Both the position numbers and the translations under genes were made by a program. A stretch of 64,000 nucleotides of DNA. Origin: Elsinoe ampelina. Taxonomy: Eukaryota. Of the stretch, positions 1 through 64,000 are shown in pieces; the first letter of the stretch is position 1; each line of letters starts with the position of its first letter. The DNA lies in assembly GCA_010093995.1 (NCBI GenBank), contig ML992503.1:921234-985233 (forward strand). Reading direction: 5' to 3'. The notes under the pieces were generated by a model. That model searched no databases and had not been told where the DNA came from. It saw nothing but the letters and a program-made list of their open reading frames with translations.

Positions 1-1245
1 CGCCTCTACAGCAAGGAAGATATTCCTGGATTGTGTTGGTCGAACAGGCTGCAAGAAAAGCTTCATCCAGAGCGGACTGTGCCAGGTCGATCTTCTTTCA
101 CTGACAAGTTTGAGACGCAACCCGCCTTGAAGGCAAGACTCACTACAGTCGGAGAGATCCTGGCATTGTCGCAAGATCTTGGTATCAAGACTGAAGAACT
201 CCTGAAGGTAGCTCGATCAGCCGAACAGCCACATATCCGAGAAGCCAGCACAGAGTCAGAGCCACCAAAAACAGCCGCCGATATACCCTACTCCAAGTCT
301 GGATCGCTATTCTTGTACGTCTGCAGAGTCATGCGCAGGGTACTCTATTCTACACTGGCCCACGAGGAGGCATTACCTATCTTCCCTGCTCATAACGAGC
401 TGTTATCGAGCTTTGTCTCTGACTCTTCTGCTGCCGGAGCATTGATAGGATCGGAGCCCGAGGCGCTTCTCGATGCATTACTTGCGTTGGCTTTACTCGC
501 CGTCGAGAAGGACGAGGTCGGTCAACCCGAAAACACTGAGATGTTCAACCGGTATCTTCAATCCATGTCGCTTGTCTCGTCCAATTGTCCGTCGCCCGCT
601 CTTCGATACATCGCATACTACCTCACTACTACAACTTTGCGATCAAATCCTTCCGACGTGGAAAGACTAGCATTCATTCGAGACACTTTGGAGCACTGTC
701 CGTTTGACAATCTGCGAGTCACTGCGATAAGCTGGATCAAAGGTGAGACAATTGAGGCCAATGATCCTCGCAACCCTGCTCGGCCGAGCAGCTCTTCTGG
801 CAAAGACGCCACAAATACACGCAAAGAGGAATCGTCCATCTTCGCTACCCCTGTAGCACTCGACACGCTCTCGCCATATCTATTCCCGGACCTGACACAT
901 GACCTCTCTGCCGCGACAATTTCCGATGCATGGACGACCTTTGACCAGAATCTCCAATTCTACCTCGCGTCGTTGAACTTGTACTTCCTCTTATTGTCGG
1001 CAGAGCATTTGACCAAGACGCTCAACATCGGTGACTTGCACAAGAACAACGATATTGCAGGCTCATTCCTCGGTCCATTGAGGGAGGCTTCTTCACGATT
1101 CCAGGAAGATGCGAAATCTGGCGGAGAGCTGAGCAGACGATGGACGGAAGATGGAGATGTGAATGTTGAGCTTGCAAAGTTGCAGCTGCTGGATGCGACG
1201 CTGGAGAAAGTGACTGCAGGAGTGGTCAAGCTGAACGAGAAATGA
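1..1245 (+). CDS. YAP-binding/ALF4/glomulin-family protein (Ybp1-like), 5'-truncated by the window edge
   Basis: Long helical ORF open to a stop at 1245. C-terminal 'RLAFIRDTLEHCPFDNLRVTAISWIKGE' and 'FYLASLNLYFLL' segments resemble fungal Ybp1-like proteins. Confidence 0.65.
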   Translation, partial: RLYSKEDIPGLCWSNRLQEKLHPERTVPGRSSFTDKFETQPALKARLTTVGEILALSQDLGIKTEELLKVARSAEQPHIREASTESEPPKTAADIPYSKSGSLFLYVCRVMRRVLYSTLAHEEALPIFPAHNELLSSFVSDSSAAGALIGSEPEALLDALLALALLAVEKDEVGQPENTEMFNRYLQSMSLVSSNCPSPALRYIAYYLTTTTLRSNPSDVERLAFIRDTLEHCPFDNLRVTAISWIKGETIEANDPRNPARPSSSSGKDATNTRKEESSIFATPVALDTLSPYLFPDLTHDLSAATISDAWTTFDQNLQFYLASLNLYFLLLSAEHLTKTLNIGDLHKNNDIAGSFLGPLREASSRFQEDAKSGGELSRRWTEDGDVNVELAKLQLLDATLEKVTAGVVKLNEK

Positions 1246-1410
1246 TTGGAAACAAAAAATGGGACAATGTAGTCATAACGAATACACGAACGCAATGACT
1301 GTCAATCTTGCCATGTTCGTGCAGGCTACTGACTGATTGATATCCATTACACCCTTCCGAGCAGAGTATTCGCTAATGTACACACTCGAGTCTACTTATT
1401 GATTCCACCT

Positions 1411-3129
1411 TCACCTCCTTCCCAACCCCCACCTCGAAATCCGATCCTGAATCTCCTCCCACCTCACATCCAACAACCTCACCCCCTCCTCCTCCCCCTG
1501 CTGCACCACCACCGTCGGCGCCCCGCTCCCGCCCCCTACATTCTTCACCTGTCCCTCAAACACCCGTCTCGCCACCTCCCTCAACTCCTTGACCCCCACC
1601 CGATCGATCCGTTCAATCATCTCCTTGACCCCGACCCTCCTCCCATGGACCTGCACCTGCCTCCCCAAATCCTCCAACTCGACCATTCGACTCTCGAGGT
1701 TCATGAGCAGACTACTTTTGAGCTGATTCTTGGCGCGCTGCACCTCCCCCTCTCCCAGTCGACCGAAACCGGTCTCCGCCTTGAGGAGGGACAGTTCGCG
1801 ACACATGACCTCGAGCATACGCATGGTGTACTGCGTCCCGCACGCCGCGGAGATGCCGAAGATGCCGCTGTCCGTGTAGGCGTGGTTGAACGAGACGCAG
1901 TTCTCCACCCAGCCGTGTTGGTTGAGCACGTTGGTGTAGAGGCGCGAGTACATGCCTTTGCCGGGTCCGCCGGCGGAGAAGGAGCCGCCGCCGCCGAGGA
2001 GGGTTTGGAGCGTGGCGAGGGCGTAGATGTCGTCGGAGGAGATGGGGAGGGCTTCGAAGGCGAGGTGGATGTGGGACAGGCGGGGGAGGGCGGGGTTGGG
2101 TGGGATGGGGAGTGCGGGGAGGGTGAGGAAACCGCCTGTGTAGGTCGAGGGGAGGTTGGTGGGGATGGGTTGGTCGAGAGGGTGGGGGATGATGCGGGAG
2201 GGGTCGAGAGGGTGGATGGTCGCGGGGCGGGGCGCTGAGGTGGAGATGTTTTTGAGGAAGGGGATTTTGGACATGAGGCGAGATTTGTCTTGTGAAGGGG
2301 TCGAGGAGGGAGGGTATGGTGGTTGAATGGGGGTGTCGGACGTGGTTTTGGGTTGTGAGGAGGGACGGTCTGAGGCTTTCATGTCGCCGAAATATTGCTC
2401 AGCAAGCTGGACGGCTTGTGCGTGCTCGACTCCAGCGAAGGCGACCACGATCCTCTCTGGCCGGTAGAAGGCTTTTCGATATGCTTCGACAGTCCGCTTG
2501 TTGATTGAGGTCAGTCGCTCTTTTGGACACAGCAGCGGGTTGCCCAGCGTGTTGTCCTTATATGCAGCCATGTGTACCAGCTCCGGAAGTATCAATTCCG
2601 GCTTCCCCCAGATCTCACCAATCTCGTAGTCTGCCGTCTCCAATTGTCTTTCGACCTCCTCTTCTGTGATCTCAGCATCTCTTACTGTCTCTGCTAGTAG
2701 TGCTGTCGTGGTCGGTACCGCGTCGTTGAATGTGGCCGCCTGGTACATGAGGGACTCTCTTGATGATGCGCACTGAATATTGCCTCCAAGCGATTCCATC
2801 TGCTCAATCATTTGGTCCGCTGTCCGCTTCGTCGTCGATTTGAAAGCCAAGCGATCTATGATATGTGATACTCCTCGTAATGCATCGTTCTCGTATCTTG
2901 AACCAGCATCGACATAGACTCCCACTCCAGAGAATGCCCCAGGAAGAGCTTCGCTTGCGACCCGGACTCCGTTAGCCAGAGTAGTGACCTGGTCGAGGTC
3001 GGCGACATCTTTGGCGTTATCTGTGACTGTCGCATATTGTCGCAAAGCTGCTTGTGCATTCCAAGGGACTATAATACCCTTTTTCGGAAGCCTCCGCAGC
3101 GCTTGCGAAGGTATCCGCGCTGTGGACAT
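1411..3129 (-). CDS. MAS2: Mitochondrial processing peptidase alpha subunit (M16 family)
   Basis: GVYVDAGSRYE, GVSHIIDRLAFKST and the glycine-rich loop GGGGSFSAGGPGKGMYSRLY. Arg-rich presequence from ATG 3129. Confidence 0.95.
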   Translation of the reverse strand: MSTARIPSQALRRLPKKGIIVPWNAQAALRQYATVTDNAKDVADLDQVTTLANGVRVASEALPGAFSGVGVYVDAGSRYENDALRGVSHIIDRLAFKSTTKRTADQMIEQMESLGGNIQCASSRESLMYQAATFNDAVPTTTALLAETVRDAEITEEEVERQLETADYEIGEIWGKPELILPELVHMAAYKDNTLGNPLLCPKERLTSINKRTVEAYRKAFYRPERIVVAFAGVEHAQAVQLAEQYFGDMKASDRPSSQPKTTSDTPIQPPYPPSSTPSQDKSRLMSKIPFLKNISTSAPRPATIHPLDPSRIIPHPLDQPIPTNLPSTYTGGFLTLPALPIPPNPALPRLSHIHLAFEALPISSDDIYALATLQTLLGGGGSFSAGGPGKGMYSRLYTNVLNQHGWVENCVSFNHAYTDSGIFGISAACGTQYTMRMLEVMCRELSLLKAETGFGRLGEGEVQRAKNQLKSSLLMNLESRMVELEDLGRQVQVHGRRVGVKEMIERIDRVGVKELREVARRVFEGQVKNVGGGSGAPTVVVQQGEEEGVRLLDVRWEEIQDRISRWGLGRR

Positions 3130-3707
3130 GGTGTGTGGGTGTGTAGAGAGTAAGAAGAGCTCATCAGATAAATTTCTGGTCCATGTCACGAATCGCCGGC
3201 TGACGTCGGACCACGGAGGCTAGGGACGGCTATTTCTTGGCACATCTCACGTGCTCCGCTTGGTCTTTCCGAGCCCAGTCGCATACATTGTCTGTTGTTT
3301 GGCAGGCACGACGTGAATGCAAGGATTTGGATTCGGCTATCAACATGTGAATGCCGCAGAAAGCTCTGCCTTTGTGACTTGTCGAGAAAAGGCATCATCT
3401 CAGGCAGAAAAGTTGTGGTTGAGGGTCTCGGATCTGGCAGATCATCAACATCCCCCGACCCTGTTCAGCGATAGCCGCTCTTCTCAGCCTGCTTTACTAC
3501 ACTCACCATTACCAAAAGGACCCTTGTCGTGTTTGCAGTCCTTGTTTTGCGCCTTAGCAACCATCTGTTATATACATTCGCCTGTCCTTCGTCCCCTATC
3601 AAGTCGGCGCTTCGCATGGACAGGAGAGGCATTTAAGGCAGGAACCGAGCCGCTGCCGTCATCATTTCACTGGTCTCGCATCAACGACAAGCAAATCGCC
3701 GGAGGAA

Positions 3708-5483
3708 ATGCTGGACAGTAGTACAGCCACTGTAGCAACCTCCATATCCACGTCCAACTCGTCTGCCACTCCTTCATCACCAACGAGGCCCGGTCGTCTG
3801 CGGGGTCTGAGCTACCTGCGAAACTACACTCACCTTCACGCCCCTCGGACCCCTCTAAATCGCTCACACACTTCTCCGGCCAGTCCCAGTCCCCACGGAT
3901 CGCCGAATAGCAATACAAGGACAGATAATCCAGTGAATAGTCCGCAAAGATCAAATACAACAAACGGGAATCACACTGGTCGGGTGTCGACGGTAGGAGG
4001 ACAGAGTGGGATAACTGGGGTCGCGCCTGCTCCTCAAGCCACTCAAGAGCCGTCTAGCACGACCATGACCCGGATAAGAGCAGAGACATACGTCGATAGA
4101 GGGTCGGAGAGAATGACGAACGACTCCGCTCCACCAGCTGTCGCTCGCAGCATGTCAGCAGATGCGGGAGAATTGCTCAACAACGTCGGGTCCGAGAGGA
4201 AGCCTCAACCTACCATCCGATTAATACCGCACCATGAGACTCGCTCTTCACGACCTTCGCTCACCTTTCCAATCGTCAGTCGGAGTCTACAGAATGAAAA
4301 TGCCGTCATTAGGGTCGGGCGGTACTCAGAGAGGGACAATCAAGCGGCCGCGGCAGAGGATAGTCCAAATGCTGTGGCACCAGTCGGATTCAAGAGCAAA
4401 GTCGTGTCACGAAGACACTGTGAGTTTTGGTGCGCCAACAACCAATGGTACATCAAGGATGTTAAGAGCAGCTCTGGTACCTTTCTCAACCATGTGCGGC
4501 TTAGCGCAGCTGGAACAGAATCGCGACCCTACCCCGTCAACGACGGTGACATCGTACAGCTCGGAATTGACTTTAAAGGAGGAGAGGAGGTCATTTTCCG
4601 TTGTGTCAAGATGCGAGTAGAATGCAACCGCTCGTGGCAAAAGGGTCTGAACCAATTCAAGTAAGTCTGCTTTTCATTTCGTCCTCCTCCATTGCTGACC
4701 GATTCCAGCACACAAACGCACAAAAGACTCCGTAACCTCGCTTCCGCCTCTTCTGAAAAGAAAGACAGCGACACCGCCTCCGTCAACTCCTCCGAATGCG
4801 CCATCTGCCTCAACCCAGTTGCACCATGCCAAGCCCTCTTCGTCGCCCCCTGCTCCCACGTCTGGCACTACAAGTGCATCCGCACTCTAATCTACCCAGA
4901 CTGGCCTTCCTTCCAATGTCCCAACTGCCGCGCCTACGCCGACCTCGAAGCTGAAGTCGAGCCCGCGGAAGTCGACTCGGACGTCGAAATCGCCAAAGCA
5001 CTCCGGCGAAGCGAGCAAGACACCAACGGCGGAGGGGAAGGTAGCAGCGACGACGCCGATACCCATGTCAGAGGCGAGTTACAACACTCCACAACTCGCC
5101 GCACCCTCATCGACCCCTCTGACGACGCAGCCGGTAGCGCCAGCGACGCCAGCGCAGACGAGGACATCAGCAGAGCTATGAACTCCACCAGCCTCTCATC
5201 ACGCGAAGGCCGCTCCGAACCTGTCGCTGTGCCGGGCAGCTCTCGCACAGCCGTTCCAGGAGGGAGCAGTGATCCTGTGGGCGCCAGGTCCACGACGCCG
5301 ACGAGCACGGCTCAATTCGCGCTGGCCGCGAGCGTGTTGGGCGGGCCAGATGGACCGATGACGCCTCGCAACGACGCAGGACCGTTCGTGCTGGATGCTG
5401 CTGTTGAGGGGTCGGGAGTGAGCAGGAAGGGAGGAAGGAGGGAAGGGCAAGGGGAGGAGGAGAGGAGCGTGGGGATTGACTAA
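3708..5483 (+). CDS. DMA1: FHA + RING E3 ubiquitin ligase (Dma1/Chfr-like)
   Basis: FHA motifs (VGRYSER, FKSKVVSRRH, DVKSSSGTFLNH) followed by a RING-H2 (CAIC...CSHVWHYKC...CPNC). Intron 4661-4708 (GTAAGT...GCTGAC...CAG). Confidence 0.93.
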
Positions 5484-6020
5484 TCGAGTCTTTTTTGGGA
5501 ATTACCTGCATGATGTGGAAAGGCATGGATACGACGAAGGGTACGGAAGGATGTTAATAACCCCGTCAAGTACGAGCGGGAAAGTGTATAGATTATCTCC
5601 CGTGGAACAGCATCTTCACGTTTCATCATCAGCATCATCTTCATCCAAAGGCAAGCAGAGTGTGAAGCCTGTACATTATCTACCTGTCCCCTTCCCGGGA
5701 ATGACTCGCTATGTGGTTCGCATAAGGCAGATGGTGGCAAAAATTTCGTCAGAAAGGACGAGAAACGCTCGTCGAACAAAGTGGGTATCCATGAATCGTA
5801 AGCAGTCGGTGAAGCAAAAGGACGCCTCGTCGCCGCGTGTGTTTTCCGTCGTCGTCCGTGTCCTGGCGTCGCTCGTGTCGTCCTGATCCTGATCCCATAC
5901 CCAAGATGACCCCAAATGCACCGGGTCCGCTCCCATCCCAACAATCACATATCCCATCTCGTCCCATCTCACGCATCACCCCCGCGTCCCTCAACGTCTC
6001 CGCCTCTCTTCGTCCAGGCA

Positions 6021-9000
6021 CTACCCCGCCGACCTCGCATTCCAAGCCTGATGATACCTCAACAACACTGTTCCCCGTCAGCACCCCGTCACTATACCCA
6101 CTAGATTTTCTCATAAAAACTCACCGTTCAAAACCTCCCTCTGCCCCCTCCCGTCCTCACAAGCAACCACCACCTCCCCCTCCTCCCCCACCATCTCAAG
6201 CACAACGCTATACGCCAACTCCATATCATCCGCCCTGGGCACGAACACCCGTTCAAACTCCCTCAAATGCCAGGCTTTACCCCCGCTCCGTCCTCCCGCC
6301 CCTACTACACCGCCGGCATTGTACAGACTCATCGGGACGTTGGCCCCGGAGTGGCCGTGGCGGGTAGAGTAGCTGCTTTTGTCGTTGACGCTGAACACGA
6401 GGTTGCCTTGGGTGTCGATCTCGACGAAGCGACGTTTCCAGAGGCCGGTGTGGGGGAATTGGACGTTGACGTCTCCGATGCGGATTGGTGGGAGGGGGGA
6501 GCTGGGCGAGGCGAGCATCGAGTTGGGGGAGAGGGAGGGCTCGAAGCCGTGCAGAGAGAAGGCGGGTTCGGGCGGGAGGGGTTTGTCGGTGCTGAGCGCT
6601 GGGGATTTTGGGGCGGGGGTTTGCGGTTGGGTGGGCGTGGGTGGCGGGAGGTCACTGCGGCGTTTGGAGCTGCGGGTTACGGCGGACAGACCGGACATGC
6701 GTTTGAGGAAGCGGGAGGTGCGGTCGCGTTTGGAGGAGGGGGCGGGGGAGGGGGCGTCGGGTTTGAGGGGTGAGGGGGGTCGGGGTGGGGCGATGGAGCT
6801 GGTGTAGGTGCCGGCCAGGCTGTCGAGGCGGGATTCGTGAGATTTGGCGCGGTGGAAGGAGAAGCGTTTGAACTTGCTAGAGTCGGCGGACTGGCGGTTC
6901 GTGGAGGCTATTGAGCGTTCTCGCGGAGCTGGTGGCCATGAGGGAGGATCTAGAGCTGGGTTCTCCGAATCTGAGTCAAATGTGATAGCTGGTGTTTCGA
7001 GATTTGCAGGGGCCTCGTTGTAGGTACGGGCGTTGGGGCGAACAATCTTTGCTGTAACAGATACTGACTGCCGACGAGTATCCGGGTCGGTATGTACTGT
7101 GTAGTATGCATTGGTCTCCTTTGGCGTATTGATCGGCTTGGGAGCTTCCCTGTGTCCAGACAACATGCCAATCGATCGCAGCCGGTCCTTGAGCATATCA
7201 GGATTAGTTGAGGCAGTGCTAGACGGGCGGTTAGAGAAGAAGCTCTTGTTGAAGAGACCGCCATTGGACAAGGGCGGAGTCGGGAGAGCCTTCGGGGAAG
7301 GTAGTGGGCTGCCTTCTCTTGACTTTTGTTCAAGCTTCGCTATCCGCTGCGAGATGCCTGAACCAAGTTGACCCTTTCTGGAAGGAGTGATAAGATCTTT
7401 CTGTTCATTCGGACTTGAGGTGTCTACCGGACTTGAGTGAGTCGTCCTGGCTCTGCGGACCGTTGGTATGACTTCTTCAGTATTGAGTGTCCTTGAATAC
7501 ATTGTTGGAATCGAAGGGCTTGTCTTCACACGTTCTAAAGGTAACCTTGTGTGTGGGGGTGTCTTTGGTCTCTGGGTCGGAGTCGACGCTGATCCCATCG
7601 AAAATACGCTCGCCTTCTTAGCAACCACAGGCGTTGCAGGAGATCTCAAGACGGCCATCGACTTTGCTTCGTGTACCGTAGCAGTCGTGAAGTACTCGAA
7701 TTCAGACCCGTCAGCGCTCGTCGTTTTTTCGCCTTGACTTTGCTCTGTTGGTATGGCGAGGGGCGCGATGATACCACGTCGTTTCCGACGCTGGGTGTCC
7801 TCATCAATGTGGACCGACTCTGGAGAGACTGAACGATCCTGCAGCTCAGACGCATCTGACAGCCAAGTATTGCGATTCGACTTTTCTGACGCAGTGTCAA
7901 AGAATGCCTCTTGGTCTTGGTGCGTTTCTTTGGTGGAGATGGAGTCCTCGTATAGCGCTGTCTTTCCCAATTCATCTGTAGGTGCAAGTGAGACATCGCG
8001 AGTGCTGTCGGCTTCGGAGAAGAAAGTCGATGTCTGCTGCTGGTTGGCAGGCGGCGTACTCTCATCGTCGGTCGCACCCGACGTAGTAGGCTTGAGATCA
8101 TCTTCCTTCGCCTCAGTCGCCTCCTGTCCAGTGCTCTCTTCTTCTTCTACTGCTTCTTCAGCAGGTACTGCTGGCGGTGGTAGGTCCGTGACTGCATCCG
8201 TAGTCTGCAAAGGTAGAGCATTCGATGGTAGCACTGGACTGGAAGGAACGCCGGCATCAGAGGGAGACGAGTCCGCACCTAATACTGGGTCTACACCAGG
8301 AGAATCTTCCTGATCGTCTCCAGGCAAGTCCTGCAGAGATGGCTCTTCTGCAGGTGCAGCCTTTATCTCATGCTCGTCTTCTCCCGCCTCAGCCTGCTGT
8401 GGCTCTTCCGGCAACACTGTCGACTCTGGCTGTTCACCGTCCTCCTCCGTCACGGTGTCTTGATCGGCAGGAGTCGTCTCTGAGACGTCCTTGGTCATCT
8501 CAACTCCAGAGTCTGATTTCTTTGCGCTTTGAGCAGATAGGGAGACCCTCGCTTCTGACTTTGCTGCGGGACTGCCCACATCTTGCTCATCAATGACCGA
8601 AGGTGTGACAGTGTCGCCTATCGGTATGTCTGATGCGAAAGTAGCTGTGCTCCCAGAAGAAGTTACTCGTTGCGACTGTCGCAGATGCCGTCTACGCATC
8701 TCCACAGCCTTGAGGAGCCTCTGCTTCTCCGGTGTGAGTGGCGTTTTTGGTCGTAAAGCTTTCCCAGATCGGAAGCTGGCTGCGGACTGAGGCCTTGAAG
8801 GACCCGCTGGTATAATTGGTAGAGCCTCGTCTGGAGCGTCCATGGTGGAGGCCAGCGCGGGTTGCGGCTTTGGCTGAGAACTCGAGCTCGAAGTCGGCCG
8901 TTCTAACATAGCATCGTCCATGGCATTGGCCGACGGCGCACTCGTATCCGAACACATCAGAGTATCTACAGACTGCTTGCGAATTTGGATTCGCGCCGGT

Positions 9001-10066
9001 AGAGTGGCGGTTGCTCGTCTAGTCATGGATGGCATCTGCCCAATCTTTTTGCGGTCTGATATTTGCACTGGTCGTGGACCGAGCTTGACTTTGGGACGGA
9101 AGTCGAATATCTCCAAGTCTTTGAGAACAGCGCTATCCGGGCGAGCATCTGGATCTGCTCGTATTGGATCGTAAGGATTCGGCGAGAAGGGACGCTCCAA
9201 AGGTGGCGCAGAACTGGCTGAATCTGTTTGTTCCAGCTGTGAAGTTTCCAAGGTAGGCTCAGTGGTTGCTATCGATGCTTGCTCTGCTTGCTCATCTGCC
9301 TGATCCGTGACTGGATCCACAATGATGATGGGTGACCGGGGCTGCTCCAAAGGCGAGTCCGTCTCCAAGGCCGTCGTCTCACCTGCGTCCGCATGTGCCT
9401 CTTGAAGTGGGTCTTTGTTCTCTTGCTCGGTGTTTGCCACGGTGGACGGCAGCTTTGGAACGATCGGTATGGATCGTTTGTAAGCAGTCATCCTGTCGAG
9501 AGCGGCCTTCCTGCTCATCTTGGAAGGAGCAGGGGACACACTGGTCGGACGGGAGGCCGGCGAGGAAGGCTCCTCTGCATCCTCCGTAATCTCATCCAAC
9601 TGGTTGGCCGAGACAGAAGCCGCTCCAGCGTGCAGTGGGAAAGTCGCGGCCAGATTGGTATCGCTCAGCCCATCAACCGTGGTGATGTCGAGAAGTGCAT
9701 CGTACGGCGAGTATTTCTCTATGACATCCTTGAAGTGTACAGCCGTCCTGACTTGAAGTAATCTCGAGGTTCCTTCGGGTATGTATTTTATCAACACTCT
9801 CTTTCTCCGAAACATAATCACGCCGTACAAGGGCGATTTCTCTTCATAGTTGGTCATGCAGGTGCGCGCTTCGAAGACTCCAGATGCGCCAGTCCCAAAG
9901 ATTTCGACGGTGTCGCGCGACACGTACTTGAGCAGAAACCTGAGGTGGATTAGTATCCAAAACTTGCGGCTGTTCGACAAAGCCATGCTCACCATCCTGC
10001 TGGTTCCGATATGGCTGTTGTAAAGGCCTGTATGATGCCCGGGCTGTCCAGACCATTCAATGACAT
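6021..10066 (-). CDS. Large protein with N-terminal ADF-H-like domain, low-complexity middle and C-terminal PH-like domain
   Basis: Start MSLNGLDS at 10066; intron 9940-9992; 'WFLLKYVSRDTV...PLYG...RRKRVLIKYIPEGTSRL'. C-terminal 'GDVNVQFPHTGLWKRRFVEID'. Last intron ~6068-6125 leads to a stop at 6021. Confidence 0.75.
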
Positions 10067-11112
10067 TTTCTAGGGAGCGTAGAGTATTCCGCTTCCCTCA
10101 GTTTGATTATATCAATCCTAGATCTCGTGCGACATTGCCGGCCGGACGTGAAGCTTCCCTGCGTTTAGTCCGTCGATCCCGGTGCATTGCGCGATGAGAG
10201 CGCCTTCAGCTGCAGTCGATGTGTCAGAGGAGCGAGTGAGTCCAGTATGCGCGCGCAAGAATCCAGGAGGCAGGGGTTGTATATGAGGTCGAGATTTGGT
10301 TCGGCTACCACACGTGGGCTCGCATGGCCAAGAAGTGGAAGTCAAGCACCTTCAGGATTGCGGTACGGCGGGAATGACGGGGGTCTATGCAGGCACCGAC
10401 CAAGGCCGGCTCACGTTCAATTGGTTAAAAGAGCACTGTACGGATCATGGCTTAGTGGTACCACTACGGAGTCGTCCTCCCGCGAGCGAACCCTTGCAGG
10501 CTAAGCTCGGGTAGTGGACGGTGTGTGGTTGAAACAATAACACGGGCTCATGACAGGTCAAGTCACAGGAAGGACAATCTGATTACCACATGAAGCGACG
10601 GTTCATCAAGCTGAAGTGAAATCGACTTTGCGATAGACGCGCCCATGTTTGAAAAAGCAAAGAGTTCGATGTTTGGCATGAAAGCCATTCATGGTCATCA
10701 TCCCTGCTCGAGTGCGCAATCGGAGGTTCTGACTGGTGCTCGCTCTTCTGGGGCATCATGGCAATATAATTTGATCCGCGGGTGGCTGCATCATGGTCTC
10801 ACTTGCGCGAAGTCGTTAGAGGAAAGTTGAACGGAGCCGCATCATTCTTGACCGGCCTTCTCCCCTGCCGCATCTTTCTGGTCGACTCGTTTTGCAGTAT
10901 CTCCTGCAATGCTCAATTGCATCGCATACAGTGCACTTAGTTCTGCCTGATCAAGTCCTATGCGGCTTGCGAAATCAGTCAGGTCTCCTATCGAATTATG
11001 GTAGGTTAGTTGCACTGGACCAAGGAAAGCTGAGTAGCATGTCCCACACTTTGCTCCATTCTCCTCCTTGATATCTTTGCCAACGGTACCCCTTTTGGAC
11101 AACACTTCGACA

Positions 11113-11715
11113 ATGGCATCCCCCGAATCTGCGACTCTACCACCTGTCAATGAGTTGAAGACTCTGTCAACTGAGTCGAGGGCGAATGTGTTAGATCTAC
11201 TCTTCGAACCAAGTCAGCAGCTTCACACACTCACTGTAGAACTTCTCAAGACACAGGCATTTGAGTCATACGATGATCTGATCGCTTCAGTCGGAGTCCA
11301 GCTGACTGAGCTTGCTGAATCATCATCAAAGAGTGATACTGAATGGTTGGAGGCAATCCTGGGTTCTCATCCGCGACTTGGTGCGAAGAAGGTCGAAAGC
11401 GCACAGAGCCAAGCCGAGCAGGCCAATTTGCAGAAAGGGAGTGCAACCGAAGCAGAGCAGCTGCAGAAACTCAATGAAGAATACGAGACAACGTATCCTG
11501 GGCTGAAATATGTTGTCTTTGTCAATGGCCGGGATAGGCCTACCATTATGGAGGACATGCGCCGTCGGATAGCCCTAAAGGACATCTCAGGGGAGCGCCA
11601 TGCTGCGATTAAGGTGACATCGCCCGCAGCGAATGCTACCTCGTACGAACTGCTAATGACGCTACAGGCAATGTGTGAAATAGCTGCGGATAGAGCCAGA
11701 AAACTGCTTGGATAG
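11113..11715 (+). CDS. OHCU decarboxylase (purine/urate catabolism)
   Basis: LDLLFEPS, HPRLG, SQAEQ, LNEEYE..YPGLKYVVFVNGR and final EIAADR motifs. Likely intron 11614-11667. Confidence 0.9.
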   Translation: MASPESATLPPVNELKTLSTESRANVLDLLFEPSQQLHTLTVELLKTQAFESYDDLIASVGVQLTELAESSSKSDTEWLEAILGSHPRLGAKKVESAQSQAEQANLQKGSATEAEQLQKLNEEYETTYPGLKYVVFVNGRDRPTIMEDMRRRIALKDISGERHAAIKVTSPAANATSYELLMTLQAMCEIAADRARKLLG

Positions 11716-11925
11716 TGAAGAAGACATGCACGTTCCTACAACACCCGAGCCCGAGGTGGTGACGGTTGATGCATCTCTGCCCCACCAGAAACTCGAAGCT
11801 TTCTTCTGCCCCTCACAACACAAGAAAGGCACTTTCTCCGTCACCGCAACCAGATCACTTCACATAGTTACAGAATTGTATACACATTTGCATAGTCTCA
11901 ATTCTAATACTGTACCACCTTCAGC

Positions 11926-12764
11926 ATGGCTCGCAAATTCTTTGTTGGAGGCAACTTCAAGATGTGCGTCTCAACGTCGAGCCAGATCAAGCAGCAATTG
12001 ACCTCATCGCAGGAATGGCTCGATTGAGACCATCAAGAAGATTGTCAGCGACTTGAATGAGGCGAAGACCGACTCCAACACAGGTACGCATGTCTGAACA
12101 ATGCTCGTACTGTACCTAATCCATTGCAGAGGTCGTGATCGCGCCCCCAGCCTTGTATCTCCTCCTTGCTCGCGAGCATCTCAAGAAAGAGTACGAAGTC
12201 GCGGCCCAGAACGTCTTTGACAAGGGTAATGGCGCATTCACCGGCGAGATCTCGGTCGCTCAATTGAAGGATTCCGGCATCACATGGGCCATCATCGGCC
12301 ACTCCGAGCGACGCACCATTCTGCAGGAGACAGACACGTTCGTCGCATCCAAGACCAAGGCCTCCCTTGATGGCGGGCTCGGTGTCGTCCTTTGCTGCGG
12401 AGAGAGCCTGGAACAGCGCGAGGCCAATAAGACCATTGAGGTGGTCACGACACAATTGTCAGCAGTCGCGAAAGAAGTCAAGGATTGGAGCAAGATTGTC
12501 ATCGCGTACGAGCCTATCTGGGCTATCGGTACTGGCAAGGTCGCTTCCACCCAGCAAGCGCAGGAAGTCCACGCTGCTATTCGAGAATGGCTCGCAAAGG
12601 ACGTCAGTAAGGATGCCGCTGAGAACACCCGCATCATCTACGGAGGAAGCGTGACCGATTCCAACTGCAAGGAGCTGGCCAAGGAGAAGGATATTGATGG
12701 GTTCCTCGTCGGTGGCGCCAGTCTCAAGCCAGCTTTCCACCAGATCATCAATGCTCGTCAGTGA
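11926..12764 (+). CDS. TPI1: Triosephosphate isomerase
   Basis: [13 protein letters not shown] start, [31 protein letters not shown]. Two 5' introns (~11964-12012, ~12083-12129). Confidence 0.98.
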
Positions 12765-12899
12765 CTACAGCCACGTCTCTGAGGGAGTAGAAAAGTTTTG
12801 ATATGGGGGATATCCTGCCAAGAATGAAGCCTTCATGACCGTCTTTTGTTCCCTGCGCCGCCCGCTATGCTTAAAGACACTCGTAACGTACAAGTCCAA

Positions 12900-13418
12900 T
12901 CACACCTTCTGTGCAGGTGCATGGAAGGGATCCCATATACCTCGGACACTCTCGTTCAGACTGCGTACCGGCTTCGTCACCCTTTCCAGCTTCTTCCCGC
13001 TCGCCTCCCGCAACAAATTCGCCTTCTGTAGTACCTGTGTTGGCTCCAGATTCCGTACGCACACGGCCTTTTCCCTTCCGTTCATGTACCGTCCGATAAT
13101 CACTGGGTGCTTGTTCGGTCGAGGAGAGATGTTGATTTCAATGCCCGGGTTGGCTTTGGCGAATCGAGGGAGTTCGTGGGTGAGAAAGGACCTGGCAGTG
13201 ATCAGTGATCCTCTTCTTCGGAAAAACAGATCCGTAGTCCTCACTTCATCCCTTTTGAGCTGCCGCCAAAGTTGCAATAGTGGAAGTTGAGCTGCTTGCA
13301 TTGTAGGATGAATGCGCCCACGCCATTCTGGAGAAAGGTCAGCCATGTGGTAACTGCATTTCAGGGTAGATGCACTGACTTGGCTTTGAGCTATCATTCG
13401 GACCGCTTGCAAAGGCAT
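12900..13418 (-). CDS. MRPL51: Mitochondrial large-subunit ribosomal protein mL43 (yeast Mrpl51-like)
   Basis: FAKANP.IE..ISPRPNKHPVI.G.Y.NGREKAVCVRNL and NESVRGIWDPFH motifs. Spliced 5' part. Confidence 0.9.
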   Translation of the reverse strand: MPLQAVRMIAQSQVSASTLKCSYHMADLSPEWRGRIHPTMQAAQLPLLQLWRQLKRDEVRTTDLFFRRRGSLITARSFLTHELPRFAKANPGIEINISPRPNKHPVIIGRYMNGREKAVCVRNLEPTQVLQKANLLREASGKKLERVTKPVRSLNESVRGIWDPFHAPAQKV

Positions 13419-13727
13419 TTTGAAATTAGCAGAGTACCACAAGTCAAGGATGATGCGGTCGTGCTCACAGTATGTCGACTTTCTTCACATGTCTTGGCAT
13501 ACAGATGGCCCGAGCTTGCCTCAGCTTTTGACCAAGCTCCCCTTTCATACACGCGACACAAACTTCATCACATCCAAATCAACCCGCTCAACATCTCCTG
13601 CGACGACAAACGCGAAGATAGCTGCTGCTCTGCTGCTCTGCTGTGCTGCTGCGCTGACAGTGACCATCGGAAATCTGACTGAGGCAGAATCTCACTTCAC
13701 AGGCTGTGAGCCTGCAACTCTCAAGCC

Positions 13728-14972
13728 ATGACCGACAAACTCCCGCCAAATCTGCTACAACTCTTCCAAGCTCGTCCTGCCTTGCGCTATCTGCCGCCTT
13801 CAGATGAGCCTCCCGAGAAGCGCAACACAGGTCCAATTGATGGGCTATCTGAGTTTCTGCCTGCACTGAAGGAGGAGCCGGTACCATATGATGCGACCGA
13901 GAGTTGGCTACAACGCAAAGACCGCAAGAGATGGGAGAAAGAGGAAGCGCTACACAGACTCATGACAGAAGATGTCAAAGAGTGTATGCATTGTGGCTTT
14001 GTTCACATAGCGATCATTCCTAACATGATTAGACGACCCCCAGAACGACCCGAATGCCACCCAGGACCCTTACAAGACCTTGTTCGTCGGCCGCATTGGC
14101 TACCAGGCCACCGAGGATGACATCCGCGGAGCTTTTCGTAGCTTTGGTCGCATCAGAACTGTACTTCACATATTTCTCCCCCACTCGGTATAGTGCTAAC
14201 ATCCAACAGGTTCGTCTTGTTCGCAACGATGATGCCAGCGCAGAAGAAAAGAAGAAGAGGCCACACAACGGCTATGCCTTTATTGAATTTGATTCAGAAG
14301 GCGCCTTCAGAGGTAAAGCATACATTCATGGCTCATGAAAAGCCAACGGTAAGGATATGGACTGACATGGGCTTTTCCCACCTCACAGATGCAATGAACA
14401 ATTCAGAAGGTCTCAGTATTGGCGGGCGGCGTGTTGTGGTAGATTGTGAACGCGGCCGCACGATCAAGGGCTGGCGCCCGCGTCGCTTTGGTGGCGGTAA
14501 AGGAGGTCGTCACTATACCAAGGCTCTACCTCCGAATCGCTTTGGTGCGCCTGCAGGACCTGGAGGTTTCAGTCGAGGTGGCTTTGGCGGCAGAGGGGGC
14601 GGCTTCCGTGGTGGACGTGGATTTGGTGGAGGTAGAGGAGGTTATGGAGGTGATCGAGGAGGTGGTCGATTTGGGGGAGGTGCTCCTTCAGGAGCCCCGT
14701 CCGGTCCACGCGGTGGCGGTGCGAACGGCTATGGAGGGGGAGGATACAATGGAGGAGGGGGAGGTGGGTATGGATCACGCGACTACGGGGGAGGTGGTGG
14801 AGGTCGCGATTTTGGTCGCTCCGGCTCAAATCGGGAGCCTCTTGGTGGCGGCGGAGGCGCCGGTGGAGGTGGAGGTGGCGGTTACCGCGACCGGGATAAC
14901 TACAACCGCAGGAACTACGATGGCGCGGGTGGGTATGACGAGAGTCGAAGTCGTCGCGACTACCGTCAATAA
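13728..14972 (+). CDS. SNP1: U1 snRNP 70 kDa protein
   Basis: MTDKLPPNLL.LF.ARP N-terminus, DPYKTLFVGR, RNP1 GYAFIEF, VVVDCERGRTIKGWRPRRFGGGKGGR, RGG-rich tail. Three introns (~13984-14032, 14161-14209, 14313-14388). Confidence 0.95.
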
Positions 14973-16188
14973 GAGGTTACATGGTTTGTCATGGTGGTAT
15001 ACCCCTTTCGCGCCAGGCACTCAGCATTCTACTTCACACCCTGAATTACTACGGCAAGCGTCCAGAATTCTGCGTCGGCATTTGACTTGGACTTCACAGC
15101 TGGATTCGACTTCTGACCTCCAACATGGGCTCCACAATGGGAATTTACCACTGCAAAGGAGTACTTGCGTTCGATACGGGAAGCATAACCACAGTGGATG
15201 GCACAGCCGCGATACCCAGCGGCATCTGCACTTCGACCATGAATCACGGGCGCTTCCTGCGTGATTCTCAAAAATCATGTACGACTAGGAAAAGTCATTT
15301 CCATAGGAAGCGTAAGTATGAAGAATGTCAAAAATGAATCAAAAGGTGCAGTATCGGACATTGTCAAGGTAAGATGTCCGCATCTCCTTGATCAATCACT
15401 GCCCGAGCACGTGTGGAGAGGGAGAGAATACACGTGGAGGATGACGGCGAAGTTGTTCATACTCGTGGCCCAACAGACCAGACCATGCTGAGCCACTTGG
15501 GAAGCATTGAGAAGAGTTTCAGGAGCATCGATGCGGCTCCACTTGCACACGTAGACAATTGGTCAGTGCAAAGCGGCTCTGCTGAACAAAGATATGCAGG
15601 TAATGCTATGAATAGAGCAATGCCCAATGTCTACACAATCCATGCCGGAATGTCATGTTCTGTCACTTGCCGATGTAGCTAAAAGCTCGTGCCTCGAATC
15701 ATCATGGCATGACCTGTTCATTTCCCGGCCAGGGAGACAAGAAAATGATCTCGCAGTGAATCAGGGCAGCGTGGCCAAGAGCTTTGACCAGGCGATGCTT
15801 GGGGATCAGGGCGCTAAGCCCCGATGCAGCTGCAGCTGCGCATCTTTCCCCGTCTGAATTGCGCGTCTTTGGTGCAATTGCCGTACCATCACGGCTCATG
15901 CGAGACCTTGGTTGTCCTTCTGTCAAAAGCCCTGCTCAAGACTCGACGACTTCATCACCCGTCGGACATGCTGGAAATGCGAAACTGTCCATCCGCTCGC
16001 TAACACGACACGTCGAGAATTATTCTGTGACAGGTATCCACTCGCTCCTCCTTACCAAGACCGCCCCTCGAAAGGATTGGAAACGAGTCAAGATCCAGCA
16101 ACCGCCGGGACCGTGCCTCTTGAGGAATACACCTTCTTGTCTGCATTCATCTCACCCTCACTGACCGGCCATTCGACATTCAGCCATC

Positions 16189-17857
16189 ATGGCTGCGAAC
16201 AGTTATTATAACAGCGAGCCTCCGAGCTACGACGCCGTAGCCGGCCGCCGCCAGGACAATCCTCTTCCATCGCTACCACACCAGCATTCATATCACGATT
16301 CGATCAGTAATACGCCTTCATCTTCTTCATATGATGTACACGGGTCAAATCCGTACTCACATCCTCCACCTGCACAACCTTCTACGTCGTACACAACCAC
16401 GGCGTGTGCCCATCCCTACGGCCGGCCCGATCAGACAGATGATGATGGAGTGCCGCTGAGGCCATACAACCACAAGAGAGACTCACAGGGCAGTCAAGCG
16501 CCCATCATACCACAACATGACGATCCTTTCGTGAAAGACGCGAGACCGGGAGGTCGGAGAAGAGGACATGGTGAATCAGTACCACCGCCGGAAAGACAAG
16601 GATGGTTTAGGGGGAAGATCACATGGTGCTGCTTCTTTTTCTCAATCGTTCAGATTGCCGTCTTCATCGCCGAGCTGGCAAGGAATGGCGCACTGACCGG
16701 CATCCCCATCCAAATCAAGCCCAACTTCAACCCCATGATCGGACCCTCACCATACGTCCTCATCAACATGGGCGCCCGCTACCAACCATGTATGCGCCGC
16801 ATGGATAACGTTAACGAAACTATCGAATGGCCATGCCCCTCCACCACCACCGCCACAGGCGAAGGCCCAACCTGCAGCCTCGCCGAGCTCTGCGGCTTCA
16901 ACGGGCTGAACATCCCCACCTCCTACGGCCTCGCCGACCAAGCCCAACCAAACCAGTGGTTCCGCTTCATCACGCCCATCTTCCTCCACGCCGGCATCAT
17001 CCACATCGGCTTCAACCTCCTTCTCCAACTCACCCTCGGCCGAGACATGGAACTCGCCATCGGATCCCTCCGCTTCGCCCTCGTCTACATGTCGGCCGGC
17101 ATCTTCGGCTTCGTGCTCGGCGGCAACTTTGCGGCAAACGGCATCGCCTCGACCGGCGCTTCGGGATCTCTCTTCGGCGTGTTGGCCCTCAACCTCCTCG
17201 ATCTCCTCTACACATGGCAAACGCGGCGCAAGCCCGGCAAGGACCTCGCGTTCATCCTCGTCGATATCGCCATCGCTTTCGTCCTCGGTCTCCTCCCTGG
17301 TCTGGACAACTTTTCGCACATAGGCGGCTTCCTCACCGGTCTCGTGCTGGGTGTATGCCTCATGCGTTCACCCGCCGCCTTCTCGCAGCGGCTCGGCGAG
17401 GACGAACCCGCGTACGGACTCGCAGGGAGGGGAAGTCCGCCTCCTGGGGCTGCCTACGGGGCGGGATCAGGCGTGGTGGGTTTCGCGAAAAAGCCGCTTG
17501 GGTTCTTCAAGGGGCGGAAAGCTTTCTGGTGGGCTTGGTGGCTTGTGCGGGCTGGGGCGTTGATCGGGACGATAATAGGGTTTATTGTCCTGTTGAAGAA
17601 TTTCTACGTGTGGAGGGCCGGGTGCAGTTGGTGTAAACATTTGACTTGTTTGGTGAGTACCGCTTCTACCTCTGCGGGTGGGGATCTGGGGGAGGCGAAG
17701 AGGATGAGTGCTAATGCGTGCGCAGCCGATCAGCAATTGGTGCGATATTGGGAATTTGAACATTATTACGAATACGCCGGCTAATAGCACGGCGAATCCG
17801 AGCAGGAGGGATTTGTTTGGGGTTACGGCCGAGATGGTGTTGAGGGCGATGGAGTAG
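16189..17857 (+). CDS. Rhomboid-family intramembrane serine protease
   Basis: QWFRFITPIFLHAGIIH, catalytic GASG and DNFSHIGG. Intron ~17653-17724, then a last exon PISNWCDIG... ending at TAG 17857. Confidence 0.92.
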
Positions 17858-18213
17858 GGGCGTTGATGTGGGGATATAGATGTAGGGGAATTGGAGGGAT
17901 GGGTATCGGAAATGGAAACGGAATGGCCGGGGACTGGGATGCATAGCATGGTTGCCTCATTACGGTCTGGGACGGCGTCTTGCTTATGAGAAAAAAGTAT
18001 CGTTTGCATCTGGTATAGGTATCAATGGACATGATGCTCAGCTGAGGACCCTGCTGCCAGCCCCGGCTGCTGTTTATGCCGAAACTGCTTCGTCTACATT
18101 TCTTCCATCACATTTATACGAACCCAATCATTACCGTCTAGATGCACATCCCAGAATCGTCCCTCGTCAACTCATCACTCATACCATCATCTCCTGCCCC
18201 CCCAACACAGGCC

Positions 18214-19844
18214 TCACACCACCACCTCTCTCTTCTCCCCCGCCTCCTTCCCCTCCATTTCATCAAACGCCTTCTGCCTCTGCCTACTATTCCAATTCAA
18301 CGTCCGACTGATACTATCCACCCAATCCTCACTCCTGCGATCCAACGGCAACACCGTCGGGAACGGGAACCTCGACGCCGACACGGTGACGTAATCGCCG
18401 GGCTGCAGCTCCGTGCGCTGTCTCCCGTCGAAACTGGCCCAGCAACTCGCCCGAGCATCGTAGGGCACGCCGATGCGCAGCACGATCGTGTCCGGGAGGA
18501 TGATGGGGCGGAAGTTGAGCGTGTGCGCGCAGATGGCGGTGAGCAGCACGACGGGGTTGTCCGGGTGGCACAGGGAGCCGCCGGCCGCGAGGTTGTAGGC
18601 TGTCGAGCCGGTGGGGGTGGCGACGCAGATGCCGTCCGCTTGGACGGTGGTGAAGTGTTCGTCGTCGCCGAAGACTTCGATCGAGGACATGGTGGGGTTG
18701 GGCCCGCGGTCGATGACGATTTCGTTGAGGATGTTGAAGCTGTGTTCGGGTCGGTGGGTGGTGCTGTCGTCCGAGTCGTCGCCGACGAGTTCTTCGACGA
18801 GGTTGCGTTGGAGTTGGGCACGGTCGGTGGGGCGTTTGTTGGAGCGCATAACGGTGCCTTCGAAGCGGAGGCGGAGGGAGAGGGTGACGCCTTCGTGGAA
18901 GGCGCGTTCGAGGATGGTGGGGAAGGCGTTGAAGTCGAATTTGGTGAGGAAGCCGAGGGAGCCAAGGGCGAAGGAGAGGATTGGGGGGACGATTCGCTGG
19001 AAAAGGGAGGAGGAGTAGAGGACGGTCCCGTCGCCCCCGAGAGCGAGACCGATATCGAACGTCTGTGGTTTTCGCCGGCAGAGTTCGTCGTCCCAGTATC
19101 GTAGTCTGTCTTTCCGGGTGTCATCTACCTTTAGCAGGCCTGCTTCATCGAATGCTGGGTCGTCTTTGAGTTTGTGCTCCACCCATCTGGGATGTCTTAG
19201 TCTCATGATCTGAGCAAAGGTACTTGCTCACCTACACTATATATGCCGTCCCTGACTGATTTTTTCTGTCGAGCAACCAGCACGCCATCTCCTTCGTCTT
19301 CTCGATCAACTTCTTGTCGTGGACTTTCGTGAGGATAAAGACGTTCTTCACTTTCAGATTGAGCCGGATTTGACCAAGCTTTTTCGACAGCTCTCTTATG
19401 CCATATGCCATGTCTGATAGTTGGCGTTTGGTCAGCAGGCGACTATCCGTATGGTGCCCGTTCTTCGAAGGCATATCGGGGTTCTTGTCCGCTCTTTGCT
19501 GTGACAGTATACCCTCACCACTCGGTGGGTTCTCTCCTGAATGCCGCTGCTCTTCCAGCAGGGCGTGTACGAAGCAAGACGCATCGCGCCGTTCGGCGAC
19601 TGCTCCGCCATACTTGTTCGTGACTAGTGACTCGCGCCTCTTGTGCTGTGTAGAGAGATCAAAGCTGACCTAGTGGATTGTAAGCGGAGGCTTGAATGCG
19701 CTTGCTTGTTCACACACCTCGAGTGCGTCTTGCATGGCGTCCTCGCAAGAAGAGTAACCCTGGCTGATGGTCAACATCCTGGCCACACAAGACATCCGAA
19801 GCTGCCGCAGAAAGAGATCTCACATCTGTGGGTTCTGACTTCAT
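18214..19844 (-). CDS. NAD(+)/NADH kinase (Utr1/Yef1-like)
   Basis: LGGDGTVL, GSLGFL, LNEIVIDRG, DGICVATPTGSTAYNLAAGG. Several 5' introns; the start is uncertain (ATG 19844 or 19735). Confidence 0.92.
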
Positions 19845-20012
19845 CCTTACGAACTCGTGCCGTCTGCGGGGTCTTGGTCGTTGAGGATGAGTAGGAGAGT
19901 TCGACCAGCGAAGCTTCTTTCTCGAGCGATAGTTTGTTCCTTTCTCCGTGACACTCCGCTGCAGAATGAACGACTCAGGGGACTGAGTTGCAGTGCTTAA
20001 ATGCTCCGCTTA

Positions 20013-20167
20013 CAGGGCTTTTCAGTTCAAACGAGCCACCCCAGGGCTTGGCGTGATCGTTTTAGACGTTGCATCACCAAATTTGGCTGGCCAGATGTCC
20101 AGATAGATTGTAGTCGTAATTGTCGTCAAAATTGCTTAATTTTTGAAGCTAAAAAAAGGTGTAATAG
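20013..20167 (+). repeat. Left terminal inverted repeat (multi-block)
   Basis: 20011-20054 matches the reverse complement of 48486-48529 at 43/44. Further matching blocks lie at ~20078-20106 and 20146-20166. Confidence 0.9.
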
Positions 20168-20168
20168 T

Positions 20169-21171
20169 ATAGTGAACTATTGAATTACTCTAGCTAAACT
20201 AGCTAACGTTAAATTCCTTCTAGCTAAAGGCTATTTAGACCGTGCTATCTATAGCACTACTAAGGTTGCTCGCTCCACTATCCGGAGGATAAGGCTATTA
20301 ATTAAGTTCTTTAGTGTGCCTTATCTACCTAATAATATTAAGTACTACTTAAGGCTACTCTCTCTAGCTCTTAAAGATGTAAGCCTTACTCTTTCTAGCC
20401 TCCTCTACTATACTAATACTACTTAAGTAAGTTATTCTATACCTTAACAACATCCCTATAGCTTACCTTAATAAGGTAAGGGACTTCCTCTTTAAAATCT
20501 ATACTATACTAGTCTCTATTAGTACTATCTAGAGGACAATTAAGCGCTAGAGATAGTTAAGGAAGGTAGCTAAGAAGGTAGCTATAGAAAGAGATAAGGT
20601 ACTAAGGAGCAATTAAAGTATACACTATAAGAGCTAGCTAGTTAAGAGTATTATTTATATTAATAAGTTAGCTTATAATAAGTATACTATATAGAGGAGA
20701 TATAGATAGACACCTATTAGTGTTAACTATATAGATAGTTAGCTAAAGTAAAGGAGTAAGCGCTAGAGTATACTTCTAGCAATTACTATAAACAGATACC
20801 TTAATAGAGTACTTATCTACTATAGCTCTATTATAGGAGATATCTTTATCTAGTAGCTAAGGGAGTTAGTACTACTATAGCTACTAGCTAGCACAATCCT
20901 AGTTATAGATAATGCCTTAATATATCGCTATAATAAGGTAAAAGAGCTTATAATTAAACACGGAAGTTACCTTAAGTACCTACTACTATATTTACTAGAT
21001 TTTAACTCTATCGAGTAGTTATTCTTAGTGCTTAAAGCGTAGGTAAAGAGGTACTACTATTTAGCTATAGAATTTAACAAATACTAGGACTTCTTAATAT
21101 TAGTAGTTTAGTTATACTATAGAAAGAACACTAGGAACTATTTTAAGAGCTATAGATATAGTATAAGATAA
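20169..21171 (+). pseudogene. RIP-degraded Tc1-like DD34E transposase
   Basis: De-RIPed motifs YIDES (~20656), VMDNA (D at 20908) and LPPYSPDFNPIE (E at 21013). D-to-E spacing is 34 residues. Probable intron ~20379-20427. Confidence 0.85.
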
Positions 21172-21339
21172 ATAGACAAGTATAAAGAGATAGGAGCCTT
21201 ATAAGGTTAAACTTAGCTTTAATATCTACTAGTACTAAGAGGTTAAAAATTCTATACTATAGCCTTAGTCCTTCTACTACCTTATTTTACACCTCTTTTT
21301 AGAAGGCTATCTAGTCTACTAAGTAGTATAATATTACTA

Positions 21340-21800
21340 TTAAAGGCGCTAGCGCTTAAAGGAGCTTATCTTACTAATTATCTATACTAAGAGGCCTTTA
21401 TTAAAGTACTACTCCTCTCTCTAATAAGAAGAATTAATGCCTCTAAGGCTATTAATATTATAATCCTTGCTCTTTAATCTAAACTCTATATTGTCGAGTA
21501 TAGCCTTCTACCTTTTAAAGGCTCTCTTTCTTTTTAGCTAGTTAAAGAATTTAGCTAAAACTTCTACTAGATTAGTATTAGAACTAATAGGTAAGGATCG
21601 CTTAAAGTTAGTAATTATACTACTTAAAGAAGGTAAGGATTAGAGAAGTACGTAGCGTAGTAGTTCTAAGTATATATTAGTAATATTAATAGTGTTAACT
21701 AGTACTAGTAAAGCTAAATAGAACAGTAGTAGAGTTAGTAGTATAGGATAAGGTAAGTTAATAGAGGCCTCTAAAGTAGCTCTTCTTAGAGGTCTAGTTC
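21340..21800 (-). pseudogene. 3' part of the Tc1-element accessory ORF2
   Basis: Continues in frame from 46944 once Gypsy A and one TSD copy are removed. Reads ...RSSPI...LA.FF.W...DYDIDGLRGI...; probable stop at 21340-21342. Confidence 0.6.
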
Positions 21801-21805
21801 TATTA

Positions 21806-22003
21806 TATAACAAAGGTAGAATATTAGAGCTAGAAAGACAAGTATATAGAAGTAAGACAGGTATTATACTAGTATACCCTCGATTGTTATAAGACTAATC
21901 TCTACTCTATCTATTCTATAGGCGAGAAGTGTTTTATTCTTCTATAGAGAATAGTATCTCTAGAGTAAGCTAGCGTAGTATAATCGCTATGTTAGTCCTT
22001 ATA
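21806..22003 (-). repeat. 3' LTR of Gypsy A
   Basis: Direct repeat of 46746-46943, differing by transitions. Confidence 0.92.
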
Positions 22004-22660
22004 ATTATTCTTCCTCTTTAAGGAGTATACCCTCGCGCCTATAAGCCTCGATAAAACCTAGAAAACCTAGTATAGGAGAAAACTAGAAAAGAGTATCTCG
22101 CTAGCGCCTCTTAGATATAGTATACTCTTCGCGTATATAGCGCGCCTATAGTAGCCTATACTATTCTTTATATACTAGATATAGTAACAATAGTATAATT
22201 CTTTATATATAGAATATAGCGCTCTTATATTATTATCTTTATATATAAGAATCTACCTATTATTATATACTACTACCTATTATTCTCTGGATTAGTCTTA
22301 GCTTAGAGCTAGATATATATCTTTCTCTTTTTCTTCTCTTCTTCTTTTCTCCTTTATAACACTTCCTTTGCGTAAGTATCTTACTTAATACTAGCTCTAT
22401 ACTTACGTAGGTCTAATACTATACTAGTAATCTATTTTAGATGCTATATAGTATAGACTAGACCTTACTAGCCTAAGGGCTAGTAGGGGAGGCTTAGCGT
22501 ATATACTAAGCCTACGCTACTATAGATCTAGCTATTAGGCTTATCTATTTAGTTATTCGTTTACTAACCTAGCGTAGTACCTACGTAGTAAATTTTTTTC
22601 TCTTTGTTATTCCGGCCCTATACTAGCTTACCTCCTATACACTTACGCACTTTAATAACT

Positions 22661-25600
22661 ATAGTCCCTAAAATTCCTAAGGAGTAAGTATTGTATATAG
22701 CACTTACGCTACACCGGCGCTAACCTTTTATAGACCTTATAAGAGCGATTTTACTAACTAGAACTAGTACCTTATACTATGCTTATACTACGCTATTACT
22801 ATCGATAAGCACCTCTAGCTCGAAGATAGTATACTCTCTATCGAGGATCCCCTCTACTAGATTACTAAGGCTAAGGCTACCTACTATAATTGTTATAGTT
22901 ATAGTAATAAACACTACTACTAGGTATACTCTACGCCTATACTACGTCTACTTTATACTAACCTTAGTAGCCTACTAAGCTCGACTCTAAGAATTAAGCT
23001 ACTACTAAGAGGCTCTAGATAATGCGAGATAGATACGAACTAGATTCAGTTAGGATCTAGTTTAGATTAGTCACGTAATCTCGGCATCGTAGCCTAGGCT
23101 TCTAGCCGCTCTACCCTCGATATTACGTGTACTTTATATACTAGCTTTTCTTCTTCTTCTTCTAAGTCTCGATATCTTAACGAATAGACGTAATTCTCTT
23201 GTCTTACTAATTGTAATTACTATATCGAGACTTCGAAGAAGCTATAACTAAGCAATAGAGCTATTAAACTATCTAGTTATTCTACTACTTACGTAACTAC
23301 TAATAACTACTACTTACGAAGAATTAAAGAATTAAAGAAGGAGCTATTACGACTATAGTTCCCGCGTACACTATAATAGATCCTCGCTGCCGCTATGTAG
23401 GTTAATACTACAAACTCTAAAGATATAAGAAGAAGGTAATAAGTCGAGTTATAGACGACTCTTAAAGGAAGTAGGCTACCAGCTAAAAATTTTAATATTC
23501 CCTTTATTACGCGTTAACTTTTTATACTATTCTATTTACAACTAACTATGCTAAGTATAGCTTAATCTAACTATAGCAACGAAGAGCGCTACTAAAGTAA
23601 GCTACCTTAACCTATCCCTAACAATAATAACGCCCCTATCTACTCTCTCTACTATAATCTTTTTGCCCTCTCTAACGCTATACTCCTTAAGAAGCTATAG
23701 GAAGAGTATAGTATATAGGCACTAAGAGACGTATTTAACTATATTAAGTTCTTCTACGATAAGTAAACTATATAGGTAAAAGGCGCTTATACTAACGCTC
23801 TCTACTATTACTACGAGTTAGATACTACTTAGGCCTAGCTTAGTAACCTCTAATCCGAACTAGACGTATCTTAGTCCTATACTAACAGCGTTACTACCTA
23901 AGCTACTTGCTACCTAGACAAAATCTAAGAGCTTAAGGCTAAGGTAGACTAACTAAGAAACGAGATAGAGCGTAGTATACTAGCCCTTTCTACACGTAGC
24001 CCTACCTTGTTAGAAAAGATACTAGACTCTACTATCTTTAGTATAGGTACACCGGAGTAGTTCGAGGTCTTTAAGCACTAGATAAGGAATAAGATACGCG
24101 CTAATATAGATCGTTTCTCTACGAGGGACACCTAGTTTGCCTATCTATACTTACGCCTCTCTAGAGAAGCCTATACCCTTATTATAGACTTAGCTAGTAA
24201 CGACGTTATTAGCGTCGAAGAGGTCCTTACTCTCCTAGCCTAGCGCTTCGAGGATCCTAACTATAGGGCTACTATATGCACTTAGTTCGCTAACCTCTTC
24301 TAGCGTAATAGTATATTTAACTCCTTTATTAGCAAGTTTAATAAGTACGCCCTTTGCGCTAAGATCGCTAAAGAGGAGTAGCTATACTAGATCTATTAGA
24401 AGATATCTAACGAGCTACGCGATGCTCTAGTTAACTACGACACTAATAACCTTGCCGCCTTTATTACTAAGGCCTACGCTACCAACTATAACATCTAATA
24501 GAATAACCTTATTACTAAGCGCACTTAGGCTTTACGTTCTATGCTAGCTATAAGCTACGCTACTACTATACCTACTTACGTACCTTATTCTACCTCCGCG
24601 CCTATAGCTCTACTTACCTTTCGCCTTATTGCCGAAGGTACTCTATAGCCTTTCTATCTAGCTCTAGCACTTACCTATTACGTATACGGTAAGCCTAGAC
24701 ATATCTCTACTAAGTGTATAGCTAGCGCCTTAGAGAAGGCTACTTACGCTACTATACGCCTCGTACGTATTAGCGCTATAGAGGAGATATAGTAGCTCTA
24801 GAATCGCTTAGCTAAGTTAAGTAACTAGGTCGATACTAGTTCGGCTTACGAACTAGATCTAGTTAAGCCTTAGTTTAACCCCGAAATAGACTACGAGCCT
24901 ACTAGTTTCTCTAGCTAGAGAAATAAGTAGCTAGAGGACAAGTCCTATCCTCTAGCGGAATAAGGGTAATTCGAGATAGATCCGGAGGTATATAGTTACT
25001 AAATAGTGTTATTAGCTACTACATCCCCGCTATTATAACTCCTATTACTATTTACGACCCCTATAACTACTCGCGCACTATTACACTTTAAGCCTTTATT
25101 AACACTAGTGCGCTTATTAGCGCCGTAGTTAATTATAACATTCTTAATAAGCTAAAGAGCTTCGGCTACCCCGTAGTACTAGCTAGTTCTATTTAGCTTT
25201 AAGCCTATAATAGTGTTCTAATAGAGTAAGTTACATATAGTGTTTCCCTTACTACTACCGTTTCTAGCAAGCTAAATAACCTTACTACCTTTCGCATTAT
25301 AGATATTAGCCGATTTAATATTATTCTTAGCCTTAGCTAGCTTAAGGCTAATAGGGCTACTATCGACTATAAGTATAGCCGAGTTATATACAAAGAAGAG
25401 TTTTCGCTAACAGTTATTAAGTAGGAGCTACTATAGCTAATTAAAAGGCTAGAATCTAGATCTAAGCCCGGCTTAGATCTAGGAACCTAGCTTAGTAAAG
25501 CTGCCGTTTTAGTTTAGAATTAGTTCGGTCCTAGTTTAACACGTAAACTAGGTCCTAGCTTAGCTACTAAGATAGAGCGAACTAGACTATATTAACTACT

Positions 25601-28600
25601 AGCTCTTAGGTCGAACTTTAAGCTAAATTAGAGAGAGTTTAAGCTAATCTCCTATAGCACTTAGTTAATGTATAAGTTCTCTTACGTACTTGCCTACGTA
25701 AGTAACACTAAGCGAGAAGAGCTAACTATTACTTTTATCGGCGCTACTGCCTTTATATTAGTAGTTAAATACTAAGAGAATAAGGTATTTACAATCTCGG
25801 TAAAGAATATTAAAGACTACTACTAAATAGTCTCCGAGCTAGAACTAGATTCTATAGTAGTCCTCCTAGAGGAGTTATAGGAGTTTACTAATGTCTTCTC
25901 TAAAGAATAATCTAATACGCTCCCTTAGTATCGGCTAGATTTTAACAACTATATTATACTTAAAGATAGTACTAAGCTACTATATATAGAGCCTTTATAC
26001 TACCTATCGCTAGAAGAACTCGATATAGTAGAATAATTCATCTAAGAACATCTTAATAAAGGCTTTATTATACTAAGTTCCGCTAGCTATTCCTTACCTA
26101 TTCTCTTTGTTTATAAGCTAGGTAGAGGACTCCGTCTCTACGTTAACTACTGTAGCCTTAACGAGGTAACTAAGCGAGATATCTATCCTCTACTCCTTAT
26201 CGAAGAAACGCTTATACGCGTAAGTAAGGCTAAATAGTTTAGTAAGATTAACATCTATTAAGCCTTTTACCGCCTCTATAACTCTATTAATAGTAAAGAT
26301 CTTACTATGTTCTCTATATATATAGGTAACTTTAAGTAGCTAGTAATACCGTTCGGCCTTACTAATGCCTCTATAGTCTAGTAGAGGTTTATAAATTACA
26401 ACTTCGTCGATATGCTAGAGCGCTTCGTATCGATCTACCTAGACAATATTCTTATCTATACGAATAGCTCCTACTAAGAGCACGCTGAGCATATTAAGCT
26501 AGTACTCTAGAGACTCTACGAATTAGGCCTAAACGCTAATATTAAGAAGAGTAAGTTCTACCTAACAGAGGTAAAGTATCTTAGTATTATTATTGGCCGA
26601 GATAGAGTTAAAATAGATCTAAAGAAGATAGAAGCTATACGAGTCTAGAAATAGCTAGCTTCTAGTAACACTACTTAGGTAAGAAGCTTTATTAGTTTCT
26701 ATAGCTACTATCGCCGCTTTATTAAGGGATTTAGCACTATTACTAAGCTGCTAAATAATCTCCTTAAGAAGGACACTATACTATAGAACGATAAGTGTAC
26801 TACTATATTTAACTATATAAAGTACACTATTATAAGTGTGCCTATCCTTACGTATTTTAATTACTCGAAGTAGATAGTCCTTAAGACTAACACCTCCGAC
26901 ACTACTACCGCTAGAATTCTATTATAATATAACAAGTCTAACGTTCTCTAGCCTATTGCCTTTTTTAGTAAATCTATAAATAAAGCTAAACGTAACTACG
27001 CTATCTACGACAAGGAACTACTAGTAATTGTCTAAGCCTTCGAGGAATAGGCCCCTAAGCTTATAAGTACTTAATCTAATAAGGCTATCTACGTCCTTAC
27101 TAACTACTAATCCTTAATGCACTTTATAAAGACTTAGAAGCTATTACGCTGCTAAGTACGCTAGGCCCTCTACCTCGCGTAGTTTAACTTTAAGATTATA
27201 TATAGGCCTAGCGCTACTAACAGCAAGGCTAACGCACTTACGAGAAGGAATAGAAACGTGCTATATTCGAGAGAAGACTCTAATCTACGCTAGACGCTAC
27301 TACTATATAAGGTGCTAGATTAGTGTATTATCGACAAACTAAATCTAGGTCGCATCCGAACTAGATTACTAATCTAGGCCGAACTAAGATCTAGTTTAGT
27401 ATCTAGTTTGCGGACTAGTTTACTATTTAGTTCGCTACTAATTTCGCCTCCTATTTCGCCACCTGTATTAGCGCCTATTTCGGCCGCCGAACTAGGCATC
27501 TACGTAGTACCTATCTTAGCTACGGAAGAACCTTTACCCCTTTTCGAAGAAGTAGCTAAAGCTAACTTACGAGACGCTAAGTGCAAAACAGTTAGAGGCA
27601 TCTACTATATAATAGAGGCCTTCCTAAAGAGGAAATAGCTACTGTCGAGCGATGTTACTATTAATAAAGGAGTGTTATAAGTCGCCGGCTAACTATTCGT
27701 ACTATAGTTAATAGCCGCAAAGGTTATCTAAGAAGTCTATATATCGAAGGACTATATATATAGAGGAGCCACTAAAATAGCTACTATAATTAAGACTACC
27801 TTTTATATCCCGAGCTATAACAACTTTATTAAGAGGTTCGTAGCTAACTATTATAACTATAAGCGCTTAAAGGCTCGCTATAGCTTACTAGCTAGCCTTC
27901 TATTGCTATTGCCTATTCCGGTGAGACCTTAGTAACATATTACTATAGACTTCGTTACTAGCCTACCCCTAGTAAATAGCTATAACGTAGTACTATATAT
28001 TGTCGATCGCTTGTCTAAGGAGCGACACTTAATCTCTTACCTCTAGGGAGAAGAAGAAACCTCTATATTCGAGACAGCTAAGCTATTATTCTTCTACGTG
28101 TAGAAACTATATAGCCTACTAGATAGTATTACCTTTAACTACGGCCCTTAGTTCGTTAGCGACATATAGAAGAGGCTCTACTAGATCCTAAAGATTATAG
28201 CTAAGCTATCTACTGCCGGCTACCCTTAAATAGATAGCTAATTAGAAGTTATAAACTGAGAGTTCGAACGAGTTATTTAATCCTATATAATATAGTTTAG
28301 TAATTAAACTCTTGTTCTACTAGTTATAGAGTTCTCTATAAACGCTAACCCCTCGGAAAGTACTAAGCTATTACTATTTAAGGTAACTAGAGGATATAAG
28401 CTAAGAATAAGCTTCTAGCTCTCTACCGACTTACTATTAATAAGAGCTAAGCTTAATAAGGCCGAAATTCGCGCGCTTACTAAATAACTAGAAGAAGCCC
28501 TTACTATTACTAAAGCTAACCTTACTATTACTTAGTTACGAATAGTAGAGTAAGCTAACAAACACTGCTAGCTAATAGAGTTCGAAGCTAGCGATTTAGT

Positions 28601-29792
28601 GTAGTTATTAACGAAAAACCTTCGGCTATAGAGCAATCCGAAGCTACTACTAAAGTATGTTAGTTCTTATAAGATCCTCGAAAAACAGTTACTATTAGTA
28701 TATAAGCTCGATCTACTAGCTGCTCTATAAAGGATTTACCTCGTGTTCTACGCTAACCTCCTTACTAAGCACCTAAATAACCCTCTACTAGGCTAAGCCT
28801 TTAAGGAACCGCCTCTAGTAGAGATCGACAGTAAGGAAGAGTATAAGGTAGACGACGTAATTAATATATATATACTATAAGAGAAGCTAGTTACTTATGT
28901 AAGCTAGAAGAGCTATCTAGAGAATCTTACCTAGTGGCTAATTAATAACCTTAAAGGAGTAGCCGACATGCTACGTAACTATCTAGACTCTTATATAGAT
29001 AAGCTAAGGCCGAAATAGATTAATAAATAATATACAATAGTATTTAAGGGTAAACGCGCTTAAGAGAGAGAGTAGTAATACGAGATAGATACGAACTAGA
29101 TTTAGTTAGGATCTAGTTTAGATTAGTTATATAATCTTAGTATTATAGCCCGGGCTTCTAGCCGCTCTACTCTCGATATTACGTATGCTTTATATACTAG
29201 CTTTTCTTCTTCTTCTTCTAAGTCTCGATATCTTAACAAATAGACGTAATTCTCTTGTCTTACTAGTTGTAATTACTAGAACGAATACTTCGCTACGTAT
29301 ATACTACTCTATAATAACGCTACTACTCCTAAGAAGAACATTATTCTCCTAAAGCGCTAGATTACTACCTATACTAACTATATATACGAGAAGGCTAGTG
29401 CTAAACGTACGTAGAGTAAGTCTAACACTAAGAGTAAGAGTAAGGTAGTTAATAAGAGTAATAGTAATAGTATAACTTCTTTACGCTATAATAGTACTAT
29501 CGCTATACTCTTCGCCTCTAAAGTCGATACTAAGTAGCTAGCGAAGGCGCTATACCTAGGTATAATTAGTAATACTAGCTTTATGCTTAAGGCTTTAGCT
29601 AGTTATATAAGTCTAGAAGTGCGCCTCTATAACGCCTAAGCTACGCTAACTTTCTTATAGATAGTTACTAAGAATAAGTAAGCCGCTACTATATAGGTAA
29701 TTAATAACGCTACGAGGGCGCTAACTAGGCATATTAATAGTGTTAAGGAGAATAATAAGGATAAGACTAAGGTAAATAATATAGATAGTTAA
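22661..29792 (+). pseudogene. Antisense, two-intron Cys-rich gene carried by Gypsy A (~259 codons), interrupted by B1
   Basis: Exons 22661-22683, 22734-22923, 22968-23019 and 29281-29792. Introns GTAAGT..GCTAAC..TAG and GTATAC..TACTAAC..TAG. The frame is conserved across both introns and the B1 insertion. Confidence 0.65.
23020..29275 (+). mobile_element. Gypsy/Ty3 chromovirus-type LTR retrotransposon B, copy 1 (6256 bp, RIP-inactivated)
   Basis: 200-bp LTRs (23020-23219, 29076-29275), TSD CTAGA, PPT ~29062-29075. De-RIPed CX2CX4HX4C ~24677, IDTGA ~25097, YLDDILIY ~26437, ETDASD ~26883, MDFVTGLP ~27945, chromodomain ~28836-28950. Confidence 0.95.
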
Positions 29793-32700
29793 GGTAGAGA
29801 GAGCTAGGGCGCTACGCCTATACTATGCCCTCTTTACTTTAGTATAATTCTATAGTTTTTACTACGCCGGCATTCTCTCTATATAAGCTAATAATACTCC
29901 GAGCTAACTTAGCGCTATGCCTAGGTACTCTTTACTTCAAAATTTGTACCTTTAACTTATTAATCCTAAGTATATCTAGAGTGTTTAGCTAGCGCTATAC
30001 TTATACTAAGCTACCTCGTATTTATATAGTAATTCCTTAGCGTTTATAAGGTTTTTTACTAGCTTCTATATACTTTCTTCTATAGGGTAACTCTACTACT
30101 TTACTAGGTAGTATAGCGCCTTTAGAGTGCTAGTATAGCTCTTATCGAGGATACGTTTAATAATGTATTCTTTCTACCCTTCTACCTCTAGAGGTAGTAG
30201 GCGTATACTCTTACTATACCTATATAGCTCTAGTAGCGCAATGTTAAAGACGTTATAGATTAGCTTTATTTTGTCTAGTAAGTGTAGCTTATATGCCTAT
30301 ATACTAATTCGTTATATAATTATAAATAGGCTAATATACTTAGCTAATAGCTTATAGCTAGGTCTAGCGCTACGAAGGTTCTTAGTGCTAAGTATAACCT
30401 TATTACTATTATAGAAGACTTTTGCTTATCGACCTCTATTATAGGCTAGCGCTTAGTCTTTCTATGCTTTACGTAGGTGTTAGGCAAGCTCTATACGCGT
30501 TTTAGTAATAAATTACACTTAGTTATTAACTAATAAGTTATACGCTAGTATATAGCTAGGTAGCGCTAGCGCCTTAATATTATTAGGTAGATATATCTCC
30601 TACGTAAATAAGAACTATACTAGCGTAGCGTATAGTAATACTTAATATGTATTATTATACACGAATTGCGCCTACTTAACCTAGTACGGCTAGTTCGTCT
30701 AGTAATAGTTAATAAAGTAGTATAGATACTACTCTAGCGTCTAGTTTTGCCTTTTAGTTTAGCTGTCTATCTATAGATAGAAACTAGTGCTAAGCTTATA
30801 TTACGCCTTCTAGCGCTAGTATAGCGTACTCTAGAATTTACTTATAAAGATAGACTCTCTATCTAAGACTAGTGTCTTTAGCGTTCCGAACAACGTTATA
30901 ATATCTATTTTAAATAGATTAGTAAAGTCTCTAGCGTTAAGCTTAGTCGACGTTAGCGTATAGATACTAAACTTAGACAAGTAATAGATATACACGATAA
31001 TTGTATCTATAATAACGCTAGGCTAGAGCTCTACTAGGGGTAAGCTAGTAATAAAATTAAGCGACTAGTATTATAAGGCCTCGAGTATAGGCAGGATTAG
31101 TAAGAGTTATAGGAGGCTATAAGGCTTATACTATATTACCTTATACCTTTAGTAGCTATCGTAGCGCTCGATATACACTTTCGTAGCAATAGATATACCT
31201 AGCTACTAGTACTTTCTCCTTATATTAAGGTAGGTCTTAGTATAGCTAAAGTAACCCCCTAAGAGGTTATTATAATTGTACTATATAAGCTCTACTCTTA
31301 AGGTAGTTTCTTCTAGGATATATACTCTATCTCTATTCTAGAGTAAGCTATTACTAGATAGGCTCTACTTAGGGGTAGTACTATTACTAGTTAAGGTTCT
31401 CTCTTTTAGAAGTTTCTATTTCTTACTATAAGTAAAGGTGTCTCTTTACTATACTACGTAGATAAGGTCCTAGAGCGACGTAGAAGTAGAAGAGGTATAC
31501 GTAGTCTTATCTACTAGTACTTACGTAGCATAGAGGCGCGTAATCTACTAACTCTAGTCTAAAATTATAGCGGGCTTTCTACTAGAGGTGTCTTAGAGTT
31601 ACGTAGGTATTATACTATCTTTATACCCTTAGCTCTCTATTATTTCCTAGGCGAGTAGTAGTACGTTCTAGAATACTAAAGTAGGTATATATTGTTCTAA
31701 TTCGATATTACTAGTTAGGCTTAGAGAAAGGTTTACGTAAGTGCTCTCTAGGCGCTACTCTTCTTACTCTAGAGGCTTTAACTCTTCTTAGTATAGCTAT
31801 AGCACTCCTAAGGTAATAGGTAGACTTATAGGCGCTATTCTAGAGGTATACTAGAATTATATAAGTGCGTTACGTTAGGGAGTAGTTTAAGGTATATAAG
31901 CTATACTAGCTTTATTACTATCTTTCTAGGCCCTACTAGCCTTAGGTTCCTTATCTATAATAGATATAGGTATAACTTCTTTACTTCGCATTTATAACGC
32001 TTACTCTAAGAGGAGGACTAATATATAGTACTCTTCTTATATATCTTCTTTATGCTTATAGTAGTTAGGCCTATATAATAGACTATTAGCTAGGTTAGTC
32101 TTTCTACTATAGTACTAGATAACAATATCGAACTACGCTAGTACCTCGGCGTAGTAGACCTAGCGCTACGAAAGCTTCTTAGTAGTTAAGAAATACCTAA
32201 GGTTATTATAGTTAGAGAGAACTTTAATTAGGGTAGTAGCGCTAAGTAGGTACTAGCGCTAGTGCTATGCTACTTCTATAATAGCGAGAAGCTCTTTATT
32301 GTAGGTAGTATAGTTTAGTTCTATACCTTATAGCTTCTAGGACTAGAACGCTATAGAGTGCTAGTGTTATATAGGAGTATCGTCTTTGTTTTACTAGGAG
32401 ATTACTCCGGAGAGTATAAAATCTAAAGCGTTAGTCTCGAGCTAGAGAGGCTTACCTAATAAAAAGTAGTATAGTATAGACGCTTACGTAAAGGTAGCTT
32501 TAAGCTTATTAAAGGCCTACGCTACGTTATTACTCTATAGAAATAGGCCTACTTACTTCTCTTAGACTAACTCTTATATAAGTATAGTTAGTAGTAGTAC
32601 TATATAAGAGAAGCTCTTAATAAATTAATAGTAGAAATTAGTAAATCCGAGAAAGGTTTATAACTTCTTAAAGCTAGTAGAAGTAGGCTAGTTAGTAACG

Positions 32701-33063
32701 GCTTATACCCGGGGCTACTCTATTACGACGCTATTGCTACTAATAATATAGCTTAGAAATACTACCTATATTACCTCGAAGATATACTTCTTTAGTTTTA
32801 TATAGAGGCTATTCTTACGTAGGTAGTCTAGTACGCTCCTAATAGCCTAGCGATACTCTTACTCGTCGCTAGCGTAGATTAGAATATCGTTTAGATATAT
32901 AATATAGTAGTAGTCTACTAAGCTACTTAAGTACTAATATATATAAGTCTAGAACGTAGCTAGAGTATTAGTAAGGCTAAAAGGTATAACGGTATATTTA
33001 AAGTAGCTATAGTAATAGCGGAACACTATCTTCTATTTATTACTACGCTAGATACGTACCTAG

Positions 33064-36000
33064 TAATACGAGATAGATACGAACTAGATTTAGTTAGGAT
33101 CTAGTTTAGATTAGTTACGTAATCTTAGCATCGTAGCCCGGGCTTCCGGCCGCTTCGCCCTCGATATTACGTATGCTTTATATACTAGCTTTTCTTCTTC
33201 TTCTTCTAAGTCTTAATATCTTAACGAATAGACGTAATTCTCTTATCTTGCTAGTCGTAATTACTATATTAAGACTTAGAAGAAGCTATAACTAAGCGAC
33301 GGAGCTATTAAACTATCTAGTTATCCTACTACTTATATAACTACTAATAACTACTACTTACGAAGAATTAAAGAATTAAAGAAGAAGCTATTATAACTAT
33401 AGTTCCCGCGTATACTATAATAGATCCTTACTACCGCTATATAGGTTAATACCGCAAACCTCGAAGATATAAGAAAAAGATAATAAGTTAAGTTATAGAC
33501 GACTCTTAAAGGAAGTAGGCTACCGGCTAAAAATTTTAATATTCTCTTTATTACGCGTTAACTTTTTACACTATTCTATTTACGACTAACTACGCTAAGC
33601 ATAGCTCGATCTAACTACGGCGACGAAGAGCACTACTAAAGTAAGCTACCTTAACCTATCCCTAACAATAATAACGCTCCTATCTACTTCCCCTACTATA
33701 ATCTTTTTGCCCTCTTCGACGCTATACTCCTTAAGAAGCTACAGGAAGAGTATAGTATATAGGCACTAAGAGACGTATTTAACTATATCGAGTTCTCCTA
33801 TAATAAGTAAACTACGTAGGTAAAAGGCACTTATACTAACGCTCTCTACTATTACTACGAGTTAGATACTACTTAGGCCTAGCTCGGTAACCTCTAATTC
33901 GAACTAGACATATCTTAGTTCTATACTAATAGCGTTACTGCCTAAGCTACTCGCTACCTAGACAAAATCTAAAAGCTTAAGGCTAAAGTAGACCGACTAA
34001 GAAACGAGATAGAGCGTAGTATACTAGCCCTTTCTATACGCGGCTCTACCTTATTAGAAAAGATACTAGACCTTACTATCTTTAGTATAGGTACACCGGA
34101 GCAGTTTAAGGTCTTTAAGCACTAGATAAGGAATAAGATATATACTAACGTAGATTGTTTCTCTACGAGGGACACCTAGTTTACCTATCTATACTTACGC
34201 CTCTCTAGAGAAGCCTATACCCTTATTATAGACTTAGCTAGTAACAACGTTATTAGCGTCGAAGAGGTCCTTACTCTTCTAGCCTAGCGCTTCGAGGATC
34301 CTAACTATAGAGCTACTATACGTACTTAGTTTACTAACCTCTTCTAGTATAATAGTACGTTTGACTCCTTTATTAGTAAGTTTAATAAGTACGCTCTTTG
34401 CGCTAAGATCGCCGAAGAGGAGTAGCTATACTAGATCCGTTAGAAGATATCTAATAAGCTATACAATACTCTAGTTAACTACGACACTAACAACCTTACT
34501 ACCTTTATTACTAAGGCCTACACTACCGACTATAACATCTAATAGAATAACCTTATTACTAAGTGCACTTAGGCTTTACGTTCTATACTAGCTATAAGCT
34601 ACGCCGCTACTATACCTACTTATGTATCTTATTTTACCTCCGCGCCTATAGCTCTACTTACCTTTCGCCCTATTACTAGAGGTGCTCTATAGCCTTTCCG
34701 TTCGGCTCTAGCACTTACCTATTACACATGCGGTAAGCCTAGACATATCTCTACTAAGTATATAGCTAGCGCCTTAGAGAAGGCTACTTACGCCGCTATA
34801 TGCCCTATACGTATTAGCGCTATAGAGGAGATATAGTAGCTCTAGAATTGCTTAGCTAAGTTAAGTAACTAGGTCGATACTAGTTCGACTTACAAACTAG
34901 ATCTAGTTAAGCCTTAGTTCAACTCCGAAATAGACTACGAGCCTACTAGTTTCTCTAGCTAGAGAAATAAGTAGCTAGAGAACAAGTCCTATTCTCTAGC
35001 GGAATAAGAGTAATTCGAGATAGATCCGGAGATATATAGTTACTAAATAGTATTATTAGCTACTATATCCCCGCTATTATAACTCCTATTACTATTTACG
35101 ACCCCTATAACTACTTGCGTACTATTATACTTTAAGCCTTTATTAATACTAGCGTACTTATTAGCGCCGTAGTTAATTACAACGTTCTTAATAAGCTAAA
35201 GAGCTTCGGCTACCCTGTAGCACTAGCTAGTTCTATTTAGCTTTAAGCCTATAATAGTATTCTAATAGAGTAAGTTATATATAGCGTTCCCCTTACTACT
35301 ACTGTTTCTAGTAAGCTAAATAACCTTACTACCTTTCGTATTATAGATATTAGCCAATTCGACATTATCCTTAGCCTCGGCTAGCTTAAGGCTAATAGGG
35401 CTACTATTAACTACGAGCATAGCTAAGTTATATATAAAGAAGAGTTTTCGCCGATAGTCGTTAAGTAGGAGCTACCGTAGCTAATTAAAAGGCTAGAATC
35501 TAGATCTAAGCCTAGCTTAGATCTAGGAACCTAGCTCGGCAAAGCTGCCGTTTTAGTTTAGAATTAGTTCGGTCCTAGTTTAACACGTAAACTAGGTTCT
35601 AGCTCGGCTACCGAGATAGAGTAAACTAAACTATATCGACTACTAGCTCTTAGGTCGAACTTTAAGCTAAATTAGAGAAAGTTTAAGCTAATCTCCTATA
35701 GTACTTAGTTAATATACAAGTCCTTCTACGTACCTGCCTACGTAAGTAACACTAAGTAAGAAGAGCTAACTATCGCTTTTATTAGCGCCGCTACCTTCGT
35801 ATTAGTAGCTAAATACTAAAAGAATAAGGTGTTTACAATCTTAGTAAAGAATATTAAAGACTACTACCGAATAGTCTCCGAGCTAGAACTAGATCCTATA
35901 GTAGTCCTCCTAGAGGAGTTATAGGAGTTTACCGACGTCTTCTCTAAAGAATAATCTAATACGCTCCCTTAGCATCGGCCGGATTTCGATAACTATATTA

Positions 36001-39000
36001 CACTTAAAGATAGCGCTAAGCTACTATGTATAGAGCCTTTACGCTACCTATCGCTAGAAGAACTTAATATAGTAGAATAATTTATCTAAGAATATCTTAA
36101 TAAAGGCTTTATTACACTAAGTTCCGCTAGCTATTCCTTACCTATTCTTTTTGTTTATAAGCTAGGTAGAGGACTCTATCTCTACGTTAACTACTATAGC
36201 CTTAACAAGGTAACTAAGTAAGACATCTATCCTCTACCTCTTATCGAAGAAACACTTACGCGCGTAAGTAAAGCTAAATAGTTTAGTAAGATTAACATCT
36301 ATTAAGCCTTCTACCGCCTCTATAACTCTGTCGATAGTAAAGATCTTACTATGTTCTCTATATATATAAGTAACTTTAAGTAGCTAGTAATACTATTCGG
36401 CCTTACTAATACCCCTATAGTCTAGTAGAGGCTTATAAATTACAACTTTGTCGATATACTAGAGCGCTTTATATTGATCTACCTAGATAATATTCTTATC
36501 TATATAAATAGCTCCTACCGAGAGCACGCCGAGCATATTAAGCTAGTACTCTAGAGGCTCTACGAATTAGGCCTAAACGCCGACATTAAGAAGAGTAAGT
36601 TCTACTTAACAGAGGTAAAGTATCTTAGTATTATTATTAGCTAAGATAGAGTTAAAATAGATCTAAAGAAGATAGAAGCTATATAAGCCTAGAAATAGCT
36701 AGCTCCTAGTAATACTACTTAGGTAAGAAGCTTTATTAGTTTCTATAGCTACTATCGCTACTTTATTAAGGGATTTAGTACTATCGCTAAGCTACTAAAT
36801 AATCTTCTTAAGAAGGACGCTACACTATAGAATAATAAGTATACTACTGTATTTAACTATATAAAGTACACTATTATAAGTGTACCTATCCTTACGTATT
36901 TCGATTGCTCGAAGTAGATAGTCCTTAAGACTAACACCTCCGACACTACTACCGCTAGAATCCTATTATAATACGACAAGTCTAACGTTCTCCGGCCTAT
37001 TACCTTTTTTAGTAAATCTATAAATAAAGCCGAACGTAACTACGCTATCTACGACAAGGAACTACTAGTAATTGTCTAAGCCTTCGAGGAATAGGCCTCT
37101 AAGCTTATAAGTACTTAATCTAATAAGGCTATTTATGTCCTTACTAACTACTAATCCTTAATGCACTTTATAAAGACTTAGAAGCTATTACGCTACTAAG
37201 TACGCTAGGCCCTCTACCTCGCGTAGTTTAACTTTAAGATTATATATAGGCCTAGCGCTACTAATAGTAAGGCTAACGTACTTACGAGGAGGAATAGAGA
37301 TATACTACGTTCGAGAGAAGACTCTAATCTACGCTAGACGCTACTACTATATAAGGTGCTAGATTAGCGCATTATCGACGAACTAAATCTAGGTCGCATC
37401 TAAACTAGATTACTAATCTAGGCTAAACTAAGATCTAGTTTAGCATCTAGTTCGCGGACTAGTTCGCTATCTAGTTCGCTACTAATTTCGCCTCCTATTT
37501 CGCTACCTATATCGGCGCCTAGTTCGGCTACTAAACTAGGCATCTACGTAGTACCTATCTTAGCTACGGAAGAACCTTTACCCCTTTTCGAAGAAGTAGC
37601 TAAAGCTAACTTACGAGACGCTAAGTGCAAAACAGTTAGAGGCATCTACTATATAATAGAGACCTTCCTAAAGAGGAAATAGCTACTATCGAGCGATGTT
37701 ACTATTAATAAAGGGGTGTTATAGGTCGCTAGCTAACTATTTATACTGTAGTTAATAGCCGTAAAGATTATCTAAGAAGTCTATATATCGAAGAACTATA
37801 TATATAGAGGAGCTACTAAAACGGCCGCTATAATTAAGACTACCTTTTATATCTCGAGCTATAATAACTTTGTTAAGAGGTTCGTAGCTAACTATTACAA
37901 CTATAAGCGCTTAAAGGCTCGCTACGGCTTACTAGCTAGCCTTCTATTACTATTGCCTATTCCGGTAAGACCTTAGCAATATATTACTATAGACTTCGTT
38001 ACTAGCCTACCTCTAGTAGATAGCTATAACGTAGTACTATATGTTGTCGATTACTTATCTAAGGAGCGACACTTAATCCCTTACCTCTAGGGAGAAAAAG
38101 GAACCTCTATATTCGAGATAGCTAAGCTATTATTCTTCTACGTGTAGAAACTACATAGCTTACTAGATAGTATTACCTCTAACTACGGCCCTTAGTTCGT
38201 TAGCGACGTATAGAAGAGGCTCTACTAGATCCTAAAGATTATAGCTAAGCTATCTACTACTAGCTACCCTTAAATAGACGGCTAATTAGAAGTTATAAAC
38301 CGAAAGTTCGAACGAGTTATTCGATTCTATATAATATAGTTTAGTAATTAGACCCTTATCCTACCGGTTATAAAGTTCTCTATAAACGCTAACCCCTTAG
38401 AAAGTACTAAGCTATTACTATTTAAGGTAACTAGAGGATATAAGCTAAGAATAAGCTTCTAGCCCCCTACTAACTTACTATTAACAAGAGCTAAGCTTAA
38501 TAAGGCCGAAATTCGCGCGCTTACTAAACAACTAGAAGAAGCCCTTACTATTACTAAAGCTAACCTTGCTATTACTTAGTTACGAATAGTAGAGTAAGCT
38601 AATAAACACCGCTAGCTAATAGAGTTTAAAGCTAGCGATTTAGTGTAGTTATCGACGAAAAACCTTCGGCTATAGAGCAATCTAAAGCTACTACCGAAGT
38701 ATATTAGTCCTTATAAGATCCTCGAAAAACAGTCGCTATTAGTGTACAAGCTTAATCTACTAGCTGCTCTATAAAGAATTTACTCTATATTCTACGCCGA
38801 CCTCCTTACTAAGTACCTAAATAACTCTCTACTAGGCTAAGCCTTTAAGGAACCGCCTCCGGTAGAGATCGATAGTAAGGAAGAGTATAAGGTAAACGAC
38901 GTAATTAATATACGTATACTATAAGGGAAGCTAGTTACTTATATAAGCTAGAAGAGCTATCCGGAGGATCTTACCTAGTAGCTAATTAACAACCTTAAAG

Positions 39001-39319
39001 AAGTAGCTAACGTACTACGCGACTATCTAGACTCTTATATAGATAAGCTAAGGCTAAAATAGATTAATAAATAATGTATAATAGCGTTTAAGAGTAAACG
39101 CGCTTAAGAGAGAAAGTAGTAATACGAGATAGATACGAACTAGATTTAGTTAGGATCTAGTTTAGATTAGTTACGTAATTTTAGTATCGCAGCCTAGGCT
39201 TCTAGCTACTTCGCCCTTAATATTACGTGTGCTTTATATACTAGCTTTTCTTCTTCTTCTTCTAAGTCTTAATATCTTAACGAATAGACGTAATTCTCTT
39301 ATCTTACTAGTCGTAATTA
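33064..39319 (+). mobile_element. Gypsy/Ty3 LTR retrotransposon B, copy 2 (6256 bp), inserted in the RT of Gypsy A
   Basis: Colinear with B1 at offset 10044. LTRs 33064-33263 and 39120-39319; TSD CCTAG. Confidence 0.95.
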
Positions 39320-39926
39320 CCTAGTAGTAGGTATCTATAAGGTCTAGCTTACTAAATAAGTATACGCCCTCGATATAATTAAGCATCTCGGCAATTAGAG
39401 GCAAGGGGTAATAGTTCTTAATAGTAATATTATTTAGCCTATAATAGTTAATATATAAGTATAGTAAACTATTCTTCTTAGGAACGAATAGGATAGGAGA
39501 CTCTATAGGGCTAGTACTATACTAGAGTCGACTTGTCGCTAAGCTATTATCTATATACTCTCGAAGTACCTAAAGCTCCTTCTTACCGAGGGAGTAGATA
39601 GGTCCCTAGAGTAGCTATTTCCTCTCTTTAATATCGATAGAGTAAGTAAAATTATTACTTAGTAGCGCTATTACTACGCTCTTATTAAAAACGTCTACGT
39701 AGTTATTAAGCTAGTATAGTAGAGTTAGAGCGCCGGGTTTGTCCTAGCATATATATACTAGATAGAGCTAGGCGTTAGACTAATTTAGCTCCTAGGAGAA
39801 GAAGAGTATATCTAGGATTAACACCTATATAGCGCTAGTACAATGCCTCTATATACTAGCGCTCTACTAAATCTTAGAGTTGTAGGACAATAGCTATAGT
39901 AGGCCTAATATAAGATTATAACTAGT

Positions 39927-42900
39927 TGTTAAGAATATAGCTCTCTCTAGATAATTAGGCCCGAAGGTTATATAACTACAGGTTATATAATGCTAAGTCC
40001 TAGGGATTTATAGCTGTTCTTTCTTTCGGTAGATAGACTCCTTAATCAATTAACTCGTCTATTACCTAACTAGTAGGCGGATTAGTTCTATATAATACTC
40101 TACCCCTAAACGTGCCTTCCGCTTAATAGGTTATAAGCCCGGAGCTTATAGTACAAGTATAGGATTATATATACAGTAGTTAGCCTACTACTTAAACAAA
40201 ACGGAAGCGGAATTATAATATCCCTACCGCCTTATAGTTAACTATCTAGATACCTTTAGTAAGCCTAGTAGACTATACTATAAGTCGTGAAAGATTATAC
40301 TACTTAGAATAACAAGTAGGAATAGCACTTCTATTTAGTATAGGTTTAACTCCTATAATTGTTCCACTATAGCTACTGTTTATTAGCTAGATTAACTAAA
40401 CATATTCGATTTACTAACTTCCTCTAAGGCCTAGCTAGCCTTATAGACAACTATTAACTAAAGGTTATTAACTAAACTCGACCTTTATCTATTTATTCGA
40501 TTCTCTTCTCCTTAGAGAACTTAATTCCTAACTATAGAAGATTAGTTCTTATCTTTAAGAAGACTAGTTATTAAGCTTAATAGACTTAACTAGAGAGAAT
40601 AGTTCTACTAGATAGAAATATACCTTATAAGTAAGGATGCCTTCTAGACTATTCGTAGTTAGACTACCCCTTTAGTAACACTATTATCCGATAATACCTC
40701 TAGCTCCTTTTTAGTCCTACCTATTAAGTTAAAGGACTAGTAAAAGGCTAATGTAACTACTAAGTACTAGGTTGTCTAGTATATCTTATAAAATAACAAA
40801 GAGTTACTATATAAGGAAGAGCTTATATTAGAGTATTAGAGATTACTTAAGTCTAAGTATAAAACAAACCTTAAGGCAAGCGTAAGGGAGCTAGTTATCT
40901 AATTTGTAAACTATAAGATAGGTAAGTAGAACACTATTAATAAAGCTTAGTCCTACCTTACTAGCCTAGGAAGATAGATTGCTATTGTCTACCTAGATAA
41001 GGGTTATTAGAGGGCAGTAGAGAGATTATAGTAGCTTCTCTCTTCTCTTTCTAACGACTATAGGTTTACAAGGTAAGCAATTAAAGCAAGGGGATTAACT
41101 AATATAGATAAGGTCCTTCTTATTCTTAAGGAGAAAGAGAGACGCCTTAGTAAGCATAAGATTACTATGTTTACTAGGGGGAGACCAAATTAAGGACCTA
41201 GTAGGAGTATAAGCTATATATATATCCTCTACTTATAGGCTAGTTACACCGTAACTAGATGCCCTTAACTTTAAAGAGTATAGAGGCATATTTAGCCTTC
41301 CTATAGAATTACTAAGAGCCTACTAAGGAGGAGAAGATCTCTATTAGCTTCTAATAATCTAATTACCCTTGTTAGGCATCTTACTAAGAAGGTTAATAGA
41401 CTAGAAGCAGTATCTAAGTTAAAGAAAGGCAAAGCCTTTACTACTACTAAAGGCTAATCCGAACCTTCCTCTCTAATCTTAACTCTACTACCTAAAGTTC
41501 TGTTAGGTGAAGAGGAACTTAAGACTATAGGCTCTACATTAGAGGTGTAAGGTAAGCTTCTACATCATTAGTAGATGCTTAACTCTAGAGTATCTAACTA
41601 TATAATAGACAAGCTAACTCTCTTTAGAGGCCTATTAAGTAAGATATACACTTGATAGATCTAGGTTAGGGGGAGTTACCTTTAGTTATAGTTAATAGGA
41701 ACTATAGTTATTAGGACTAAGAAGGGAGATAAGATAAAGATATAGGCTCTTTATATACCTAATCTTAGTGTTAATTTAGTCTTCTATCGTAAGCTATATA
41801 TAGATTTAGAAGTTTCTAGAGTTCTTAATTTAAATTCTTTTCTTGTTCTTAATTTATAAAAGTAGCTACTACTTAAAGCTAGAATTTAAGGGGGGATATA
41901 CATTATCTAATCCCTCTTTAAGTAGTTAGCTAATCAAAAGCCGTATTCTAGATCTAAGCCTAGCTTAATTCTAGATCTAGCTAATTAGGACATAGTATTC
42001 CTTACTACTTAGCTAGTAATTATATTACACACTAAGTATACATATCTAACCTAGGATAAGCAACATAAGGATCTTATTAATTTAAGACCTAACAACTCTA
42101 ATATAGAGTACTAACTCTAGTATAGGAGATTTGCTTACCTTAGAGTTAAGAAGCTTAGGGATCTTTATAAGGTTATAACCCTTAAGAAGCCTATTAATTT
42201 AAACTATAATTTGTTAATCCTATATAAGGTCTATTCCTTAATAAAGATAAGAAATAGAAGAGGCAAAACTTTATAGAGAAGACTAGAGGTTCTTTAGCTT
42301 ATCTATACTAACATCTATAGCCTAATTAAAGTAAGTAGGGAAGGGTTTAGATACTTCCTTAAGCTTATAGATAGCTATTTAAGGATAATATAGATTATAC
42401 CACTTAAGACAAGAGATAAAGCTCTATAAAGGCTTATTAAGTAGAAGCTAAGAGTTAAGAAGGAGAGTAATACGAAGGTTAAGGTTACTAGATTAGACAA
42501 TACTAGTAAGCTTAATAAGATCCTAAAGTAGTAGGAGCGCTAAGAAGACATCTATTACACAACTACTAAGCTATATAATTTAATCTAGAATAGACTAGTA
42601 GAGAAAGACATCTAAACCTTAGAGAATAGTATAAGAGTAATGCTTAAGGACTTAAAGGTACTAAATAAGTTCTAGCCTAAAGTAGTTTAGGTAGATACAT
42701 ATCTAAGGAACAGGACAGCAACTAGACCTATAATTAATAATAAGTAAGTTACACTAATTAAGGCCTATATAGGCATTAAGCTATTAGTTAATCATATTAG
42801 AGTCTAGGGCTATAAGATATACACCTATATAAACCTAAAGTCCCTTCCTATATATAGAAGAAAAGATAAGCTTATAGATAGAAGGAGAGTAGAAGTATTC

Positions 42901-45245
42901 CTTAGCTATGTAGATAGAACTAATAGGATATACAAGATATAGGCACCTAATAGGAAGGTAGTAATTATATTACTAAATGTTAAGTTCTCTAAATTTAAGA
43001 AAGGTAGAAATATTAATCTTAGTATTAAGATTAGTACTACGAGCAATTAAGTACTAGTTAGGAGACTAATTAGTAGACTAACCTAGATCCGAGCCCGGCT
43101 TAATTCTAAGGTAGACTAATTAGATTAGCCTATTTAGCAAGAAGCGCCTATAGGGAGAATCTTCTTACACATTAAGATCCTAAGGGTTAACTCTATTAAC
43201 CTTATAGAATTCTAACGTAGAGAAGAGCTAATAGTTTAATCTATATTACCTAATTATGCAGATTAATTACTTAAGAGATTAAGAGATAAAGAATCTAATA
43301 ATAAAGAGCCTAAGGTAAAGCATTATAGAGTATTTATTACTAAGTGTATTAATTAGCAAGATAAGGTTAATAAGATTACTATAACAGCCTCTATTAAGTA
43401 ATATGTCCTAATTCTAAGAGACTATTATAAGGCTATTACTAATCTAGTTTAGGGAAGCAAGTAGTAGAAAGCAATTAATATAGAGCTTAATACTCTAGGA
43501 TTAAATAACACATAGGAAGAGGTTGTCCCTCTAAAAGGATTAAACTTAGTAATATCTAAGTAGGTCTTTAATGTTAAATATAACACAGATAGCTCTATTA
43601 AGAAGTTCAAGGCTAGACTTATTACTAGAGGCTTCTTATAGAAGTACGGCATTAACTATAAAGACACATTTATACTAATAGTTAGAGTAGATATACTAAG
43701 ACTATTCTTTACTATCGTATGTATACTTAACCTTAAATGTCATTAGGTAGATGTTAATAATACCTTTATAGAATTATTCCTTAGGGAAGTAATTTATATA
43801 AGGCTACTACCTAGACTTAAGGTCTAACCTAGTATTGCCTTCCGCATTCTTAGGAGCTTATATAGACTTAAGCAAGCTACTAGAGATTAGAATTAGCACT
43901 ATATCTCTAAGCTTTTAAAGCTAGGCTTTACTTAGAGCGAAGTAGACCCCTATCTTCTTATATACTATAATAAGAAGATTATTCTCTTAGTTTATGTTAA
44001 TAACATACCATTTATAGTATAAAGCAAAGAGAACATCTAGTAGTTTAAGCAAGAGCTTAGTAGAATCTTTAAGATTAAGAATCTTAGTAAGGTTAGCAAA
44101 GTTCTTAGGGTTAAGGTTATAAGGGACAGACAATAAGGAACCTTAAGGCTTAACTAGACCCACTATGTAGATAATGTGCTATAGAGGCTTAATATAACCT
44201 CTAACAAGGCTACTCTAATAAAGCAGCCGATAGACAATAAGCTCCCTTAGAGAGCTTAGACTAAAGATATAAGGTTTAGTAGAACTAAGTACTTATATAC
44301 TATTAGAAGCTAGATGTACCTTAGTACCCTAATAAGACTAGATACTGCCTTTACCTTAGGAAGGCTTAGTCAGTTCATAGCAGATCTAATAGACAGCTAT
44401 ACTATTAAGATAAAGAAGATATTAAGATACATTAGATTAACTAAAGACCTTAGTATAGTGTTTAGGAGGAATAGTAATAAGACTCTTAAGGGATATTCTA
44501 ATTCAGATTATGCCTTAGATAAGATAGATAGAGTCTCTATTCTTAGATACGTCTTTATACTTATAGGTAGTCCTATTAGCTAGATAAGTAGGAAGTAGAA
44601 GTCTGTTTTAATCTCTACTATAGAGGCTAAATATATAGTAATATACTCTTATATAAAGAGATTACAGTTCCTATCTCAGTTACTAAGAGACATAGGCTAT
44701 TATAAGATAGTTAGTTAATCACCTTAGAAGCTAACTATAAAGGAGTCTTAGAAAGCAATAATAAGATTACTCTTTACTACTAAGATTAATAGTAATAACT
44801 AGGTAGCTCTTTTACTTATAAAGGAGCTATATACTTATAAAAGGGCAAAACACATTAATGTTACTTACTACTACGTTAGGAGGCTATAGAGGGACTAGAG
44901 AATACAGATTAAGTTTATAAGGACAGTAGACATAGTAACTAATAGGTTAACTAAGCTATTACAAGGTTAGAACTTTACGAGGTTTATAAAGCAACTTAGC
45001 TTATTATTAACCTAATAGCTCATCTATAGGAGCTAAGTAGGAGTGTTAAGAATATAGCTCTCTCTAGATAATTAGGCCCGAAGGTCATATAACTATAGGT
45101 CATATAATGCTAAGTCCTAGGGATTTATAGCTGTTCTTTCTTTCGGTAGATAGACTCCTTAATTAATTAACTCGTCTATTACCTAACTAGTGGGCGGATT
45201 AGTTCCATATAATACTCTACCCCTAAACGTGCCTTCCGCTTAACA
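39927..45245 (+). mobile_element. Copia/Ty1 LTR retrotransposon C (5319 bp, RIP-inactivated), inserted between protease and RT of Gypsy A
   Basis: 202-bp LTRs TGTT...AACA (39927-40128, 45044-45245), TSD CTAGT, PBS GGTTAT(G>A)AGCCC. Domain order PR (W.LDSGA ~41571), LWHRR.AH ~42115, IN ~42300, RT (KFKARLVARGF ~43600, LVYVDD ~43985), RNase H (GYSDSDYA ~44490). Confidence 0.95.
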
Positions 45246-46745
45246 CTAGTTATATTAACGCTTTTAAACCGCTAGCGCGACGCCTATATTATTTCTTTAC
45301 TGTTCTTAATAGCGAAGGCTAACTCGATATATCTATAGGTAGTTAATTCGTATTTGTCTAAGCTACGTACTTAGTATACTACTAGGGGGTCGACGGCGAT
45401 ATAATAGCGTATAGCAAAATACTAGCTAATAAAGTTACTATTAGCGCTACTATCTATTAGAGCTACCCCTTTAATAGAGCCTTTAGATAGGTCGACTATA
45501 ACGTCGGTACGAATTTAGTATATATCCTACGTTACGCTAGAGCTACTTAGGATTAGTAAATATAAGGACACTATCTATTTTAAAGAGTTCTTCTAGGGAC
45601 AGTTTAGCACCTAATAGTCTAGGCTCTTATAGATATTATAAGGGTAAGTAGCGCTAGGTTAGGGAGCTATAGGGGTAGCGTTAGCGCTACTCTACTAGTC
45701 CTTTTAGCTCTTATAGTCTTTGTTATAGTAAGGCCTTTTAGCAAAAGTATTAGTCTTCTCTCCGGTATTATACTTATACTACCCCTATATAGAGTCGAAG
45801 TAGCCCGGTAGGTTCTACTCTAAATAGGATAGATGTACTAGAAGTTCTACCTTAATTAAGAGTAGGTTCCTCTAATAGAGTACTTCCGAGTATAGCTCTA
45901 GTATAGTATAGGTAATAAGCTATATATAGTAGACGTCGTCTAGGAGTAGTACTATCTTAATATAGAACTCGTAACTATCGAGGAACGTATAGAAATTAGT
46001 AATCGACTATTCTCTACGCTAGCGCGACGTAAAGAACTTTACTACGTAGCTATTACTATAGTTTTCGAGACTCTAGGCTTAGTTCTAAAGCTAGAACTAT
46101 ATTAGGCTCTATAAGAGTATAACGCTAGCGCTTTTAGTATACGAGTTCTAATTATAGCTAAGCTAATCTTTTAAGTAGCTAGTAGCTATATAGCACCGAG
46201 TAACTTCTTTAAAGTAGATATTTAGCACTATCTTAAAGACGTTATTATATATATATATAAATTCCTTAACTCTTGCTATAATAGTAGACTCTAAGGCCTC
46301 GGGGTAGCGTAAGTTTAGTATATACTCTCTTACGATTTGTAGGTTTATTAGGTAGATATCGTTAGGTCGTACGTTATTAAAACGACTATATAGCACCGGC
46401 GCTATAACTAGGGAGCGACTACCGAGTATATTCTTAAGCTAAGCGATATAAGTATAGAGCGCTTCGTATATAGCATTATTTCCTATGTTAGCTATACTTC
46501 CTATAGGAGCTATATTAGCGTAGTATAGCCTTAGCGCTAGCTCTTCCCTAGCCTAGCAATCTTTAATAGGAGTTGTCTCTAGAGTTATAGCTAATTTAGT
46601 AAATGTCTCGCTAATAGCTAAGCTATTAGAGAGTTATTTATACTAGTACTACTCTAGCGGTAGTTAGTCGTTTCGCTAGCGCTAAGCACGAGGTACTATC
46701 TTATCTATATAGCTCTATCTAATAGAATATAAGAGAGATTAGAAT

Positions 46746-46943
46746 TATAACGAAGATAGAATATTAGAGCTAGAAAGATAAGTATATAGGAGTAGAATAG
46801 GTATTATACTAGTATACCCTCGATTGTTATAAGACTAATCTCTACTCTATCTATTCTATAGGCGAGAAGTGTTTTATTCTTCTACGGAGAATAGTATCTC
46901 TAGAGTAAGCTAGCGTAGTATAATTACTACGTTAGTCCTTATA
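46746..46943 (-). repeat. 5' LTR of Gypsy A
   Basis: Direct repeat of 21806-22003, followed by TSD TATTA (46944-46948). Confidence 0.92.
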
Positions 46944-48336
46944 TATTAAAAGCAATTATAAGTACTAGAGGAGGCTAATTAATACTATAGCTATTGCTCC
47001 TTACTATAGCGCTCTATTAAAGCCTTATAGCCTTATCTAGCTTATAGTACTTGCTCTTAATAGTCCTCTAGTATACATTACTAAAATTTATATAAGTCCG
47101 ATCCTTACACTTCTAACGCTATACTAAATCCGGCTCTTAATTACTATTTACTACCGCTAGTACACTATATAGTTAGCTAGTTACTAAGGCACGGCCTTAA
47201 GAAGGCGTAGTAGCGTCTTAAAAAGACTATAAAGAGAAGGAGAAAGAGTGTAGCTAAGCTACTACTAGTAAGAGGTTAGAAAAGGCTTATAGTATAGAAG
47301 GTAGTACTATCGGTACTAGCCGAGAGATTAGTACTATTAAAAGAGGCCGTAGCTAAGAGGCTTAAGTAGAGAATAGTACTAGAGTTACTCTCTTTATTAC
47401 TATACTTAGGCTAGCCTTTAATAGTAGTTACTTTTCTTAAGCCTACGTTTCTAGCTTAGTAGTTAAGCTATTAAAGTTAGCTAACTATACTATAGTAAAG
47501 GCTATATAGTTGTCTCTTTTTAGGCTACTATATCGAGTAACTACGTTAACCTTAAGAAGAATAATATTATACTCTAAGCTAGTTAACTCCTTCTTTACTA
47601 CCTAATTCGATATAGAAGACTATAATATCTTAGCTAGCTAGCTAAAGGTATACTTATCTTAAGCTACCTTCTTTAATCTAAGCCTTACTATTAATTTTAT
47701 ATCTACTAAGTAACTAGTAAAGAAGTTATCTAAGTAATTCTCTTATATCTCTAGTAGAAGTAATAACTAAGGTAGTTATATAGAGGCTACTATAGCCTCT
47801 ATAGTAGCCTTCTCCTTCTCCTTCTTCTTCTCTTAAGTAGCTACTCTCTAGATAAACTACCTTCTTCTCTCTACTAGTATCTTCTCTACTAACTCTAGCT
47901 CCTTATCCGACCCCTTCTCTTCTACTACTACCGCCGCTCTCCTCTAGATAGAAGGCCTCCTTAGCGGCAGTTACTTAATTAAAGGCCTTAGCTAGTTAGT
48001 AGTAGAAGACGTAGTAGTAGCTTTAGCTATAATACACTTAAGAAGAGCTTAGTCTATATTTAGTAGGTTTAGATAGGAGAGCGCTAGTATTTAGCTAGCT
48101 CGTAGGAAGAGCCTTAGTAGCTTCTACTAGTTTAGATCGATCTCTCTAAGAGAGCTAGAAGAGTAGTAAGAAGACTATAATACTACTAGTAATAAGGCTA
48201 GTAAAGAGAACTCTACTACTACCTCTTTCTCTTATAAAGTAGTAACTACCTCTTTAGCCTTATAAGTAGCTCTTAAAGGCCTCTTATTATAAGCTGGCTG
48301 GCGGCGAGGGGGGGTGGCAGGGTGCTTTTTAGCTAT
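46944..48336 (-). pseudogene. 5' part of the Tc1-element accessory ORF2 (unknown protein with a Cys/His motif)
   Basis: Single frame from a RIPed ATG at 48336 (MAKKHPATPPRRQP...). De-RIPed W-K-C-x4-C-x-N-x4-C-W-x6-H-Y-K-L...W..A...PP at ~47115-46970. Confidence 0.6.
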
Positions 48337-48364
48337 TATATACTTACGTAAAGGTATACTACCT

Positions 48365-48527
48365 TTATTATACCTTTTTTTAGCTTTACTTTTAATTAAT
48401 AACAATGACAATTCATGGAATCACAACTATACACTATCTGGACCTCTGGCCACCAAAATTTGCAGCTGAGAAGTCGGTGAAGCGTACGCCAAGACCTGGG
48501 GTGGCTCGTTTGAACTGAAAAGCCCTG
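48365..48527 (-). repeat. Right terminal inverted repeat (multi-block)
   Basis: Reverse-complement match to 20013-20167 in three blocks; ends CCCTG followed by TA. Confidence 0.9.
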
Positions 48528-48672
48528 TACAAGTGCGACGGGCTTCAGCAATGGTTAGAGGGGCGAGGTTCAGCGGCAAGAGTGGGGGTCGAAGATCAGC
48601 CACCGCGGGGTTCATTTGACAATCTTTTGCCGCCGAAAACTTTCCCTTTCGGCTATCGTTTCACTGAACTGG

Positions 48673-50037
48673 ATGGCCCACTTTGTGGTCACACCATGGC
48701 GCTCTGTAGACGAGTTGCTGGAGGTTCGCGATGTGATCTTCAAGGATTTCTCGGACAGTCCTTCGATTAGTCCTTCATCAGCTGCCGTCCAACGCATTCA
48801 TGTCTGGAAAGAACGAGGCAACTTGCCGCATGCTGTAGAGAGTACTGGTCAATTACTTGAAGCGTTACTGGTGAACGAGCGCGAGAGCCAGACGGCGCTC
48901 CAGAATGAATTTCACAGCGCTGATTCTTTTCTGGTCCGAGCAACTTATACTGCCGCCATCACTCGCTTCGTGACTGGTTTTGCAGATCTGGGACGATCAA
49001 GATCTGGTCCGGGCCAGTCCATGCTGGAAGTGGCGCGAGATATAGATCTCCCAGTCGCATTCGTCGAACTACGCCACGAGGCTACCCATGAAGGCATGCC
49101 GAACCTCGCGAGGCTCCGGAAAGCTGCGACTGATGCTCTCATCTGGCTGAAACGAGTCTACTGGGACAAGATTGAGACAATTGAGAATGAGGGTACTCCT
49201 GCAGCTCATTTCCAGCTTGGTTTTCCAACAGCTGAACTGGAGGCCTCGCATGGCACAGCAGACATACGGACTGCGCTCAAGGACTATAGACGAGCACGAA
49301 AAGCCAACCTACAAAGCGGCAAGGACACTAACAAATCGCTCGAGGAGACCGCAACAATGCGTCTCGGGGACCTAGCGTCGAGCATGCAACGTGGAAATAG
49401 GATTGTAGCAGAGGCTTTTTGTACACCTGGTATACTCCTCCCTAACACGCAAGTCAGGTAAGTCAGACCATGTAGGTGGTGATGTGCCTCGCGAAGGAGA
49501 CAGCAGCCCCACATGATGATCTGTCAAACCACATTTTTTACAAAATTGGGCCGCATATCGAGATGGGCGTGTGCTAATGCCGTGTACAGCAACCCGCAGC
49601 AAATGGACCCAGCTTATCGCCTGTGGGACGACCTCCTACAATCCTTGGCTTCGCAGTCGCGGACTTTCTTCAAGCCGTTCTTGAAGGTCATGATCGAGAA
49701 ATCCAGCCAGATCGGAGGCCAATCACAATACGAGGGTCTCATGTACTGGATCTTGCACATCTTTGACAGCCCCGGCTGGAGAGCTACTCTTGGGGTCCGC
49801 TATCCGACGCTGCTGCGACACTCGATCGAGCAGTGTCTTCTTAATCCAAGTCAGACCACGCAGCAGCTTGCGACGAAACTCTTGGATCATGCGCAAGGGA
49901 CGATCGATGTCACGGATGTTCTCAAAACAATGAGCGAAGCCGCATTCGATGGCTTCGAACATCATGAGCAGCCCGCACAGGTGCCATCAGGATTCAAGCA
50001 CTCGAAGCACCAGCTGCGGAATACGCTCGTATCATGA
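48673..50037 (+). CDS. LAS1: Las1 pre-rRNA ITS2 endoribonuclease (HEPN)
   Basis: MAHFVVTPWR...EL, W..RGNLPHAVEST, AITRFVTGF, and HEPN motif RHEATH. Intron ~49458-49589; the 3' end is approximate. Confidence 0.9.
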
Positions 50038-51001
50038 AGGGCTGTCTACACGGAGCCTCCAGTCAAGTTCTCCAGAACGATTCGGACCATTCGGTGTTTC
50101 GATGGAACACATCTTGATCAGCCAGACTGACAGACGTCCAAACCGTCAATCTCGCTTGTGTCCGCCCTCCAATCTGCCATGGCCACATGGAAGTACAGCT
50201 TCGATTTGTGCGGCATCAACGAGAGAGCCGACAACAATCTGGCTGCTTCATGTCGCAATTCCGCAGGGTTCGCAAACCTTCATGATCTATCGTCACTGCG
50301 GCTACATACCGAGGGAGGGGTACTGGATACAACACACAGCAGAGAGCGAAGGAAGTCCTCTTCCCGGCGCAGGAGGTATCTCGAAGACTTCGAGACACTA
50401 TCGACTGGATGCACACTGTGCCCTGCTGCTCCTGGAAGAGCCGGAGTTCACAGATGCAAAAACGGCGTAACGCAGATCAGGGTAGAAGAAGGTTTGTGCC
50501 AGTATTTCGGTGCTGAGTGAAGGATACGTACGTCGAGAGCGACTGGCATTGTTTGTGGCCGTATAGATGCTCATGCCATGGCGTCCCTTGTTGAGATCCT
50601 GTGACAAATGGAATGCATGGAATTGGGCTGAGGAGACTTGCCCTGAGTAATTATCCGAAGTCCTCATTGCCATAAGCCCATAGTGAACAGCCTGACAGAT
50701 TAATCAACATACCTTTGTCCAAGAAGCGATGAAAGCTCAGCTGGAGAATGATAGTCACGCCACGGAGCCGCACACCAGAGCCGCGCACCAGAAGGCCTCG
50801 CTTCGCTTCGGTGCGGCCCGTCAACTCTAGCGTCACCTCTGGAGTGCAGCACCTTCAAGCAGTCTCTCATGAACCATTGCACCTTTTTGATAAGCTTCAC
50901 AATCTGCTTTCACCGGCTGTGAAAGGAGCAGATCGAAAATAGACCGATTCCAATGGAACGATAGCAGCACCTAATACCTGGACGCGCAGCCCTAACCCAC
51001 C

Positions 51002-51697
51002 ATGTCTGCCCCCACGTCCAGCAGCACAACCACCACGACCAAACCCCTCGCCCGAACAAGCCACATCCCCCTCCCTCCTCCCGCTCCCTACGTCCCCCTC
51101 CGCTACCCCTCCTCCCGCAAATCCATCTACGACAAAAACCTCAACCGCACCCGCCAGAACGAGGTCTCCCTCTCCTCATTCGCCCACATCTTCAACTCAC
51201 TCATCTCCTACCACCAAGCGCGGGCCCCCTCCGTCTCAGACCTCGAATCCCGCCTCGCCCTCTCCGGCTACCCCATCGGTGTCAAGATGCTCGACCTCCT
51301 GCTCTACCGGCAGCCGCAACGCTCCGCGACCCGCCCGACTCGTCTGCTGGAACTGTTGCAGTTCATACATACCCAGCTGTGGAGGGCGCTGTTCGGGAGG
51401 ACGGCGGATGCGTTGGAGTTGAGCAGTAGTTCGACGGCGGAGTATATGATTACGGATAACGAGCCGTTGGTGAATACGTTCATCAGTGTGCCGAAGGACA
51501 TGAGTCAACTCAATTGCGCGGCGTTTGTGGGCGGGATGATCGAGGGGGTGTGTGATGCTGCGGGGTTCGCGACGGACAGTGTGACGGCGCATTCGGCGGG
51601 GGAGGGGGATGAGTTGTGGCCGGGCAAGACGATTTTCTTGATCAAGTTCAAGAAGGAGATTGTGGAGAGGGAGGAGATGTTGAAAGGGGGGAGTTGA
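51002..51697 (+). CDS. TRS31: TRAPP complex subunit Trs31/TRAPPC5
   Basis: SIYDKNLNR..EVSLSSFA, LWRALFGR.AD.LE, YMITDNEPLVN.FISVPKDMSQLNCAAFVGG.IEG. Confidence 0.95.
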   Translation: MSAPTSSSTTTTTKPLARTSHIPLPPPAPYVPLRYPSSRKSIYDKNLNRTRQNEVSLSSFAHIFNSLISYHQARAPSVSDLESRLALSGYPIGVKMLDLLLYRQPQRSATRPTRLLELLQFIHTQLWRALFGRTADALELSSSSTAEYMITDNEPLVNTFISVPKDMSQLNCAAFVGGMIEGVCDAAGFATDSVTAHSAGEGDELWPGKTIFLIKFKKEIVEREEMLKGGS

Positions 51698-52692
51698 ACG
51701 GGTGGAAGGAAGCAGTATGGATTGAGGATATCAATGAATAATGACAATAGATAATGCCTGCAGAGAAGGGCTAGACGGCCGCCGGGAGGTTCACGGACGC
51801 CCGATCAAGCTATGGAGGACCTCTACTGGTAGCGAGAACTGTTGGATCCACGTCGTCCATTCATTATTGCTGACGGGCTTCGCCACTCGACCCATCGGGA
51901 TCTTTGGGGATTTGGTGGTCAGCAGTCAAATCTGGCCGCGTAGGAGATCAGAGTGATTCCTGCAAAAAAGGTCAAGTGAGAGAGGGGAGAAGTAGCACCG
52001 AAGAGCCACATGAACTAAGCCAACTGGTCCGATACGTGAGTTTAGCAGCTTCACAAGGCATCATCCAGGAGAATGACCCGCGACCTTGTCTGGAGATAGC
52101 TCTAGAATGTACCCTTGGTATGCAGCTTGCCGCCTATTTGGCCACACATGTCCGATCCCAGATCGGGGCGGGATTCATCACACAGATGGGCAAAGAAATT
52201 ATGCGATTTGAAGACCCAAGAAAGGCGCAAAGTATGTTTGAAGAGACAGTAGCCACCAATAGACCCCTATCAATGTGCTTAGAATAGGTCCGGGGGAATT
52301 GGAAAGGAGGGGGCCAGAGAGACGTCGACTGCCTGGAATGGTACACGGGGCCTGCCACCGCTGCGTTGTCATTACTTCGCTATATCCACGCCAGGGCGAC
52401 ATTCCCGTCGAGCATTTCGTGTCGAAGCGGACGCAAAGGAGACGAATAGTCTACGACGATCGCATGCCACTACCAAATCTCGATCACGACAAAATATGCT
52501 ATGAAATGCTTTCTCTCTGTCTCTGCTGGTCTTTGCTGATTGTCATATGCACACGCCGTAGTCGCGGACAACTCTTCTCAAAAATCCTACCAGAGGTGAT
52601 CCGCTATCCTCGAGAATGTCCGGATTTGCCGCGTGACCCCCTTACGGTACCTGCTCCGCGTTCGCTCACTGACAAGTTCCGTCCGAACCACG

Positions 52693-53382
52693 TCATGCCT
52701 GCTGCTCTCCAGCTTCCTGCCCCTCGGTCCCCTGCGTGCGTCGGGATGTGGTAGTTGACGAACGCTGTTTGGTAGGTGTCTGGATATCCCCGTTCCCTTC
52801 CACTCCAGAACCATCATCGTTCATTGCCTTCTTCTCCGACGACGTCGGGCTTCCCCCTTTCCCGGCTGGACTCTTCACTGGTGTTGTCCCTGCGACCAGA
52901 ACACCCAGACTCAGCCTATCCACTTCCTTCTCCAGCAGTCGCACCACTGAAGCCAGGTCCCGATTCTCCCTCCTGAGCTCTTCCATCTTCTGTACTGCTT
53001 GCATCTCGGCAAGGACACTGACGCTGCGCTCCATCTTGGCGCGGTTCAGAGCGGAGGCCAGCTGCTGATTCTTGGCGAGGAGGGCATCGCGCTCTGCTTC
53101 AGGGGTGGCACGTGGAGGTGGTCGGCGTGCGGAGGAGGCGGTGTGGGTGTCGAGGGGTGAGCGGGTACGGGCGGTGGTCAGGAGGCGTGAGAGGGTGGCG
53201 AGATGGAAGTCGGATTCGGCCAGGATGATGGGAATCGGCTGCTTGGAGTCTGAGACCGGACGGGTGGTGGCGAGACTGTCTTGACTGGTGCGGCTTCGGA
53301 GAGACGCCCCAGATGTGAATTCCACACTTCTGGCCAGAATCTCGTGGGCTTCGTCTGGTTGAATATTAGTATTGTCAGCCAT
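52693..53382 (-). CDS. Hypothetical coiled-coil protein
   Basis: 229-aa ORF with an ATG start and a heptad-like central segment. No recognisable family. Confidence 0.5.
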   Translation of the reverse strand: MADNTNIQPDEAHEILARSVEFTSGASLRSRTSQDSLATTRPVSDSKQPIPIILAESDFHLATLSRLLTTARTRSPLDTHTASSARRPPPRATPEAERDALLAKNQQLASALNRAKMERSVSVLAEMQAVQKMEELRRENRDLASVVRLLEKEVDRLSLGVLVAGTTPVKSPAGKGGSPTSSEKKAMNDDGSGVEGNGDIQTPTKQRSSTTTSRRTQGTEGQEAGEQQA

Positions 53383-53645
53383 GATGTTGTGTCGCGAGTG
53401 AATATCAGCCGAGCAGTATCAGCAGCAGAAGTCAAGACGAGGTCGGTGCGAGTAACGAAGTTGGAAATCCAAGGTGAGTGTAAATTGGAGTGAGCGAGGT
53501 GGTATCGCAGGAGTAGATACACGTCATAGGCATGTGATATGCTTCCACATGCAAGCAGCCGATGTCAGGCGCTGGTAGGAGATCCTTCTCGTCGCCTAAG
53601 GCGCAAATACCAATCACCATGTCGTCCTCCACTCCTCAATCCTGC

Positions 53646-55256
53646 CTACACCGAGAAACGGAAGGTTGGATGGTCGTCTCCAAGTTCCTCGTTTAGTTGG
53701 AGCAGGTGGTCTCTCTCGCCACGGTCCCTACGCTTGTTCTCGGCAACGAGGCCGATGGCGAAGCAGGTGGAGAGGAATCCGCACAAGCAGAGTAAGCCTA
53801 TGATTGTGGCATATGGTCCAATGTTTCTCGGGGCTGCTCGGGGGGAGAATATGTTCGATGCAATAATTCCGCTGAAGTTCCCGAAGCAGATCTGGATAGC
53901 AGAGCCAATCGACCGTTTGGTGCTGCCTCCTAAGCAGTTCGATAACCAGACGATGACCACAGGCTGAGCAATGTACGTCCCGCTTGTGATTGCGTACAAA
54001 GCGAAGTACCTGACACGGACCGGAAGGCCCATTGGAGGTCCTCCTGGTTTTGGAAGAGGTCCTTGGCCGAGAAGGATGGCATATCCGATCATCGCAAGCG
54101 TGAGACCAGCTATGATGAACCCATATCGGTGCTTGACGCGATCGCTCAAAATACCGACACAGAAGCAGACGACGGTAGCCACAACCCATATGGGAATGGA
54201 CTGGACTTGAGCTTGGACCCCAGAGTATCCCAAGGTGGCAAGGATCGAAGGCATAAACAATGAGGTGCTGTAGCCGGAGGTGCCGACAGACATGTACATC
54301 AAAGCACCGCACCAGATTTTCCAGTCTTTGATAGTTCGCAGAATGGTAGCCTTGGTCAATTTGTCCATCTTGGCGTGGCCACCAAGATCGTTCAAGGTAC
54401 GTTTGGACCAGAATTGCCTCTCTGCGGCTGTGAGGAACTTTGCTTGGTGTGGCCAGTCTGCCAGCACCCAGACGGTAATCAGAGAGAGAGTACATGCAGT
54501 TAGACCCTCAATGATAAGCACCCAACGCCAGCCGGCGAGCCCGGCCAGAGTGTTCATGTTGACAAGACCATATGCCATGAGTCCTGAAGTTGCACCAGCA
54601 AGAATGCCCGCACTCCAGAAGATGTTGAATCGAAGTTGGAATTCGTGTTTTTGGTACCACATCGACATCAAGTACACGGCACCGGGCGTGAAACCGCTTT
54701 CGCATGTCCCGAGTAAGGCTCTTACGGCGATGAGGCCCCCAAGGTTGGTCGTGAAGCCTTGAGACATAGCGACAATGCCCCAGCAGAAAGCCATACCTGT
54801 TCAGGGTCAGGAACGCTTCCTTTACGATGACGAATCGCCGGATCCTACCAGAAATGAAGAAAGATGGTCGACTTCTCTTCAAGAGCAGGTTTGCTGGGAT
54901 GTCGAAAAGTATGTACGTTGCGAAAAATACCTAGAGCAGTCAGAAAAGGACTGCGCTGTTGGTACTGGGCGACCTGCCTGGAGCGCAACGTTGAAATCGT
55001 TGCCTTTCAGATGCAAGTCTCTCTCTAGACCGAGAAGACGCACGTTCCCGAGGTTGATTCGACTGACAAAGGAGGACATGAACAGGAACCACAAGGGAAC
55101 GATGAGATGCAGGTCGATCTTGCGAAGAATACGCTTCTCTTCCTTGATGTCAAAATCATTGTTGTCGGAGACGTCGTCTCGAGACGAGAAACTGGATGCG
55201 GCGATCCTGGTGTCATTCTTCTCGGTGACGTTGGCGTTGGTATCCTTGTCAGCCAT
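53646..55256 (-). CDS. MFS transporter, anion:cation symporter (allantoate/nicotinate permease-like) family
   Basis: EEKRILRKIDLHL, RINLGNVRL, RALLG.CESGF.PG, GWRWVLIIEG, HPTFRF C-terminus. Two introns near 54.8-55.0 kb. Confidence 0.9.
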
Positions 55257-56476
55257 GGTTTGTGGTAGACGACTTGGCAGTGAAGCTTGAGAAAACTTGA
55301 TCAGAACCTCATGTCTGGACCTACCTGGGAGCTGAATGATATTTAATACTCAAAAATCAGTGGAATGGTCCCACATTCGCCATCCAGAACGGCACTCATT
55401 TCCAGAGCACGAGCTGCAGCAGCCCCATCTGAGTGCGTGTATCAATGTCCCGCCTGCATGTTGTATCATGTCCTCTTTCCAGACACGCCAGTCTATCGAT
55501 GGTTCCAAGCTAGCCCGGTTCGCTTAGGTGGCAGCTTATATTGCTGGGCGGCGCGGTTCTGTGGGATCCGCCAATCATCCGTTCGGCGAATATCAATCGC
55601 GCCTCTGCCCTGCAGCGAGCAGGTTTCGACTCGCGTCCTGGTGCGCATCGCTCGGGCCAATTGATAGTTGAGGTACAGACATGGCTGGACGGAACGCCGA
55701 ATGATCTCCAGATCAGCAGCTCTGGGCTGAGTCTGAGCTGTCAAGTGTGAGTGGAGGAGAAAGAGGAGACGTGCGGTGGGAATGAAGCCGAACGAACGCA
55801 CGGATGCACTCCACCGGGATGCGCCCTCAAGCTTCGGTACACAAGAGCTGTCATCCTTCTTTGTTCTTGATCCTTCGTGCCATGACACCGGTTGGAGAGC
55901 TCTACATTTCCCACCTGCTGGTCCTGTACCACCGGCCGACTGCGTGCTGCATCGATATTGATGGCGATCGATGGCACGCGTGGAGAGGCAAGAGCTGGGT
56001 CCCAGTCAGCCCTGAGAGGCATGAGTCGGGGACATTTGCCTGCCATTCGTGGACCTGTATCGCCCCTTACCGTGCCACAGACGTACATCAAGCTTCCCAT
56101 CCAAGCGTCTCGCATTGCCATCGGGACCTCCGGTGGAAGCAAAATAGATGAAAGTGCAGTGAAATGAACTTACTCGATGCGACATGGTCTGTAACACTCG
56201 GGCTGGATAGGAAAATGCCAGTCCTCGTCTCATTTGTTGCTTCGCCGTATACTCGCTTGCAGTGGATAAATGTGAGGTCGAAAATGGTGACTCGGTGTGG
56301 ATTGGATCCGACAGCGTGGGAGCTCTCTGCACAAACCTCACCTGAAGTGGCCTCACCTCGCCAAATCTCACATGGAGCTCCAAAGCAAATCCGAAGCTTC
56401 TTCCACACCCATGTCGCTTTACAATTGCTTGCACTAGCACCTTACCACCTTATTGCCACAAGATCATCAACTCGAC

Positions 56477-57629
56477 ATGGCATTTCTGAGCAACTACGGC
56501 GATGTGGAGGATCGGAGCGAGGTCCTCTCGATCCCCTCGCTCGTGTTCCTGATCCTCACGTTTCTGGTGGTCACGGCAAGGTTGTACACACGATTCAAGC
56601 AAGGTCTCTTCCTTCTCGCAGATGACTGGATCATACTCCTCGCCACTCTTTTCGCAGAGACGCTCGGCGTGCTCATGATCCTCTGCTCGGCAGCTGGCTT
56701 TGGGAAGCACATTGCTGACCTGGACCCCGACACCATCAGGAAAACGCTCAAGTATTTCTTCGTCTCACAAGTTGTATACAAGCTTAGCATATCCTTCACC
56801 AAGCTATCGATCTTGGCGTTCTACAGGAGACTTTTCTTCATCCACACCAGGTTTCGAAAAGCATGCAACATACTCATGATAGTGGTCGCCGCCTGGATCG
56901 TGGCAGCCCTGTTTTCTACCGTTTTCCAATGTACGCCAGTACCATACGCCTACGACAAGAGGATCAATGGTGGCCATTGCATCAATCTTAGCGCGAGCTG
57001 GTACGCGAACGCAACTTTCAACATCATCAGCGATTTTGTGATTACGCTTCTGCCGATGCCAGTCGTATCGAAACTCCAGATGAAGACGCGCGAAAAGCTC
57101 ATGCTTTGCGGTCTCTTTGCTCTAGGATTTCTGTGAGACCTTCTCCACCCATCCACATTCTTCTACTGACAGGTGCAGGGTATGTGTTACTTCAATCCTT
57201 CGCGCCACGACTATCAGCATCACTGGCAGTGCCGTCGACAGGACCTGGTCCTCCATCGACAGCAGTATGTGGTCCGTTGTCGAAGCGAACTTGGCCATCA
57301 TCGGCTCGTGCATGCCGATTCTCAAGAAACCACTCACCAGGATCCTGCACCTCTCAACTACCAGTTCCACCAAGCAGTCACGAAGCGGTATGTTGAATAT
57401 CACAGCTCAGTCGAACCTAAGCACAAACAAGAGCGGAGGATTCCCAACAACGGCAGTCAGATCTATCCACAGCCGAGGTGGAGACAGCTCAAGTGAAGAG
57501 GGCATACTGGCTGGCAGTTTACCTCTAGAGCTTTACCATATCAAGAAGACTCAAGAGATACACATGGTTAGTGAGGCAGGGACGACTCCGCCTGCACTTG
57601 AGCTCGAGAAGGAACGCGTGAGAGTCTGA
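56477..57629 (+). CDS. PTH11-like/rhodopsin-domain integral membrane protein (no CFEM)
   Basis: ARLYTR...ADDW, GFGKH, TKLSILAFYRRLF, FQCTP, NIISDF...LPMP, WS.VE.NLAII.SCMP. Intron 57133-57178. Confidence 0.88.
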
Positions 57630-58040
57630 TTGGTTGTCAATGGAAAAGCGAGGGCGTTATTGGGGCAAAGATTCGTGGGGAGAGCTCTCACGCACTGAGA
57701 AGCTACTCCGCCAAAGTAAAAGATGGGATTTGCTGAGAAGACCCTCAGAGATGCATCATACACATGAGCTTGATCAAGGGTGTTACAACGGCGCTGAGAG
57801 AACAAAGAGACCATGTAGTCCTATACCGTATCAAAACTTCGTACACCCACACCAACGTTCTCAACGGTCAGTCAATGAATTCGATGTACTGAGCATGGAA
57901 ATCTCTGCTATTCCAATGGTTCGGACGATTGTGTGAAAAGGGCAAGGAGTATCGATTTTAAGGTTCGGGTGCCAAGAACGCTGGTCCACCTTGCCCTCCA
58001 ACCATCACAACAGACCTTCTCATCTGATCAACACCATGAG

Positions 58041-59160
58041 ATGAATCTCGATGCCATCTCCAAAGTCCAGGAGCTCGGAGATTTGGGCTTAGCGTGCGTC
58101 CTCTGTCTTACCGCCGAGCAGCATGGCATCGTCCTGGCGGAGCGGGATGAGCTTGACGACGTGGCAAGAGGTCTTGCGATGGTGTGTCGCACGCACTCCT
58201 AGCTATACTCTGGCGCTTCGCTGACGGCAGCAGACCTGTAGCGAAGAGCTCGGCCTATCAACCGTTGTGATAGAATGCGCTGAAGGCACAGACCTGGATC
58301 ACTTTCGCGAAAGCATGCTGGTGGACGCCTTGAACGATACAGAGAACGATTCGTCGCACCATGAGTACAGCTCACCGCTCAAAAGCCACCGCTTCGGGAC
58401 TAACGACATTTCCTTGGACGAACGCCGCGTGGCAGACGTTGTTGTTGCAAAAAATCTCAATATTGCCGACTACTTTGTGCAGATCCAGGCGATTGAGCTG
58501 ATCCGAACCGGTCGCATGTACACGCATACTGCTATGCACTCGACGGGCAAGACCTTCCTTCTTATTGCACTGAACCAATACGACTCCGTGACACCCATGT
58601 CACGGCATCTGAATGACCTCTTCGCCATCGCCCACCGCCACCAATCCGCTCGTGGTAGTGACCTCGATTCGCTGTCCTACCGATCCAAGGCAACAAGTGA
58701 CTCGGCGTCTCTCCGCTCTGTACTACGCGGAGACCCCTCTCGCTCACGTCCGGGCTCCGTCCAGAGCGCTACGCTCAGCCCCGACAACCTGGTCGCTATT
58801 CGCTCGGCGAGTACCAAAGTCACAATGACGGCCGAAGTCTCGGCTTACCTGCAGAACATGGTCGTCGCTATGCGCCTTCATCGTTACGTGGCGGGCGGTA
58901 TCTCGGCACTCGCGACCCGGCACCTGCGCATGGTCGCTCGGTCTTTGGCTGTATTGCACGGCCTAGATTATGTCACTCCTGCAATAGTGGGGCTAGCAGT
59001 CAGGAAGGTGTATCTGCACAGGCTGGTCCTGGCTGATGAGAGGACAGAGAGAAGCCTCAGGTGGGGGAGTGATGCGGAAGCCGTGAGGGACAATATGAAG
59101 GACGTCACCGTAGAAGGTGCCATTGAGACGGTGCTGGCAAGTGTGCAGAGTCCGTTATGA
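58041..59160 (+). CDS. Mtc2-like protein with degenerate AAA+/ChlI-MoxR lid domain
   Basis: KVQELGDL.LA.VLCL.AEQH start, ADVVVAKNL, YLQNMVVAMRLHRYVAGGIS, HGLDYVTP, ERSLRWGSD. Intron ~58182-58233. Confidence 0.75.
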
Positions 59161-59326
59161 CTGTAATGTTTATAATTTCAAGATACCACAAATTCGTGCA
59201 ATGAGTACGCTGAGAGACCACGGCAATGTCCAAGCAAGCAACGCAAATGCTAAACGTCAAATCCTTCCAGGCGCCATCCCTCTCCTCCACGTTCCCTCCC
59301 TCACTCACGCTCAATCGCTTCCTCCC

Positions 59327-60412
59327 TCAAGGCACAGCCAAAAACCCTCCGCCCTTCCTCTTCCATTGATCCAACATGACCGAAAACTCCACCCTCAGAT
59401 CCTCCACCGTAGCATCCATCTTGATATCATTCTTGTCATACCCAAACGGATCCTCAAGTTGCTGCCCAATGCCCTCAATCCCATACAACGTAAACGTAAT
59501 AATCGTCGTCAACGGCACAGCCCACCACTCCAAATCCGCCACCATAGCAAACGGCAACACGCCCCCGAACAACGCCAACACCTGCCTGATATGAATCAAA
59601 TACGCCACCGGGATCGGCGTCAACCGCACCGTCTCCATCGTCCCAAACGCAGACATGGCGTTGTTCAACTGCACCGTCAGCTGAGACGCCTGAGGGGCGG
59701 AGAACCATCCCCTGGCTGAGCTGCGCTGGATGAAGCCTTCGATGAGCAGGGAGATCTGGACTGGTAGACCAAGGCCATGGTCTTCGAACGTGGCGAGGCC
59801 GGAGGGGAGGAGGTCGTCGAAGCCGGGCTCGTCGGGGATCTTGGACGGGCCGGAAGCGATGCGCTGCAGGAGGTTCTGCGACTCAGGATGGCGTTGGCCG
59901 AGGGGGGCGCCCCATTCTTGACGCAGGTGGGCTTTCACGGCGTAGACGTACGCGAGGAGGAGGCGGACGGCGGTTTCGGTGTCGGCGCGATCGGCTTCGG
60001 TGGGTGGAGAAGTAGCGTTGCTGCTGCCGACGAGGAACATGCGGGAGAGATTCCGCATCGAGGTGCAGAGCGTGGTGAGTTGGGATTGGCCTGTCCAGAA
60101 GCGATCGTAGGAGGTGGAGTTGCGGAAGACGAGCATCAGACCGACGACGATGGAGAGGGCGGGGATGAGGGCTTGGGGGAGGTGGAGCGTGGCGTTGGGG
60201 TGTTTGACGTCGATGAGGACTACTACTACCGCGAAGAGGGTGTGCAGGAGTACGGGGAGGAAGATGTCGACGTGTACCGCGCCTTTGATGAAGCGGAGGA
60301 CGAGCGGCCAGCGGCGGGGTTTCTTGCGGTTTTGGAAGTAAGAGGGTGTGCGGCCGACGGAGCGAATGCCATTCTCGTCGGTCGAGTATTCGGAATTGTG
60401 CAAACCTTGCAT
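59327..60412 (-). CDS. Bestrophin/UPF0187 (YneE-like) anion channel
   Basis: VGLMLVFRN.TSYDRFW.G, TPIPVAY.IH, GIEGIG.QLEDPFGYDKNDI. Confidence 0.9.
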   Translation of the reverse strand: MQGLHNSEYSTDENGIRSVGRTPSYFQNRKKPRRWPLVLRFIKGAVHVDIFLPVLLHTLFAVVVVLIDVKHPNATLHLPQALIPALSIVVGLMLVFRNSTSYDRFWTGQSQLTTLCTSMRNLSRMFLVGSSNATSPPTEADRADTETAVRLLLAYVYAVKAHLRQEWGAPLGQRHPESQNLLQRIASGPSKIPDEPGFDDLLPSGLATFEDHGLGLPVQISLLIEGFIQRSSARGWFSAPQASQLTVQLNNAMSAFGTMETVRLTPIPVAYLIHIRQVLALFGGVLPFAMVADLEWWAVPLTTIITFTLYGIEGIGQQLEDPFGYDKNDIKMDATVEDLRVEFSVMLDQWKRKGGGFLAVP

Positions 60413-60917
60413 GACTGTTTGCTTGAGATAAAATGGTTGATAGTGGCACGGAGTTGCGGTCAAGGAGCAACCTGATCAGCGAAGACGCGTTCGAGTGGTT
60501 CCTTGACTTCCCCAAAACGGGTCGATTGGGGCTTTCGATACGGAAAATGAAAAGTCACAGCAGCAGTCGTGAAGATGCTAGCCTGTAAAGATGTCCTGAA
60601 TGAGGGAGATGAGGCTTTGACTTTATGAAGGTGGAGCAAGGTGAGACAGCCTGCTTCACCTTTCGGGAGCGGCCATTTCGGCCTCGTAACCCCCTATGTG
60701 TTTCACATTGCAAGGCGACCCGACCAAGGATGATCCAGCCAATTGATCCCGGCTTGATGTCTGTCTATGAGGGCGTTAAATTTGTTTGCGTTTGTCAACA
60801 AAACCCTGATGACGCTGCTGCTGGTCATTCGAGCATGGTGGCTTCGCAGCTTAATGGCTGTCGGTATGGCATTTATATACTTTACAGTATTCACCACCTG
60901 TATCTGGGTATCATCAA

Positions 60918-62000
60918 CTAAAGTATCTTCTTGAGATTGTCCGATAACACTCTATCTTCCACCCTCCGCATGAATTTGTTCGTTTGTTCCGCCAGCGTCA
61001 GAGTCAGAATAGTATGTGGCAGTATCCGAGCCAAGTGGGCGAAGAAACCTTTGTACACCGCCAGAACTCCCTCAGTCTTTACCGTCCGGTACAAGCAATC
61101 GAATGCACTGCTGTAAAGAGAGCCTGTCTGATTGTACATACGCGACATGACTGTATCCGGTGGGTGCATGACACAGCAGACAACGAATCCGGATGCTGCG
61201 CTGGACGTGAGATGTAGAGCGGGACCTTCTTCCATGCCGAGATGTTTCACCAGTCGACGTTTGGCAAAGAAGTAGGTCGGGAGTTGGACAGAACTCCCAA
61301 AGCCGGTACGTATCATGGCTGGGACCGTCCCGCGATATAGACCCTTGACACCCTCTGCGTTGTAGATCTGTGACAAACCATCCCACGCGCCCTTGTAATG
61401 ATGTTGTGTTCCAACAGGTAGATACGGCGAGAAACTCTGGAGTCTAGTCTTGACTAGGAAAAATGGTCCACCCATGACCGCTCCTAAAACGCCGCTGGAT
61501 GCTCCTGAGGCTATGTTGATGGGCAGGCTCTGCAGTGCTTTCGAATCCGCGGCGTCCTTCTGTAGAAGTGATCGATGAAGGACCAACGAGTTCAAGCTTG
61601 TCCGTATGGGTTCGTAGAAGCCGAGGCGGCACCCGTTAAGCATTATCTGGTAGATGTATGCGCAGTTGATCCCTTTGAACAAGCCTCGAAGTCCTTCGTT
61701 CTTGTAAATGACCGAGATGCCATGGACCACTCCTCGATATAGCTTCGGCGCATCCTTTTTCGACTGTAGCTCGCCCTGGAGTTGGAGGCGCAATTTGGTG
61801 ACTTCCATACAATTGGTTACAGTAACAGCGCCGCATGCTGCTATACCACCGGCAATGAAAGACCTTGAAGGTACGTCAGCGAACGTCCTACATCTAGTAG
61901 GGTCTCCTCATCCGGTCAGAGCTCTTTCTTTGAGAAGAGGCTCTTTCTCATAGACTGAAACCCCTCCATCGGTATTCCCTTACCCGGTAGTTGTGCTCAT
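60918..62000 (-). CDS. OAC1: Mitochondrial oxaloacetate/sulfate carrier
   Basis: MSTTTG exon, intron, then FIAGGIAACGAVT...RLQLQGEL, YQI.LNGCRLGFYEP, GSSVQLP.Y, RILPHTILTL. Confidence 0.92.
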
Positions 62001-62375
62001 GGTGTATCGTAGGAGGCTGGATGTAGAGTAAGGGGCGCACACAGCGAAGGCGAATTCGTGGTGTTATGCTCCCATCTGCGGTCTCATGAATCCTGCTGCA
62101 CCCAACGGAAAGCTGCTTTCGGCATGGTAGTGCTGTGATTGATTTCGAGAATGATGCTGAGTGAGATTACTTCTGGCTATTCACAATGTGTTTGAGCTCC
62201 GATCGCGGCTCTGGCGTGATCTGCCGCCAAAAGCCGAAGGACGACGTCTTGCACGAATCGTGATACTCGGCTCAATTGAGTTCTCTGACTCGGACAATTC
62301 TTCACGACTTCTGGCCCTGCAAGCCAAACCAACGAGCATAAATCCTCCCCAAGGATCTCGCTGAACACTGTAGTG

Positions 62376-63502
62376 ATGGGCGCCGAAAATGCTCAGCCGC
62401 CTACTCAAAAGGTCAGCGAGGTCATATCGACCTTTCGACCGACCAGAGTAAGTATAGATCGCGCGTGCGAGACGACAATACCGCTGACCTTTGGTAGCTC
62501 TTCAAAGCTCCTGGCCTTCACTACACGTCGATAGACTTTGACGACACTGGCGAATTGCTAGTCTTATCTCGAACGGACGATACTATTCAAATATACAATA
62601 CAAGAGCCGGCGCTCATGCAAAAGAGCTCAAGTCTCAGAAATATGGCTGCGGTCTTGCGCGTTTTACACATCATTCACAATCACTCCTATACGCCAGCAC
62701 AAAGATCGACGACGGTTTGAGGTACCTATCAGTACACGACAACTCATTCATCAAGTACTTGAGAGGTCACACGGATCGCGTCACGTCCCTATCTCTTTGC
62801 CCGAGCAACGACACGTTCCTGTCCGCCTCGCTTGACCACACAGTGAAACTCTGGGACCTCCGCTCAGGATCGCCACAGGGCAACTTGAACCTCTTCGGTG
62901 CCACTCTGACTGCGTACGACCCTTCTGCCTCCGTCATAGGCATAGCCTCGGCAGCAACAAATAGTGTCCTCCTCTATGACTTGCGCAACTTCGACAAGCC
63001 CCCTTTCGCGACGTTTGACCTACTCGACACTGAGAAAGGGGCTCGATCTCTGGGACACCGAGTGGGAGAAGGATGGACATCACTAGAGTTCAGCAACAAC
63101 GGCAAGAGCATTCTTGTGGGCACCAGTAGCCATACACACTTTCTGCTAGATGCATTCGATGGAACCCTGACAGGCTACCTCTACCGGCCACCAGGGCCCC
63201 CACCGTTCCCGACAGAGATCAATGCTAAGGACGGCACGCCGCCTAGACACGATGCCGCGGGTCTGCAAGGTGACGCTTGCTTCAGTCCTGATGGTCGATA
63301 CGTGATTTCTCCATCAGCTCAGCACGGTCTTCTGGTCTGGGACAGCATTGGAGAAAAGGATAGGAACAATGTCATAAAGCCGATGACTGATCTGCCTGGC
63401 CCTAAGACGGCGACGGTAGTCGCATACAACCAGAGACACAACCTGATCGCCAGCGCCGGGTCCGACGTGACACTCTGGCTGCCAGATCCGGATCTGATGT
63501 AA
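62376..63502 (+). CDS. SWD2: WD40 protein Swd2/WDR82 (COMPASS/CPF subunit)
   Basis: SIDFDDTGE, SQKYG, LRYLS.HDNSFI.YLRGHT..V, VKLWDLRS, LYDLRNFDK.PF, EFSNNGK. Intron 62448-62497. Confidence 0.9.
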
Positions 63503-63837
63503 AGAGAAGCTGAAGAATGATCATGATACCCACGAAGCAGTTTTCCCAAATGAGGGAAAGGTGGAAGGATGGTATTGCATTGATACCCGACCCGTTGATT
63601 TCAACAGGTCACAGATAATAACAAGAAGAGATATTCGCTACACAAGCCGAATGCAACACATTCCCAACAGACAGACCAAGTCATCTGGTCTTTCACTCAT
63701 GCTGCTCCGGCACCGATAGCCTTTTGTCCAACCCAAACAATGCCAAATTCACACGCAATGCCTCTCGAACCAAATCAATACACTTCGCTTTTCCCCAACG
63801 CCGTATACAGTTCCCTTCATTGCCCTTCACAGCTCAA

Positions 63838-64000
63838 TCAATACTCAGGAAAATGCGCTGTCTCCTCCCTCGCATCAGCCGGACTCAACGCCGGCGGCGC
63901 CTGCTGCCCCGTCTTCCTCATCAGCGCAGACAACTGATTCACGCTCCCACTAAACCAGCCTCCACTCTCATCCAGCCTCCTCCTCTGCTCCGCGTCTTCT
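63838..64000 (-). CDS. 3' end of an unidentified protein-coding gene continuing beyond the window
   Basis: Open frame ...EQRRRLDESGGWFSGSVNQLSALMRKTGQQAPPALSPADAREETAHFPEY* with coding-like codon use. Confidence 0.55.
   Translation of the reverse strand, partial: EDAEQRRRLDESGGWFSGSVNQLSALMRKTGQQAPPALSPADAREETAHFPEY

Follow-up and report, generated by a model that had tools for sequence, protein, structure and literature searches.

A probable antisense accessory ORF relic between pol and the 3' LTR of a RIP-mutated Gypsy retrotransposon of Elsinoe ampelina

Antisense genes at the 3' end of LTR elements

To our knowledge, antisense accessory genes of LTR retrotransposons have been recognized in a few plant lineages and in one fungal family, in no case with a function assigned. 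The fungal case is brtn, carried by Boty/BcGypsy1 elements of Botrytis as an antisense gene between pol and the 3' LTR (PMC8365987, PMC7264820); its original description dates from 2011 and is followed here through papers that cite it (PMC8365987, PMC7264820, PMC4227169). In plants, antisense ORFs of the aORF-3R class are described for Grande, RIRE2, and PvRetro13, and antisense ORFs with a TRP28 domain for Retand (PMC7264820, PMC11963269). For Grande, a paper cited in PMC11963269 reports in its title that the antisense gene is transcribed from its own promoter. HTLV-type retroviruses likewise possess antisense genes, which are driven from the 3' LTR (PMC10186651, PMC11963269).

Here we consider a candidate for this class in a window of 64,000 nucleotides of E. 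ampelina DNA, to which all coordinates refer. The region between pol and the 3' LTR of a Gypsy element, here called A, probably contains the RIP-inactivated remains of an antisense accessory ORF of the pol-3' LTR (aORF-3R, brtn-like) class, and on our best reading it adds a further member to a kind already known from brtn, Grande, and Retand. The initial annotation had pointed to the Botrytis gene as a precedent; that precedent is real and is documented in the relevant passages of PMC8365987 and PMC7264820, so the idea of an antisense gene is not new in kind. As in the accounts of brtn given there, the host element is a fungal chromodomain Ty3/Gypsy element and the extra gene lies between pol and the 3' LTR, opposite to gag-pol, with a protein of no known family; however, the copy in the window is RIP-degraded and is likened to brtn by description and position. 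The plant aORF-3R resemble it in that a nuclear or DNA-binding regulatory role has been proposed only, but they belong mostly to non-chromovirus lineages, occupy much longer regions (2.9-6.6 kb in Retand), and include the TRP28 domain. Pfam detected no such domain in the read-through translations of the proposed exons 2 and 3b described below. The HTLV-type genes are likewise minus-strand protein genes placed at a retroelement's 3' end, with a regulatory role proposed or shown, but they belong to vertebrate retroviruses and their proteins are unrelated; LTR-driven expression is shown there, whereas for the window ORF it is putative.

Element A and its extra region

Between 20000 and 48500, TpA/ApT is 2.17, (CpA+TpG)/(ApC+GpT) is 0.21, and GC content is 0.35; in the flanks of this block the corresponding values are 0.54-0.56, 1.24-1.27, and 0.54-0.55. 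RIP is indicated by TpA/ApT above 0.89 and (CpA+TpG)/(ApC+GpT) below 1.03. By these indices and by the differences between copies, nearly all of them transitions, the block is RIP-mutated repeat DNA.

Gypsy A occupies 21806-46943 on the minus strand and is bounded by LTRs of 198 bp each and by the target-site duplication (TSD) TATTA on both sides. Its 3' LTR (21806-22003, with TATTA at 21801-21805) is 94% identical by self-BLAST to the 5' LTR (46746-46943, with TATTA at 46944-46948). A polypurine-tract-like run of the minus strand (22004-22020), seen by direct reading as a pyrimidine-rich stretch of the plus strand, adjoins the 3' LTR, which fits the minus-strand orientation of A. Three elements, each with its own 5-bp TSD, are inserted within A: Gypsy B1 on the plus strand (23020-29275; an LTR pair, pol at 25842-28865, and TSD CTAGA at 23015-23019 with its second copy at 29276-29280), B2 (33064-39319; CCTAG), and the copia element C (39927-45245; CTAGT).

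The pol of A forms one minus-strand frame that ends at ~30009. Its 3' part (30009-33063, minus strand) encodes RNase H, integrase, SH3, and a chromodomain, as identified by Pfam on the read-through translation and by blastx to P0003. Pfam matched RT_RNaseH at 1e-16 and SH3_Tf2-1 at 2e-9, with weak matches to RVT_1 and Integrase_H2C2; the Chromo match at 30167-30015, although sub-threshold (15.5 bits, E 0.016), spans the full domain length and can be aligned to the Chromo domain of P0003. With RT, RNase H, integrase, a C-terminal chromodomain, LTRs, and a 5-bp TSD, element A is a Ty3/Gypsy chromovirus.

The gap between pol and the 3' LTR of A comprises 22004-23019 and 29281-30008, and its measured length of 1,744 bp compares with the initial estimate of ~2 kb between the chromodomain and the 3' LTR. 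In the sister element B, only ~110-210 bp separate the end of pol homology (28865 in B1, 38966 in B2) from the 3' LTR (29076 and 39117, respectively). DNA run X1, from the same organism, contributed 2,793 contig pieces on 29281-33063 that covered 30 of 30 bins, and 319 of the 320 variable places among these copies are transitions. Absence of the region from other family-A copies had been named beforehand as an observation that would count against the proposal; many diverged X1 copies carry it over 29281-30008, and the copy evidence bears on this 3' stretch of the extra region and not on the intron-bearing 22004-23019. Among the 40 of the 320 variable places that were listed, six fall within the ORF, where the alternative letter occurs in 9-19 contigs, and none falls on a stop-codon position. 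Runs X3, X4, and X6, whose kind is guessed as RNA, yielded no contigs on 29281-33063.

The proposed ORF and its degraded features

The proposed ORF (22661-29792, plus strand, with B1 excised) lies within A between the end of the chromodomain at ~30009 and the 3' LTR at 21806-22003, which is the position that characterizes aORF-3R. The interval upstream of it (22021-22660, plus strand) presumably held a promoter and 5' UTR, the promoter role being assigned by inference, and its log-odds are negative in six frames at 22256-22526. Exon 1 (22661-22683) would start at an ATA; the codon score rises by 3 nats over its 8 codons, a length too short for a test. The initial annotation had placed a RIPed ATG at 22661, and the ATA does stand there, with ATG itself a possible ancestral state. 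A 50-nt intron 1 (22684-22733, GTAAGT...GCTAAC...TAG) is followed by exon 2 (22734-22923), which contains five TAG stops, is rich in Cys/His/Tyr codons, and has a periodicity chi-square of 28.5 (p 7e-5). A 44-nt intron 2 (22924-22967, GTATAC...TACTAAC...TAG) would then shift the reading from frame +2 to frame +1, in which the first part of exon 3 (22968-23019) scores as codons up to the B1 insertion site. B1 and the second TSD copy (23020-29280) interrupt the ORF, and exon 3 resumes as exon 3b (29281-29792), which has 170 codons, eight of them TAA or TAG, and ends at the TAA of 29790-29792; all of these exons and introns are on the plus strand. The spacer from there to the end of pol (29793-30008) has weak or negative scores, no higher than +2.5 per 60 codons in any of the six frames, at 29777-29912.

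Exon 3b includes a Ser/Lys/Asn low-complexity run and a K/N-rich tail that would have been acidic before RIP. The low-complexity run and the tail repeats add to the periodicity of this stretch.

With B1 and one target-site copy removed, the spliced reading is 777 nt, or 259 codons, in frame. The continuity claimed earlier, across both introns and B1 to 29792, is found as to register but is broken by internal stops: there are 16 stops, a count absent from the initial annotation, 15 of them internal, and all are TAA or TAG, and thus reachable by RIP from CAA, CAG, or TGG. The internal stop rate (15/258 codons, 5.8%) compares with 76/935 (8.1%) in the true pol frame of A and 97/1,703 (5.7%) in B. 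Since any TAA or TAG in RIPed DNA can be explained away in this manner, repairability is no test of the reading.

Both intron-like motifs are present where the initial annotation had drawn them. With both strands counted, 57 kb of RIPed DNA hold only two matches to the strict intron 1 motif, of which this is one. The intron 2 motif class occurs at 0.46-0.70 per kb, or about once per 1.5-2 kb by chance, and such a frequent motif is weak when taken alone; its 44-nt length, however, gives the correct shift from +2 to +1, and a change point in RNY and codon score lies at 22890-22977, around this intron. The case for two introns is thus helped by the frame change at intron 2 and by a sharp onset of signal at the intron 1 acceptor, although frame +2 has no stop across intron 1, which is unneeded for an open frame.

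Exon 2 retains two intact Cys and two His codons, and 11 further candidate positions are TAY. Its Cys/His/Tyr codons (15/63) exceed the 11% seen in A pol (p 0.003). The Cys cluster proposed earlier accordingly keeps its Cys-capable positions, mostly TAY, but only two Cys codons are intact, and TAY is common in any RIPed frame. A Zn2Cys6 cluster (C-x2-C-x6-C-x5-12-C-x2-C-x6-8-C) was tried and rejected: the pattern did not fit even when every TAY was counted as a possible Cys. The fit is limited to C-x2-C-x6-C at exon 2 residues 51/54/61 with a possible Cys at 41, and there is no Cys-capable codon at the two positions required before residue 41. A search of the literature on antisense and LTR accessory genes of retrotransposons did not find Zn2Cys6.

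From this one heavily RIPed copy we infer an intact ancestral ORF. Family-A elements of chromovirus type would carry a ~1.7-kb region between pol and the 3' LTR encoding an antisense accessory protein of ~260 residues, laid out as a short exon 1, a 50-nt intron, a Cys/His-rich exon 2, a 44-nt intron, and a long exon 3 with an acidic tail. A promoter within the 650 bp that separate the 3' LTR from the ORF would drive transcription. Being antisense with respect to the genomic RNA, the candidate introns could survive retrotransposition. RIP would have converted the start to ATA and created the 15 in-frame TAA/TAG codons, and B1 would have inserted later, leaving the gene dead in this copy. As to its role, we can offer a guess by analogy, namely that the protein may have been a nuclear, nucleic-acid-binding, or chromatin-directed regulator of the element.

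Homology and origin

Exon 3b (170 aa, stops as X) found 22 candidates in a word-based search, none with E of 0.01 or below; HMMER returned no hits among 1.84 billion representative proteins, Pfam gave a single sub-threshold chance match, and the best match among PDB sequences had an E of 0.4. Neither exon 2 nor the frame +2 read-through of 22498-23019 matched Pfam. As a control of power, the gag and protease of A (466 aa) likewise matched no Pfam families, so these blank searches weigh little. Among 96 loci of related elements, drawn from metagenome and viral contigs, there was no close relative (pol identity of 31-38% to the RIPed pol), and tblastx with the whole extra region reached a best E of 0.6.

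Among these elements, the basidiomycete chromoviruses L054, L042, L063, and L062 have an antisense two-exon ORF between pol and the 3' LTR. It belongs to a family of 161 homologous proteins, some of them hypothetical proteins of Scleroderma citrinum. The ORFs of the first three elements are intact and encode a six-Cys cluster and an acidic tail; the predicted structure has a mean pLDDT of 58 and a confident helix at 114-160 only. The likeness to the window ORF lies in position, antisense orientation, and a ~50-nt intron with fungal splice signals, to which may be added the layout of a Cys cluster, a helical part, and an acidic tail. The differences are that the six basidiomycete Cys fit a Zn2Cys6-like spacing whereas the Cys positions in the window do not, that the basidiomycete intron precedes the Cys cluster whereas intron 2 in the window follows it, that the pol sequences are distant (the identity given above), and that sequence similarity between the ORFs is undetectable. 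RIP-normalised Smith-Waterman scores were 40-46 (controls 31-56) and RIP-aware profile alignments of the plus frames scored 19-28 (controls 16-35). The top profile score, 40.6, came from a minus frame with 41 stops per 169 codons; it is an artefact that arises because the alignment treats stops so permissively.

Alternatively, the founder of family A might have picked up, in a single event and in reverse orientation, part of a host gene or of a different element, which has since been carried passively without ever being an element gene. We consider this unlikely. Both the coding-like signal and the intron-like motifs could be inherited from a donor gene, promoter, transcript, and selection are all putative, and PMC11963269 considers transduction as a source of pol-3' LTR regions in plants. 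Against capture, no donor or homolog appeared among the 1.84 billion proteins or in Pfam, a comparison of low power, and the exons run in order from a plausible start to a stop, which is not what a truncated fragment would show; the region is also kept in many copies, though passive carriage would allow the same.

If an antisense accessory ORF is the correct reading, it would be a second fungal case, apparently unrelated to the first and intron-bearing, and would show that fungal Gypsy elements repeatedly acquire or keep such genes. The window copy is a relic, and its value lies in pointing to a family rather than to a single copy; that family and the intact basidiomycete relatives would offer material for functional tests. 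A broader proposition joins the RIPed ascomycete-type family, Boty/brtn, and the basidiomycete family with its Zn2Cys6-like cluster: spliced antisense genes encoding nuclear proteins that are rich in Cys and end in an acidic tail would be a recurrent module of fungal chromoviruses, acting as DNA-binding regulators of their own transcription or blunting host silencing, with introns marking a reading from integrated DNA only. We think it improbable that this holds as a whole.

Coding signal and strand

Codon log-odds were computed with a model trained on the RIPed pol genes of A and B; such a model can recover former frames and strand in RIP-saturated DNA where homology fails. They are positive only in frame +2 (22738-22890) and then in frame +1 (22931-29786), with an onset at 22738, 4 nt past the intron 1 acceptor, and a flat score over intron 1; frame and score carry on across the excised B1. 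The two coding segments score 15.2 (22579-22890) and 31.1 (29271-29786), compared with 20-40 for A pol and, outside the training set, 42 for A gag and 10-33 for copia C. The periodicity of three bases peaks for the whole element at 22886-29630 (chi-square 35-47, versus at most 24 in pol). Codon model and periodicity thus agree, at nearly the same coordinates, on the antisense coding region that had been proposed between the chromodomain and the 3' LTR.

That no gene ever existed, and that the path arose by chance through a TA-rich RIPed spacer with triplet-period repeats and a free RIP excuse for every TAA or TAG, is quite unlikely. The 15 internal stops, the non-ATG start, and the blank homology searches are what such a path would give; exon 3b contains tandem arrays with periods of 6 and 12, and the same scan lets real genes score as high as 23-29 in segments of the wrong strand. 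Yet the exon 3b periodicity (chi-square 67, p 1e-12) persists after removal of the two short arrays (38, p 1e-6), and the score density of 0.18 per codon equals that of B pol; unlike in every wrong-strand case, the opposite strand has no mirror segment with a higher score. The same frame is found on both sides of B1, and the signal is flanked by stretches that score as non-coding.

A protein on the gag-pol strand, whether from a third, env-like ORF or by extension of pol at its C terminus, is highly improbable: the in-register minus frame does read as long Leu/Ile/Val-rich, hydrophobic stretches (the reverse complement of Asp/Glu/Ser/Lys codons), with few stops (11 of 170 codons versus 8 in the plus frame), and RNY periodicity is strand-symmetric, but that frame scores -2 to +3 per 60 codons versus +4 to +15 for the plus frame, has no segment at the listing threshold of 9 in 29271-29786, and is disfavored by the codon log-likelihood ratio, which is +19.3 for the plus strand in exon 3b and +27.2 nats over 250 codons.

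The coding signal is more than chance and favors the strand opposite to gag-pol, as a statistical result from one RIPed copy. For copia C, an independent element, the model separates the strands only weakly (32.8 versus 29.5), and a synonymous-only version of the model called 5 of 7 training segments correctly. Cross-validation of the full model gave the true strand a positive value in all seven pol segments and in 95% of the 150 windows, and a ratio of 19.3 was reached by 0.7% of 711 null windows.

The RIPed block and the pol–LTR interval of Gypsy A

An AT-rich block of 28.5 kb (20000–48500) lies amid the GC-rich gene regions of the window (GC 0.50–0.62) and bears the signature of repeat-induced point mutation (RIP), with TpA/ApT at 2.17 and (CpA+TpG)/(ApC+GpT) at 0.21; the flanks give 0.54–0.56 and 1.24–1.27, respectively. 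Element limits were established by searching for repeats, by self-BLAST, and by reading the ends directly. Gypsy A occupies 21806–46943 on the minus strand, with 198-bp LTRs, the TSD TATTA, and a polypurine-like tract at 22004–22020. Nested within it, all on the plus strand, are B1 (23020–29275, TSD CTAGA), B2 (33064–39319, TSD CCTAG, 91.5% identical to B1), and C (39927–45245, TSD CTAGT); blastx places family B in Gypsy on the plus strand, and C is a plus-strand Ty1/copia element (RVT_2, E 2e-27). B1 and B2, which share orientation and differ in TSD, are independent insertions of one family into a single A copy, and the LTRs of C are 97% identical, its GC content being about 0.30. The block edges (20011–20166 and 48366–48529) match each other in inverted orientation over about 160 bp (75% identity), and coding-like segments also lie at 20079–21771 and 47392–47959.

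The pol of A is a single minus-strand frame with matches to RNase H, SH3_Tf2-1, RVT_1, and the integrase zinc finger, together with a full-length, sub-threshold Chromo match at 30167–30015. Homology to its best intact relative, P0003, stops at 30009, the end of the P0003 Chromo domain, leaving 1,744 bp before the 3' LTR (22004–23019 plus 29281–30008). The corresponding distance in element B, from the end of pol homology, is only about 110–210 bp, and the interval in A is unusually long.

A probable former gene antisense to gag-pol

For this interval the initial annotation had proposed a spliced, Cys-rich gene on the strand opposite gag-pol, and every feature it listed was found at the stated position: the proposed start reads ATA at 22661, the final stop codon lies at 29790–29792, and excising the two introns, B1, and a single TSD copy leaves 777 nt in frame, or 259 codons. 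That reading carries 16 stops (15 internal), exclusively TAA or TAG, which in RIPed DNA are derivable from CAA, CAG, or TGG. Because every one of them is RIP-derivable, repairability is no proof of coding, and the tests applied were therefore independent of the stop repair chosen.

Base composition by codon phase (chi-square, 360-nt windows) reached 35–47 at 22886–29630, the maximum of the element, pol giving at most 24. The last part of the ORF, exon 3b (29281–29792), contains two short tandem arrays with periods of 6 and 12, without which the chi-square was 38 (p 1e-6); exon 2 alone gave 28.5 (p 7e-5). A codon model trained on the homology-defined RIPed pol frames of A, B1, and B2, contrasted with the other five frames, was positive in frame +2 only at about 22738–22890, then in frame +1 only at about 22931–29786, and negative on either side of the candidate; neither frame nor score changed across the excised B1. 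Maximal segment scores were 15.2 (frame +2) and 31.1 (frame +1), compared with 20–40 for A pol and, among sequences left out of training, 42 for A gag and 10–33 for copia C. Stop density in the candidate frame was 5.8%, that of the true pol frame being 8.1% in A and 5.7% in B.

Since RNY periodicity is symmetric between strands, strand was tested by the log-likelihood ratio (LLR) of codons against their reverse complements. In cross-validation, the full model was positive for the true strand in 7/7 pol segments and a synonymous-only model in 5/7, as were 95% of 150 windows of 170 codons. Exon 3b scored +19.3, matched or exceeded by 0.7% of 711 null windows, a conservative null because it contains plus-strand copia genes; the score was +16.8 without the tandem arrays and +27.2 for exons 2 and 3 together (250 codons). 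In a segment scan, the mirror segment of each real gene was always paired with a stronger true-strand segment, although the margin for copia C was small (32.8 vs. 29.5) and calls for caution; the candidate had no minus-strand partner above 9. We conclude that its coding strand was opposite to gag-pol. The observation is confirmed and the core of the proposal is supported, namely that the stretch of A from pol to the 3' LTR once held a gene on the strand opposite gag-pol; here the gene survives only as a RIP-killed copy split by a second element.

Copy evidence covers 29281–33063, which includes the 3' part of the extra region (29281–30008), and there a DNA run from the same organism yielded 2,793 contig pieces with 30/30 bins covered, including 29281–30042. 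Transitions account for 319/320 variable places, and among those listed, six lie inside the ORF, each with the alternative letter in 9–19 contigs. The sole indel among the places listed was a 1-nt deletion paired with a 1-nt insertion, both in a single contig, and none of the 40 listed of the 320 touched a stop codon. This coverage and the transitions indicate that the 3' part is present in many copies of one family, which RIP accounts for nearly all the differences between; family A was thus nearly uniform before RIP, and a full assembly should readily yield a deRIP consensus.

Predicted introns and Cys/His content

The motifs described for both introns are present: GTAAGT, GCTAAC, and TAG at 22684–22733 (intron 1), and GTATAC, TACTAAC, and TAG at 22924–22967 (intron 2). 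The intron 2 motif class occurs at 0.46–0.70 per kb, so the motif by itself is weak; its 44 nt, however, supply the required shift within the frame-change interval (22890–22977) and are non-coding by score in both frames. The chances that predicted intron 2 is genuine appear evenly balanced. Intron 1 is one of two matches to the strict pattern GTAAGT...CTAAC...YAG in 57 kb of RIPed DNA, both strands counted; the other is in the sense strand of B2, at 35742–35785 (+). Over intron 1 the +2 coding score stays flat, starting to rise 4 nt past the acceptor, and frame +2 holds no ATG or ATA at 22700–22773. Against intron 1, that frame is stop-free across it, and exon 1 is too short for testing; on these signals the prediction falls somewhat short of an even chance.

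The 63 codons of exon 2 include 2 Cys, 2 His, and 11 TAY, a C/H/Y share of 24% vs. 11% in the RIPed pol of A (p 0.003), which fits a putative Cys/His-rich origin. The Cys pattern itself, however, is unreadable. The protein may have bound zinc. Even with every TAY taken as Cys, the spacing in exon 2 does not match a Zn2Cys6 cluster. Searches found no homologs of exon 2 or exon 3b and no similarity between the whole extra region and 96 related elements; the gag and protease of A, read likewise as a control, also lacked a Pfam family, so these blank results carry little weight.

Antisense genes in other retrotransposons

Genes on the strand opposite gag-pol in the pol–3' LTR interval are already known, and the candidate adds an apparently unrelated case. 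In Botrytis, brtn is an extra antisense ORF of Boty/BcGypsy1, missing from the current B05.10 annotation (PMC8365987); plant antisense ORFs in this position, of unknown function, are reviewed with Boty as the non-plant example (PMC7264820); and Retand carries antisense TRP28 ORFs thought to be DNA-binding (PMC11963269).

The pol proteins nearest to that of A come from metagenome assemblies (19/8,000 scored candidates at E ≤1e-5; best 2e-94), and the 96 loci compared were only distantly related (31–38% identity to the RIPed A pol). Four of the 96, all chromoviruses on metagenome contigs, have an antisense gene still intact in the pol–3' LTR interval, in each case on the minus strand (L054:7212–8293, L042:3819–4840, L063:12140–13260, and L062:6151–6708), showing that spliced antisense genes of the shape proposed for A exist in intact fungal chromoviruses. 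No sequence similarity to the candidate ORF was found in low-power tests, and a single literature search found no published description of this gene type. The L054-type gene has two exons in differing frames; the intron separating them is about 50 nt long, with GTGCGT or GTAAGC as donor and CTGAC or CTAAC as branch site. Its protein has a KE-rich N-terminus, a cluster of six Cys whose Zn2Cys6-like spacing gives a sub-threshold match to Pfam Zn_clus (E 0.011–0.058), a long confident helix in the structure model, and an acidic tail at the sequence end. Its 161 homologs have no Pfam family; some are annotated in Scleroderma citrinum as hypothetical proteins, from gene models covering both exons.
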